A DNA stretch of 64,000 bases from Lytechinus pictus (taxonomy: Eukaryota), in contig NC_087255.1 of NCBI RefSeq assembly GCF_037042905.1, positions 1,674,001-1,738,000 of the forward strand. The letters run 5' to 3'. The position numbers and the translations under genes are program-made. Shown piece by piece: positions 1 through 64,000 of this stretch (positions are counted from its first letter, which is position 1; every line of letters begins with the position of its first letter). A model generated the notes under the pieces. The model was not told the origin of the DNA and ran no database searches. It saw nothing but the letters and a program-made list of their open reading frames with translations.

Positions 1-491
1 GTCATTCTGCATTTACTAAAAAATAAAGGCTTGCGGTCATAGAAAAAATGATTTTCTTGGCATTACAGTTCATTTTATCCTCAAGTAAAAAGATTGTATT
101 CTTTCATTTTTTTCAGAAAATAAGCAAAGTAAATTTGTTCCAAAAACAGATCCTAGACCAGTCATAAGGTGGGCAATGACTATTAGACATCCGTTCAGAA
201 TAGAGTGATTACAGGGTTAAAAATAAACTGAAGTTATTAAAACATGGATCTGATCATTGTGAGATATGCAATTATTTTGATAAAGCATTTTCCTGTCGAC
301 CATGCCTGCTGATACTATATCGTTCTGGGGAGTGGAAGCTTGTCAAGATTATACCTAATATTTTAGAAAGTGGTATCAAAGTCTCTAGAATTTTTGTTTT
401 GTTTTTATTGGAAATTCAATGATTTTTTTATGTGTTTACTATAATCCAGTCAAATTTCAGACTGAAAAAACAAAAATAATGTATTGTACAT

Positions 492-872
492 ATGGGCAAT
501 TCCATAGGTTGGTGGACATGAGCTCAATGTGTCTTTGTACATATAGCCCATCTAAACCGTAACGTGAGTAACCACTTTATCTGCACCCCTTGTAAAAACC
601 ATGTGTTCTTTATTTTTTTAATTATATACAAATTTGTCTCCCTAATATACTTCTTTGAAATGGATATAATCAACGTTCATAAAAGCCTTGCATGAGGACA
701 CTTTTCACTTAAGTCCACTTTTCATTTTATGCATGTCCAAATCATGTAACGTGAGTAACCGACACATTTCAAAGATTTGCCAGGAGCATAATGAAATAAT
801 AATGGCGTTCCAGCTCCAAGTATGAGTCAAGGTGTCTCCAAATGTAACGTGAGTAACCGTGGAATAGCCCAT
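492..872. mobile_element. MITE with TIR GGGCAATTCCA/TGGAATAGCCC and three internal GTAACGTGAGTAACC repeats
   Basis: Inverted termini seen directly; internal repeats near 559, 746 and 844. Confidence 0.65.
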
Positions 873-1046
873 ATGTACATAGTGGACATTTAAGTATAGA
901 AGCTAGTCCTTCATCTTCTTTGTTGGTTTTGGCTGGCAACCAGTCTAGAAACAACTATTTTTGCCCACTATCTTCTCTAATTTTCTCATACCCAGGCTTC
1001 AATCTTTATTATTATTCATTTATTCACCCTCTCTCTTATTTTGAAG

Positions 1047-1297
1047 GCTATGTTGTACGATGTTTCATCATGGATACTCCCTTAGAGCTGGCTTTTCACA
1101 TGAACATGTACCGACAGTCACTGACAGAGGGCGGTGTTCGTCGCATCCCACAGGTGGCTTATAACATTTACAAGAAGAACTACATGGCTCCTACCCTAGA
1201 TGAGGGCTTTAAGACCATTGAGAAGATTCAGTTTGAACCAAGATTCAACAGCGATAAGGATCGGGATCTGTTTCTGCAGAAAACAGACATGAGTTAA
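1047..1297 (+). CDS. PNKP: Terminal coding exon of a bifunctional polynucleotide kinase 3'-phosphatase-like gene (C-terminal part of the kinase domain); upstream exons lie outside the window
   Basis: Acceptor ttttgaag|G at 1046/1047. Translation (G)YVVRCFIMDTPLELAFHMNMYRQSLTEGGVRRIPQVAYNIYKKNYMAPTLDEGFKTIEKIQFEPRF..LFLQ matches the recognisable PNKP kinase C-terminus (RCF..HNN.FR..P...EGF..I..I.F). Stop TAA at 1295-1297. Confidence 0.8.
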
Positions 1298-2298
1298 GAC
1301 TCGTAACATAAAGCTTAGCACTCATCGTAGAGCATATTTTACAGTTGATTGCATTGACTACAATTAATGTACTATCAATCATGAAAAATCAATTGCTGAC
1401 CTTTGTGTTAATGTACCCTCTTGTTCTCTGAGAACTTTCATGCAAAGGTGTTAGATCTACATGTATGAAAAAAAAAGATAATTATAATGAGCTATCCACC
1501 GCATAGTCTTTCTAGTACACTACCTTCTTGTTTTTATATATGTATCTTTTCTACAAGCTGTGCAATCATTTACATTATTTGCTTCAGGTACAGAATAAAT
1601 CAATATTCTAGCATACAGATATTGTCATGATTTTTTAATTTATTTAAAATGAGTTATTTTGAACTAGCCCTAGCTATGGTGAGAAAATACCCCCCCCAAA
1701 AAAAAAAAAAAAAAAAAAAAAAATCACTTCACACAGTAATTCAAGACCTTTATAGTGGAGTACACAACCTTATGAGTTAAAAATGGCCCATCAAGAGGCT
1801 TGTACTATCTGTTCAGCTGAATTTCAACTTTATTTTAGCTTAATACAGTACATTGAATTCATGAGTAAAGATGAAATTAACCACCAATCGTGTGGAAACC
1901 ATATGTACACAAAGCCTATGAGAGTTTGTATCTGTGCCTTGATAACACAGCAAAAAAAAAATGGATAATGAGATATTAACAAAAACTGCCATATGTCTTT
2001 CTGTTTTTATATTTTATAACAACACATTGACCTTGATATATATCACATATTGTAGTTGTTTTAATTGAAAGCTATTGAAAGTATGAATGGTCATCTTGGT
2101 GATATCAAATCTTTATAAATCAGTACCTTTTGCATTCTGGAAGTGGTATAGACATTATAAAGCTGTATTTCAAGAATTTACATCGTCTGTAAATGTGTAA
2201 TATCATGTAAAAAAAATATATTGTCAACTTAAGCCATTGTAAGATAACTTACAATTAAGCCATTATTAGAGAACTTACCTTGCCAAAATTTTTAACTT

Positions 2299-2479
2299 CA
2301 GGGAATAATTTTCCTGGTATCGCATCGCAATTTCCTCCACATTTTGAAAGACTGCTATGTATAAAGACTTTTTTAGTAGCATATTTTTACATAGGACTGT
2401 ACATTACTTAGTTGAGAGCTTTTCTCTTATGACCAAAAATGCTACCGTATTCAAATTTGTAAAGCAAAATTATTCCCTG
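2299..2479. mobile_element. Short MITE (CAGGGAATA..TATTCCCTG); related copy at about 26354-26534
   Basis: Inverted termini and a diverged second copy in the window. Confidence 0.5.
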
Positions 2480-3285
2480 AACTTTTTTTATATGAAATCA
2501 TAAGTTATTATTCTTGATACAGAATAATTATCTAATTACCCAATACATGCGTTTGGACATGGCTATTTAACATCCAACATGTAAGACTATATTTATACTG
2601 AACAGATCATTTTTCTGCTATAATAGATACATGTAGATCTAGATGAATTTCAAGAACTTGATTGCTGCCATTTTTGTACCTACCAAACTCATTCATTCTT
2701 TAAAGTGTGATTTTTATCTAGAACAGATGAATGTAATTTGAATATTGTTGTGCCTAGTTTCAGGTTGTGAAAGTAGATGTGACAGACATTTAGATTACAA
2801 GGAATTCAGGTGAATGTGTTTTTGTGAAGAAATGTATTTCAGATTGATCATCATGCGTTGTATGCGACATTCAGCATATCAGAAATTGAAAGTAGTAGTA
2901 AACAATTACACATAGTTAACTTCAGTTGATATGTTTAAAGTCATTCCGTGTTAAAAAAATACCATAGCTGTTTTATAAATACAGATTACTAAAGATTTCA
3001 GTATAGTCTCAAATGTGTTAACAAATCGTAACTCTATGTATATATGGTTTGTCATTGACATACACTTAGTTTAGTCTTGATTGCAAAATTGATAAAATTT
3101 ATTGTATTTCTATATTACAAGAGTCAGGTAGAGAGAGCTCTAGGATTTATTTTTTTTGTATCCTAGTCATGAATTATCAGTACTGAAATATTTACTGAAA
3201 TTATATTTTGATCCGTGTATTTGGATTATTATCAATGTTCTATTGAATTGCATTTGTTGAAAATGTATTTTAGATGTCACTGTAT

Positions 3286-3445
3286 TCTCTTTGATTCATT
3301 TCAGATAATACTCAAAACACTTCAATAAGAATCGTTCATGTATGCAAAAGTCGATTTTTTTTTTATCTCTTTGATTCATTTCAGATAATACTCAAAACAC
3401 TTCAATAAGAATCGTTCATGTATGCAAAAGTCGATTTTTTTTTTT
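3286..3445. repeat. Near-perfect tandem duplication of a unit of about 80 bp
   Basis: ctctttgattcatttcagataatactc..gtcgattttttt occurs twice. Confidence 0.85.
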
Positions 3446-3917
3446 AAATATAGATGTACATGTACCAAGCTATCACAGACAGAGATCTGATTTTCAGGTT
3501 GTCTGTGGTGGATTTAAACAATGTTAAGATAATTCAACTGAAGAGTTAGTAAATGAAAAGGAATTATTTCAATACCAGTAAAAATGTGTTTTTTAAAAAT
3601 GTATAGAGCACTTAAAAAGTGACAACAGGGAATTTGTGAAACCGCAATTAGTTCAAGATTTGAAAACCAGCAATCATACAGATTAGTATGGTTTGGAGGA
3701 AGGGGCAAGATGTTACCTTTAATATATTCTTATTATAACCAATTAAGTCTATCTGGATCAATTTTCCTTACCAAAGATGGAGTTCATGTGGTTAACATAA
3801 AAGTGTCTTTCATTGCCAATAGTGTTTGTGTAATCATGTATTTTTATGTGGATTGAATTTATGAAATAGAGCAATATCAGCAAACTAGCTACATGTTCTT
3901 TTGTCTCATTCTTGTAT

Positions 3918-4490
3918 TTTTTATACGCCCGTCCTACGGGAAGTATTATGGTATCACGCACGGTGTCCGTCCGTTAACTTTTCCTTGTAAACGTGATAAC
4001 TTCAGTTTAACTTAACTTAGGCTCATATAATTTGGTGTGTATGATACTAGCATAGATCCCAGGAAGCCTATTGATTTTGAGGTCAAAAGGTCAAGGTCAC
4101 ACTGGCATGTTTTCATCTTACCCTTGGGCAGTCCTTTTCAACGTGATAACTTCAGTTTAACTTAACTTAGGCTCATATAATTTGGTGTGTATGATACTAG
4201 CATAGATCCCAGGAAGCCTATTGATTTTGAGGTCCAAAGGTCAAGGTCACAGACATGTTTATATCTCACCCTTCTGAAGTCCTTGTAAACGCGATAACTT
4301 GTTTAACTTTAACCAAGGCTCATAATTTGGTGTGTATGATACTAGCGTCGATCCCAGGAATTCTGTTGGTTTTGAGGTCAGAAGGTCAAAAGTGAAGTCG
4401 CCACCTTCCACTTATCTTGCTTGGTCAAGAAATCTATTTTGTGTGTCACAGGCGGGTGTATTATGTGCTCACCTTAGCGACACTCATTTT
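3918..4490 (+). mobile_element. Helentron/DINE-1-like non-autonomous element with internal tandem repeats of about 150 bp
   Basis: Inserted in a T-run; tacgcccg..cgggaagta stem, gtccgtccgt microsatellite, three aggtcaaaggtca-containing units, terminal caggcgggtgta inverted repeat. Confidence 0.65.
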
Positions 4491-6189
4491 ATTTTATGGT
4501 CATTCCCAGCCCTGCTTATTCTAATTATATTTTTCCATGCTTTCAAAGTTATTTTGTAATCTTTTAATTTCTTTTTTTTTCGGATCACAATTTAATGCCT
4601 TAAGGCCATGGCTGTACGCAGATTTTTTTCGGGGGTGGGGGCATGATGCCATGCCTCAATTTTTTTTAAAGAAACCCAATAGTGAGGGAGCATTGCAAAC
4701 GAGCTTGTCATGGGAGCGCTTTTTCATATCCTGAAGTGATATTGAAAAAGTATGTGCACAAAATTGTTAAGTATTCAAAATTTCTGGGAGGGACAAGTGC
4801 TCCTCCCCCCCCCCCCTGACTGTTTTCAGCCATGCTTAAGGCAATGTCATGCATGAAAGTGAAACCTGACACTATCCACTGGCTAATTGCAAATAATTCT
4901 TTGGCACTGAAAGCTTCTTCCGATTTGCAATAGGTGCGTACCTTCGGTCAAAGATAGATGTACAGTATAATTAATTTAAAGTAAACTCTCTTGGGACCAC
5001 AAAATTCTGTTCGACCATAAGGGAAATATGACTCAAAACATAAAGCTAACACGTTTTGCATATTCTAGTCTGAAAAAGAGATTCAACAAAAAGGCAATTC
5101 ATTGACTTATACAGTTATACAGACACTACTGTAATTCAAAATTAACACAAGATTTTGACCAATCTTTCTGTTTTTAGACACAGTATTTAATGATTGCTTT
5201 CAACATTTCATCACACTGATTTATATATTTATAAGCTACACAAATATTAATATACAAAATTTTTGTAATTTTTCTAAAATTTGCCAGAATGTAAATGGGT
5301 AATCATGTAAACTATCACTTGTCTTCATTTAATGTAAAATTATTTAATAATAAATGATACCCAAATCCATATTATTTATAAATTTATGGTGTTTGATTCA
5401 TATCAAAAATTTTTAAAAATATATAATTGGATTTTGCATATTATCATAAAACATAACTATTGCATGCACTGTCTAGTAGAAAAGAGGGAGAAAGTGGTGA
5501 ATGGAGTTCAATTTTTGAGAAAAAGACCAACTGCTTACCCATGAATACTGTACACAACTTGCTTCAAGAAATATAAAAATCAGTGAAAGTTCACTTCAGA
5601 TGCTATGTATTACGGAGGGTACATGTATCTCCTAATAAGTACACATGCAATGTAAACATTTCAGTTTTCAAATTACTTTTGACTATAACATCACTTACTT
5701 TATATATTTAAGCAAAAAATATGGATAACAGGTATGAACATATGACTATAAAACTTAACTGCAGGATGGAATGTAAAAACAATATTTCTAATATACAATA
5801 CATGTACCAAGTGATGTATATAGAGGGCAAGGAGGCAAGGGGCGCCACTTTCAGGGGGACCCCAAAAGAAAACCCACAAAAGTGAGAGAATAGGAGAAAA
5901 TGAAAAGGAAGAGCAGAAAAAAAAAGAAAACTTAAAAGATTTATTTCACAAACAACAAAAGAGGCTAATGTCATCAAAAGTTTGAAGGAATACTATGATC
6001 CTAATGATAAACCCCATATGTCAGATTTTTTTAGTACATGAACATACATACGAAAAAGTAAAAAGAAAACATATTTTGTATAAAAAACATATACATTTAT
6101 GTATTTGTTTCTGTATGTTATTTTCAACTACAATGTCTCTGTGCTTATGCTACTTATGTATCAAATGAGTTGAGAACTTAAAGGATTGT

Positions 6190-6472
6190 GACATGTCGGG
6201 TTATCGCGTCCGATCGGGCAATCGCGTAACCCGACCATTCGAGAAAAGGTCCCCTTAAATTCTCGACAAGCCAGGTCCAGTTTACCCTACCCTCTGATAT
6301 TTTGCTTACGACATTTACATAACAGTGAGTAAATTGTACCTGAGCATTCATATACTTTTACTGAAATTTTTCACGAAGTGTTGGGTAAACTGGACCCGAC
6401 CTTTCAGGGGGCCCTATCCTCAAATGGTCGAGTTACGCAATTTCTCTACTGAACGCGAGAAACCGATGTGAT
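6190..6472. mobile_element. Degenerate palindromic MITE
   Basis: cgtaacccgaccatt..aggtcccct pairs with ggggcccta..aatggtcgagttacgc. Confidence 0.5.
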
Positions 6473-7444
6473 GACAAAAGCCAAATAAAAAAATCTTTCA
6501 AAAGAAAACAATGTCAGATTATGGAAGGGGCACAATTTCAATGCTAAACCACCAATGTCAGATCCTCAAAGGGGTGAAATGTTAACACTTGCCAGGGGAC
6601 ACAGTTTTCTCTAGATACGCCACTGTAAACCCAAAGTGTCTATACAGCTCAGTAGAAAATTTAATTATTGTTAAGATGAAAAACATAATTTTTAAAAAAT
6701 TAATAACTAAAAATAAAAAATAATTTCAAATCAATCAAATTTATAGCACATTATTGCACAAAAAAGATATAGAAAGAGAGCATATATGTAATGCAAATAT
6801 CATCCAATGTACTGAAATCCTGGCATAAAGTCAAATATTCCAAGATTTTCTTGTAGCCTAAATAGTAAAAAATATATATGATACCAAAGAAAACTCTCTT
6901 TAATACTTATATATCTGACTTGGCAACAATTATACTTATTATGTGAGATTTCAACCTTATATAAGGTCCACTGTATATCATTCATGTAAGTAAAATAGAA
7001 CTTACGGTTTCCGTTATTCAGTGATAAAATAGGCCTACATTAATAGTCATGATGATTTTCAATATTTTCAACCTTTATTACAGATCATTGTTAGCCACTA
7101 CTAAAATCACAAGGGAATTTGCCATTTGATTAATTTCAAGAGATCAGTTTGCTATAATTTCTCTTTCACTCATATTCACATATCATATTTTAAATCCAAA
7201 TGACAATTTAATTTCAATTTTTCTAAATACAATAAACAGATCGCTTCAAGTATGTCTTAGCTTCTGAGGATTATCTGAAATAACTACCAAAATTTTACAC
7301 TAAATGTCTTTTTGACAGGAGCATTCTTACTACTGCACACATGCAGAGCTGCCAAGTTGTATTTTGCATTTTCAGTATTCTTATCCCCCAAAATCAGTAT
7401 TTTGACAAAAAAAATCAGTCTTTTTACCGTGTGAGATAAATATG

Positions 7445-7865
7445 CAGACCTGCCAACCTCTGGGAATAAAAACTGTATGTGATAAAAAAATCTGCATTTT
7501 TCTAAAAAAAAGTGTATTTCATAATAAAATGCTTGGCGCACTCGCCCATCGCGGCGCTCAAGCTGCATGCAAGCTAAAATGCGCACTGCTCTTGCAGATG
7601 AAAAAAAAAACCATTAAAACATGTGTATTTCTTCACCCTGGTTTTAACAAAATGATTGAAAAAAAAAAACAAGTTACCTGAAATTACATTGATCTAATAT
7701 TTGTGTACGTTTTATGAAATAGAGACATATAGAGATGATTTTTCTCAATAAATTACGATTTTGTAAGAAAAAAACATTTTTTTAAAAGAAAAAACGTACT
7801 GCTCAGTGTATTTTGGTTGCAAAAACATACTAAATACGGCTAAAACGTACTGGTTGGCAGGTCTG
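7445..7865. mobile_element. Non-autonomous DNA transposon with 14-bp TIR CAGACCTGCCAACC
   Basis: Perfect inverted termini cagacctgccaacc / ggttggcaggtctg. Confidence 0.7.
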
Positions 7866-10579
7866 GATGAAGTACATGGACAAATTGATTACATTGAGAA
7901 AAGTGTAAGTTTTCACTAATAGTTTGCAAGGCACTGAAGTGCTTATAAAATCCACATGGAGTAACAAAATACTTGCATGTACATGTATGCATACCGGTAT
8001 ATAACAATTTCCTCTGACGCAGAATCATCAAGGTAGAATCAGCAAATTTTCAGTTCAAGTACACTTTGTTCATACAGAAGGCATGTCAATTCTAAGAACA
8101 ATCAGTCAATGATTGCGAAAAGAAGGACAAGGTAACAGTTTAAAACACTTTAAACAACTCTTATTTTCAAGGCAAACTTAAAATGCATTTTCTTTAAAGC
8201 TGGCTTTAGTATTGCTCATGATTTTTTTTTTCTTCAATGCAAATATTACATTAATCATGGGAGAAATACATTCCTTTAAATTTCTTAATTAACAGTTTGT
8301 ATATTTTAAGATCATTTCAAATTTTCGCACACGGAATGAAAATCGAAATTCTGAAAGGAATTTTAAGAACAAAACTATAAAAACTCCAGTTTTTCATCAG
8401 AAGAATATTTTCTGTGGAATAATGCAATAAAATATTCAAACTTGGATGCAAGTGAATAAATTGAGTTGATAAAATTCAAGATGTCATTAGATACTCATAT
8501 ACATGTGGAATTACAAAGAGAAAAGAGATTTTTGATAATTATAAAAAATATCGATAGAAAAATATTTAATAAAAGTTGTTTGGAAAGTTACACGAACCTT
8601 TAGAAATTCACATGGAAATTTCAATCATATGGAATGAATAGAAAAAAGGACAGAATCAATGTGTTGAGTATATTCTTATTACAACAAGCTGAGAGTCATA
8701 AAACAAACTGACTTGGAAATCTTAAGTTGTCATCTCGATCTTATTTTCAAAATTAGTTTTAATGGCATGCATTATTTTCAGGACAGATTATATTATACCA
8801 CCTCTTCCCATGCTTTGATCAATAGCAAAATATAGAGCCTCTATACATTTACAATACGCATACTTTCTAAATGACCAATATGATTATCTATGACAACTTG
8901 AAAAGGGATGCAATAGTAAAAATAATCTCTATAACATCTGAAAAGCATAACCTACAAATATTTGGATATATATATGTACACATATGTAAAGATGATATCA
9001 ATTGCATGTTACGTACAAAAATAAACAAGATTTCTGAAAGATTTAAATGTGAAAGACTAAATATTGCAACAAGCAGCTACAGTTTACCCAATAAGGCCTA
9101 CCATATATAAGAGAGAAATAGACAATAATGTCAAATATAGTATTAGCACAGGTTATTCCATATATATACTGTAATCACTAAAAACACGATAAGAGATATC
9201 AATATACTGTGAGAACAAAAAATAAATAGGCATTTAATCTTCATGAAAAACTGCAATATTATACTTATAATCTGTATGCTAAAACTAAAGCCCTGGCAGG
9301 AATGTTCATTAATATGCTTTATATCTCTTCATTTAAAAAAAATATATTTCATTGTGCAACCATAGATTTCGTCTCATATCCTTGATTTATGTAAATATTA
9401 GATATTCCAGGTTTAAGAAATCACTGTAGCCAATGGTGAGAGTGTTTTCAAGTCATGTGCTCATGCACTACATGTAATTCAACGCAACTTTCTAGCATAT
9501 CTTGTGCAGCATTGTCCACTTTGGGCGTGTTGTACCCGTAACACTTACCATAACTCTTTGAACCCGGTAGGCCAGAATACCGGGCCTCACAGTGAACTTG
9601 CAAATAACAGACAGGTTGGTCTGAAGCCATTTGACTTGAAAAACATGGGTTTTAATGTCGGGTGATCTTTTGAAAATGACTGATCTTTCTAGTTCACGTA
9701 GGGATATTTAGTTGATAATTTCAGTCACGATTGGTATTAACTTTGGAAGGTTTTAGCATCCAAAATTGCCAGAATATGCTACTCTACTGTGGAGGCTCGT
9801 GAGGCATGTTTGGTAATACACGGTGTAATACACGGCAAGTCACCTGCGGACTGTGTGGAAGCTATATGTATTGATAAATCTGACTGTAGTCAAAGCAGTG
9901 ATTTTGAGACTAAAATGGACCCTAAAGATAATATTTCTGTCGGTAGTCTATGTCTACAAGAAGCTAAACAACTTCAGCCAAGCCGGGCCGGGTACCAGCA
10001 GGGGGAAGATGCCGTTCCGGCTTGAACCATGGGAGTTTGTGAATGTGGTCGATATGTGCAAATAATTCAGGGTATAGGTCAGGGCCGTCCCACATAATTT
10101 AGGGTTCAAATGGTTTAGACTGAGACACCATTTGAAATACATGTTGTTTTTTCAAAGAAAATGCTATTGCAAGGAATGTGATGTGCTTACTAAGGCATCC
10201 ATACCAGAAATGCTCCTTCCATAGTATACAGATTATCTCATTGCCCTGAACCCTGTAACACAAAGTCTATTGAGTGATCATTGGAATTTTCACAATTAAT
10301 TGCACTGTAAGTGTTCACTATTTACAATCAATCCCTAAAATCAATATCAATCAATCAATCAGTTTTGTGTAACATGGCTCTTGTCCAATTCCTGATATGT
10401 TTTGGCAGAAATAATTCAATTTGAGATGCATGTATATTTACTAAAAATGATGGACAAGAATACCATGAAAAATTCTATGGGTGATTAGAATTTTCAAATG
10501 GTTAATGTATTATGAAAACTTATTGTTACGGACAGGATCCATTGCATATATCAAATCTATGCATAAATGTAATTACCAT

Positions 10580-11122
10580 TCACAAACATACACATGTAGA
10601 TGAACGAGGAGCGGACATGTACACCCTTCCATACTCTTTATCTTCATCCTCCGTTTCTTCTTTTTGTTTTTCGCCTTCTTCCATCAACCCATCCCCCCTT
10701 CCATCACCATGGTTACCAATAATTTCATCCCCATCAGCACCTGTCTCTTCCTCTGACGAGTCTGGTTTCTCTGCTAACGTGCCTTCTGCTTTTGCTACTG
10801 CTAAAGGTTCTTTAGACTGTTGTCTTTCTGCCTGTTTATCTTGTTCTGCCGAGCCTTGCGTCTTGTCTTGTCCATCAGCTTCCACCAGTTGGGCAATATC
10901 TTTGGGAACCTCTATCGATGATTTTTGTTCTGCTTTCTTTTCTTGGGCATCACTGTGGTATCTACCTGAGGAATCTTTGGTTGTCTCATTCACAGTGTTA
11001 TGTGTTTGAGAGTTGTTGTTGCCCCCCTCTGTGGCGGCCATGTTGTTTTCTTTGAGTCTTAGGTAGTGGCTGCCTTCTCTCCAACTCTCTGGTATGTCAT
11101 TAATATGAAGCTCCAGGAGGGT
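10580..11122 (-). CDS. Macro-TIR3 gene terminal exon 12 (acidic low-complexity tail ending in CaaX box CVCL)
   Basis: tttttcag|ACC phase 0; TLLELHINDIPESWREG..E/K/D-rich..PRSSTCVCL*. Confidence 0.8.
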   Translation of the reverse strand, partial: TLLELHINDIPESWREGSHYLRLKENNMAATEGGNNNSQTHNTVNETTKDSSGRYHSDAQEKKAEQKSSIEVPKDIAQLVEADGQDKTQGSAEQDKQAERQQSKEPLAVAKAEGTLAEKPDSSEEETGADGDEIIGNHGDGRGDGLMEEGEKQKEETEDEDKEYGRVYMSAPRSSTCVCL

Positions 11123-14100
11123 CTGAAAAAGAAACCATATCAAGCCATATAATCAATGAATGACAATTGTAATATGCAAAATCTATATACATGTAGCACT
11201 TCAATTCAAAGCATTAAATTGAATTTAAAAAGAAATTAATTTATTTGACTCTCCTAGAAATTCCAGAAAATATGGAGATAATTTCATTTCAAAATGATAC
11301 AGAGGAAAGGTATGATATTAAAAACATGTTTTTTTTAACTTACCAAGAGTTAGATACAGCAGCAAACTCAAACAGAGCAAACAAAAGATAAAATGAGATT
11401 ATGTTTGCTCTTGATATGAGTGCAAACATGTCTTGGGATTTGTAGTACCAACATTTTTTTTAATTTATTTGACGGAGAGAATCAATTTCAGCTTTTATTC
11501 CTAATATGGAAATCTTCCAACATAGGGAGGAAAATCGATAAAAGTCATCAAAAACAGGAGAATGTTGCTTGATTTTAAATGGCATGTGAGGGTAAAACAA
11601 ATATAAGGCATAATACTACAAGTTAGTAGAAATAGATGTTTTAAGGCCACCGCACACCTTACGACCCGACTGGTCGCCGACTGGCTTGCGACTGAGTGAG
11701 GGGAGATGTGACGTCACAGCTCTTGTCAGCTTGAGCGTCGCAGACCGGTCAGAGACAAGTCGCAAGGAAAATCGGAAGGATTTGACATGTCGAATCCTTA
11801 TGACTGGATCGCAAGCTCAATCCAACCTCTAGCCAATCAGACAGCAGAGTTGCATAACGCGTATTATGATAAACAACGCGCATACGCAGTAGTAAGCGCA
11901 ATTTCTCAGATGATATGCCAAAAAGCAAAAAGCGCATGCGTGAGTCACAGATCGGATCGCAAGGTGTGCGGTGTCGAGGCTTATGACTGCCTTGCGATTC
12001 ATCTCCCCTCTCTCAGTCGCAAGCCAGTCGCCGACCAGTCGGGTCGTAAGGTGTGCGGTGGCCTTTATGTGCACTCTTACTTCCAATTTTAATTATCTAT
12101 GCATAACATCTTGCATGTTAATATGATATGCATCAACGTGAGGGCAAAAAAAAAAAGAGGTAAAAAAAATAAGAGGTCGAAAACATGATCTTATATTAGT
12201 GACTGCAGAACGCAGAATGTGTTGTGTGTATGGTTGGTGGGATATTATTTAATGAATATAAATCAATGTCACATGCATTACTACATGTACCTATCAAGCA
12301 CAGTGGAAAAATAATTGGGACCATCAATGAAATGAAAGGAAATCTTAGAATCTGGTACGAGAAGAGTGTCCGATAACAACTACATTTTGTCTTGCAGTTT
12401 CTATGTAGAAGCCTTTTTATTAACAGAGTTTCCACAATACTGTCCAAACAGTTCCAAGACATTTTATCTGGCGATAATTGCTCCCCTATAAATTGCAAAC
12501 ACTAATTGAATAACTAATCTGACCCTTGGATTTAACACTATACCCTAAATCTAACCCTAAACCTAACATAAAACACGATCACAAGTCACAACCCTAACCC
12601 TTACCCTAACCCTTACCCTTACCCTAGTAAGACAAAATAAAGCCTGGAGCAATTGTCGCGGTAACAAATGTTGTGTCACGTCCAAACACAAGGAAGGGAG
12701 TACATTAGTTCAGGTGGGTGTTTCATAAAGCTCTTCGTAAGTTAAGAGCGACTTTAAGAACGACTGGTGATCCTTTCTTGTGGTAAACGATAGATTCATT
12801 GGCGATGGTTTAGCGCGTAAGAAAGGATCACCAATCGTTCTTAAAGTCGCTCTTAACTTACGAACAGCTTTATGAAACGGCCCCCTGGTTTATAGTAAGA
12901 GTTGGCATTTATAGCTTTAACAAATAAAAAGCTCCATTGGAAGATCAGTACATGAAAATCTAAAGGGTCTTACTGTCTTGATATTCTCTTCATACACAAT
13001 GTTTTCTTTCATATTTTGGGGAAAGTTTTTAACAGGCTACACCAATCCATGCAAATGACCTCTCTCCATAATACCTGGTATAAACTGAATAACTAAAAGT
13101 GTTTTATAGAATGAAGCAATTACCTGCAACTCATATGCCAAATTTTCCACATGCATGCACTATTTTTCATTCATGCTTCCAATAAACAAGCTTTAAAAAA
13201 CAATAACAAACAGGGACATTTCATGAACATCTGAGATGTTGTCAGATCAGACAACTTTCCTTGATTCTGATCGGCTGAGAAGCTCAGCAGTATGACTGTT
13301 ACTAAGGTACATGTACATGTAACTGTCAGATAATGATGACTTTCATGAAATGGTCCCCTTTAAAGCAATTAATCACCAAAAGAAAATGTTTGATGAAATG
13401 GATCTTCAAAATTAATGAGGGGCAGAGGGGGGAAAAAAAAAATCAAAATTTCATCTGGATAAATGCCCATGCACATATACATGTACAGAATTGCCATGCA
13501 TTTATATGCAGGAAAGATTGAGTGACTTTGGCAAACATCTTACTAGCTAAGAGAGATCTTAAGACTTGATTGTAAGGTCCAATACAGTCTGAAAGACAGA
13601 AAGGAAATGAAAACAACATGTACACAATAAAAACACATAATACATACTATTAAGAAAAGAAGAGATTTCACAGTATAGAAAATACATATTGAATACTGTA
13701 ATATGGCCTAACCTTTAGGGAGACACAACTATATTGGCCAGAGTAAAGCATAATACCTCGAGTCAAAGACATTAGTCAATATAAACTAGACTTTGTGCAA
13801 TAAATGCTGTGTCTCCTAATAGTAGATAAATGTAAATCTATGTCATGGTTCATAAATTAAACATAATCAGACATCTATAGTTTAAATTCATGAACAAAGA
13901 AAGACAATTAGCAAATTGCTTGAAAAGCTAGATACACCATTTTATTGCCTGCTTTTTAACATGCAAATTTCTGACTTAGGTCAGCAGGCAAGAAAATGAT
14001 TTGTTGACAGCTTTTAATTGTTAAGGATATCAATTAGATGCCAGATATACTGAATAATAAATATCAATTATTTTAAGTTTTGAATTAACATTAAAAATTG

Positions 14101-17100
14101 CAATTCCCTAGATTCATTTCCCAATACGAACATTGATATTGTTTAAAGACAGATTAAATGGTTTTATTGTGTTTATTCAAGCTTACAAGGAATTATGAAT
14201 CAAAGAAGAATCCTTTTGACATTGGTTAAAAAGACTCACTTGTTTATTCACAAATTATGTTAGGAGTCCACTTGGCCAGTGCCAGTTAGCGCCAATCCAA
14301 AGCAGCTGTGGCGCCTAGTGTCGCCTAGTAGCGTGCAGTGGCTCAAAATGCTTCCCAACTGACGCATGGTGGCGCCAAATATTGAATTTGACATGACGAA
14401 AATTTCAAAATATTTTGACATTTTCATCACCAACAGGCGCAGTGGACTCCTAGCTTTAGTTTACCATTGAAGCATTTATCAAATGGTATATATTACAAAA
14501 CAGGTTCAATGATATAGCCAATAGCTCATCTATATGCGAAGATTTAAAAATGAACATGATTTGTTGACGTCAAATGCAAGCAGCTATGCCTCATATGTCA
14601 TGTGGTAGCTATTCATTAAAACCGTTTTCTAAAAAAAAAATGAAAGTGATTTTACCTTAATATCAGAGCTGCCAACATTGGGATGATAGAATCCAGAAGA
14701 TTTCGCGGAGGTATGATTTTGTGAGGGAGCGCGCAGCGAAATGTCCCACGGACAGGAGTTTTGGGTAGCAAAACTCATTAAGAAACAACATTTGATAGTA
14801 TCCGACAGCTGTCTAAACCATCAAAACTTTTGGCACATAGATTAAATGCATGATTAGAGAGATTTCATGAAATGATGAATTGTCTGTCACTGACTAAAAA
14901 AATAAGTTCAAGCCTGATTTCAGGCAATACAGTACTTGAACATAAAATGATTCACAAAAGAATGCATTCAACAAGAAAATACCTTTATTGTCCAGAGGGG
15001 GAAAGGGCTGCAGTAGTGGAAGATGAGCTTGCCTGGCCCTGTAAAGACTTATTATATGTGGCCTGTTTAAAGTCTGAGGGCCGAGGGATTCCTGTGAAAA
15101 TTGCCTTTTTGTAGCAAGCACGCACAGCCAGCCAGCGCCAGGCTAGCTCACTCACGAAAGAGAAAATGTTCGAATCCGATCAACCCAAGTAAAAGTAGGC
15201 CAAAAAAATCTCCACTTTTCTTCTGTTCTTCAGAATTGTCAATAAAATTATTCCTAAAAGTCAGGGTGTAATTATAATAGTAACCCATCGTTGATCCACA
15301 GTTTCAGCTCGAATAAAGCGCACACAAGCTTCCGAAAAATACATTGGACTTCCCTTCTCGCATAGCCTCCTGCCGCGGCGCAGTCTGCCGGAGACCAGGC
15401 AGTGCCGCGCCGGGGCGCGTCGGGGGGCATAGGCATGGAGTGCCGCTAAAGTGTTTCCATCACGCACATGCACATTGCAGAACCAGAAAAAAAAAATTGC
15501 TTGTTAGACTAATTCACCAGTCGTTCGGTAAAATTATCTTCATTTACATTGGAAATCAATGTACGATTATACAAAAACTGGTAAAAGTAACTGGGTAAAA
15601 TGAAAATGTGATAAGGAGTTTCCACGTGGGTGTAAAGGGAGTTGAACATGCTAGACTCGTAAAACAGTCGTTTGTATGAATTTAACAATTTAACAGCAAA
15701 AAATCACAATTATCCGGGAGATTTTGGCATGGGGTCGGGAGAACGGGAGATTGGATCGAAATCCAGTATTCTCCCGCAGGATCCGGGAGACTTGGAAGCT
15801 CTGTAATATTCAATATATTATAAAAAACATTAAAAATTAGATGGAATTCATATCACATGACATATAGAGAAGACGCTTGCATGTGATGTCACAAACCAAA
15901 ACCGCACCACATTTCACTCATTTATGGAAAAAAATGTACCTATTTTCCAAGATTTGGGGTAAAGATCAACCGTTTATTTGCTCATATTCCTGCATTCACA
16001 ACCTTATAATATATGAGTAATCCCTCTTTTCTCTCATACAATAAAACTTACCTTGCACAGCTGATCTGTGTAATCTGGTTCAGTAATCTGTTTGGTTTGT
16101 TCTTTGAGTTTCATGACATTAATCAGAGCTGGCTTGGTAGGAAAGTCCTCTTCTTTACATTTCCTGGAAGTTATAATCATAGTGATATTCATCATCGTTT
16201 AATTCCATTCAATTCAATTTCACTTTATTAGTTTATGATATATAGAAACATTTCTTCCACTGGCTTTGCAAAGGAAATTAACATAAAATTGCACAAATAG
16301 AATGCCAGATAATTTCATTTGAGATTAAATTGGACACTTTTTAGTGGTAAATGAACTGACAGTCTTGATTGATGGGCCCATATTCCGATCTTCAGTTTAA
16401 TCTTAAGTTACTGCTTAAGTATTATAGACAATCAAATGTAACACTTGTCTCAAACAGTAGAGACTCCACTTACCAGCTTATTTGACAATCAAACCTGCCT
16501 ATGAACGATAATCGAGAATCATGGTTTTCTTCGCTATTCAAGCACTAGGAAATGCAAATGTACATTGTAAACAAGATTTAAACATTTTTAGCATCCCACG
16601 ATTTTAGTACACAGTCAGACCATAACCTAAGTTAAACACTTCAGAATACGGGCCATAGAGTTTAAGCTACATGCGGAATTAGAATGTTAGTACTCACCTC
16701 CCTTTTTCAAATCTTCTGAGGATGTGATAGACGGCCATATAGAGAGCCAACATGTCAACCTGAGAGAGTTGCATTTTACCCATTGAACTACTCATATCAA
16801 CAACATCTCGAGATAAACCACACTTATGTTCACCAGACAGCTGGGCCCATAATCCATCTGTCAAACTAACTGCAGTCTGAACCAGATGGAAGTAGGTCGG
16901 CTTCTGAGGGAGAGTATGGACGGATATCGGAAGCAGCAACCCGGCCTCTGGGTTGGATATCCTCTGTCTCCAGATGGCGATGTGGAACTCTTCAACGCAT
17001 TCTGGGCTTTCAAGGTAGTTGGGAGAGAGCACAGGAACGATGCATTTGGATCTTTCCAGGGAATTGACTTTGTTATGTTCATCGCTGGAAACGGCTTTCA

Positions 17101-20100
17101 CTTTCAAAGACGGGGCTTTCATGGCAAGGAGTCTAGCCATGAAGGATACGTACTTCTCATCGTCGCTATGGTAGCTGAAGATAAGATCGCAGTCTGAGGC
17201 AGACATAGGACGTTCATCTTTCTTATCCTCTTTATCGGGTAGAATTTTACTCAGGATAGGCGGGAAAGCTCTCTTGGCTGATATCACACTGTCTTTGCTT
17301 CCAAACTCCTTCTGGAAACTAGTATGGCGAAACTTCTCCATCTCTTCATCAGCAGACAAGGTTGGGATCTGTGATGGATGAGAGATATTCAACAACCATT
17401 GAAAACATACATAACACATATGAATACTAAATGAGCTAATAACAAATCCAGTAAGAAATATTCAAAACAAACAAACATCAAAGTTAACATACATCTCTAG
17501 ACAAACCACATAAATAAATGATATAAATACTATTAAAGCTTAAAGGAACAGGAAACTTTGACAGATGTGCGATGTTGTGAAAATGACTGGTCCAATCAGC
17601 ACTTCATCTAATCACCAGGTCATCTATGACCATTTCATCTCATAACCAGTTGGTCTAATATTTGTTTTATTTTCATTCATTTTGCCCAATTAACACTTAG
17701 TCTAATAAGAACAAATGATATATGGACTAAATTGCTATTGGACCAACTGGTTATTAGACGAAATGGTGAGTGGAAGAAATGGCAACTAGACCATGTGGAT
17801 ATTGGACGAACTGATGGTAGACCAAATGATAGCGGACAAATTGGCATTGGACCAAATGAAAATAAACCATTAAGAGCAGCTTGAAGGTTCCCTCAGGGAA
17901 AGCTGCAACTCTTTGACTTTTGACAAGATGCCTTACTTGGAGTGAAAACTTTCAGTGGAAACACTTACACTCTTATCATCAAACAAGGTCTTGATTGTTT
18001 CTGTCTGGTCCACTCTCTTTCCTTTAAGCCACTGAATGACCGCTGGACACACAGTCTTGACCATATCATCAAAGACATCAGGTGTCCCCTTGACCATTGG
18101 TATATGAGTGAATTCAGTCTGGATGGTGTCTAGGTCTTCAAGGCAGATTGGGATGAGTTGAAGGTGCTGCTTACCCTGAAAATAAATCAAAAATTAAGTT
18201 TAAGTTTATGTCCAAGTTTATTTCAACTCGTAAAAAGAAAAATGAATTACATGAAGTAAAATGCTGTGATACAATATACGATCATTGAATAAGCTTGATA
18301 TAAAAGAGAAGATATCACATAAGTTAATTTAGATTGAGATGAGTTGTCTCAGTCAGAAAAATGTCTAAACAAATACTTAGTTGAAATATAACGTTGCTGC
18401 ATTTGAAAGAAAATTTCCTTTAAATGTTTAGTTTAAACAGTTATTCGTCGGTCATAAAAAAAATCGGTGGAATCTCAATCAGTAAGAGTGCAGTAAAAGA
18501 CTTGGGCCAATCTTACAAAAAATTGATTTTAATCAAAAATCAAACTGCAATTGACTTAAAATTCCTATCTCTAACTTCACAAATTTATATTTTGCTGAAT
18601 CTATTGCAAATCTTTGTATAAGATTGGCCCCTGGGATCTACAGTGGACAATTCACTTTTCTACTCTTAAGAACAGGTAAAATTTTACACACAAATAACAA
18701 AAGTTCATTGTAACTTTTTGAAGGTATTGGAAAATTGCTGATAAAAGCACTCCTTAACTATTCAGCATACATGTACATCCACTGGTTAAAATATAATAAC
18801 ATTCATTTTGATTTATTACCTTTGAATAATGTTTGGCCTGAGCAAGAGCAAACTCCTCTTGACACACAGCTGATTTGAGATAAGGTTTTGATATGAGAGC
18901 TAGCATACATCGAGAGCCATCGATAGAGTGATAGAGGGTACGCTGCCAGGATTTACCTGATTAAAAAAAAACAATTATATGAATCAATGACAAGTATACT
19001 TTCATCGACTTCACTTCATTGACTACAATTTCATCACCATCATTCTATAAAACTTGATTTCAAGGGGAAATGGGGTGCATCATGCATTTCCGGGGTAACA
19101 TGGTATTGGAGCAGGCATGTTATGTCTGTGGGTATGGCCAACAAAAGAGACACATTGAACAATTGGTTTCATCTAAATTCTTACTCTTCTTGCACTCTAC
19201 ATCATTACCTTGACTGCATGCATCGTATTCTGTGCATGAATAAACATCATGATAACTTTAAATAACGCACACAAACATAACAAACCTGCACAAAGACATG
19301 AAACTGAATAAAACTATAAAAGTGACTGAGGAAAAGATAATAGACTGTAGAAAAAATACAGTGCATGGTGTACCGTAAAGCCACTACACTAGACTGGAGA
19401 CAATTACCTGTTTTCAATTCTTGGACATCAAAGAAAAGCTTCAGGTCCGGGGCTAGTTTTTGGAGCAATGCCACAAAGCGATTGGCCTTCTCTGTATCAC
19501 GATGCGAGTATGAGAGGAAGATATCATATCGGAGTGGATCAAACTCGGCTACTCTCAGCTCAGTATGGAAGGTAACAGATAGAGAAACTGAAAGCTGAGT
19601 GCACGCTTCTCCTATCTTTGAAGGATCATGAGGTCTAGAGGAAAAATGAGAAATTTCTTCTACATATCACATTTCTCAAAACTTGGATTTATATCACTCA
19701 TTTGAAAAATTTAATGAGAAATATCACAGTAATGGTATTTACTAGTGATAGAGAGGGGTTAGAACATAAATTGTTTGTTCCAATCCTTTCGTCCACATGT
19801 CACATTTCTAAAAACTTGGAACGTTATCACTCATCTAAAAAATAGTATAATTATGATAATGTATAAAATATATACATAAAATGAACACAAAAATTAACAT
19901 TTCTATTCATTTAAACATGTTCACATATTATATTATTCAATAGAACCTTCATTTTTGTATCCTATTCTTTCTCGACTTTCAGCATGATGTATAGATTTCT
20001 CTATTGAATGTCAACACATGCATTACAATTACCATCACCATATTGAAGGTTTTTTGTTTTTGTGTTCTCATCGATATGCAGGTAATTTGTCATACCTTAT

Positions 20101-23100
20101 AATGTTCATTTTACCTACACATGTATATTGAAGTTTATATCCTACATAAATCAAATAATGTATGCTGATTGCTTTAAATAGCATCATGTGACCAAATATA
20201 TTCTCACTATTTTGTGATGATGTTGAAAATGAAACGCCAACTGAAGAAAAGTTGCTATTCCGTGACGTCAATGATGGAATAGTGCACTATTCCATCATTG
20301 ACGTCACAGATCATTGACACAATATCTCGGGTGCAGGCACAAATGCACATTCCGCTGAGCACACAGCTTCAGGAAAAGTAGTTCAGTCAGCGCACTGGTT
20401 TTGGTTCAGACTTTTTTAAAGATGAACTACGTGTACAAAAACTAGATTATCAAGATCTGTTGTTCTAACTTATTAAACGTAGGATATAAAACAAATATAC
20501 CAGGCCTTTATTTTGAAAGTATAAAGGGAATTATTTATCCTTGGTTGTACTGGCAAAACTATACTATTTTTCTCTCAGGGCTTCGCCCCTCAGAAAAAAT
20601 ATTAATGCCAGTCCAAGCTCAAACAAATAATTCCCGCTATAATTACTCAAAGAATGGTATATTTGTATAATATACTTCATAATATTCCGTATTAAGAATC
20701 TTCCTATAAGATCCGATTGGTCAAATGTTAGTTTCACTTTCACAATCAATCATCACTTTCTGTGATGGAACTTTTTTGTTTCGCTAATCCCTTCAGCCAA
20801 TAGGGTCATAACGCGTTAGATCTTAAAATATTTTGATTACAAGTGAAATATAGAGGTCATTACCCCTTGAGTTTTTCGTTCCATCATTCCAAATTATTCT
20901 TCATCACATCCAGTGACGATCGCACAAGATCTAGATGCGCGCACGCAATGTACATACACACTTTACTTAACGCAAAATAAAAGTTCATTGCCAATACATT
21001 GTTTTGTTGTGATGGTAAAATTCCTTTGTGAGGTCACAATTATCTTACCTGAGCAAAATCTACATGCTTAGCCGCAGTTTAAATGTGAGATAAAGAATAT
21101 TTTCAAAGTGAACCTTGATTTTTTTTTATCAAATTTCCTTTCTTCATTTTATAGTGGTTCCAGATGTGACATATAAAGCATATAACCAACGTTGGTGAAA
21201 GGGATGGACAAATCATCACTTCTTCAGCAAGCTGAATGTACTCGCTATCTTTCCTCAGCTTCGTTTCGGAAAGATGGCTACATCCAGCTTGCCGAGGAAG
21301 TGATAGTTTGCCCATCACCTTCACAAACGGATGAATAGATGGATAGAAAAGGGAATGGTTGATGAAGTACATACCTGCAGTCAACGTACTGAACAAGACC
21401 CATGTATGTTGGCATCATCTCAACCGAGTCTACATAGATAGGGGCAAGCATGTCACGGAGTGCTCTACGATTGCAGCAAAGAGCAATGTTATACTGCTCT
21501 ATACAAGCCTTGTTCTTCAGGTAATTTGGGCTCAACACTGTAAAAAGAAAACAGGAGAAATAAATGTAAGCTCATGTCAATTCCCGGACTTTTGAATAGT
21601 ACACTCAAAAACACAAAATTAGAAATGGTGTGTAAAGAGTATTTGGTGATTGCATATCAATAATCACAGGTATACATATCTTCAAGGTCTAGTCCATGCC
21701 AAGAAAAAATCAATTTGAATAAAAGAGTTAAAAAAAATCCAACAACTTAAAACTGAAAAATCAATCAAAATTGGATGTAAAAAATGCCATCTGTAAGTTT
21801 TGTTTATTGCACAAAACAGTGATATGCATATCACTGGAGGGATTAAAATGTGGTTACAGATGTCACACCTGCACTTTTTCTTTTGGACATATTTTATCAG
21901 ACAAAATATTCAAATACTGTCCTCCGAGACCATTAACATACAATTTGGTTTGATTCATCAAGAAAAAATATAATATCCTTGTCATAATTTATGCATTTAG
22001 TGGAGATCCTCTGTATTATAAAATATCTAAAAGATGCTATAATTATCATCATCAAAATAGAATGTTAACCTACCTGTAACTACCCTTGCACTCTTCATCA
22101 TGATAGTATACATATCTTCTTGAAAGACACTATCTTTATTGATATCCTGCTGTGAACTATCATAGATCCGAACACCTTCCTTTGCTCCAGTCAACTTCTC
22201 TCGGATTACCTTAGCAACCCCTTCATCTTCCTCACTGAATGACAGATAAACATCAAACTCCAACGGCACAGCCTGAAACATCAAGCAAAAAGGGTTCAAA
22301 ATAAATATGTGATATAACAAAATCTCTCATCGCTGATTTGAATTTAATTGATTTTGAAAAAAATTCTTCAGCATCCGTTGTAACAAAAAGTTAACTGAAT
22401 CTTTGAGTATCTTTGTTATGCTCCAAGTTATCATCAAAACTACAATCACAATGCAGAAGTGCTACCACACCTGACTGTCTGGTTTTCATGACATTATCAA
22501 GACCTAGTTAGTTTCCTATGTGAGTGTGAGAAGAATAAAGTAATTGCCTTATAAAAAAATCCAAGTGTACCTCATGTGGAGGAAATAGTCCCATTATGTG
22601 TACACGGCAGGGAAAAAAATTACATGGGGCTCAGGGTAATTTGGTCCCTGAAATGAGCCTCGGAGGGCATTTCATGAAAGTTATCAGCGCTGACTAAATT
22701 GTCAGAGCTGATAATTTCAGTGAAATCCTTGGTTTTGATTGGCTGAGAGGCAATAACCTCTGACTGTTACCATGGTAACTGTCGGAGAAAGACAAGTTGT
22801 CAGTGCTGACAACTTCATGAAACGGTCCCCTGGAGAATCCCCATTCACTGCAATGTTAAAGCATATCTAATGTTGCAATACAAGCAGTAGGTTGTGAAAA
22901 GTGACCACCCCAAAAAAATGTTTGTCTGGTACACGTTTAAAGATTGCTGGTTGCGATGGTGGCGTACCCAAGTGTGTTTTCATTACGCTCTCAGCTTTCC
23001 TCACCAAAATTACCATCCTTAATCTTGAGGCACCATAACAGAGATCTGAGTCATGTTTGATTGTGACATTTGCAGAACAGGAAAGTTGCTGGGATATCCC

Positions 23101-26100
23101 AAAATTGGTGAAACCTTGGACTTGACTTTTGTTAAGATAGGAAAAATGACAATGGCCAGCTAGAAATTAGGTCTTGGCTCGAAGAGAGAGTTTATTTCAT
23201 TTTCTTTGGCTTTATGGCCGCTTTAGAGGCACCATATACAAAAGAAAATATAAAATTCTGTAAACAAACTAATCACATACTCACATTATCATCGAGAAAA
23301 AATGAGGAATTGTACCTTAGGTAAGAGGAGTTGCATCTCATAGCGTTCCTTGAGCTCAGTAAACTTCTTACGGACCTCGCTGAATCTTCTAAGTGAATGG
23401 CTCTGAAGATCACCATCAATCACCTTGGCGTAGAGAACCAGTTTAAGAATCCTGAGAGGTAGTCCTGCTTTCATCCACTTTACAGCAGCTTCAACCATAC
23501 CTTTCATCATGCTGACCTCACCATACCCCTACAGAATGTCAAAACAAATTGAGCTCAAGATTAGTGTGGTAAATTTTGAACAGCACATTTTTACAATCAT
23601 CCAGTCAAAGAATATGTAGTAGTCTAAAGCTGTGCCTCCAAGTAGATGATGCAACAGGTTCACCAAAACATTATGGATTAGTGCTAAAAAATAAATCCAG
23701 ACAAAGATTTCTTAACCTTTCTCATCACATAGTTATTAACCCACATCATAGCATAATCCATTTATTTTTGTCAGACAGTGCATCGCAAGGGTCTATAAAA
23801 AAACGTGTTCCAAACAATATTACTGAAACAACTGATCTTCTGATCCTAAGCACTGTTTGAAGACATTGAAATTTGTGAGATATTTCCTATTTTTGAGCAA
23901 GCGCCATGAGCGCCCAGCTGAGGCGGATACCGGCGCTATACAAGAACCCATCATCATCATCATCATCATCTTCTGTATGAAGCAATGAGAATTTTACCTT
24001 ACTAAACAGCATGATCATAAACATTAGGATTATTGAATGGATGCTCAGATAATTACAAAGCATTTTTATGGGCCACCCTACAAATAACAGTCTACTTATT
24101 ACAGCCATTCATAAACCTGTGACCAAAGATAATGTCATAATCAATATGCAGTTTTATAGGTCACCCAGTTAGCCAACATGCTTCATAGCATTTTTTAGTC
24201 ACCATGTACATTGTATACTCTCATGATCTCCAGTACGGAACAACCTTTATATACATGTATATACTTAAGAATAACTCAATGCTTCATATTAATCTATTTA
24301 ATGGACCACCTTAAATAGTTGTATGGACCATCCTGTATATAAGCATACTCAGTAATTTACATTAATATTTCATGGGCCACCTTGTAAATTGTCACTCTCT
24401 TGTACATGTACATGTATACAGTATCAAGTATTTTTATGGACCACCCTGTATAATAGCATAATCAATACTTCTTATTAATCTACATGTATTTATTGGGCCA
24501 CCTTGTAAAGGCCTGGTCCCACTGGTCGACGGACACAAAACATACTCATAACGGATACAGAGGACAAGCAAAATTTTGGGGTGACTTCATCCGTTTTCAT
24601 CCACTCCAGACGATGGACATAATGGGTGCTGAAATCACAGATGATAGATGCTCGATGGATATATAGAACATATAAAACACGTATGCAAAGAGTACACAAC
24701 AGATACATAACGTTTTCCAAAGGATGGCAAGACTCTTTTCCATTTTTCATCCTCTCTGCATCCATAAGCCATAAGCCTTAATTTTCACTCTCTTGTACAT
24801 AGTATATATCAAGTAATTTTATGGACCACCCTGTAGCATACTCAATACTTCATATTTATCTATTTTATTGACACACTGTAAAGGCCTGTATACTAACCTG
24901 ATCGCCAGTATTAAGCAGAGGAGTGATAACGCTACCATCTTCATTATTGAGAATAGGAACCAGGCAACGAAACACATTAGCTACCAACTCTTGAGGGCGC
25001 CCTGCTGCTCCAAAGCTAGGGAGAATAATGATTACATTGTTGTAAAAATCATCATGAATCAAGAAAATTAGAGAAAATATCTTACATATCTTTAGATTAT
25101 CTCAAGATTTATTTTCAGTCATATAAGATATACGACCAGCAAGTATAATTTTTTTAATCCTGCTGTGTTATCTGACAACTCAAATTTTCATTTTGTTTGA
25201 AAAAACAGTTCATAACTCATGAAAGATGCAGGTATCGTATTCTCAGTTTACAGTCTACAAAAGATAGCTTGATATATTTTACAATGATTTTTATATTTTT
25301 TTTCATGATAATGAATAACTTCATTACAATGACCAACTGATTTGTAAGTTGAATAGTCTCAGTGTCACAATAATTATCATATGCAGTAGTCAGTGTTTTG
25401 CACAAGTATGAAGGGTCGTCACTGTTACTGAAACCACGCAGGGCCTCCAATGATATCACATATCACTATCCCTGGATGAGCCCAGCTAGCCTACTTTTCT
25501 TTGTGTCCTATATACTAAAGTCAATTTCTTGAATATGACAAATGAATGACACAGTTGACACTGAAATGGCAATGCCCTGACATACACTACACGTACTTCA
25601 CTACAGCTGTTGTTCAAATTTGCCAAAGTGTTCACATGCAACGATCATGCCCAATTGTCACATATTATGGGTATTATTAACCTGTTGACTACTGAAATCT
25701 TTAATTCCCATAGACTCTGTTCATCGACCATCCCGTTCAAGGAGGTAACAGGTTAATAGATCAAGTGTTTATCTTTTTATAGGCACGTATCAATTTGATA
25801 TTAGACTGACCTTTATTGTCACCTAAAAAAAAAAATTTGAAAGACTAATGAAGATAAAATGCCTTTCTCAGGGGCACTGTAAGAGTGCCATGTCTGGTTT
25901 CCAGACCCAAACTTTAATGAAGTCAGGGGTCTTCAATAGACCACTTGACCAGGGCACTTTATATTCTGTGCTTTGTAAAATGAAGTATTTGTTTAGTATT
26001 AGTACATGTACAACCCTGTACAAATACAAATAACCAAAGCATTCAATTACAGTTTAGTTACAAGAATGATTTCCCCATGTACCTACATGTAATATATCAA

Positions 26101-27966
26101 AGAGATACATGTAAATAGGCCTATAGACTAGTTGCATAGAATGTAGGCTAGCTGATATTACTGGCTTCCTGTTGATGTCTACTTCCTAGATCATTTCCTA
26201 TCCAGATATGAAAGGGTAAAGTGCTTTTCTGACCGCCCATAGCTTTCAATATAGATACATGGTAACCAACGATTTCATCACATCAAAGCTATTCCTATAC
26301 ATATATTTTAAGAGCTTATTTTCATACTATTTACAGTGTAGTTTCATCCTTAAGCAGGAATTTTGTTTCTGGTATTGTATCGCAATTTGGAACATTTTAT
26401 AAGGAAGCACTGCTTACACAAAAAATTTTGTAAATTATATATTTACATGAGAATGTATAGAACATAGTTGAGAGTTTATCTCTTGTGACCAAAACTGACG
26501 ATAAAGTTTGGAATTAAAGCAACAATACTCCCTGTTATTTTATGCATCATTGCAACCTTTATCTTTATGAATTGTTTCACTCAAATTTCAGTAGCTAGCT
26601 GCAAATTCAATATTAAGGTCACCCTTTAACCCTTATACCCTTAAAAAAACATACTAGTTGACTTTATCAAAGTTCAAGCAAATTTTAACAAAAATTTTGA
26701 CACTGTCAATATCTAAAGTACATTTACATTTAGAATTTTAGAACCATTATTTAGCATCAATTATTTGACTACACTTGAGTTTTCTCCCATCACCATCAAG
26801 AATTTAATAATTTGATGAACTACATGTAGCTTGCCAGTGAATTTCTTTGTCAAAAATGCTCTCAACCAGTCAGACGCAATGATTAAGTACAAAGGGTTGG
26901 TTTCATAAACCATCTTGTCAGTAATCTTCATTATCAAATTGCTCTCAATCAATCGGATGAACAGATTATTGTATAAGGGAAGGTTTCATGAACCACCATG
27001 TCAGTGATCACTGTCAGATTAGTTGTCATCAAATCAGATGCATGGATTTCAGTATTATGAGGGATTGTTTCACGAACCACCTTTTCAGTGACACGATATT
27101 CACGGTCAGACTTTCTGTCAACCAATCAGAATTTCAGTAGCTAAAAAGCTCATCATTGGAAATCACAGGCAAGGTGCTTCATGAAACAGTCCCCTGGTAT
27201 AAAGGTCTAAGGGTACCTCCTAGTTTCAAAGCAGAGAAGTCTCTTATAGGGAAGCTTATCGGGGAGGGATTTAGACCACCAGCAGGAGTAGAGTTTACGA
27301 AGATCTTCCTCTTTATCCCTGGCTAGGTTTCTAACGCTGATATCTAATGTCCGCTTCAAGGCTCCAATCACCGAAGTAGGTGTAGCGGCATAGTCATCTA
27401 AGATTGAAAGTAAATGGGAATATTACAATTAGGATTGATTCTTTTGATATCAATTTATTATCAGGCTTGCAAAACACACACTGGCACTGTATTTAAAAAA
27501 CACTACCTGCAATGAATATACATAGAGTATGGTAGTACCTGACAAAGTTTCAACAATGTAAAAATAGAAGGAAAAAAAATCATCATCATACAGTGCAAGG
27601 GTTAGTAGGCAATACACCTACATACAAGTGTTCATTTTATGCCAACAACTTGATATCAAGAATTCCACAAATTAATTTCTTGATTTCTTGAAAAAAATCA
27701 TTTTTTGTTTGTATCAAGAATTAGGATTAAATGGTAAAATAGCTTGCCTCATAGGTGTGGTAATCCCAGTTGGTTCAAATAGCAATACATATGCATGAAA
27801 TCCTCTTTTAATGATACTTACTAGCGAAGGCAGAAACACAAATGACATCAACTTTATCCTTCCTCTTGAGTTTGGTAATATCTCCTAGACACATATCAAT
27901 CTGACATTCTCCATTCTGGGTTAAGACTTTGATGGAATCTGCCACCACCAGACTGGTTGATCCCAT
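10580..27966 (-). CDS. Uncharacterised Macro-TIR-TIR-TIR-CaaX protein, about 971 aa, 12 coding exons (whole-gene span)
   Basis: Hand-spliced exons: 27966-27822, 27397-27217, 25015-24898, 23528-23316, 22272-22074, 21537-21375, 19634-19408, 18956-18820, 18175-17969, 17368-16698, 16163-16052, 11122-10580. All are GT-AG with compatible phases and total 2916 nt without an internal stop. Macro motifs: LGDITK..VDVICVSA and PLLNTGDQG. Three TIR box-1 motifs: FDVYLSFS, YDIFLSYSHRD, CDLIFSYHSDD. Ends CVCL*. Confidence 0.85.
11644..12064. mobile_element. PIF/Harbinger-type MITE with long TIRs and TTA target duplication
   Basis: aggccaccgcacaccttacgacccgactggtcg..gactgag at both ends in inverted orientation; flanked by TTA/TTA. 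Confidence 0.85.
12455..12682. repeat. Element with internal degenerate telomere-like (TAACCC)n tract
   Basis: taaccc/ttaccc units at 12540-12625, flanked by gataattgctcc / ggagcaattgtc inverted repeats. Confidence 0.55.
12711..12888. mobile_element. Fold-back MITE of a family with TTTCAT(G/A)AA subtermini; relatives at about 13213-13360, 22665-22832, 26893-27197 and 48933-49072
   Basis: Near-perfect arms of about 70 bp (tttcataaagct..cgtaagttaagagcgactttaagaacga..ggtgatcctttctt). Confidence 0.8.
14262..14450. mobile_element. Short MITE, TIR GGAGTCCAC, flanked by TA
   Basis: ta-ggagtccac ... gtggactcc-ta. Confidence 0.55.
14664..15803. mobile_element. 1.14-kb non-autonomous DNA transposon (TIR CAGAGCTGCCAA/TTGGAAGCTCTG) with a TAATAT flanking duplication, nested in an older palindromic element
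   Basis: Inverted termini, subterminal cgggaga repeats, taatat on both sides; host arms atatgtcatgtg (14593) and cacatgacatat (15855). Confidence 0.7.
16052..16163 (-). CDS. Macro-TIR3 gene exon 11 (RKCKEEDFPTKPALINVMKLKEQTKQITEPDYTDQLCK)
   Basis: cttccag| acceptor, |gtaagt donor; bridges phase 2 to phase 0 exactly as the flanking exons require. Confidence 0.8.
16698..17368 (-). CDS. Macro-TIR3 gene exon 10 (linker plus complete TIR3)
   Basis: IPTLSADEE..CDLIFSYHSDDEKYV..SKCIVPVLSPNYLESPECVEEFHIA..LLLPISVHTLPQKPTYF; donor gtgagt. Confidence 0.9.
17585..17870. repeat. Dispersed quasi-palindromic repeat (ttggtccaat/tctaat..ttagacgaaatgg family); further copies at about 33650-34048 and 58091-58480
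   Basis: Three clearly homologous copies in the window. Confidence 0.8.
17969..18175 (-). CDS. Macro-TIR3 gene exon 9 (TIR2 C-terminus)
   Basis: tttcag|GGT; GKQHLQLIPICLEDL..TLFDDKS|gtaagt; phase 0 matches the next exon. Confidence 0.85.
18820..18956 (-). CDS. Macro-TIR3 gene exon 8 (TIR2 core with catalytic-position Glu)
   Basis: GKSWQRTLYHSIDGSRCMLALISKPYLKSAVCQEEFALAQAKHYSK; GT-AG. Not present in the supplied ORF track. Confidence 0.9.
19408..19634 (-). CDS. Macro-TIR3 gene exon 7 (end of TIR1, start of TIR2)
   Basis: PHDPSKIGEAC..RYDIFLSYSHRDTEKANRFVALLQKLAPDLKLFFDVQELKT; GT-AG. Confidence 0.9.
21375..21537 (-). CDS. Macro-TIR3 gene exon 6 (TIR1 C-terminal half)
   Basis: VLSPNYLKNKACIEQYNIALCCNRRALRDMLAPIYVDSVEMMPTYMGLVQYVDCR; GT-AG. 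Confidence 0.9.
22074..22272 (-). CDS. Macro-TIR3 gene exon 5 (TIR1 N-terminal half)
   Basis: tttcag|GCT; AVPLEFDVYLSFSEEDEGVAKVIREKL..IMMKSARVVT; donor gtaggt. Confidence 0.9.
23316..23528 (-). CDS. Macro-TIR3 gene exon 4 (end of Macro domain plus linker)
   Basis: ctgtag|GGGTAT..AAG|gtacaa; GYGEVSMMKGMVEAAVKWMKAGLPLRILKLVLY. Confidence 0.85.
24898..25015 (-). CDS. Macro-TIR3 gene exon 3 (SFGAAGRPQELVANVFRCLVPILNNEDGSVITPLLNTGDQ)
   Basis: ccctag| acceptor, |gttagt donor; Macro 'P.I.TG..G' loop. Confidence 0.85.
27217..27397 (-). CDS. Macro-TIR3 gene exon 2 (NDYAATPTSVIGALKRTLDISVRNLARDKEEDLRKLYSCWWSKSLPDKLPYKRLLCFETR)
   Basis: cttag| acceptor, |gtaccc donor, phase 1 to 2, open frame. Confidence 0.85.
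27822..27966 (-). CDS. Macro-TIR3 gene coding exon 1 (MGSTSLVVADSIKVLTQNGECQIDMCLGDITKLKRKDKVDVICVSAFA)
   Basis: Acceptor tgtttaag| at 27977/27976, ATG at 27966, donor gtaagt; carries the GDIT Macro motif. Confidence 0.85.
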
Positions 27967-28338
27967 CTTCAGATCCCTTAAACAGAGAAATTATTATTCA
28001 AACCCTACATGTAAATACAAAGAAAGGAGAAAAGGGGTTATGAAGCGGATGGACTGTAGATTTACTTTGCAAACTCCCAGCACAAACTTTAAGTCTAATT
28101 CTCTCTCTTATTTTCAACTCATAGTTTTGTAAGATGCTATTTTTTACAAGTTTAGAAACAAGTCTCTCTTGCATTTGTTCCTTGTGCAGTTAGATTTTTT
28201 TTGCCAAAGATTTACAAAGATATATAAAGGAGAAAGTGGTATAGAGACAGGAAAATCAAAGAGAGAGGTGAAAGAAATCAAAGAGAGAGGGTGACAGAGA
28301 CAAAGTGGGTGGGAAGGTTACTTGAAAGACTATCATAA

Positions 28339-29016
28339 AACAAGTGGAATGCCTCTAGCGGTCTCACCTGCATCCCGCGATTCAATTTAGCAGCAGGGCT
28401 GACTTTGAAAACTACCATCAAATATTTATTCACAAAAAACACCATTCATATAATGATACAATACTACGTTCATTGACATTTGACCTTGATCATGTGACCT
28501 GAAACCTTGTCAGTGATACTTGATTACCCATATCTATAAACTTAGAAAGTTATGACAGCAATCTAATAATTACCTCTAAAATGGCCAAAGTTCAATGACC
28601 TTAAATGACCTTTGACTTTGGTCATGTGACCTGAAACTCTAACGAAATGTTCAAAGATACTTGATTACTCTTATGTCCAAGTTTCATGAACTAGGTCCAT
28701 ATATTTTCTAAGTTATGATGACATTTCAAAAACTTGACCTTAGGTTAAGATTTTGATGTTGATTCCCCAGCATGGTCTAAGTTCATTGACCCTACATGAC
28801 CTTTGACCTTAGTCATGTGACCTGAAACTCAGGCAGGATGTTCAGTAATACTTGATTAACCTTATGGCCAAGTTTCATGAACTAGGTCCATATACTTTCT
28901 AAGTTATGCTGTCATTTCAAAAACTTAACCTTAGGTAAAGATTTGGTGTTGACGCCGCCGCCGCCGTCGGAAAAGCGGCGCCTATAGTCTCACCTGCTAT
29001 GCAGGTGAGACAAAAA
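28339..29016 (-). mobile_element. Helentron/DINE-1-like non-autonomous element with internal tandem repeats of about 170 bp
   Basis: gtctcacctgcat near the left end; terminal hairpin gtctcacctgc-tat-gcaggtgagac; (gcc)n microsatellite; tgacctttgacct units; inserted in an A-run. Confidence 0.7.
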
Positions 29017-29399
29017 ATGAATGAAACTTGACTAAAAGAATATTTCATTTTTTTAGTCCTGAGATGTTTGATCATTGCATATCAAGTTGAAATCATGCAA
29101 AATTTAATGAAAATAATGAAGGGACACCCCAGCTCATCCTAAAAAAATATGTAGCCTATATAACAAAGGTAAAATGAATTGTAGTTTACAGGTGTAAAGG
29201 TATCAATAATATATGCTGTATTTTTAATATTATATCCATCTGAAGTGCCATTAACATTTTTTGTGGGACACACTGTATAGCAGAAAAGAAAGTGTGTGGA
29301 ACTCATACCAATATGAATGGAAAGAAGCTATCCTGATCACCCCCCCCCCCACCAGTACACGTAATTAAGTCTTTTATAAGTATTAACATGAAATAAACT

Positions 29400-29850
29400 T
29401 TGTTTGTCTTCTTCCTTCCTTTCTTTCTTTTCCTCTTTTTCTTCTTTAATTCTTTCTCTCCTTCTTCTTTGATTTTTTTTCTTTTCATCTTTCTTTCTTT
29501 CTTTTCCTCAGTTTCTTTTTTCCTTTCTTTCTCTTTCCTTTCTTTTCATCTTATCCTCCCTCTTTCTATCTTCCTTCCTTTATTCTTTTCTTTCTTNNNN
29601 NNNNNNNNNNNNNNNNNNNNNNNNNNNNNNNNNNNNNNNNNNNNNNNNNNNNNNNNNNNNNNNNNNNNNNNNNNNNNNNNNNNNNNNNNNNNNNNNNNNN
29701 NNNNNNNNNNNNNNNNNNNNNNNNNNNNNNNNNNNNNNNNNNNNNNNNNNNNNNNNNNNNNNNNNNNNNNNNNNNNNNNNNNNNNNNNNNNNNNNNNNNN
29801 NNNNNNNNNNNNTTTTCTTTCTTGCTCTCTTATTCTTCCTCCTTTCCTTC
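29400..29850. repeat. CT-rich low-complexity tract spanning assembly gap 29597-29812
   Basis: Polypyrimidine tract and N run. Confidence 0.9.
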
Positions 29851-29884
29851 AATATCCCTTTTTTCATGTTATTTATAGAATAAT

Positions 29885-30032
29885 TATATTATATTGGATG
29901 GCTCAGAATGGAATACCAGAAATATTAAGAGTTTGGGCAAATATTCCACAAATCGCAGATGAGTGGAATATTGGCCCTAACGAGAGGAATATTTCTGGTA
30001 TACCATGAAAGAAAGCCATCCAATATAATTAT
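29885..30032. repeat. Palindromic repeat (ttggatggct..gaataccagaaat / atttctggta..agccatccaa); second copy at about 38469-38600
   Basis: Inverted arms; two copies in the window. Confidence 0.6.
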
Positions 30033-30595
30033 TATCATCTATCCCACCCCTAGCAATAAAAAAGAGGGAGAAATTTTGATTAAACAAGTCATATCACAAA
30101 GTCACAATGGCATCATCACAGCTTCATAAGATCAAATTTGGTCGTTGACATGCGACTTGCACATAGTTCATTATGACATCATTGAGTGTTGTGATCTTAT
30201 TCTGCACACAGCATTGCTTTCATTGTTGTACGCGTTGTACATTTCACGCATTCGCGCATGCGCACTATACTGTTGAATGTGCTCTCATACTCAACGGCAA
30301 ATTTTGTACAGGAGCCTTTGGGATATTCGTCAGATTTCGGTCCTTTTTAGAGATATGCTCTGATACTGCACAGGCAATTGATTCAGATCAAAATATGTGT
30401 TTCTAATGTATGGCTTAAACGCTCTATATAGATGTTTATTCTTTCAAATTTTTGAAATAAAGCATTTGTATTCTGTACGATGAGCATATGCATTTCTCTC
30501 TGCACTCTGATTTCATTTTTGTTGTCGAGCCTTCTCACTGAAGTTGAGATGATCTAGCACTGCAGCGCAGAGGTGTGTGACGTCATGTGCTATTG

Positions 30596-31616
30596 TACCG
30601 AGGAGATCATTTGGGTGTGGAAACGACCCACAACGAACAACAACAACAACATGTGCTATTATTGATAACGCAATCGATATCGTTCCTCTGAACCCAGCTC
30701 GGTTCAGCGACCTTTTTACGCTCGCAACACTAAATTAAATAACTTGAAATCACATATTGATATTGTGAGAAGAGATGTGACAATTTTCATATCCTTAGTT
30801 AAAAATCCTATCCTAAGCTAATCTGATAATAATAATATAGATTCTAAGTTATGACGTTTTCGTGCAAAGGGCAAGCGTAAAAAGACTAAGTCTAAAGAAT
30901 AACTAACGTTATGGAGATCTTAACTTATTTGTTGCGTCGCGTCGATCGTACAGGAGCGATATTAGTATTACTAGTATACCCAGTTGTTGTGTGTCCGGAC
31001 AGGTTGTGTGTCCGGACGATCAATTTTAGAAAGTCATTTTGAAAAAATTACAAGCGAAGTTTCATCAATTTTTAGTACAAAATGTTAGGAAATCTTCTTC
31101 TTCTTCTTCTGGAAACAGTACAGTCCACCGTCTGGTGTATTGTCGTACTGGTGAAGTGCAGCGTGCAAGTGTATACCCAGTTGTTGTGTGTCCGGACAGG
31201 TTGTGTGTCCGGACGATCAGTTTTAGAAAGTCATTTGGAAAAATTTACAAGCAAAGTTTCATAAAATGTTTAGTACGAAATGTTAGGTAATATTATAGAG
31301 AACAAAACAGAAGATGATTACAACTATTGAATTCGTATTTTTAGTGTAATCCAAAGGCAAAGACAAAAAAGAAGGCTTCAAAAATATTAAGTGTCCGGAC
31401 ACCCCACCCCCCATCCTACATTATTCGATATTATAAAGAACAAAATAGAAGATGATTACAAGTATTGAATTTCATATTTGTAGTGTAATCCAAAGACAAA
31501 AAAGAAGGCTTCAAAAAGATAAAACTGTCCGGACGGCGGACAACCGACCCCCCATCCTACGTTGTTGTTGTTGTTCGTTGTGGGTCGTTTCCACACCCAA
31601 ATGATCTCCTCGGTAT
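30596..31616. mobile_element. Segment of about 1 kb bounded by identical inverted 55-bp sequences ending in (CAA)n, with internal tandem duplications
   Basis: taccgaggagatcatttgggtgtggaaacgacccacaacgaacaacaacaacaac at 30596-30650 and its reverse complement at 31561-31615. Confidence 0.6.
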
Positions 31617-31734
31617 ACTCTCAGTGTGTTTGTCACAAGGTTGATGAAATATTTGCTTAGATACTCGTGCTAGAAGTTGGCATTGGTGCTTTTGATGAAG
31701 CGAGCCATCCTACTACTAGCGAAACACTTCGGAA

Positions 31735-32210
31735 CGGACCTAGACCAAAAGCTTCGGTTTCTGTTATGTTGGTTGTTCAGCTGAACTCCGTTGGCTTCAC
31801 TCACCAAATACAGAGACCGAAGTTCTAGCGCGATCTGTACAGGGGACTCAATGGCCATATGTTTATGTACTTAAGATCGGATAAAACGGGGAAGTGAATT
31901 TGCGCGATAGCCGAGGTAAGTCACTGTTTTTGTTCCTTTTAACTCGATTTTTCTCCGTTTCTTGGCAATTAATGCCAAGAGCCTGAAGAGGGAATATCAA
32001 TTTGCATTTTGGTCGCATTAATTTTCAAAATTTTTATTGATTAGGGGCCTAGCCTAAAGACAAAAATTGAAGAGCCCCGACGGGGGGATTTTGCATTGCA
32101 AGTCCCCTAATGGTGGCTGCACGCTAGCGAGCCGTCTGTGTATGAGGAGAACTTTAAAAAAAAAATGTTAAAAAACTCCTCAAAACAGACGGCTGCCAGC
32201 TGTCTAGAAC
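31735..32210 (-). repeat. Dispersed repeat homologous, in inverted orientation, to about 53997-54160
   Basis: Shared blocks agacagctggcagc.gtctgttt.gagga and tctctgtatttggtgagtg.agccaacggagttcagc.gaacaaccaacataa..accgaagcttttggtc. Confidence 0.7.
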
Positions 32211-32426
32211 GGACCAAGCGGCTCGACCCAGCGGCAGCCCGACGCAGCCCGGCCGCGACAGCCAGAAGCTGCTCCTAAACCGTGGCTTGCCGTTGGCGTT
32301 GGTTTGTCCTAGCAACCAGATCCAGATAATCTAAATTCATATCACCAGATAGATTTAAACATATTTTTTTGGAGGGAGAAAGTACGGAAGAGTGATCCAA
32401 AACAAAAGGAAACTCAGTGGACTTAC

Positions 32427-32600
32427 CAATTCACCGTGCTCAACTGTAAATAGATCTCTAAAACTAAGAGTCTAAATCGACCTGACATCGACAGTCGAGT
32501 CATCGGCTGCTGGCTGGTATTTTGCACGTATAATATACCGGCCGTACGTTGATCCGGATATCCGGATTGTGGGCATCGAGCTTGATCTGATTGAGAATCA
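32427..32600 (-). other. Putative first (5') exon of the Macro-TIR3 gene; 5' boundary approximate
   Basis: Strong donor ATTG|gtaagt at 32427/32426 in a CpG-rich region. Splicing to the acceptor at 27976 is in frame with the ATG at 27966. Confidence 0.45.
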
Positions 32601-32625
32601 TTTTTGTAATTTTGTTGGGTGTACT

Positions 32626-33170
32626 CCCGGGGGGGGCACTCGACCAAAAAAGTGGTAGGGGTGTGCCGCGGGTGAGGCAAAAAACGGGGGCCTTGGAGCG
32701 GGCTTATTGTAAAAAGGAGGGTCCTCGGAACGGGCTTCGGAACTACAAATGTTTGTGAAAACGGGGGTCCTCGGAACGGATCTCCGTATCTCTGTGAGTG
32801 CGTATGCATCCCTATGGAACGGGCAATCGTGCATGACGCAGCTAGCGCGGCCTCCGCCGGGTGCGCTCTCGCTTAGGCGATGGTCGAAAAGCGCTCTACG
32901 GCGGCCGCTTTTCACCAAATTGCAGCTCCTTGTAACAAATCAATGCGACCGGAACGGCGTAACGAAAAATATGCAAAGCTTTGGAACGGATTTCTTTCTT
33001 CTTTTTTTCTCGATAAGAAGGAAATGCTATGCCTTGGAGCGGCTTTCTTTGTTCTTTTTCTCAAAAAGACAAAAATGCTATGCCTTGGAACGGAAATTTG
33101 AGTGTAAAAATGGGGGTCCCCTCCGCGGCACATACCCACTATGCATTATATACTGAGTGCCCCCCCCGGG
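32626..33170. mobile_element. MITE with TIR CCCGGGGGGGGCACTC and 8-bp target duplication GGTGTACT
   Basis: ggtgtact at 32618-32625 and 33171-33178 flanks the inverted termini; internal ggaacgg repeats. Confidence 0.85.
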
Positions 33171-36100
33171 GGTGTACTTGAGGCAAATACTTGAAAAAGG
33201 GGAGCTGATTTTCTTGGAATAATTGTTTTCGTCGATATTTGCTGAACAAATGATGTTGAAATTGGTATCGTTACAAACTGATTTATTATTTATGATATAC
33301 TTTTATTTTTCGGGGGGGGGGGGGGCCGGGGGGGGCCGGGGGAGGGGGTAATAGCTTTTTTCCAAGGAGATGGCCCCTATGTGCCGCACCAAAACAAAAA
33401 TAGGGGGCTACTTAGGTCTGAGCTTAAAATGACGGTCTCTGGGGGTTTTGATCGAGAAATTGGACAAGCAAAAAAAGGTCGTTTTTCGTAACGAGAATTT
33501 TTTTTACAATTAAGCAAAAAGTGTACGGTACGCTGTACAAAATTAACCTGAACCAGACCGAGTTTTTACCTTTTTTGGATGTTATATGACCAGGGGAGTG
33601 TGGGTTGAATCACCCCCCCCCCCCCCGCCTTAATTGAGATCTCAGCGTCGGTAAATTGCCAATTCGTCCACTGTCCACTCTCCACATGGTCTACCTTCTG
33701 GCTTCAGTTTAGTCTAATGCCAGTCCATCCAACATTTTGTCTACCAGCCATTTGGTCCAATATTGCTTCGTCTAATCCCCATTCATCTATTACCATTTCA
33801 TCTAATTACCAGTTGGTCTAATACCCATCTTCTTTTCATTTTGCACAATTAACACTTTAGTTTAATTATAGACCACATGGTATATGGACTAAATGGCTAT
33901 TGGACCAACTGGTTATGAGACGGAATGGCATATGAGACTAAATGAAAGTAGACCATGTGGTAAGTGGACGAACTGATGGTAGACCAAATGATAGTAGACG
34001 AGTTGGCAATTGGACGAAATGGTATTAAACGAATTGGAAATTAACCATCTCAGCGGCTCAGCCGCTGATCGCGCGAACGCCATGAAAATTGGCATGATCA
34101 TAGTGTTGGATGTAATCTACAAGGCTATATGGTCAATATTTCCGAGATCAGTCATCAGATTTTTTTTAATGTGAATTATGCTAATTTATGTGTAAATCTT
34201 AAATACTTTTGCTCTAATTCACTGTAAAAAGCTCTTAGAATGCTAATTTGTGGTGTAAAAATTCTTTATACCATGCTAACAATTATAAATGAAAAAAATC
34301 CTGGTTTGAAAATGAATTTTTGTAGTTTAGTGTGTTATGAATTTCCTATGTATTTCTTTGTTATTCAAACTTTTGTTTTCAGCTGATGCAAGTAAAAATA
34401 ATCATATCTTTATGAATTAGATGAGAAAATTACTCAATTTACATTGACTTTGTACACAAAATCACGTTTTGGAGCAATTTTGAATCTGACATGCACTCAC
34501 GTAATGTTGCGTATTTTCAAACCGCATACCCGGGCATCATAAATTTTGTTATAAAAGATGCGCAAGACTTCAAAGTAAAAAGTCAGTGAGCGGTGTTACG
34601 GTTCAGGTAATCAGTGAGAAGCCCATGCTACATCAGTGGAATGTATAGGCCCTACAGGAAGATACAATTAGGTGATGAGAATCATTTTCCCCACCCCAAT
34701 GTAACAAAGCACCGTCCTCACATGTCCAATTTTGAATATACTTTTTTTTTTCTTTTAAACCTTCCAAAATAGTGGAAATATGTAACTCAACAATTTACTT
34801 CTCTGAAACACTTCTATTAACATCATGGCTTGAATCTGACATGGTTACTGCATGGGAATTTCTGTCTCAATACCTCTCTCTCCCTCAATCTCCAGCAGGG
34901 GTATGGGACGATTATCTAAGAGGGGGTGCTATCTGTGACATTGTTTTTTTTTTGGACAGGCAAAAGAAGGGTTTTCACTCCAAACTGAAGGTGATTTTGG
35001 TCAAGAAGTATTTGACAAGCAAAAAACCTTGGTAGTGCTTCACCACCCCCGCTTCCAGAGCTTGTGCACCCTCTCTCTCTTCATTCTTGTCCCTCTCTCT
35101 TTCAATCCCCTTCTCTTCTTTTCCCCTTACCTTCTTGCCAATTACCCTTAGGCTTGTCAATGCCAATAGTGGGGTTGTATAAACTTTCTAAACGACCTAA
35201 AAGAATTATGATAGTATTTATAAAGTAGATATCAATATATTTTATTAACACTTTTGATAAGCAAAACTTTTACTACACATTAGAATCACATATAGTTTTT
35301 TTTTACAATGACCTTGGGATGAAGATAATTGTTTTAGGAGGTATTTCCTATGTTTAGAACTCCTAAATTTGAAATTGCTACATTCATCCAGATTATTGAA
35401 AAAAGCACACTAACAAGTGATGTCAATTGTAAAAAAAAATAACAGATATATTCAATATCATGATTGAGTGTGCACACGTTGAAATTAACAGCAATAAATG
35501 CCAAATTTTACTCGTAAGAAGATGAAAACAGTCTTCTGTGAATTTTGAAAACAATCTTACACTCGATGTGTTTAATGTGTGCTCACTCAAAGATGACTCG
35601 AGGGATAAATTACATCTATCATTTCATTTTTTTTATTTTAGTCAATTAGACATTAAATTATGACAAGTTATTTTCCTCAAAACCATTTTATTCAAAAGTT
35701 ACACGTTTTTTATTACAATTTCATTTGAGTTACATATTCACCTCGTCACATGTTCAGTCTTTTGTCACTGGTGTACTGTCAAACCCTCAACCACAACTAC
35801 ATCCTAGTCTTGGGAAGTACTACTAGTAGTAGTAGTTTAGATTTGATAGTATCACTTTACTATCACTTTAATCTCTCTCTATTTCTCTATACAGTATAGA
35901 TCATTTCTAAACACTAACAACACAATAGTCACATACATGTATAAACCACAACTGACAGAATGTACATAAATAGATATGGCATATAATAATTTCTGTGCAA
36001 GTACGTAATCATGAACATGTAAAGCATACATTCAATAATAACATTATTGACTTAGAAATTTGTGCTTGTAGATAAACACAGATTACACCCAATTTTAAGA

Positions 36101-36354
36101 AAAAAGTAGTTGACAAGATTACAAATAAAAGAACGACACAAGTCCATTCAAAGGTCATTTCAAGAGAATAAAGAACAACAAAATGATTTTTGTGGTCATC
36201 AGTGTTTCAGTCATTCAGGGCTGGAATTCCAGGATGTGAATTACTCACAAGATGGGGTTATGTATATGGAAAAAGTCCCCACATTTAACTCATTTTGGCC
36301 TAGAGATGGACTTAGGTCGTTCTCTATTCATACACCCAGTTACAACATTGCAAG

Positions 36355-37084
36355 CTATAAGAGCTTTGGAAGCTGTTTCAGTTTGCTGATATCCAGAATG
36401 TTTCCCTTGTCTTTTTCATCCCCTGTTAAAGGCATACAAGGCTCCTTATCTCCCTTCCTCAGTTGTCCTAGAACATTTGTAGGCTTACTGTCTGAAGTGA
36501 CCTTTCCAGTTCTTGGGGTATTAATCCCTTCTGACTGATCGGTAATGATGTCTTTCGGAGGTGTCGGATTGTACGATAGTTTGGTTGGTTTAGATTGCAA
36601 GCCACGCTTGATTTCAATTGTTCCTTCTTTAGGTGAGTAAGTTCTGGCAACAGCAGGCGACTTCATAAAGCGTACTGGCGATGGCTTCGCTAAGTGTCCA
36701 ACCCCTCTTGGCGATGAAGAATCAGCACAGGACACTGCAGCCTCACATCCACTCATCAACCCATACTTCTCCATGTATTTACGACTCGCTAATGACATAT
36801 TGACGCCGATGCTCGAATCCACATCGCCCCCTCTGCCGCTAGCACCACCATCTTCTCTGATACCAGTAAGAACCGATCTTAGAAGTGGATTCACTCCACC
36901 TCGCTTTCCCGGTGTCCTGTCACCTTGGAAACCAGCAGACATCTTGGCTAGTTCACCATCACTGAGATACTTCATGGCGATGGCATTGGCCTCCATGCTC
37001 AGATCTGAGGGGTCAAAGGTGAAATCTGCCAGCGAGACATAGTTGATTTGAGGATGAAGATCAGGACTCACATTGTACAGCGAT
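36355..37084 (-). CDS. STIL: STIL terminal exon 14 (STAN motif, C-terminal TIM-like motif)
   Basis: [55 protein letters not shown]. Confidence 0.92.
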
Positions 37085-40000
37085 CTGAAATGACACAAGA
37101 ACAATAGTGGGTGAAACACTTTCTACAAGAGAAATAAACAATAGCATATGGATCTGAATACAGTCCGACCTCTCTTATCCGGCCTCCCCTTATCCGGATC
37201 TTCCCAGTCCCAGGTCTTCCGGATAAATCCCTTTTCCGGATTGGTGCTGGTCCCAAAGTGTCCAAATAAGAGAGGTCGGACTGTAAAAATAACTCATTAA
37301 ATTACATCCAAAAAATGGCATGTAATTCATATGTATAAACAAACAAACTCTTAAATGTCAAAATGTTTTAAAAGGAAACAATATGAACTTGAACCGAATG
37401 TTCGGTTCCAAACATTGAGAGGCTTTCTTACCATTCTTATCTAAAGAAAACGGCCTGCATTCTGAACTTGGGTTTGATTTAAACTCTGGTCTGAAGTTGC
37501 AGTTTAACTATGGATAGTCAATTGTAACAAAAATCTCCCACAGTTCAAAATCAATTTATCTGCTCATTTGACACTCAAATCATTCATAATTGTCAATAAA
37601 TAATGACTTAAATTGTATTCTTCACCCTTAAAGCATGAGGAAAGAGCAAATTCACATTAAAAAAATATAATGTAAAAAAACTTTTGACATTTCCAGCTTC
37701 CCATCAGTTCAGCAATGACTTCGACCATGGTCTAAGTTAAAGAGAAATTCCAGTAGTTGCAGTAAACACTGATTTCATGAGAAAGTCTGTAAAACAAGGC
37801 TTAATTGGCAGTATATCATCGAGGATCTAGATCTGGTACAGTTACATAAACTGAACTTTGTGAAATCCTGAAATCTACGCTGAAAAATGTTCACACTGAA
37901 GATCACCAACACAGATAGGCACACGTGGGACAGTGTATTATTATTGCTGGAATAAAGACCCGACGGAAGTGACCGAATCCGCGCTTATTTTGCTTATTTC
38001 TCAGCAATTACACAATTTCTTCCAGAATCCTTTGGCACATATTTTTTATTCATACAAACAGACACTTGGGTAGTCATTATATGAGATTCTGTAAAAAGTC
38101 ATTTTGAGATCGTTACCAAAACTGGAATTTATCTTTAAACTAGACTTCAGAATACGGGACAACAGGTTTTTATTATTTTGTAATCAACTAATTCCCTATT
38201 CTGACAGTGGATATTCTTACCTATATAGTGACCTGTCCGTAATGGTGATATCAGTGCTATGAAGGTTGATACCAAGCTTCTGCAGTTCATCTAAGGTAGC
38301 CATTGATATGTCAGGCAAGGCCCTAGGCAGATCAGGTTCATCTGAAGGCACAGGGTCTGGTGTGGGAGGTTGGTCAGTGCTATCAGAATGCAACAATTCT
38401 TGAACCTGACCCTGATCAAATAGAAAGCATGGGTAAATTAAATGGGATTTGCAAGGTGATAGTTAACTTTGGATGGCTTTATATTTCATAGAATACCAGA
38501 AATATTCCATTCGTTGTGGCCAATATTCCACTCCTCTGTGATTCATGGAATATTCTTGGAAAATTTCTGGTATTCCATTGAGCCATCCAATATCATATAA
38601 TTATAACCAAGAAGTCCAAAACAGAATTAATGAACTTTCAGATGGAAACATCTTGTTTCTAAACTTATTCACAGGCTGCAAAAATAGAAAAAAAAAATTA
38701 ATCTCCTTAACAGGCTAGAACATAGAGCAACAAACTGTCTCACTTACCAGTAGATTATCATAGAATCTTTTCTCATCCCGATACAGTAAGCTTGGACTTG
38801 CCATGTTGACTCCCTTTTCTTCCTCTGTATCTCTCTTTTCATCTTCTTCTTCATCAGAATCGCTGCTCTCTTCATCTGACACTTGAGGGCGGGGTGGAGC
38901 ATAGGTACTAGCGCTCTCCCCTAGGGTGGGGCTGCTAAGGTTGGCTCCGTAGATGTGGGCTGATTCATCCTGGCTCCTATCTGGGCTCTGTCTTGGGGTG
39001 TGTGGCTCACTGCAGTAAAACATGAACATACACTAGGTTCAAATATCATTGTGAAAGAAAACCAACATGAATTATGCCCTTGGGAATCAGAAACTTGGTA
39101 ATGAGTGACAAAATCACTAATACTGACTCCTTCAGTAAAGGAACTTTGATTGCATAACAAATAGCCTAAAATGGCACGAGTATAAAAGTGAGAAGTCACC
39201 GAGATAATAATTTCAATCATCCTTTTCTTCTAAAATCATCTGAAAAGATACATTGTTTTCCACTTCCTAAGCATTTCATCCAGCTTTGTAAAATGCAAGC
39301 AAAAGAAATATATGACAGAATAATATCAGCATGTCGACACACAAATCATTTTCAAGGCTCGCTCTACGAAAAACACACAGAGTAAAACATTAGTCCTTTT
39401 AAGTCACTGTCACATTATTTCCAATGCTTGAAATAAATGACTAACCTTGATCGAGGTGAACGTGATGACGTCTGAGAAGGTTCTGGGCAACTGCTAATGC
39501 TGATACTATCGACCATCTCCACCACTCTCTCAGTCTGGTGAAGGGTATTAGAGTGAAGCCCCTTGACATCATCAGATTGGGTACCTACAGGGGTGGAGGT
39601 AGACTCGGGAGCAGGCATAGCTGCAGATCCAGGAGTAGGTATGGATGGATGTCTGGTATCCTTAGGGTCAGATTCCACAGGAGGTGAACCAGGGAATTCA
39701 GAGACCAAAGGTGCAGAGCAGAACAAGCTCTGACCAGTGTTCACAGCCATGCTACACATTACAGGGCTTGGCAAGGGGAACCCTGTGGATGTTGTAGCAG
39801 TTCTGGTAGATACAGGACTGGCAGGAGCTGCACACGCAGTACCTCTCACATGAAGTCCTTTGGGAGAGGACAAACCCAAAGATGGAGATTGTGGGTTGAT
39901 TCCAGGATTGGAATGGAGTGGACCTGTACCAGGAGGAACGTTGTGACCAGGTGATTCCTGCATATAAAGGTTATGAGCCCCTTGAGAAGTAGCAGGAGGT

Positions 40001-43000
40001 GCCAACAGTCCCAGTGGTGAAGGTGTGGGAGGCTGGGGTATGTGTGCTTGAAGAAGCAATTTAATCTGCAAACGAAATAAGAGGTTGGTTGGTCATAATT
40101 ATATTTAGTATCAACGAATTTGACTACTGCATCTTTCAGATTATCAAATTTATCAAAGATAGTCCTTTACTTACAACCTTATTGGGTATCCATGTACATC
40201 TCTCTAGAATGACTTCATCTAAACAATCAAAAGTTTCTTGAAGATTATTCTTTTCATGTGAATATCAGTTACTGAAAATAACGGTATGTCCTTACATCCA
40301 ATTCATTCAACCTTAAATCACTGAATATGAATACCTGTTCCTGAAGCTGTTGAATCATCTCCTCTTGTCTCTTTAGTTGTTCCATTGTCCGGATGTCCAT
40401 ACCAGACAGTTCTTTTGACGTACCTCCCATTGTACCAGCATCACTTCTGGCTTTATTGTCCTTCACATTCCCAGCAGTCACACCTTCAATGTGCCGAGTC
40501 TGATCATGCGATGGAGATTGTACAAGTCCTTCATCGGCTGTGGCCATTGGGTGTGGGTGGCCTTGGATGGAGGTGGTCTTTGGTGAACATTCAGAAGGAA
40601 AACCAGTTGTTACACCACCTTGTTGGTGATTAGAAGCATCAGCATAGAACTCTCCTTCAGATGGAATATATTCTGGCAGAGTATTATAGCCTTCAGAGGG
40701 TATGTTAGAATATCCATGTGCTTCTGCATGCTGGACATTGACTGGCGAGTGGTGATACCTGTTATGAGTGTCGGGCTGATGGGTTTGGAGGACAATGTCG
40801 GTACCAACCAAGTGAACATCACCTGATTGTTGCAGAGGCTGATTGGAAGATGGTTGGACATTCCTTTCGACTTCATCTTCAGAAGATTTTGGCTGCTGTA
40901 CTGGCTTCTTACTTGACTGTTGCTGCAGGCTACGTACTGATGATCTGTCTTGACCACCATGAGATACAGAAGGTCTTCCTTTGTTAGGTCTATTAGTATG
41001 TCTTTGATGAAGGCCATAGCCTGAAGACTGAACTTTGCTCTTCATTTGATTTGTTCTTTTAACTGCATTTTGTGTTTCAGCGCTATGACCCGCTTTGTTT
41101 CGGGCATTTTCCAATTCTTGGCCATTCAGAGGTCGAAGTGGACCAGGTCGATTCTGCCTTTTGGTCTGATCAGTTCCTTTCATTCCTGGAGGATGTTGTC
41201 CTGAGAGAGGAGTCTTTGAGGTACCATGAAGTCTTGTCATGCGAGAATCCTCACTCTGACCACCAAGACGTTGCCTCTGAACAGGATGGTGGTCAGGTTG
41301 TTGTTTAGGATGGACATTAGCAGAGACTTGGTTAGTGGTCGTATGGTCGGTCGGGTCACAGAAACTGTCAGATATGAAAGAGAGCTCGGGAACTGATGGC
41401 ATTACCGAAGGGCTCTGAAATTGTAAATGAACATAAGATTGATTTGAGATCGAGGAATAAACAAACACCAACCTGCAAAAATATCAAGTTCGTCATCAAA
41501 TGAATTATCCACACTTGAATTTTGACCAACATGGATACAACTACAATAAGAGAGATAAAGCTTTAATACACATATCTTAAATAAACAAAATTTAAAATTT
41601 AATCTTCTTCTGAAAGTGCATGATTCCTTCCTTATCTTTCTTACTCTTTCCTTTTCATGTTTAGCCTCTTCCTCAGTTTTGGCAATTAAAGTGACTTTGG
41701 AGGTAGACCAGCCCCCTCACTCCAATCAAATAATTAATACTACTTATGAATAATACTCCACTTTCTATCACGTTCAATACATCAGTATGTCTCTAAGCAC
41801 TTTACATACAGTATACTAATTTCCCCAGCTCACTGGATCCAGGCTGGCCCTAACACAATGAATGCGGTGTAGCGGTTCTGACTCTCACCTTGTAATCAGA
41901 GGGTCGTGTGTTCGAATCCCACCATGGTCTAGCGTCCTTTGGCAAGGCGTCAATCCACACTTTGCCACTCTCACCCACGTGCTAATTGGGTACCGGTAGG
42001 AAACAACCGTCATTGTGGTTGGTTTAGCAAGTTTGCGCCTAACAGGCTGCTTGAAATGCTATGAATCCAGTGACCGGGTAATAATAATTGTGAAGCGCTT
42101 TGAACAGTCGTAGATTGATAAAGCGCTCTATAAATGCCAATTATTATTATTATTAATGCACTTTCCCCACTCCCTGGGAAGCAATCCAACAAGAATTTCA
42201 ACTCAAATTGCTTTGCATACTACATTGGCTCTCTTATCATGTTAGGTACCCATTTTGACACCTGGGTAAAGAGTAGCAAAATTTGAACTGACACCTTGCT
42301 AAAGGAAACTAGACTGCAGTGATATCCAAACACACAACTCTTTGATTACAAGACAAGTGTCAGAATGACTATATTAGCATCACACTTCCAATGACAAAAA
42401 GGAAAAGCTAAAAATATGGATTATATTGTACTAGTTCATGAATTTGTACTACGAGCAAACGGCACTGACTGAAAACCCAAATACAGTACCTTATCTAATA
42501 TAGGCTTTGGACTTGGTCTGGGCATCAGATGAGATTCTTCTGTTGACATGCTATCAGCAGCAGTGCTCCTTCTTCTACTATTACTTGACCTACGATGTTT
42601 GTGAGTCAGCCGTGATAGAGACTGCATGAAGAGGGACTTACTGGGTCCACTACGGGCTGGTGTAAGCTCCATCTCTACTGGGGGTTTCCCCTTAGCACGA
42701 GCATGCTGTGTGGAGAGTTGGGAAATCAACATGTCAGGTGAGAAGTGGAATATGATGTAACATAACACATATATAAATACCAAAACATAAGAAAAAAAAT
42801 ATACACTTAACCCTAATAAGATGGGTGGCGCAATTCAGCACCCCTACATTTTTTAGTGGTGAATCTGCAATTCAAAAAAGCTGGCGCCCCACCATGCTGC
42901 AATTTTTTCTTTCAAATCTTGGAGAAAAAAAATTTAGACCAAATTTGTGTGGTTCCAAAATCATGCAAGTGCATTTCGACCCAAAATTGCTTTTTAAAAA

Positions 43001-46000
43001 TGTGAATTTGTGTACAAATCCAATGCAAATTGTAATGTATCAAAATTCATAGATGTATCATTATTTTTCCTTTTACTGATTAAACACAATTTCAACTCGT
43101 TTATAGTCAGAATAAAGCCACAGATGATTTCTAGTGAAAAAACAAAACATTGAAAAACAAAGAAATGCATCAGAAATTATTAAAAAAACTAAAATAAAAG
43201 AAAAAAATTGTGATATGGAATTTTTATAAGCATATTTGATCAGAATTCTACAAACAATATGTGAATAAGAAATAGAACTCTGGGGGGCCTTGTTTACTTA
43301 GTAGATCAAACTTTTGATTATATGCATAAATTAGCAAAGTTAATTAGTAATGAGATTTTTCGAATGATTAGTTTGCACAGTTCTGTACATTACGCCATGG
43401 ATAACACGCGTACCAAATTTCGTCACTATTGCACAGTCGGCGGCTGAGATCGTAAGGGGGGGGGGCTGGGTACAAGTTTCCTATACTGAGTGGAAGAATG
43501 CCTTCAGTCAATGGAGATGTAATGAACCAAGACGTAGTATAAAGCAGAACAATCATCAACAAAATGAAACAGAGACTGAAGATTTCAGTCTAGGGTTACA
43601 GGAGGCTATACCTTGAACACATGAAGGTTTTCCCGACAGCCCACAAGCATAAACCTTGGTTCCTGATCTGACTTCACCATGCATTCATAGAAGAGAGGAT
43701 GACGGGATGTACAAGTAAACATAACCACAAGAAATCCACCATTCGGAGAAGAAACTCTGCAAAAAAAAAATTAGAGTTTTGGGTCGTTGAGAAATAAGTT
43801 TGAAAAGGTTCTATAGTTTGCACACTCATGTTTCTATTCATACGGATACAGGAAAATTACTAAGGGTAGCAAATCATTAGCTTATTAAAGTTCAATTGAG
43901 TTTACAATTTTATGATGTATAACAAATACATTTGTCATCATGAAATCTCCCCCCCCCCCCAACCAGATTCTGTACTATTTGATAATGTTTAAAAATTCTT
44001 ATCAAGAATAAAGATGGCGTTTGGGTAGCTGTCACAACTGAATAATTAACATTCCCAATGCTCCACATGTATTCTGAACTTATGATAATTAGTTTAAAGT
44101 GATTTCTATGATCCATTTAAGATAATAATAATTCTTACAGTTTATATATCACCTGTATAGAACTAACAATTTATACAGTGCGTCCCAGAAAAAACGAAAC
44201 CGAGATTTAGCGATGATTTATCATAACTGAATCACAAATACAATAGACAAATGACCTACCAATGTAAAGCTTAGAATCTCCTCTTTCATCTGATATTACT
44301 TAGATTATTCCTCATTCATGCATGAGTGAGCAAAAACAATTTGAAGAAAGGATACCAAAAACTCATTTGGCGGGGGGTATCTGAATTTTAAAAAGAAAAT
44401 CACATGCCTAAAAAGTTCAATATCTGCTCTTTAAATTGATACCTTAATCACTAAAAATGGTCAAGAAGTAAAAAAGTAACGTTCCCTCGAAACAATGCTT
44501 GTATTTCCATAATTTCATTAAATAAACGTGTTTTCACCGGTTTCCCACAGAAGCTATCGCATGGTTAACAAAAGACTTTATGCATGGCTGATCGTCAACA
44601 AAACGGAGTGTCATGAGTTTGAACGCTAGCCTGTAAAACCTCTTCATTTTATGAAATTATTGAAATTCAAGCCTTATTTCAAATAACCAGAACTTTCTTA
44701 TTTCTTGACCATTTTCTTTAATTGAGGTATCAAATTAAAGAGCAGATATTGAACTTTTTAGAAATGTGGTTTTCTTTTTGAAACCCAGATACAGCCCGCC
44801 AAATGACTTTTTGGTATCCCCTCTTCAAATTGTTTTTGCTCACTCATGCGTGAATGAGAAATAATCTAAGTAATTTCAGATCAAAGAGGAGATTCTAAGC
44901 TTTACAATGGTAGGTCATTTGTCTATTGTATTTGTGATTAAGTTATGATAAATCATCGATAAATCTCGGTTTCGTTTTTTGTGGGACGCACTGTATAGCA
45001 CTTATATATTCTGTTTCTAAGCACTTAACATTGCAATTATTATTACCTTGGTCATCAGATCCTGTCATTTCTGCACACAATGTATACACCCTCTCTACTC
45101 CCTGGGGAGCATTCCAACAAGAGTTCTGAGTCTCAATTGCTAGGCATATTACATAGGCTTTCATATTCTACCGGGTACCTATTTAACACCTGGGTGGGGA
45201 GTGGCAAAGTGTGGATTGACACCTTATCAAAGGTGGGATTCGAACACACGACCCTCTGATTACAAGGCAAGAGTCCAAACTACGATGCTTCCACATCTCT
45301 TTATCTGGATATCTGCAACTTACCTTTCGTGTATGCCATTACTATGGAGATAACGTAAACAGGCTGACCACACAACTGGATTAGACATCTGAGTTATACC
45401 ACTCAACCATCTGAAAAAAAAAATAATAATATAACATTAAAATAGGAACAATTGGTTTAGTTTTAAGAGGCACAATCAAGACACAAATATTTGAAAAATC
45501 AAAACTGGTCTACCTATAACTAAATGATAAATATTCAATAAATTTTCAAATAATTCTATCTCTTGTCTCCATTTTAACAAAAAAATTTAGGGTGTCTTTT
45601 TGACAACTTAAAATCAATGGGAAAATGCAAGTTTTTCTTTTCTATTTGAAAATGAATCCAATAATATTAATAATAATATGCAAGATTAATATAATGCTTA
45701 CATATGGCTAAGAAATTTGAGAAATTAATCCAGCTAAATACCTCATCTATAACTACTCATAGGTCAATATAAAACATTAAATTTCATGAAAATCATAACT
45801 CAACCATCTTTCAAACTGGATCCCCTCATTTACGCAAGACTGAACACACAACAGACACAATGCACATTACATTTAAAATCACAGGTCAGCAAGTCCAAGT
45901 CAAGAATATAAAAACAGATCACTATCAATTGTGTTGTAGATGGATGTTCAAGCACAGACACAGTGCATAGCTCATCCATCCAAGTTATTGTCCAAACAAA

Positions 46001-49000
46001 ATGTCAAAAAACCAAGCAAGATTGCAAAGCTACAGACTAAGAGATAATTTCTAAAATAAATTACGAATTGAAAGCTAAAACTTACATGCCAACAAGAGGT
46101 ATCGTACTGGCCTTAGGATCACTTTCAAGAAGAAGCAGCAGTTTCCTTGTCTCATCCATGCTTAGAAATCTACAATCAGAGGAACAAAATCAATTAAAAT
46201 TTCTAATGCTCTCAAAGTTCCATGGATTGGTCACTTTAGGAAGTACAGTCAAAATTTAAAAAATCATTTCGGACATAGTTGTAAAAAGCTTTTTTTTCTT
46301 TTTTTTTTAACAAAAATCATAAAGGTGGACCATGGTCTTGTTAAAGATGTATATATCCAAACATGAAAACAATCTTGCTCAATATACATTTAAGTATTAA
46401 AAGTCAAAGGAAATATATAAGTTTAAAATATGAGCTTACATTAGTTAACTGCTATTCAGGTACAGTATAAATAGTAATATTCCAATTAATGAGACAAATA
46501 GAAAGAGAAAAATACTTCAAATATAAAGCACTGTCAAATCACACTATTTCAGCCAGTATTATGTGAGCCTTGAACAGTGCTCAAAGACAACTCCATTAAA
46601 TCAATGACACAAACATAAATAAGAAATATACATGAATGAGCTGTTTTACCCTGTTTTGTACGAGCCTTGGACATCACTCAAAGACAAGGGACCCATAAGA
46701 TTTCTGGCTAAAGCAGTTGGAATGATAGGAATGGACTTCACTGGACAGCCGGTAAAGGAAGTCGACACTGACACAGCTCCAAAATGAAGACCGAGTGTGA
46801 TGTCATCTGTATTGCTATGGCAACGACATAGGGCACGAAGGGTCAAATATTTGGCAGGGTCAACCGATCCATGAATGGTTAGACTGCTTTCAAGAAGCTG
46901 AAAGAATGAAGAAATGTATACATGGGTTTAGCTTGAAAAACAACATTCTTTTTACTTCTGATGACGATGGTGTTGATAAGAAGTACATGTAATTGGTTCA
47001 TCAAATTATTACAAATAGATTAACAGTTTTATATTCTCACGTATATAAGAAAGACCAGCATTGACTTTCCATACTTTAGCTGTTTATAAACTTTATATTA
47101 ATCCAGACCCACACACCTCCCCACTACCCCCCCCCCCCCCACTCTGATTACTAATTGTCTTGAATGCAACAATGAAATCATCTAAAGTGTGTGTAGCTAA
47201 TACATCAGCATCTCCGGGGATGATTTATGAGGAACAATGAGATTACCACTCCCCCTCCCCTCCATCTATCCTTCCTTTCCACCCCCCCCCCCCCATCACT
47301 AATTATCTTGAATGCAGCAATGAAATCATCTGATAGATGCATAGCTGATATATCAGCATCTCCTAGAAAAAGGAACGATGAAATCACCCCCTCCACCCCC
47401 CTTAGCCTCCCCCTCCTCACCCCCCCCCCTCCTCACCCCCCCCCCCTACTCTGATTACTAACTACCTTGAATGCAGCAATGAAATCATCTGATGTGTGCG
47501 TAGCTGATATGTCAGCATCTCCTAGGAAGGTTGTCAGAGGAACAACAAAATCAGCTGGTAGCTTAGCGGTTGGGAGACGGGTGTTACGACCAGGAACATC
47601 ACGTCCAGGATCAAAACGATCTAAAGACATGGTCAAGCCTTCTTCATCTATGAAACAAGGACAATGGTGAGAGAACTAAATGCCTTCCTGGGTTATGCAT
47701 GTATATTTTAGAGGGCAGTTTTCTCTCAATAACCAAGTCAGGCTATGACCTGTGCATCCGTTCATGAAGCTTGTCAGCACTGTTCGCTTTCAAGGTCACC
47801 CCAGCAAAAAAAATGGATTTTATTAGATATAGAAAATTCAAACAAGCCTAACTGAAGGGCACTGAAAATGTCATCAAATTCAGATGTAAATAGCAAAGTT
47901 TGAAGTTTCACTTAGATTTATAAAATGTTTATAGCACATCCTAGGCCCCGTAATACACAGGTTAGCGATTAATCGGTAAATGAAATGCCCCCGACTAGGA
48001 ACCAATCAAAATTGATCTTTCAAATTAGCGATTAAACACTAACTTTTGTGTTACTGGGCCCTAGTCAGTATGAAAATGAAAGAACCGATGGCATCACCAA
48101 CTCAATATTTCTCTTAATATTTCATTATTAGAAATATAGAATGTCGCAATTTCTATGTCACATTTGATGTTGATTAAGTTTTCAGCATTATACTTTCTTG
48201 ATTTTTTTCTGTTCATTCAAATCAACTTTTGCTGGGGTGGACTTTAACTTTAAAGTAGAGAGAGCTTCTCCACCGGCCAAAACCAAATACATGAATGTTA
48301 ACATTTCAGCTTAACTCTAAGACACCGTTCTCACTACCTTCCTAAAACTAGTTTAGTGGACACTAGTTTAACGTGTAATGAGAACAGTCGAAACGATCTT
48401 AGAAGCGATCTTCCAAACCGGTTCATGAAACCGCCTCGCGATGTAGTTTTGAAGATCGCTTTGCCTTGTTAAACGTGTTTTAGCGTGAAAACACAATCGT
48501 TCTTCAAGAAGCGATCTTCGCACATTTTGAGCACGCTACTCCGCACAACAGGTGTAGAATGCCTACACAGCGGTTTCAAATTTTGTGCGAAATGTGTCAG
48601 CCCACTGAGAGCATTCCCACAGCAACAAGATCACTTTGCTTGAAGTGATTTTGAAAAACACTATCATGTGATTAAATGGGAATGCTAGCAAAGCGATCTT
48701 CCAAGCTGGTTTCCTGAACCGGTTTCCAATAAACTAGTTTTAGAAAGCGTAATGAGAACGGGGTCTAAGTCACACTTTACTCTTTGTGAAACACCCCCAA
48801 AACCCTATAAATTGTTTAAAATCATGAAACAGACTTCAACTGCATTCACATCGGTAGATGAAGGACTTGTTTTGCCCATTATGGTAGTCAAACTTGCACT
48901 CTCCCTCGAATCATTTATCACTGTAATATATCAGGGGAGCGGTTTCATGAAAAGTCTTGTCAGTGATTTTTTTCTCTGTAACTTGTTATCAGTCAATCAG

Positions 49001-51038
49001 ATGCAAGGGTGTTAATAGCTTGTAGCAGTTATCAGAGAAAATCACTGACAAATCTCTTCATGAAATGCTCTCCCTTTTTTACCTGGATCTACCGTGATTG
49101 TTCCAACCAAGAATCCATGATATGGTTGACTAGTAGCTTGAAGGGCATGCCTGTGAGCTAGCCGTACTGCTGCTTCAGATACGCATAGAGATATATTCCT
49201 GAAATAATAATGATAAACATATTAAAGTGAGATGCCATATAAGGGTCGGACCTCTGTATCTTTTGAAAAATTGACATATCTCGCTTATAGTAGCAACTAG
49301 AAAGTATGAAGAGAGTGCCCCGTTGGAATCGTATCAGAACAGTCGCACTGTAGATGGTCGAAATTGAGATTCTTTCCTTTAACTTCAGGATGATTGGCAA
49401 GTCAACGATTCACTTTAATTTCATAGATTTGGTACCAGGAGACATATAGTACAATGCCAGAGATCAAAGACATTAAACATTAGAAACAGATAATTTTTCA
49501 AATTTTTAAGCATCATTTATTCAATATCCCCCCCCCCAAAAAAAAAAAAGTGGATTATTAGAGAAAAAGGGTTTCTTACCAGTGAAAAAAGTAAAAGAAG
49601 GAAAGGGAGAGGGGGAATGGAGAGGAGAAGGNNNNNNNNNNNNNNNNNNNNNNNNNNNNNNNNNNNNNNNNNNNNNNNNNNNNNNNNNNNNNNNNNNNNN
49701 NNNNNNNNNNNNNNNNNNNNNNNNNNNNNNNNNNNNNNNNNNNNNNNNNNNNNNNNNNNNNNNNNNNNNNNNNNNNNNNNNNNNNNNNNNNNNNNNNNNN
49801 NNNNNNNNNNNNNNNNNNNNNNNNNNNNNNNNNNNNNNNNNNNNNNNNNNNNNNNNNNNNNNNNNNNNNNNNNNNNNNNNNNNNNNNNNNNNNNNNNNNN
49901 NNNNNNNNNNNNNNNNNNNNNNNNNNNNNNNNNNNNNNNNNNNNNNNNNNNNNNNNNNNNNNNNNNNNNNNNNNNNNNNNNNNNNNNNNNNNNNNNNNNN
50001 NNNNNNNNNNNNNNNNNNNNNNNNNNNNNNNNNNNNNNNNNNNNNNNNNNNNNNNNNNNNNNNNNNNNNNNNNNNNNNNNNNNNNNNNNNNNNNNNNNNN
50101 NNNNNNNNNNNNNNNNNNNNNNNNNNNNNNNNNNNNNNNNNNNNNNNNNNNNNNNNNNNNNNNNNNNNNNNNNNNNNNNNNNNNNNNNNNNNNNNNNNNN
50201 NNNNNNNNNNNNNNNNNNNNNNNNNNNNNNNNNNNNNNNNNNNNNNNNNNNNCCTGTGCATTGGATGTAGATTGATTGAAGAACCTATTGGGGTTTGGTC
50301 CCTGCATGAATGATAGAAATACCAATGAATCACTACAAACAAATCTGATAGTGGCGTTTTAAATTGTACATAACAATTGGTATCATTAAAAGAGCTATCA
50401 ATAATTTGCTATCATAAACTATAGATGTTTTCAAATCAGTTACATGTAATATGTGCCTTCAGGTCAGAAGAAAGAGTTTGTGTTAACTGCCAAATCTTAA
50501 GAATTTTTACAACACTTGTTTCTCTTTGTTTAGTTTTGTCTTCTGTTCATTTGTTCATTTTTTAGAAGTACATGCTAAAATTTTCTAAATCATTTTTTGA
50601 CTTGCTTCGTCTGTTCTTTAGATTTTGTAGCAACAAACATCTTTTCTCTCCCCAAAAGAAAACTGGGAAATGCCATAAAATAATCAACCTTTTTGTACAA
50701 CTGACCCCATTTTTCTCAAGTTTTACTTCACTTCATAAACTGACCAGGACATGGTCCTTTGAGAACATTAGACTGTCAAAAAAATAAAAAATCAGAGACA
50801 CAAAATTTCATGAAGGTCCCACATTAGGGGGTTGGATGTACATATTTTATGGAATTGCCCAACTGTTTCACACATATTTAGAAGATTTGACTCACCAGAG
50901 AATATTCTTGGTCAAAGGAAATTTGAAGACATTTTGTTTAATTGCAGGTTTCTGCTTGTTGCTGCTTGGATGTTTAGACGGAGGAGGCGGAAAATATGAA
51001 GAGCGCGGATGAGGACCCTGGACACTCTCCATCATCAT
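36355..51038 (-). CDS. STIL: SCL/TAL1-interrupting locus protein (centriole duplication factor), about 1383 aa, 14 coding exons (whole-gene span)
   Basis: Exons: 51038-50896, 50301-50254, 49198-49083, 47647-47466, 46897-46650, 46169-46086, 45410-45324, 43756-43612, 42705-42490, 41414-40335, 40065-39446, 39009-38748, 38411-38221, 37084-36355. Hallmark STIL motifs: [52 protein letters not shown], a central coiled coil, the STAN motif [14 protein letters not shown] and the C-terminal LKQLPKLL. Confidence 0.95.
37161..37283. mobile_element. Tc1/mariner(pogo)-type MITE with TA TSD
   Basis: ta-cagtccgacctctcttat ... ataagagaggtcggactg-ta. Confidence 0.85.
37741..38134. mobile_element. TTAA-specific (Kolobok/piggyBac-type) non-autonomous element nested in an older repeat (about 37451-38160, related to 16375-16655)
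   Basis: ttaa-agagaaattccagt ... actggaatttatct-ttaa. Confidence 0.75.
38221..38411 (-). CDS. STIL: STIL exon 13
   Basis: [21 protein letters not shown].. Confidence 0.85.
38748..39009 (-). CDS. STIL: STIL exon 12
   Basis: [22 protein letters not shown]. Confidence 0.85.
39446..40065 (-). CDS. STIL: STIL exon 11
   Basis: [18 protein letters not shown].. Confidence 0.85.
40335..41414 (-). CDS. STIL: STIL exon 10 (disordered region, start of coiled coil)
   Basis: [28 protein letters not shown]; 1080 nt, phase 0-0. Confidence 0.9.
41860..42156 (+). mobile_element. tRNA-derived SINE with (ATT)n tail; diverged reverse copies at about 42160-42390, 44995-45290 and 25790-25960
   Basis: A-box-like ggtgtagcggt, B-box gttcgaatcc, central ttggcaagg..ctctcaccca..gggtacc, 3' aagcgct..tataaatgccaattattatt. 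Confidence 0.8.
42490..42705 (-). CDS. STIL: STIL exon 9
   Basis: [28 protein letters not shown] (PRPxPxP motif). Confidence 0.85.
43612..43756 (-). CDS. STIL: STIL exon 8
   Basis: [32 protein letters not shown]. Confidence 0.9.
44176..44993. mobile_element. Tc1/mariner-type fold-back MITE with inverted arms of about 350 bp and TA TSD
   Basis: ta-cagtgcgtccca.aaaaaacgaaaccgagattta ... taaatctcggtttcgttttttgtgggacgcactg-ta. Confidence 0.9.
45324..45410 (-). CDS. STIL: STIL exon 7
   Basis: [29 protein letters not shown]. Confidence 0.9.
46086..46169 (-). CDS. STIL: STIL exon 6
   Basis: [28 protein letters not shown]. Confidence 0.92.
46650..46897 (-). CDS. STIL: STIL exon 5
   Basis: [39 protein letters not shown]. 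Confidence 0.9.
47110..47530. repeat. Three tandem units of about 150 bp containing the 3' part of STIL exon 4 and the adjacent intron
   Basis: ttgaatgca.caatgaaatcatct....tagct.ata..tcagcatctcc occurs near 47160, 47308 and 47467. Confidence 0.8.
47466..47647 (-). CDS. STIL: STIL exon 4
   Basis: [25 protein letters not shown]. Confidence 0.9.
48321..48765. mobile_element. PIF/Harbinger-type MITE with TAA TSD
   Basis: taa-gacaccgttctca.tac.tt.ctaaaactagttta ... taaactagttttagaaagcgtaatgagaacggggtc-taa. Confidence 0.75.
49083..49198 (-). CDS. STIL: STIL exon 3
   Basis: [38 protein letters not shown]. Confidence 0.9.
50254..50301 (-). CDS. STIL: STIL exon 2 ([17 protein letters not shown]); 3' edge abuts the assembly gap
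   Basis: atgcag| acceptor; W..TP.G..I.LH motif; the T of the donor falls in the N-gap, but phases fit exon 3. Confidence 0.75.
50896..51038 (-). CDS. STIL: STIL coding exon 1 ([27 protein letters not shown])
   Basis: Acceptor at 51048/51047, donor gtgagt; the FP..K..LW motif starts the STIL N-terminal domain. Confidence 0.8.
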
Positions 51039-51584
51039 TCATTTTATCTTGGAAAATAAAGAAAGTTTGAGAAAGAAAATAAATTCAGATAGCAGTCCAT
51101 TCATACTTACTCCTTACTTGATTAAAAACATATGTTTGATTGGTTTTTGTAATGTTTTTTAGTTGAATGAGTGTATCATTTTGTCTTCAAATGCACATGG
51201 TCTAGTGCTTAAAGCAACAGATCGAAGCTCTACGCCGCCATGTCACAAATTTGCAATGGCACAGGTTTGAATCATTGATGGATGACATTATTTCAGTAAT
51301 AAATTGAAAACAATATCGTTTGTTAGTTTGAAATTACAGGCTTTAATGACCTGAAAAATAGTGTTAAATGACTCTGATTAGATTGAATACCCTCATGATG
51401 GTAGACATCTCGGAGAAGAATAATCATGCAAAAAAAAGGTGACATATGACCTTGAAGAGAGAATAGTGTGCTGTTACGTATACTGTAGGACGCAAAAAAA
51501 TACAATTTTTAAACATTTTGTTCATTTTGAGAATTCTCTGAGTATTTCATTTGACAACCTATAACTTAGTGGAATAGAACACTC

Positions 51585-51677
51585 CAGGGGCCGCGGAACG
51601 GTTTTCAAAGTGGGGGGGGGAGTCGGGGGACCATGCAAAAAATCACAATCATCATATGGCCACTTCCGCGGCCCCTG
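51585..51677. mobile_element. Very short MITE with TIR CAGGGGCCGCGGAA
   Basis: caggggccgcggaa ... ttccgcggcccctg. Confidence 0.65.
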
Positions 51678-52339
51678 CACTCTAGTATATCTAAGGCAAG
51701 TTTCATAAGCCAAAACCCTCTTATTACAGACTCTAATCATGGATCCTTCTAGTAGGATCCATGCTCTAATTAAGCAAATTAATGACATGTTACATATGGG
51801 ACATTTTTTCCTCCCTCTCTATCATCCTTCCTTTCATTCTTTTTTTTTCCTTCTAATTCTTTTCCCTTATTCTTTCTTCCCCTTCCTTCCTGTTTTTCTT
51901 CTTTGTTTCAAAGAATGAAGGAAACATTTTCTTTCCTTCATTCTTTCTTTCTTCCTCATGCTTTTAACTTATTTTACTTTTTTGCTATCTCTCCTTCATA
52001 TTTCTTTCACACATTTATTCATTTTCCCTTCCATTCTTTTTCTTTCTTTCTTTATTCATTTCAAAGAATGACGGAAACCTTTAATCTTTCTTGTAATCTT
52101 TCTTTCATCCTTCATTTTTTCTTTCTGTCCTCTCAGACTCAGCTCTCAATTCATCTCTTTTCTTTCTCTTGATCCTTAATTCTTTCATTCACCCTCCCTT
52201 TCTTTTCTTTAATTTTTTTTTACAAGTCTACTACTAAAAAAGTAGTAGGCTACTATGTCGAGTATGTTATTATTAGGGATCCCAAAACGAAAATCTAATT
52301 TTTTAAATCTATGTTTAAAAGCATTGAAAAGTACCTCAC

Positions 52340-52620
52340 CTGAATCAGCATATTAAAAAACCCCAAGTGAATGACTTTTAGTGTTCCAAAGAGATCTAAA
52401 TATCTGTTAATCTGAGGCTAAAGTGGGTCCGAATTGTGACAGATTTGTGTACAAATTTCATTTTGAAATTTCGTCGACACGTACGCACAGAGCTCGGCAC
52501 TGAACGAGGGATTGTGGGCGTGTCCTTTCTCGCCTCGGCCTATTGTTACCCAAATACACAACTCGAACGAAAGTGCGTTCACCGTCCCAGTTAGTCTCGG
52601 ATCCGAGCTTATCCAAATAA
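52340..52620 (-). promoter_or_regulatory. Putative STIL promoter and non-coding first exon
   Basis: Donor CAG|gtgagg at 52340/52339. CpG-rich patch at 52470-52610 and a CHR-like TTTGAA near 52462, which fits a G2/M cell-cycle gene (inference). Confidence 0.4.
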
Positions 52621-53804
52621 ACAATGATTAAATAACAACAAAAAATAGAAAGAAGAGAAAAGAGAAAAAAAAATGGCTCAAATGCAGTCGTTTGGTGACG
52701 GATAGTATGCTCTGACCTCTTGCTGATATAAGGATTAGATATGACATAAGTTTTATGCCATGATAACTAAAGCATGGGGGGCGGGGGCACTGACTTTCAA
52801 AATAATAAATTCTTTAAACATCTATATCTAGGCAAGGGAGGGTCCAGGATTTTCCAAAGGGGGGAGGGCACTATTAGCGGCGGCAATCAAAAAAATTTAG
52901 GGGGGGGGGCACCAAAATTTTTGACAAAAAAAGGTTATCAAAGGGGGGACCGAAAAAAAAAAATTTAGCCCCCCAAAAAAGGTAACAACGTCCCCCCATA
53001 GGCAGCGGGGGGGGGTCGTGTCTCCCCTAAATTTGAGGTGGGGGACAATCGCCCCCCCCCCCTCCTAATTTTTTTGTCGATAACCTTTTTTTTTTGCTTG
53101 TCAATTTTTTTTCCTGCGTGCCCCCTAAATTTCAGTGGACCCCCCTAAAAATTTCATGGGGTCTCCCCTAAAATTTGGTTGATAAACCTTTTTTTTTGGG
53201 GGGGGGGCTTGTCACAAAATTTTGGTGGTCCCCCTCCCCTAAATTTTTGCTTTCCGTTGCCAATGGTCCCAACCTCAGATTTAGGGGGGACAGGGCCTAT
53301 GGAGGGCACATTTTCCCGATGCAAATTTGATAAGCATTACAAAATGTTTTTACCAAAAATTCAAAGTCATTTCGTCCCTAAAAATTGACAAGCAAAAAAA
53401 ATAGGGCCTATATAATATATATATAAATATACATATATATATATATCCTCACTTTCAAGGGGCATGCTTGGGTAAAAAGGGCATGTTTATGTTACAAATT
53501 ACAAATTTGGCTCTCGATAATTATGCCCCTTGGATCCACCAGTAATCTAAGTGGAATTTTTTGTTTTGAGTTTTGATATGGCTACCTTCTCGGAGGGCGT
53601 CCTCGCCGCGGTAGCTGGATAGTGCTGCAAAAGAGTAGGCCTTATACATCTTTTGCAGCATTAACTGACACTCCGAGACTTATAATTTTACCTTATACTT
53701 AAAAAATGAATAATACAAAATAAAACATAACACTTGTTTTTGGAGTAAGTTGATGTCAAAATATATTCAGTCTGGGGCATGAAGACTTGGAACTCTGCCC
53801 CATA

Positions 53805-55595
53805 TCATTGTACTGGCAGTTTATAATCACTCGCGTCGCGTTCTGGTTCGTAATCACTCGCGTTTTGAATTTTTGGCGATTTTTTTTATTTCGGTGCGAT
53901 TTTTTTTTAACGGTGTCTTCAATGGGACAGACATGCAGGGAAATTTGAGTTTCGTTTTAAGCCGGCAATTAAAGAATAGAAAACAAGCTTGATCCGCCCC
54001 AGACAGCTGGCAGCAGTCTGTTTCGAGGATTTTTTTTTCAAACATTTTTAAATTTTTTTTTAATTTCTCTGTATTTGGTGAGTGGAGCCAACGGAGTTCA
54101 GCGGAACAACCAACATAATAATTAATAGACACAAAGACCGAAGCTTTTGGTCAAGATCCGCCCCTGTAGCTGTGCGCGCTCTCACGGTAAAAATTCGCGC
54201 GACGATCAAAGCCAAGGTACCGTACCGTCCCGGTGCCTTCCTGAAAACAGAAGTTGTCGGCTACGTCATTTATCCAGGCCCCTTAAACAACTCCAAGCAC
54301 GAGGTAACTCAGATTGAGTCAGAAATAATGGATTGGAAAACAGAAGACATGGCTTCAGGGAGTCACAGTAGGCTGGATACATAAACATAAATAAAACATT
54401 GTGATCAACAAATATACACTTACAATACAAATTACAATACAGTGTAGATTTCTTGTCCTTGATAACCCCCAAATTTTTTCATATTTTTCACCCTGCAACG
54501 TCCTGCAAGATTAATGAAAATCCATTTTACCATTTTTAAATTTTGTTCAGTGCACCATCATTATATAAAAAAAACTTATATCACACACACACACAATTAT
54601 TTGTATAAAGGAACAATTTTGTTGGTCCCTCGGACTTCTTTATAACCAGAGTGCACTTTACTCCCCCTCCTACTTCTATTTCTTCTCAGTCTTCTTTTTA
54701 TTCCCATTATTATGTCATCTTATTCTTCTCCCTGTTCTTCTACTTCTCAATTTCTTCCCTTTCTCCTTAGTGTTCATCTCCCTTCTCACTTCTTCCTTTT
54801 CTCTTCTCAGTCTTCCCCTTATTTTATCTTCTCTTTCTCTTCTTCTACATCCTCCCCTCAATTTTCTCTTTTTAGTTTCATTTTTACCCCCTTATGTCCT
54901 CCATCTTCTTTTTTCTTCTTCTACTTCTCCTCCTCCTTCCTTCTTGCTTTTCTTCTTCAGCACTTTTTTCCTCCCTGATTTTTACGTTAGTGTAAAATAA
55001 TTCACAAAGAAAGGGAGAAGCAAATAAAAAGTGATATTATGAAATTGTAGCACCTCGCTATGCTTTATAAAGAATACCACAGACTTCAGGAAAATCCTCC
55101 AAAGGCAAAGCTAAATCGAGAGTAGCCTTTCCTCCTTTTTCTTCTTTATTCCTTTTCTCCTTTCTTTCTCCTTTTTTCCTTGCTTCTTTCTTTCTGTCTG
55201 TCTTTTTTTTTCTTTCTCTTTTCTCCCTCTTTCCCTTCCTTTCTCCCCCCTCTCTCTTTTTTTAGGGGGAGCCCCCCCCCGCTTCCGCCGCCTATGGCTC
55301 TAAGATTTAAGATGTGGAATGTGATTATGTTAAAACAGTAGTCAAAATTTGCTTGTTATCTTAAAACAGTGGTCGAGAACGTTTTATTTAAGGCACTTAC
55401 CAGCTTAAAATAAAACGAAACTCGAATTTCAATTTCATTTTATTTTTCCAGTACGTTTGTCCCATTGAAGACACCGTTAGAAAAAAAATCGCACCGAAAA
55501 AAAAAAAAACGCCAAAAATAAAAAACGCGTGTGATTACCAACCCGACGCGAGTGATTACGAACGCGAGTGAATATAATAAGCCATTGTACTTGCC
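53805..55595. repeat. Inverted pair of repeats of about 170 bp (53805-53970 and 55398-55595)
   Basis: taatcactcgcg..ttcggtgcgatttttt..aacggtgtcttcaatgggaca and its reverse complement. Confidence 0.65.
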
Positions 55596-56194
55596 TCGCT
55601 CGATTTGTATCATAAAAAAAAATTAAAAATGTTTCCACATTAAAATATAGATCTAAGTACAATGGCCAGAAATAATAGTACGAATAAGCTAGCAGAATTT
55701 GTATCATACCACCCATATTATTGAACGCCAACGAAGGCAGTTTCTAAATCCTGTTTGCTTTATCCCACTTTTCCACTAAGATTTATCCCTTTTGCGTGTC
55801 ATATGAAAGCAGTTTTGTGCGCAGATCTAGCGTACCGGTAGGACCACATGCAGTCATTAATAGCTCTCTTTAATTTTTTTTCAACAAATGATGTCTCATG
55901 CTTTCGTTAAAATTAATAAATTAGAATCCTTGTATATGGCCCTGGGAAGTGGGGTGCTCGGGTTGTGACCCCCAAGTTTTTTTTTTTTTTTTTTTTAGCT
56001 GGTGGTGCGTTTTTTGTACACGTATATAGTTTAAAACAGGAAGAAGAATGACATTGATTTTTGTACCGCATTATTTTCATTAATTTATTGGTAGAAATAC
56101 AAAAAAAAAAGTTTTGAAAAAACATTTTTCAAAACTATTCCGCGGCTCCTGGAAGAATGGAGAGATGGACGGAAGGAGAGAAATAAATAGGATG

Positions 56195-59100
56195 AAGGGG
56201 TGGATCCAGCTTTCGCCAAAGGGGGGGGGGGCAAATTTTTTTTCACCATTATTTTTCCCCAATCGGCCGCGCGAATATGATTTATATTTGTTTCTTTGAA
56301 GAAATGTCACTTCTTAGCTTTTGTCTTATAAATCAACATAAATATATAATATCATAACCCTTTTTATATAGTGCGAGCTAATTTATTTAAAAAAAAATGT
56401 TTTTCCCCAAAGTTTGAAATTTCTGGGCAATGTTTATCATGAAAAAGATGTGTATGCAACTAAATAATTACTAAGAACGCGAAGTGCGAACAGAATTGAA
56501 ATCATAGGCACTTTTTGTAACTTAAACAGGATAGGTATATAACTTAGCAATTGATGCGAAGCGCGAGCACAAAATTGGAAGATTTAGACCTAAAAACAAG
56601 ACATGTCTAGTCATGTCTTTTAAATCATCATGGAAAGGATGTCAAATTGCCGATCTTTGTTACTTTAATAATGCTCGCGCAAATTAGCGCGAGCATAAGA
56701 TTTTTGTATACGTTTTGAACCGATCAAAAAGGTACCTGTTGAGGACTGCTTATTTCACTTAGCCATGGAGACGTTACATATTTCAACAATAAAATAATGC
56801 AAGCGCGAGCCGATTTTTTTTTTACACTTCTACATAAAGAATGGAAAATTTTAATCAATTATTGTGACCATGAACAGGATCGTCGTTATAAAACAATTAA
56901 TGCGAGCGCGAAGCGCGAGCGGAAAAAAATCGACATTTAGACCTAAAAAATGGGACACTCTACTCCTGTTTTGTATAATAAGGATGAGTAATAGGGGTTC
57001 TTCCTACATAAAAAATGCGAGCACAAAGCGCTAGCAGAATTTTGTTTTTCAGAAACTGGATAATGGTTGAAATACTAACAAGTTGAGTATCTAGATAGAC
57101 ATGCGCTCGCGTGTTTCCGATTTAGGCCTACAATCTAGGCATTCTGAATATATATTTTAACATGAAATTGAAAATCAAAGCGAGCGCGAAGCGCGACCTT
57201 AAAATATTTGACATTCTGATCTGAAAAAGGGGTCAATTTCAGCTCAAGTACTTTGTGAGGTGGATTTGGATCGCACTTAATAAAGAGCTGATAGATTTGA
57301 CAAAGGACCGGGACATGAGAGTGATGAATATCTTCCTATTCCTCTTGCTAAGAGCGAGATGAAACAGAAAGGACAATTTAACCATTAAAATTAATATCTG
57401 ATCTATAAATGCCTAATGAGGCGCGAAATCTGATGATAACATGGTATGAAAACTGGAAATTTCAAGCACTTTTGTAATTATGAATATGATGTATCAGGTA
57501 ATATTTTTAACCGTTTATGCGAGCGCAAGTCGCGAGCCAAAATTTTTATAAGGCCAAGTCACAAGGATTACCCTCCTTTTAACTGCCATTATCAATATGT
57601 TACTACATTATAACCATGTATTTACTCTACATATGCATTAAATTCTGTGAATCCCATAATCTTGAACCATTAATGCTTCTTTCTTTGACCCATGCTATTT
57701 CTGCCCATAAATCTCTTGAGGGTTTTTTTTTTCTCTCTCAAGGTGTGTATGGCACATTGAGGAGTATAGAAGCATGTTGGAGATATTGAAAGGGGTAGAA
57801 TAATTGAATGAAATTCACGAATGGGAGAGATGCCGAGGGGGGGGGGGGCAAAGATGTTGAGACAGAAAGGGGGTTTGAGAGAAAAGAGGGGAATTAACTA
57901 TAAAGGAACAGCAGTCAGGAGAGGGAAAGAGAGAGGGGGGAGGAAATCGAAGGAAGATATGCATACGATAAAAGAGTCCTCGTAGAAAAAGTGAGAGAGA
58001 GGGGGGATATGGAACTGAGAGATCATAATGAGATAAGAAAGAAGTAGTAGTGCATGGGCGGATCTATCGCCAATAGGGGGGGGGGGGGTGCCAATTCGTC
58101 TGCGGCCAACTTGTCCACTCATTACATGGTCTACTTTCATTTAGTCTAATGCCAATCTGTCCATCAACATTTCGTCTAACAGCCATTGGTCCATTAACCA
58201 TTTGGTCCAATCATCACTTCGTCTAATAACCATCTCGTCTATGACCATTTAGTCTCATAACCGGTTGGTCTAATACCCATTTTATTTTCATTCATTTTGC
58301 ACAATAATACACTTATAGTCCAATTAGATGAAATGGTATATGGACCAAATGGCTTTTGGGTCCACTGGTCATTAGACGGAATGGCATTAGACTAAATGAA
58401 AAAAAAAGTGGTGAGTTGACGAACTGATGGACCAAACGATAGTAGACGAGTTGGCAATTAGACAAATTGGAAATAAACCGGGGAAGGGGCCGAAAAATAT
58501 TTGCACCCGTATTTTCCACAATCAGCCGCTCAAAGTTAATAGGGGTAGTCCAAACAGTCACTTCTTTATTCTCATTAAACAGCATACACAAAACACAATA
58601 TACAATAATCTCATAGCCCCTATAGTGCAAGTGCGAAGCGCGAGCTAAAATATTTTTGAAATTTCATGTTTTTTATCCTCAAAATTGAACATTCTGGGCA
58701 ATGTTTGTTAAATTGAACAAGATGCGTATTTTACTAAAATTGCTGCGAGCGCGAAGGAGCAAAAAAAAAAGTAAGTAAGAAAAGAGAGAAATATACGTTC
58801 TGGCCTGATCGAAAAGGGACTTGCTAATGGCGGTTTACAGTTAGCCAAGAAGACGATGCATATTTCAATCAAAATAATGCGAGCGCAAAGCTCGAGCTAA
58901 AATGTTTGAAATTCTGACCATAAAAATAGATTTTCCAAGCACTTTGTGTATGAACAGAACACAGTGGGAGCACGAAGCGTGAGCGGATAACAATTGAGAT
59001 ATATAGACCTAAAAAGGAACACTATTTTATATTTATGTTTTCTAAATCGTGAAAAGGGTGGGTAATTGGTTACCGTCTTACATTATTTTATAATGCAAGA

Positions 59101-60541
59101 GCGAGAAGAAATTTTTTTATATTCTAATCCGAAGCGAGATAATTTAAGCATGCTGTTTTCAATAAAGGATAAGCAGCCCGTCTCAATAAACATGCGTGTT
59201 CTAGAATTTGTGCATTCTTAATACACTTTTTATCACGGAAAATCAATAATGCGAGCGCGAAGCGCGAACTGATAATATTGGATATTCCGATGTAAAAAGG
59301 TCAAATTAAGCACTGCACTGTGCAGGAAAATAATCGTAAAGTGGACATGGATTGCTCTTAAAAAATGAGGCGAATGCAAAGCATGAGCTGAAGTTATTCT
59401 GGCCTAGGACCGGGACATTCTAAGGACATTTTTTCATCATAATTATGAATGTCTTCCGATTCCTCTTCCCAAGCGCAAAAAGAAACATGTCGATCTTCCA
59501 TTTTGAAAAAGTGACAACTTAATTACGGTATTAGGAATTAATGAAATGTTATTAATATCTTATTTACTAATCTAATAAGCCTAATGAGAGCTCTAAATTT
59601 GTTGATATTAAAGTGTTAACCCTGGACATTATAAGCACTTTTGTAATTATGAATATGATGCATTAATTACCGGTAACGTACTTTTAGAAATTAATGCGAA
59701 CGGCAATTGCGAGCAAATTTTTAATTTAATAAACTTATTATTAACTAAAAAAACTGTCATGAAAAGGCGATTTTAAGTACTTTGATTTATATATATTTGA
59801 GGTATACATAACTCACCAATTTAAGCACGTGCGTGCAATGCTAGCTGATAAGATTTGACAATCAGACCTTAAAAAGTTATATTTTGATAAATTTATGGAA
59901 TAGGGCCTACATGAAGAGAATAGGTACTCCACAAATGAAATAATGCTAGGGCACAGCGTGAGCTAAAAATGTTGATACTCAGATCATAAAACGAATATTT
60001 TACAAAGCACTTTTTTATTGATTCGTTATACCTCGGTCACACTTTTTCTATACGGCGAGTAGAAAACAGTCGTTTAAACATTTTTTTGTGCCAGCTAAAT
60101 ATAGGTGGTTTGAATAAAAATGAATAAAACGGCTGTTTCGACTCTCCGTACGGCCGCCGCAGAGCAAATGTGACCGAGGTAAAAATAAAAAAGAATAATG
60201 AAAGTTCAATGTCCTAGCTGACCGTACAGTATATGTTTTGTATTTTGACTGCAAAGCTTGAATGTCAAGCTCATATATATCAGCCTATTGAGCAATAATT
60301 ATGTACTCATCGAAAATGAGCAATGCGAGTGCGAAGCGCGAGCGAAAATTTCAATTTTGCATGTTCTTTTAAATCATCAAAGTCTCCCCTCCCTAATTTT
60401 ATTCCCTTTTCTCCCTCCCTTTTCCCCTCTTCCTTTTCCACTCTCTTTTCCTTCTGTTTCTTCTTCCTTTCTCCATTTTTGGTCTTTCATCCGCCAACAG
60501 GGGGGGGGGGGGGGGGTGACCGCCCCCTGGATCCTTCTATG
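56195..60541 (+). mobile_element. Two related copies (about 56195-57560 and 58053-60541) of a long non-autonomous repeat studded with GCGAGCGCGAAGCGCGAGC motifs
   Basis: ggatc(c/t)..cgccaa.agggggggg 5' ends, colinear internal blocks, 3' ccccctggatcc end; the second copy is interrupted by the 58091-58480 repeat. Confidence 0.65.
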
Positions 60542-61380
60542 GTAGCGATGGTGAAAGCATTTGAATTATTCACCTCACAGTGTTAAACGGGGAAAATAGG
60601 AAATGGCTAAATTTTGAAAATCATTAATGTGGAGCCCTATTCAAGTTTAGTTTCATCTATATACACCTTGACAGGGGCTGATCCAGGATTTTCCAAAGTG
60701 GGGGCATTCAAGACCTAGTATGCTAGGAAAAAATCATTCCATACACAAAATTCCTGGGAAAAGTTGAAAAATAAGTCCTCACTTGAGAATGAACGACAAA
60801 ATCCACTAACAAATATTTGATATATTACGGGAGGGGGCACCTTTATTTGTCTCCCCTTTCCTTATTCCTCATCCATTCCATAGGCAGATCCAGGTGCCGG
60901 ACCCAATTATGGGCGGCGGCAACCCCTCCTACTGGCGGTGCGATTTTTTTATTTTTTTTTATTTTTACGGCGCAGATCGGGGAGAAAAATTGTAGTCCCC
61001 CCCCCATTAGCAAAATTTTGATCTACCCCGGGTATTTGTCTGTCGTACCTTCCAGTAAATGAAACAACAAAATAAAAAAAATCACCGTTGCACTAGTATT
61101 AAAATTTTTGCGAGTCTTTTTTTTTCAAATATTTTTGTTTATAATGGTATTCATTAATTATAATTATAGTGGAGGTTCGCATCCCGAGAATGTGAAATGA
61201 AAAAAAGAAAACAAAAATTGCACTGAACAGGAAACACTAAACGTCCTTTTCAATTCCAATTTACTTAAAGTCATTCAAATAAAAAAATAAGCATAATTTT
61301 TTGATACCTTAACTTGTTCATCACGAATTACAATGAAGCCGACAATTATTTAGGTTTGTTTTGGATTAATCTTTATAATA

Positions 61381-61845
61381 ATTCACTTCAAATAAAATTC
61401 ATACATTTACAGGAAAATATCACAGAAAATAATTTAAAAAAATTAATTGCAGTTGTATAAAACATCATAGAAAATAACATGACAGATAAATTTTATCTCG
61501 ACAGGCACACTGTTCATTCGATCATAAAACAATCGCGCTGTTTCACTCCTTGTACACGCACAACTCTATCAGTGTTGTTTCATCTTCATCTGTCCTCAAT
61601 GGCAAGGACATCAGCATGATTCATTCACTTCAAATAAAATTCATACATACATATACAGGAAATATCAAAGAAAAAATTATATAACAAATCAATTGCAGTT
61701 GCATAAAACACGATAGAAAATAACATGACAGATGAATTTTATCTCGACAGGCACACTGTTTCATTCGATCATGAAACGATCGCGCTGTTTCACTCATTGT
61801 ACACGCGCAACTCTATCTGAATTGTTTCATCTGTCCTCAATGCGG
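61381..61845. repeat. Tandem duplication of a unit of about 240 bp
   Basis: attcacttcaaataaaattcatacat..tttatctcgacaggcacactgtt..tcatctgtcctcaatg occurs twice. Confidence 0.85.
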
Positions 61846-64000
61846 CAAACACCAGCAGTGCAGTGACGATAATAAGTTGCAGTTGCACGTGCGCGGAGAA
61901 TGAATTAAATTCGGCGGCTGAGTAAAGTCTAGCGAGAAAGGTACGTCACCAGCGAACTTCACGATAGACCACGCCTACTTGCCGAGGTAACCAACGTTGA
62001 TTGACGGCCCATTTAGTTTTTTGAGTAGTATGAAAAAGTACAGGCATGTATAAACTTCATTTTAGTTTGAATTCATTAAAAAAACACATTTTTCTTCTAA
62101 TATAGATGTTTCAAACATATTCCATGTGGAAAACATAATTTTTTAAACATTTATTGCTATATTTTTATCATGAAAAAAGGATTTCTTACGCAACAACAAG
62201 TATGATATGTGTGGGCAAGAGAACTACCGTTTTAGCCATAAAGCATATTTTTTATGATTTTATTGTGAGCCTACTCAAGGATTTTTGTTTATTTTTTATG
62301 AATTTCCAGACCAAGTTCAACAGCGCCGTCTCGAGCTTGCAATAACGCATGCGATCGCACGCATTTTTCTCCATAGCGAATACACGCGACGAAACTCTGT
62401 GGATTTCTCGTGGATTTAACCTCCAAACGTCACTTTCGATACCACATGAAGGTAAGACACTTCATCCCACATTAGTCAATTTACATAAAGAAAACACAGG
62501 GCCTAATTTTTTTCACTAAGAGTAAGATGAACTAATTTGCTGAGGAAAAGCATTTCAATGCTCATTTTTGCCGTCGAGAACAGACGATGGTGGCAATGCA
62601 CACTGTTTACGCACTTGCAATTGGCTTTTCATTTGCCCATAGCAATTTTGCTCAGTGGATCGGCCGACCTTTTGGTAACTCTATTATTATGAATATGATG
62701 AGTTTGACTTTATCATGTTTATTGATTTTTTTTTTAATTGGCTTGGTCGATATGCGCGTGTAGTGTGCTTTGACCTTTGTAGATTGTCCCGTATTTCATT
62801 TTGTGAAATCTGGTTCAGGCTAGGCATATTAAGGTCATGTTTTTTGGCATTTCCATGACCTACACGGCGGGCCGCGACAACCACAATCAGACAATGCCGC
62901 GCCGCCGGCCGCCCGCCCGCCGGGTCACCGGCCATCGTCATCGATCCATCTGGGCCGAGCCTGGGCGGCGCAAAGCATTCGTAGTGCAGTGCAAGTGGCC
63001 CAGAGGCAGAGCAAGCAACGCGACGGCAAACTGAATTTAGAACTTTTTCATTCAAAAACTAACAAAATATGTCCAACACTACACTTACCCTGCAGACAGA
63101 CTAAAAATTACATCGAATTCGATGGCGAACAACTTAACTCTCCATTTGGCATCGCAGGATCCCCGAAAAAGGTAAAATAGGTAGAGTTGTACGGAGTTGA
63201 CACGCAAAAACAAACAAATATTACAGTTGAATTCCGCGGTTTCGTTGGTAGACGTCTAACTACTGCGGCTCCAAATAAACAAATTTGTTGAGAAAAAAAA
63301 TCAGCCAGCCGACGGGGCCGACATTGTCAAAATTTTAATACAAACAATATCCTATGGCAATCAACGATTATAAACTGACAAATAACTTCATCAAAAATTC
63401 AAGGTACCAGCAAATTCAAAGAATAACCATGATACATGAAAGAGAAATGGCTTTCTAAAAGAACTTAATGAAGGAAAAGGAACGATAAATAAAAAAGAAA
63501 ATTGAAAGAAAAATTAAGAGTCATTGAAACCATAAATAATAATGAAAAAAAAAACAGACACACCCGAACATCCCGGCCAACACAGAATTGAAACCTTTGA
63601 CTGCTCCCCAACCCTTCCGCCTCACTCACCTGGCCAAGTCTCCTCCACAAATTCCCTCCCAACCACGGGCCCACAGCATACCCCTGATCAGGAATTACAA
63701 AAAACTTTGCCTATACAGCTTGTTATATATCAATTTATTGAAAGTTCTTTTAATGATTCCAATTGATATATAGATTTTTTTTGTTAAAAGTGATATTCTG
63801 AAGATTACCAATGACAGAGCAAACACGAACAGAAACTCTTTTCCTCTATTTCCCCCCTTTATTATTTTTGCAACATTTCATATCATTATCTTTTTTAGAG
63901 GAGAGAGAAAAGGGGACGATGTGGACCCTGCCAATTTAAAATCAAATTGGGCTATTTTTCAGATATAGTGACAATGGGTGTTCTATATACAATGCTATTT

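What the first reader, a model, noticed from the sequence alone, without database searches (positions are those of the whole stretch)
10580..27966. Animal Macro-TIR-TIR-TIR-CaaX protein: a candidate single-chain, Thoeris-like NAD+/ADP-ribose signalling system
Seen in sequence: 12 phase-consistent exons give about 971 aa with an N-terminal Macro-fold domain (GDIT; VDVICVSA; PLLNTGDQG), three tandem TIR domains of the compact TIR_2 type (YDIFLSYSHRD..F.D..EL..G..W..S...L.LIS..YL.S..C.EE), and a prenylation box. No LRR, transmembrane, death, SAM or ARM region is evident, so it is not a TLR, IL-1R, MyD88 or SARM1. Established knowledge: TIR domains with the conserved Glu are NADases that make ADPR-derived messengers (SARM1, plant TIRs, Thoeris ThsB). 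Macro domains bind ADP-ribose, and in type II Thoeris a Macro domain (ThsA) senses the TIR product. Inference: this protein couples a messenger writer and a reader or regulator in one membrane-tethered chain, possibly an undescribed invertebrate innate-immune or cell-death module. The ORF track shows only fragments and misses the first two Macro-domain exons.
Basis: partly seen in the sequence, partly recalled or inferred. Interest (0 to 1): 0.92.

Follow-up and report, generated by a model that had tools for sequence, protein, structure and literature searches.

The report
Prenylated Macro plus triple-TIR sea-urchin protein
A real, expressed 12-exon sea-urchin gene fuses a divergent ADP-ribose-type Macro domain to three TIR domains and a lipid-anchor signal. 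It belongs to a conserved, untested invertebrate family related to a stand-alone bacterial Macro-TIR gene, and is probably a ligand-gated NAD+-cleaving immune switch.

Summary
Twelve GT-AG, phase-consistent exons on the minus strand (27966-10580) give 971 aa ending in CVCL. Stranded RNA-seq reads and 3.5-kb transcript contigs join exons 1-5 exactly at the predicted junctions and show the start of exon 6, so the Macro and TIR exons are one transcript. The protein is 97.9% identical to an "uncharacterized protein" of Lytechinus pictus.

TIR1 is MyD88-like, with Gln at the catalytic position. TIR2 has an invariant Glu, and TIR3 usually has Glu. A CaaX box ends 43 of 70 family members.

Full-length relatives occur across echinoderms, hemichordates and lophotrochozoans. 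Macro-plus-one-TIR homologues occur as stand-alone genes in at least nine bacterial phyla.

The Thoeris-like reading is only partly supported: the Macro is not the ThsA type, no effector domain exists, and no biochemistry exists. A 2026 preprint supplement already lists MACRO+TIR for family members, untested. The scan noted this same stretch twice before (s1-317574, s1-317680); both notes agree with my tests.

The parts
27822..27966 (-). Exon 1 (aa 1-49): start ATG at 27966; Macro strands b1-b3 with GDIT (27885-27874) and VDVICVSAFA
   Evidence: RNA joint 27822|27397
27217..27397 (-). Exon 2 (aa 49-109): Macro loop 1 replacement (NDYAATPTSVIGAL), EDLR, CWWS and LLCFE motifs
   Evidence: RNA joints at both ends
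24898..25015 (-). Exon 3 (aa 109-148): Macro helix plus strand and loop 2 (ITPLLNTGDQ)
23316..23528 (-). Exon 4 (aa 149-219): end of the Macro domain (G of loop 2, W..AGLPL, last strand and helix) and the linker
   Evidence: AlphaFold model
22074..22272 (-). Exon 5 (aa 220-286): first half of TIR1 (FDVYLSFSEED)
   Evidence: Pfam TIR_2; RNA joint 23316|22272
21375..21537 (-). Exon 6 (aa 286-340): second half of TIR1; CIEQY at 21505-21491, with Gln at the catalytic position
   Evidence: RNA loose end at 22074 reads into this exon
19408..19634 (-). Exon 7 (aa 340-416): linker and start of TIR2 (YDIFLSYSHRD, FFDVQELKTG)
18820..18956 (-). Exon 8 (aa 416-461): TIR2 core; CQEEF at 18864-18850, where the family-invariant second Glu sits at the catalytic position
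17969..18175 (-). Exon 9 (aa 462-530): C-terminal part of TIR2 and start of the helical linker
16698..17368 (-). Exon 10 (aa 531-754): helical linker and all of TIR3; CVEEF at 16999-16985
16052..16163 (-). Exon 11 (aa 754-791): conserved post-TIR3 helix (PALINVMKL, 16132-16106)
   Evidence: N769 invariant
10580..11122 (-). Exon 12 (aa 792-971 plus stop): acidic low-complexity tail (pI 4.6) ending in the CaaX box CVCL (10594-10583); stop at 10582-10580

Best explanation
The gene encodes a cytosolic, probably geranylgeranyl-anchored protein that couples a nucleotide-sensing Macro domain in cis to a TIR enzyme array. Shown: the 12-exon structure, its expression as one mRNA, the Macro fold, three TIR domains, and the conserved CaaX. 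Inferred: the Macro domain binds an ADP-ribose-family ligand, because it keeps the adenine-anchoring Asp of GDIT and the phosphate loop TGxQG. Whether that ligand is an upstream cue or the TIRs' own product is open. Ligand binding would control self-association of the TIR array. TIR2, and in this copy TIR3, carry the catalytic-position Glu and would cleave NAD+ to ADPR or cADPR-type products at a membrane. TIR1, which is MyD88-like and has Gln instead of Glu, would serve as a non-catalytic assembly or docking surface. The logic is sensor-to-TIR-effector, as in TIR-STING or SARM1, inherited from a self-contained bacterial Macro-TIR gene and elaborated in animals by TIR triplication and a lipid anchor.
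For: Gene and transcript.

Tight Macro-TIR coupling: this Macro clade is almost always fused to a TIR. In bacteria, 31 of 36 relatives carry a TIR. Full-length Macro+TIR genes occur in 31 or more species of at least nine phyla, with no conserved neighbour within 4 kb, so the unit is self-sufficient. The bacterial TIR has an invariant CxEEFN.

Catalytic-position Glu: TIR2 has an invariant EE, and its second E aligns with the Roq1 and TLR2 position. The TIR3 Glu aligns with the L6 Glu. Independent structure-based calls in the Hurieva et al. 2026 supplement give GLU for the TIR2 and TIR3 of family members and LYS or GLN for TIR1.

Established knowledge: many non-TLR animal TIRs with this Glu make cADPR (bioRxiv 10.64898/2026.04.20.719644). 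ThsA macro domains bind ADPR-type ligands and self-aggregate on binding (PMC11204291).

CaaX: 43 of 70 family members end in C-a-a-X, mostly with X = L.

Ancient, constrained architecture: TIR1, TIR2 and TIR3 each form one group across phyla, and the Macro domain is the best conserved part (65% identity to a crinoid).
Against: No binding or enzymatic data exist for any member. The Macro domain lacks the canonical loop 1 (NAAN...GGG is replaced by SAF-x-x-DY) and has its own invariant residues (W88, E106, W166) of unknown role, so it may bind something other than ADPR or may be an enzyme. The TIR3 Glu is not invariant in the family, and TIR1 has lost it. TIRs with a Glu can still be inactive (TLR2). 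The full-length model has only moderate inter-domain confidence (pTM 0.59). Some paralogues and isoforms lack the CaaX box. The bacterial neighbourhoods are only occasionally defence-like.
Confidence: 0.45

Rival explanations
1. Strict Thoeris-like closed loop. The TIRs are the infection-triggered writers of an ADPR-derived messenger. The Macro domain of the same or a neighbouring chain reads that messenger. The output is not NAD+ loss but ligand-driven higher-order assembly at the membrane, or recruitment of a downstream partner.
For: Macro and TIR are in one chain, conserved from bacteria to animals. ThsA macro domains read TIR products and aggregate on ligand binding (PMC11204291). The membrane anchor is conserved.
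Against: The Macro domain is not of the ThsA type. There is no effector domain in the chain and no conserved partner gene in bacteria. Nothing shows that the TIRs sense infection. Product-to-reader feedback is indistinguishable from upstream sensing with the present data.
Confidence: 0.15
2. The Macro domain is an enzyme, a hydrolase that acts as a brake or eraser. It would degrade the TIR product, ending the signal or preventing autoactivation, or it would remove ADP-ribose from targets.
For: Aravind and co-workers predicted that Macro domains in TIR-containing anti-phage systems regulate them by targeting cADPR (PMC9503650). The same Macro variant is fused to an ADP-ribosyltransferase in a bacterial AFDB entry (A0A365XW13, TM 0.78), which recalls DarT-DarG and SirTM-Macro pairs. 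The invariant Glu106 and Trp residues could form a new active site.
Against: The catalytic Asn and Gly-rich loop of MacroD-type hydrolases are absent. The closest structural neighbours include non-catalytic binders such as macroH2A1.1 and PARP9/14 macro2.
Confidence: 0.15
3. The protein is a non-enzymatic, membrane-tethered multi-TIR adaptor for the expanded sea-urchin TLR/IL-1R repertoire. It would be functionally like TIRAP/MAL plus MyD88. The Macro domain would be a protein-interaction or regulatory module, and the Glu residues would be vestigial.
For: The best solved match of TIR1 is the MyD88 TIR (E 1e-12), with Gln at the same position as MyD88. The best match of TIR2 is TLR2. The lipid anchor parallels the membrane targeting of TIRAP. 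There are five paralogues in this genome, as is typical of echinoderm immune gene families.
Against: The Macro-TIR unit exists as a stand-alone gene in bacteria, which have no TLR pathway. The Glu-Glu of TIR2 is invariant across about 48 sequences from several phyla, which argues for selection on catalysis.
Confidence: 0.15

Closest known systems
Bacterial stand-alone Macro(variant)-TIR proteins (about 340-360 aa; for example in Nostoc, Coleofasciculus, Ca. Uabimicrobium, Chloroflexota and Acidobacteriota; uncharacterised)
   Same: True homologues. The Macro variant is the same (33-40% identity; G-D-[IL]-T, SAFPxxY, EDLR, CWxS, LCFE and W..GLP motifs). It is followed collinearly by a TIR with CxEEFN..R.R and LPTYM..Q..DCR motifs, which are shared with the animal TIR1 and TIR2.
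   Different: They have one TIR, not three. That TIR keeps the catalytic Glu, which the animal TIR1 has lost. They have no acidic tail and no CaaX box.
Type II Thoeris (ThsB TIR plus ThsA TM-Macro)
   Same: It pairs a TIR domain with a macro-fold ADPR-derivative binder. The structural neighbours reported for the ThsA macro domain (OiMacroD, PARP14 macro2, macroH2A1.1, Af1521) are the same as those of this domain.
   Different: It is a two-gene bacterial operon, and its Macro domain sits on a transmembrane effector. Here there is one chain, no effector domain, no Pfam ThsA_Macro match, and ThsA structures are not in the top 50 neighbours. The ligand and direction of signalling are unknown.
TIR-STING (bacteria and oyster), TIR-SAVED and SARM1
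   Same: The logic is single-chain: a nucleotide-binding sensor domain gates assembly of a TIR NADase. These are the best analogy for how this protein may work (established knowledge; PMC9402430 is listed).
   Different: The sensor here is a Macro domain rather than STING, SAVED or ARM. There are three TIRs per chain, one of them catalytically dead. The protein has a lipid anchor.
MyD88 and TIRAP/MAL adaptors
   Same: TIR1 is most similar to the MyD88 TIR and shares its Gln at the catalytic position. The protein is targeted to membranes, as TIRAP is.
   Different: There is no death domain and no PIP2-binding motif. Two further TIRs carry Glu, and there is a Macro domain.
macroH2A1.1, PARP9 and PARP14 macrodomains
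   Different: Identity is 13-16%. Loop 1 is replaced. The domain has its own invariant Trp, Glu and Trp residues. It is undetected by Pfam.

Membership tests
Macro domain superfamily | Three-layer alpha/beta/alpha fold with a mixed six- to seven-stranded sheet | tested here: met
Macro domain superfamily | Adenine-anchoring Asp after strand 2 (GDIT) and phosphate-binding loop 2 (G-x-x-G after strand 6) | tested here: met
   The HMM alignment to Af1521 matches GDIT to GDIT and TPLLATGnQG to FPAVSAGIYG. The Asp is nearly invariant in the family.
Macro domain superfamily | Loop 1 (NAAN...GGG), including the catalytic Asn of MacroD-type hydrolases | tested here: not met
   It is replaced by VSAF-[PA]-x-DY...T-x-IGAL. 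There is no Pfam Macro, Macro_2 or ThsA_Macro hit at E<=1.
Macro domain superfamily | Binding or hydrolysis of ADP-ribose derivatives | not testable with these tools
   Needs ITC, DSF and enzymatic assays.
Catalytic (NADase/cyclase) TIR domains | Glu at the conserved alpha-C position | tested here: met
   Met for TIR2 (invariant) and for TIR3 in this copy. Not met for TIR1, which has Gln. Independent structure-based calls agree.
Catalytic (NADase/cyclase) TIR domains | NAD+ cleavage that depends on that Glu | not testable with these tools
   No member has been assayed; the supplement of 10.64898/2026.04.20.719644 marks the clusters as not tested.
Thoeris defence system | Separate ThsB (TIR) and ThsA (sensor plus effector domain: SIR2, TM and so on) genes in one operon | tested here: not met
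   It is a single animal gene. No effector domain is found. The bacterial homologues have no conserved neighbour.
Thoeris defence system | ThsA_Macro-type (PF20016) or SLOG sensor | tested here: not met
   No Pfam hit. The 8V6Q-8V6S structures are not in the top 50 structural neighbours. A weak protein-language-model similarity (0.81) is only a lead.
SARM1 | ARM-SAM-SAM-TIR architecture | tested here: not met
   Only TIR domains are detected. The model shows a Macro domain and three TIRs.
MyD88 | N-terminal death domain plus one TIR | tested here: not met
   No death domain. Only TIR1 resembles the MyD88 TIR.
CaaX-prenylated proteins | Cys at position -4, followed by two largely aliphatic residues and X at the C-terminus | tested here: met
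   The window protein ends in CVCL. 43 of 70 family members end in CaaX, mostly with X = L. Actual prenylation was not testable.

The most novel reading that the evidence does not exclude
Animals retain a self-contained, membrane-anchored ADP-ribose signalling switch related to a single-gene bacterial Macro-TIR immune module. The catalytic TIR2 and TIR3 would make an ADPR or cADPR-type product. The divergent Macro domain of the same family would read that product, driving self-amplifying assembly on membranes. That would be a one-protein writer-reader circuit with no counterpart in vertebrates.
Probability: 0.15. Interest if true: 0.85.

Novelty: new variant of a known kind. Interest (0 to 1): 0.6.

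Why it matters
TIR enzymology in animals has only just been opened up (cADPR production by many non-TLR animal TIRs, 2026 preprint). What senses or regulates those TIR products in animals is unknown. This family gives a concrete, testable candidate. A dedicated, highly conserved Macro clade is found almost only next to TIR domains, from bacteria to sea urchins. It is fused to one dead and two live-looking TIRs and a lipid anchor. It also documents a probable prokaryote-to-animal continuity of a single-gene NAD+/ADPR module. It shows that the Pfam models scanned here miss this Macro clade. Sea urchins, with five paralogues, tractable embryos and coelomocytes, are a practical system for testing it.

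Tried and rejected
1. Pfam, NCBIfam and PADLOC scans of the N-terminal domain found no Macro family. Recognition needed structure and profile methods.

2. Complex prediction of Macro against TIR1 as two chains returned no verdict (score 0.01, controls not run). I do not use it for or against binding.

3. I looked for a conserved partner gene beside 31 bacterial Macro-TIR loci and found none. At most 3 loci share any neighbour family. Pfam on ten immediate neighbours gave a mixed picture: a type I restriction-modification methylase, a SIR2-STAND protein and a second TIR protein in three loci, and housekeeping genes in the others. A defence-island location is therefore not established.

4. One metagenomic homologue (P0174) sits among many small ORFs and a ribonucleotide reductase, which may be a phage or mobile element. 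I did not pursue this.

5. Literature: I found no open paper on Macro-TIR or 'three TIR domains' proteins in animals. Gerdol et al. 2017 (the ecTIR-DC classification) and the Burroughs/Aravind 2015 and 2020 papers are not held. I therefore could not check whether the family already has an ecTIR-DC number.

6. A second copy inside the window: none.

7. An artefact or pseudogene reading is rejected by the RNA junctions and the orthologue.

8. A transmembrane segment is rejected.
Full report
**1. Is the thing there?**

The window is AT-rich animal DNA. Stop-free segments on the minus strand between 28.0 and 10.5 kb carry recognisable TIR and Macro-like peptides. Reading the flanks of each segment, I placed 12 exons:
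- 27966-27822
- 27397-27217
- 25015-24898
- 23528-23316
- 22272-22074
- 21537-21375
- 19634-19408
- 18956-18820
- 18175-17969
- 17368-16698
- 16163-16052
- 11122-10580

Every intron is GT..AG and the phases are continuous. The 2916-nt CDS translates without a stop into 971 aa ending in CVCL.

My one RNA look covered 21990-27989. Two stranded RNA-seq runs of the same species and two transcript contigs (3556 and 3474 nt) show joints at exactly the four predicted junctions of exons 1-5. A loose end at 22074 is the reverse complement of the start of exon 6. First mates lie only on the + strand over the exons, as expected for a minus-strand mRNA.

So the Macro-type exons and the first TIR exons are one transcript. 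The contig length fits a full-length mRNA.

The whole protein is 97.9% identical over 971 aa to XP 'uncharacterized protein LOC129270701 isoform X1 [Lytechinus pictus]' (969 aa, same ...STCVCL end). This supports the 3' exons and indicates a Lytechinus-type sea urchin.

**2. The domains**

Pfam finds TIR_2/TIR on the exon pieces of three separate domains. On the orthologue and ten homologues it finds exactly three TIR stretches and nothing else. There is no candidate transmembrane helix.

The N-terminal about 215 aa get no Pfam, NCBIfam or PADLOC hit, yet they are the best conserved part of the protein (65% identity to a crinoid).

I aligned 29 N-terminal domains (A1) and modelled the crinoid one. 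The model has mean pLDDT 92.8 and pTM 0.90.
- Foldseek against the PDB returns only macrodomains at the top: macroH2A1.1, Capsaspora macroH2A, Oceanobacillus MacroD, YmdB, PARP14 and MacroD2, at E about 1e-9.
- A profile search of PDB sequences finds only macrodomains. It aligns the family's GDIT with Af1521's GDIT (the adenine-binding Asp) and TPLLATGnQG with FPAVSAGIYG (phosphate loop 2).

The canonical loop 1 (NAAN...GGG) is replaced by VSAF-x-x-DY...IGAL. The family has its own invariant residues: Trp88, Glu106 and Trp166 in orthologue numbering.

Conclusion: this is a genuine but divergent macrodomain. ADP-ribose-type binding is plausible. MacroD-type hydrolysis is unlikely. Specificity is unknown.

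**3. The three TIRs are not equivalent**

In family alignments, TIR2 has an invariant C-x-E-E. TIR1 has C-x-E-Q (Lys in Lingula). TIR3 has x-E-E in most members but not all.

HMM alignments to solved TIRs fix the register.
- TIR2's second Glu aligns with the Glu of Roq1 (WCLEEL) and TLR2.
- TIR1's best solved match is the MyD88 TIR (E 1e-12), and its Gln aligns with MyD88's Gln.
- TIR3 is divergent, and its second Glu aligns with the L6 Glu.

Independent structure-based calls in the supplement of Hurieva et al. (bioRxiv 10.64898/2026.04.20.719644) say the same for family members. In Lingula the results are GLU for the TIR at 385-520, LYS for the TIR at 223-365 and GLU for the TIR at 596-783. 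Owenia TIR1 is GLN, and Trichoplax gives GLN and GLU.

A full-length model of the orthologue (aa 1-800) gives four well-folded domains joined by short low-confidence linkers, plus a helical segment between TIR2 and TIR3 (pLDDT 84.4, pTM 0.59).

**4. The tail**

Exon 12 is acidic and low in complexity (pI 4.6) and ends in CVCL. Of 70 full-length family members, 43 end in C-a-a-X, mostly with X = L, often preceded by basic or Ser residues. This is far above chance and points to geranylgeranyl anchoring. Some paralogues and isoforms lack it.

**5. Relatives**

An exhaustive HMMER search with the TIR3 exon and a word-indexed search with the Macro domain find collinear Macro-TIR-TIR-TIR proteins of 760-1060 aa in these groups:
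- echinoderms, all five classes, several paralogues each
- hemichordates
- brachiopod
- nemertean
- annelid
- many molluscs
- a flatworm

The same Macro clade occurs in a Trichoplax TIR protein (AFDB B3S091, TM 0.88). All are named 'uncharacterized' or 'TIR domain-containing'. This genome has five such loci, each with the same four-exon Macro domain, and none is elsewhere in the window.

Shorter homologues (about 340-360 aa, the same Macro variant plus one TIR) lie on clearly bacterial contigs. A scan of GTDB representatives found full-length copies in 31 or more species of Alpha-, Gamma- and Deltaproteobacteria, Cyanobacteria, Chloroflexota, Acidobacteriota, Planctomycetota, Verrucomicrobiota, Bacteroidota, Gemmatimonadota and Myxococcota.

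Their TIR has an invariant CxEEFN and shares the LPTYM..Q..DCR motif with the animal TIR1. Of 36 bacterial relatives of the Macro domain, 31 carry a TIR. No neighbouring gene is conserved, and immediate neighbours are only sometimes defence-like.

In a tree of TIR domains, TIR1, TIR2 and TIR3 each form one group across phyla (support 82, 99 and 100). The bacterial TIRs sit with TIR1 and TIR2, opposite the fast-evolving TIR3. The triplication is therefore old. The bacterial one-TIR form is the simplest version of the unit. The direction of transfer is not shown.

**6. How it most likely works**

Shown:
- the gene and its expression
- the fold assignments
- the residue patterns
- the CaaX conservation
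- the exclusive Macro-TIR association
- the stand-alone state in bacteria

Established knowledge:
- TIRs with the alpha-C Glu cleave NAD+, and many non-TLR animal TIRs make cADPR.
- Macro domains bind or process ADPR derivatives.
- ThsA macro domains read a TIR product and aggregate on binding.
- Aravind's group predicted that Macro domains regulate TIR systems.

Inference: the Macro domain is the receiver of an ADPR-family ligand. It gates assembly of the TIR array. TIR2 and TIR3 are the catalytic output. TIR1 is a MyD88-like non-catalytic scaffold. The lipid anchor places the reaction on a membrane.

I put this at about 0.45. A hydrolase role for the Macro domain and a purely adaptor role for the TIRs remain live rivals.

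**7. Comparison and novelty**

The protein fails the membership tests for four families:
- Thoeris: it is a single gene, has no effector domain and is not a ThsA_Macro.
- SARM1: it has no ARM or SAM domain.
- MyD88: it has no death domain.
- MacroD-type hydrolases: it lacks loop 1.

Its true relatives are the uncharacterised bacterial Macro-TIR proteins.

The architecture is not wholly unrecorded. RefSeq carries the gene models, and Table S2 of the 2026 preprint lists a 'MACRO' domain beside the TIRs of Lingula, scallop, Biomphalaria, Capitella, Owenia and Macrostomum members. That preprint does not discuss them and did not test them.

Two other first-stage notes on this same stretch (s1-317574, s1-317680) reached the atypical-Macro and TIR-asymmetry points, which my tests confirm.

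I therefore rate the finding as a new variant of a known kind, of solid but not exceptional interest (0.6). It is real, conserved, timely and directly testable, with no function known.

Noticed in passing
window 22590-22990, 23790-23990, 24390-24790 (introns 4 and 3 of the gene): Short intronic stretches have very high RNA and contig depth on both strands and many loose ends running into unrelated sequence. They look like members of dispersed, transcribed repeat families rather than parts of this gene.
   Followed up: no
window 27269 (exon 2, codon 92); also 22237 and 23418: All RNA reads covering 27269 (6 of 6) carry the other base. This changes Ser92 to Pro, which is the family-consensus residue (S-K-P-L-P). 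The other two exon differences are at third codon positions. This is an allelic difference or an assembly-individual variant.
   Followed up: partly
window about 36355-41471, minus strand: A neighbouring gene has long open, Ser/Pro/Gln-rich low-complexity exons of 254, 218 and 400 aa. It is unrelated to the TIR gene and was not analysed.
   Followed up: no
Lys/Glu-rich repeat-like sequence flanks the first one.
   Followed up: no
L013:7210-8421 (Ca. Uabimicrobium amorphum chromosome): Directly downstream of the bacterial Macro-TIR gene lies a second 403-aa protein with a C-terminal TIR. It may be a tandem paralogue.
   Followed up: no
L035:2261-5794 and L030:4536-5972: In two bacterial loci the Macro-TIR gene sits next to a SIR2-nSTAND1 NTPase and next to a type I restriction-modification methylase, respectively. 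This hints at defence islands but is not general.
   Followed up: partly
AFDB A0A365XW13 (bacterial, 402 aa) and ESM Atlas clusters: The same divergent Macro fold is fused to an arginine ADP-ribosyltransferase domain (TM 0.78) and to DUF4145. Separately, canonical Pfam Macro plus TIR_2 fusions of about 360 aa exist in Bacteroidota. The Macro-TIR pairing therefore seems to have arisen more than once.
   Followed up: no
L001/L002 (metagenome contigs carrying P0174): A Macro-TIR homologue lies among many small unannotated ORFs, a class II ribonucleotide reductase and another TIR_2 protein. This may be a phage or other mobile element.
   Followed up: no
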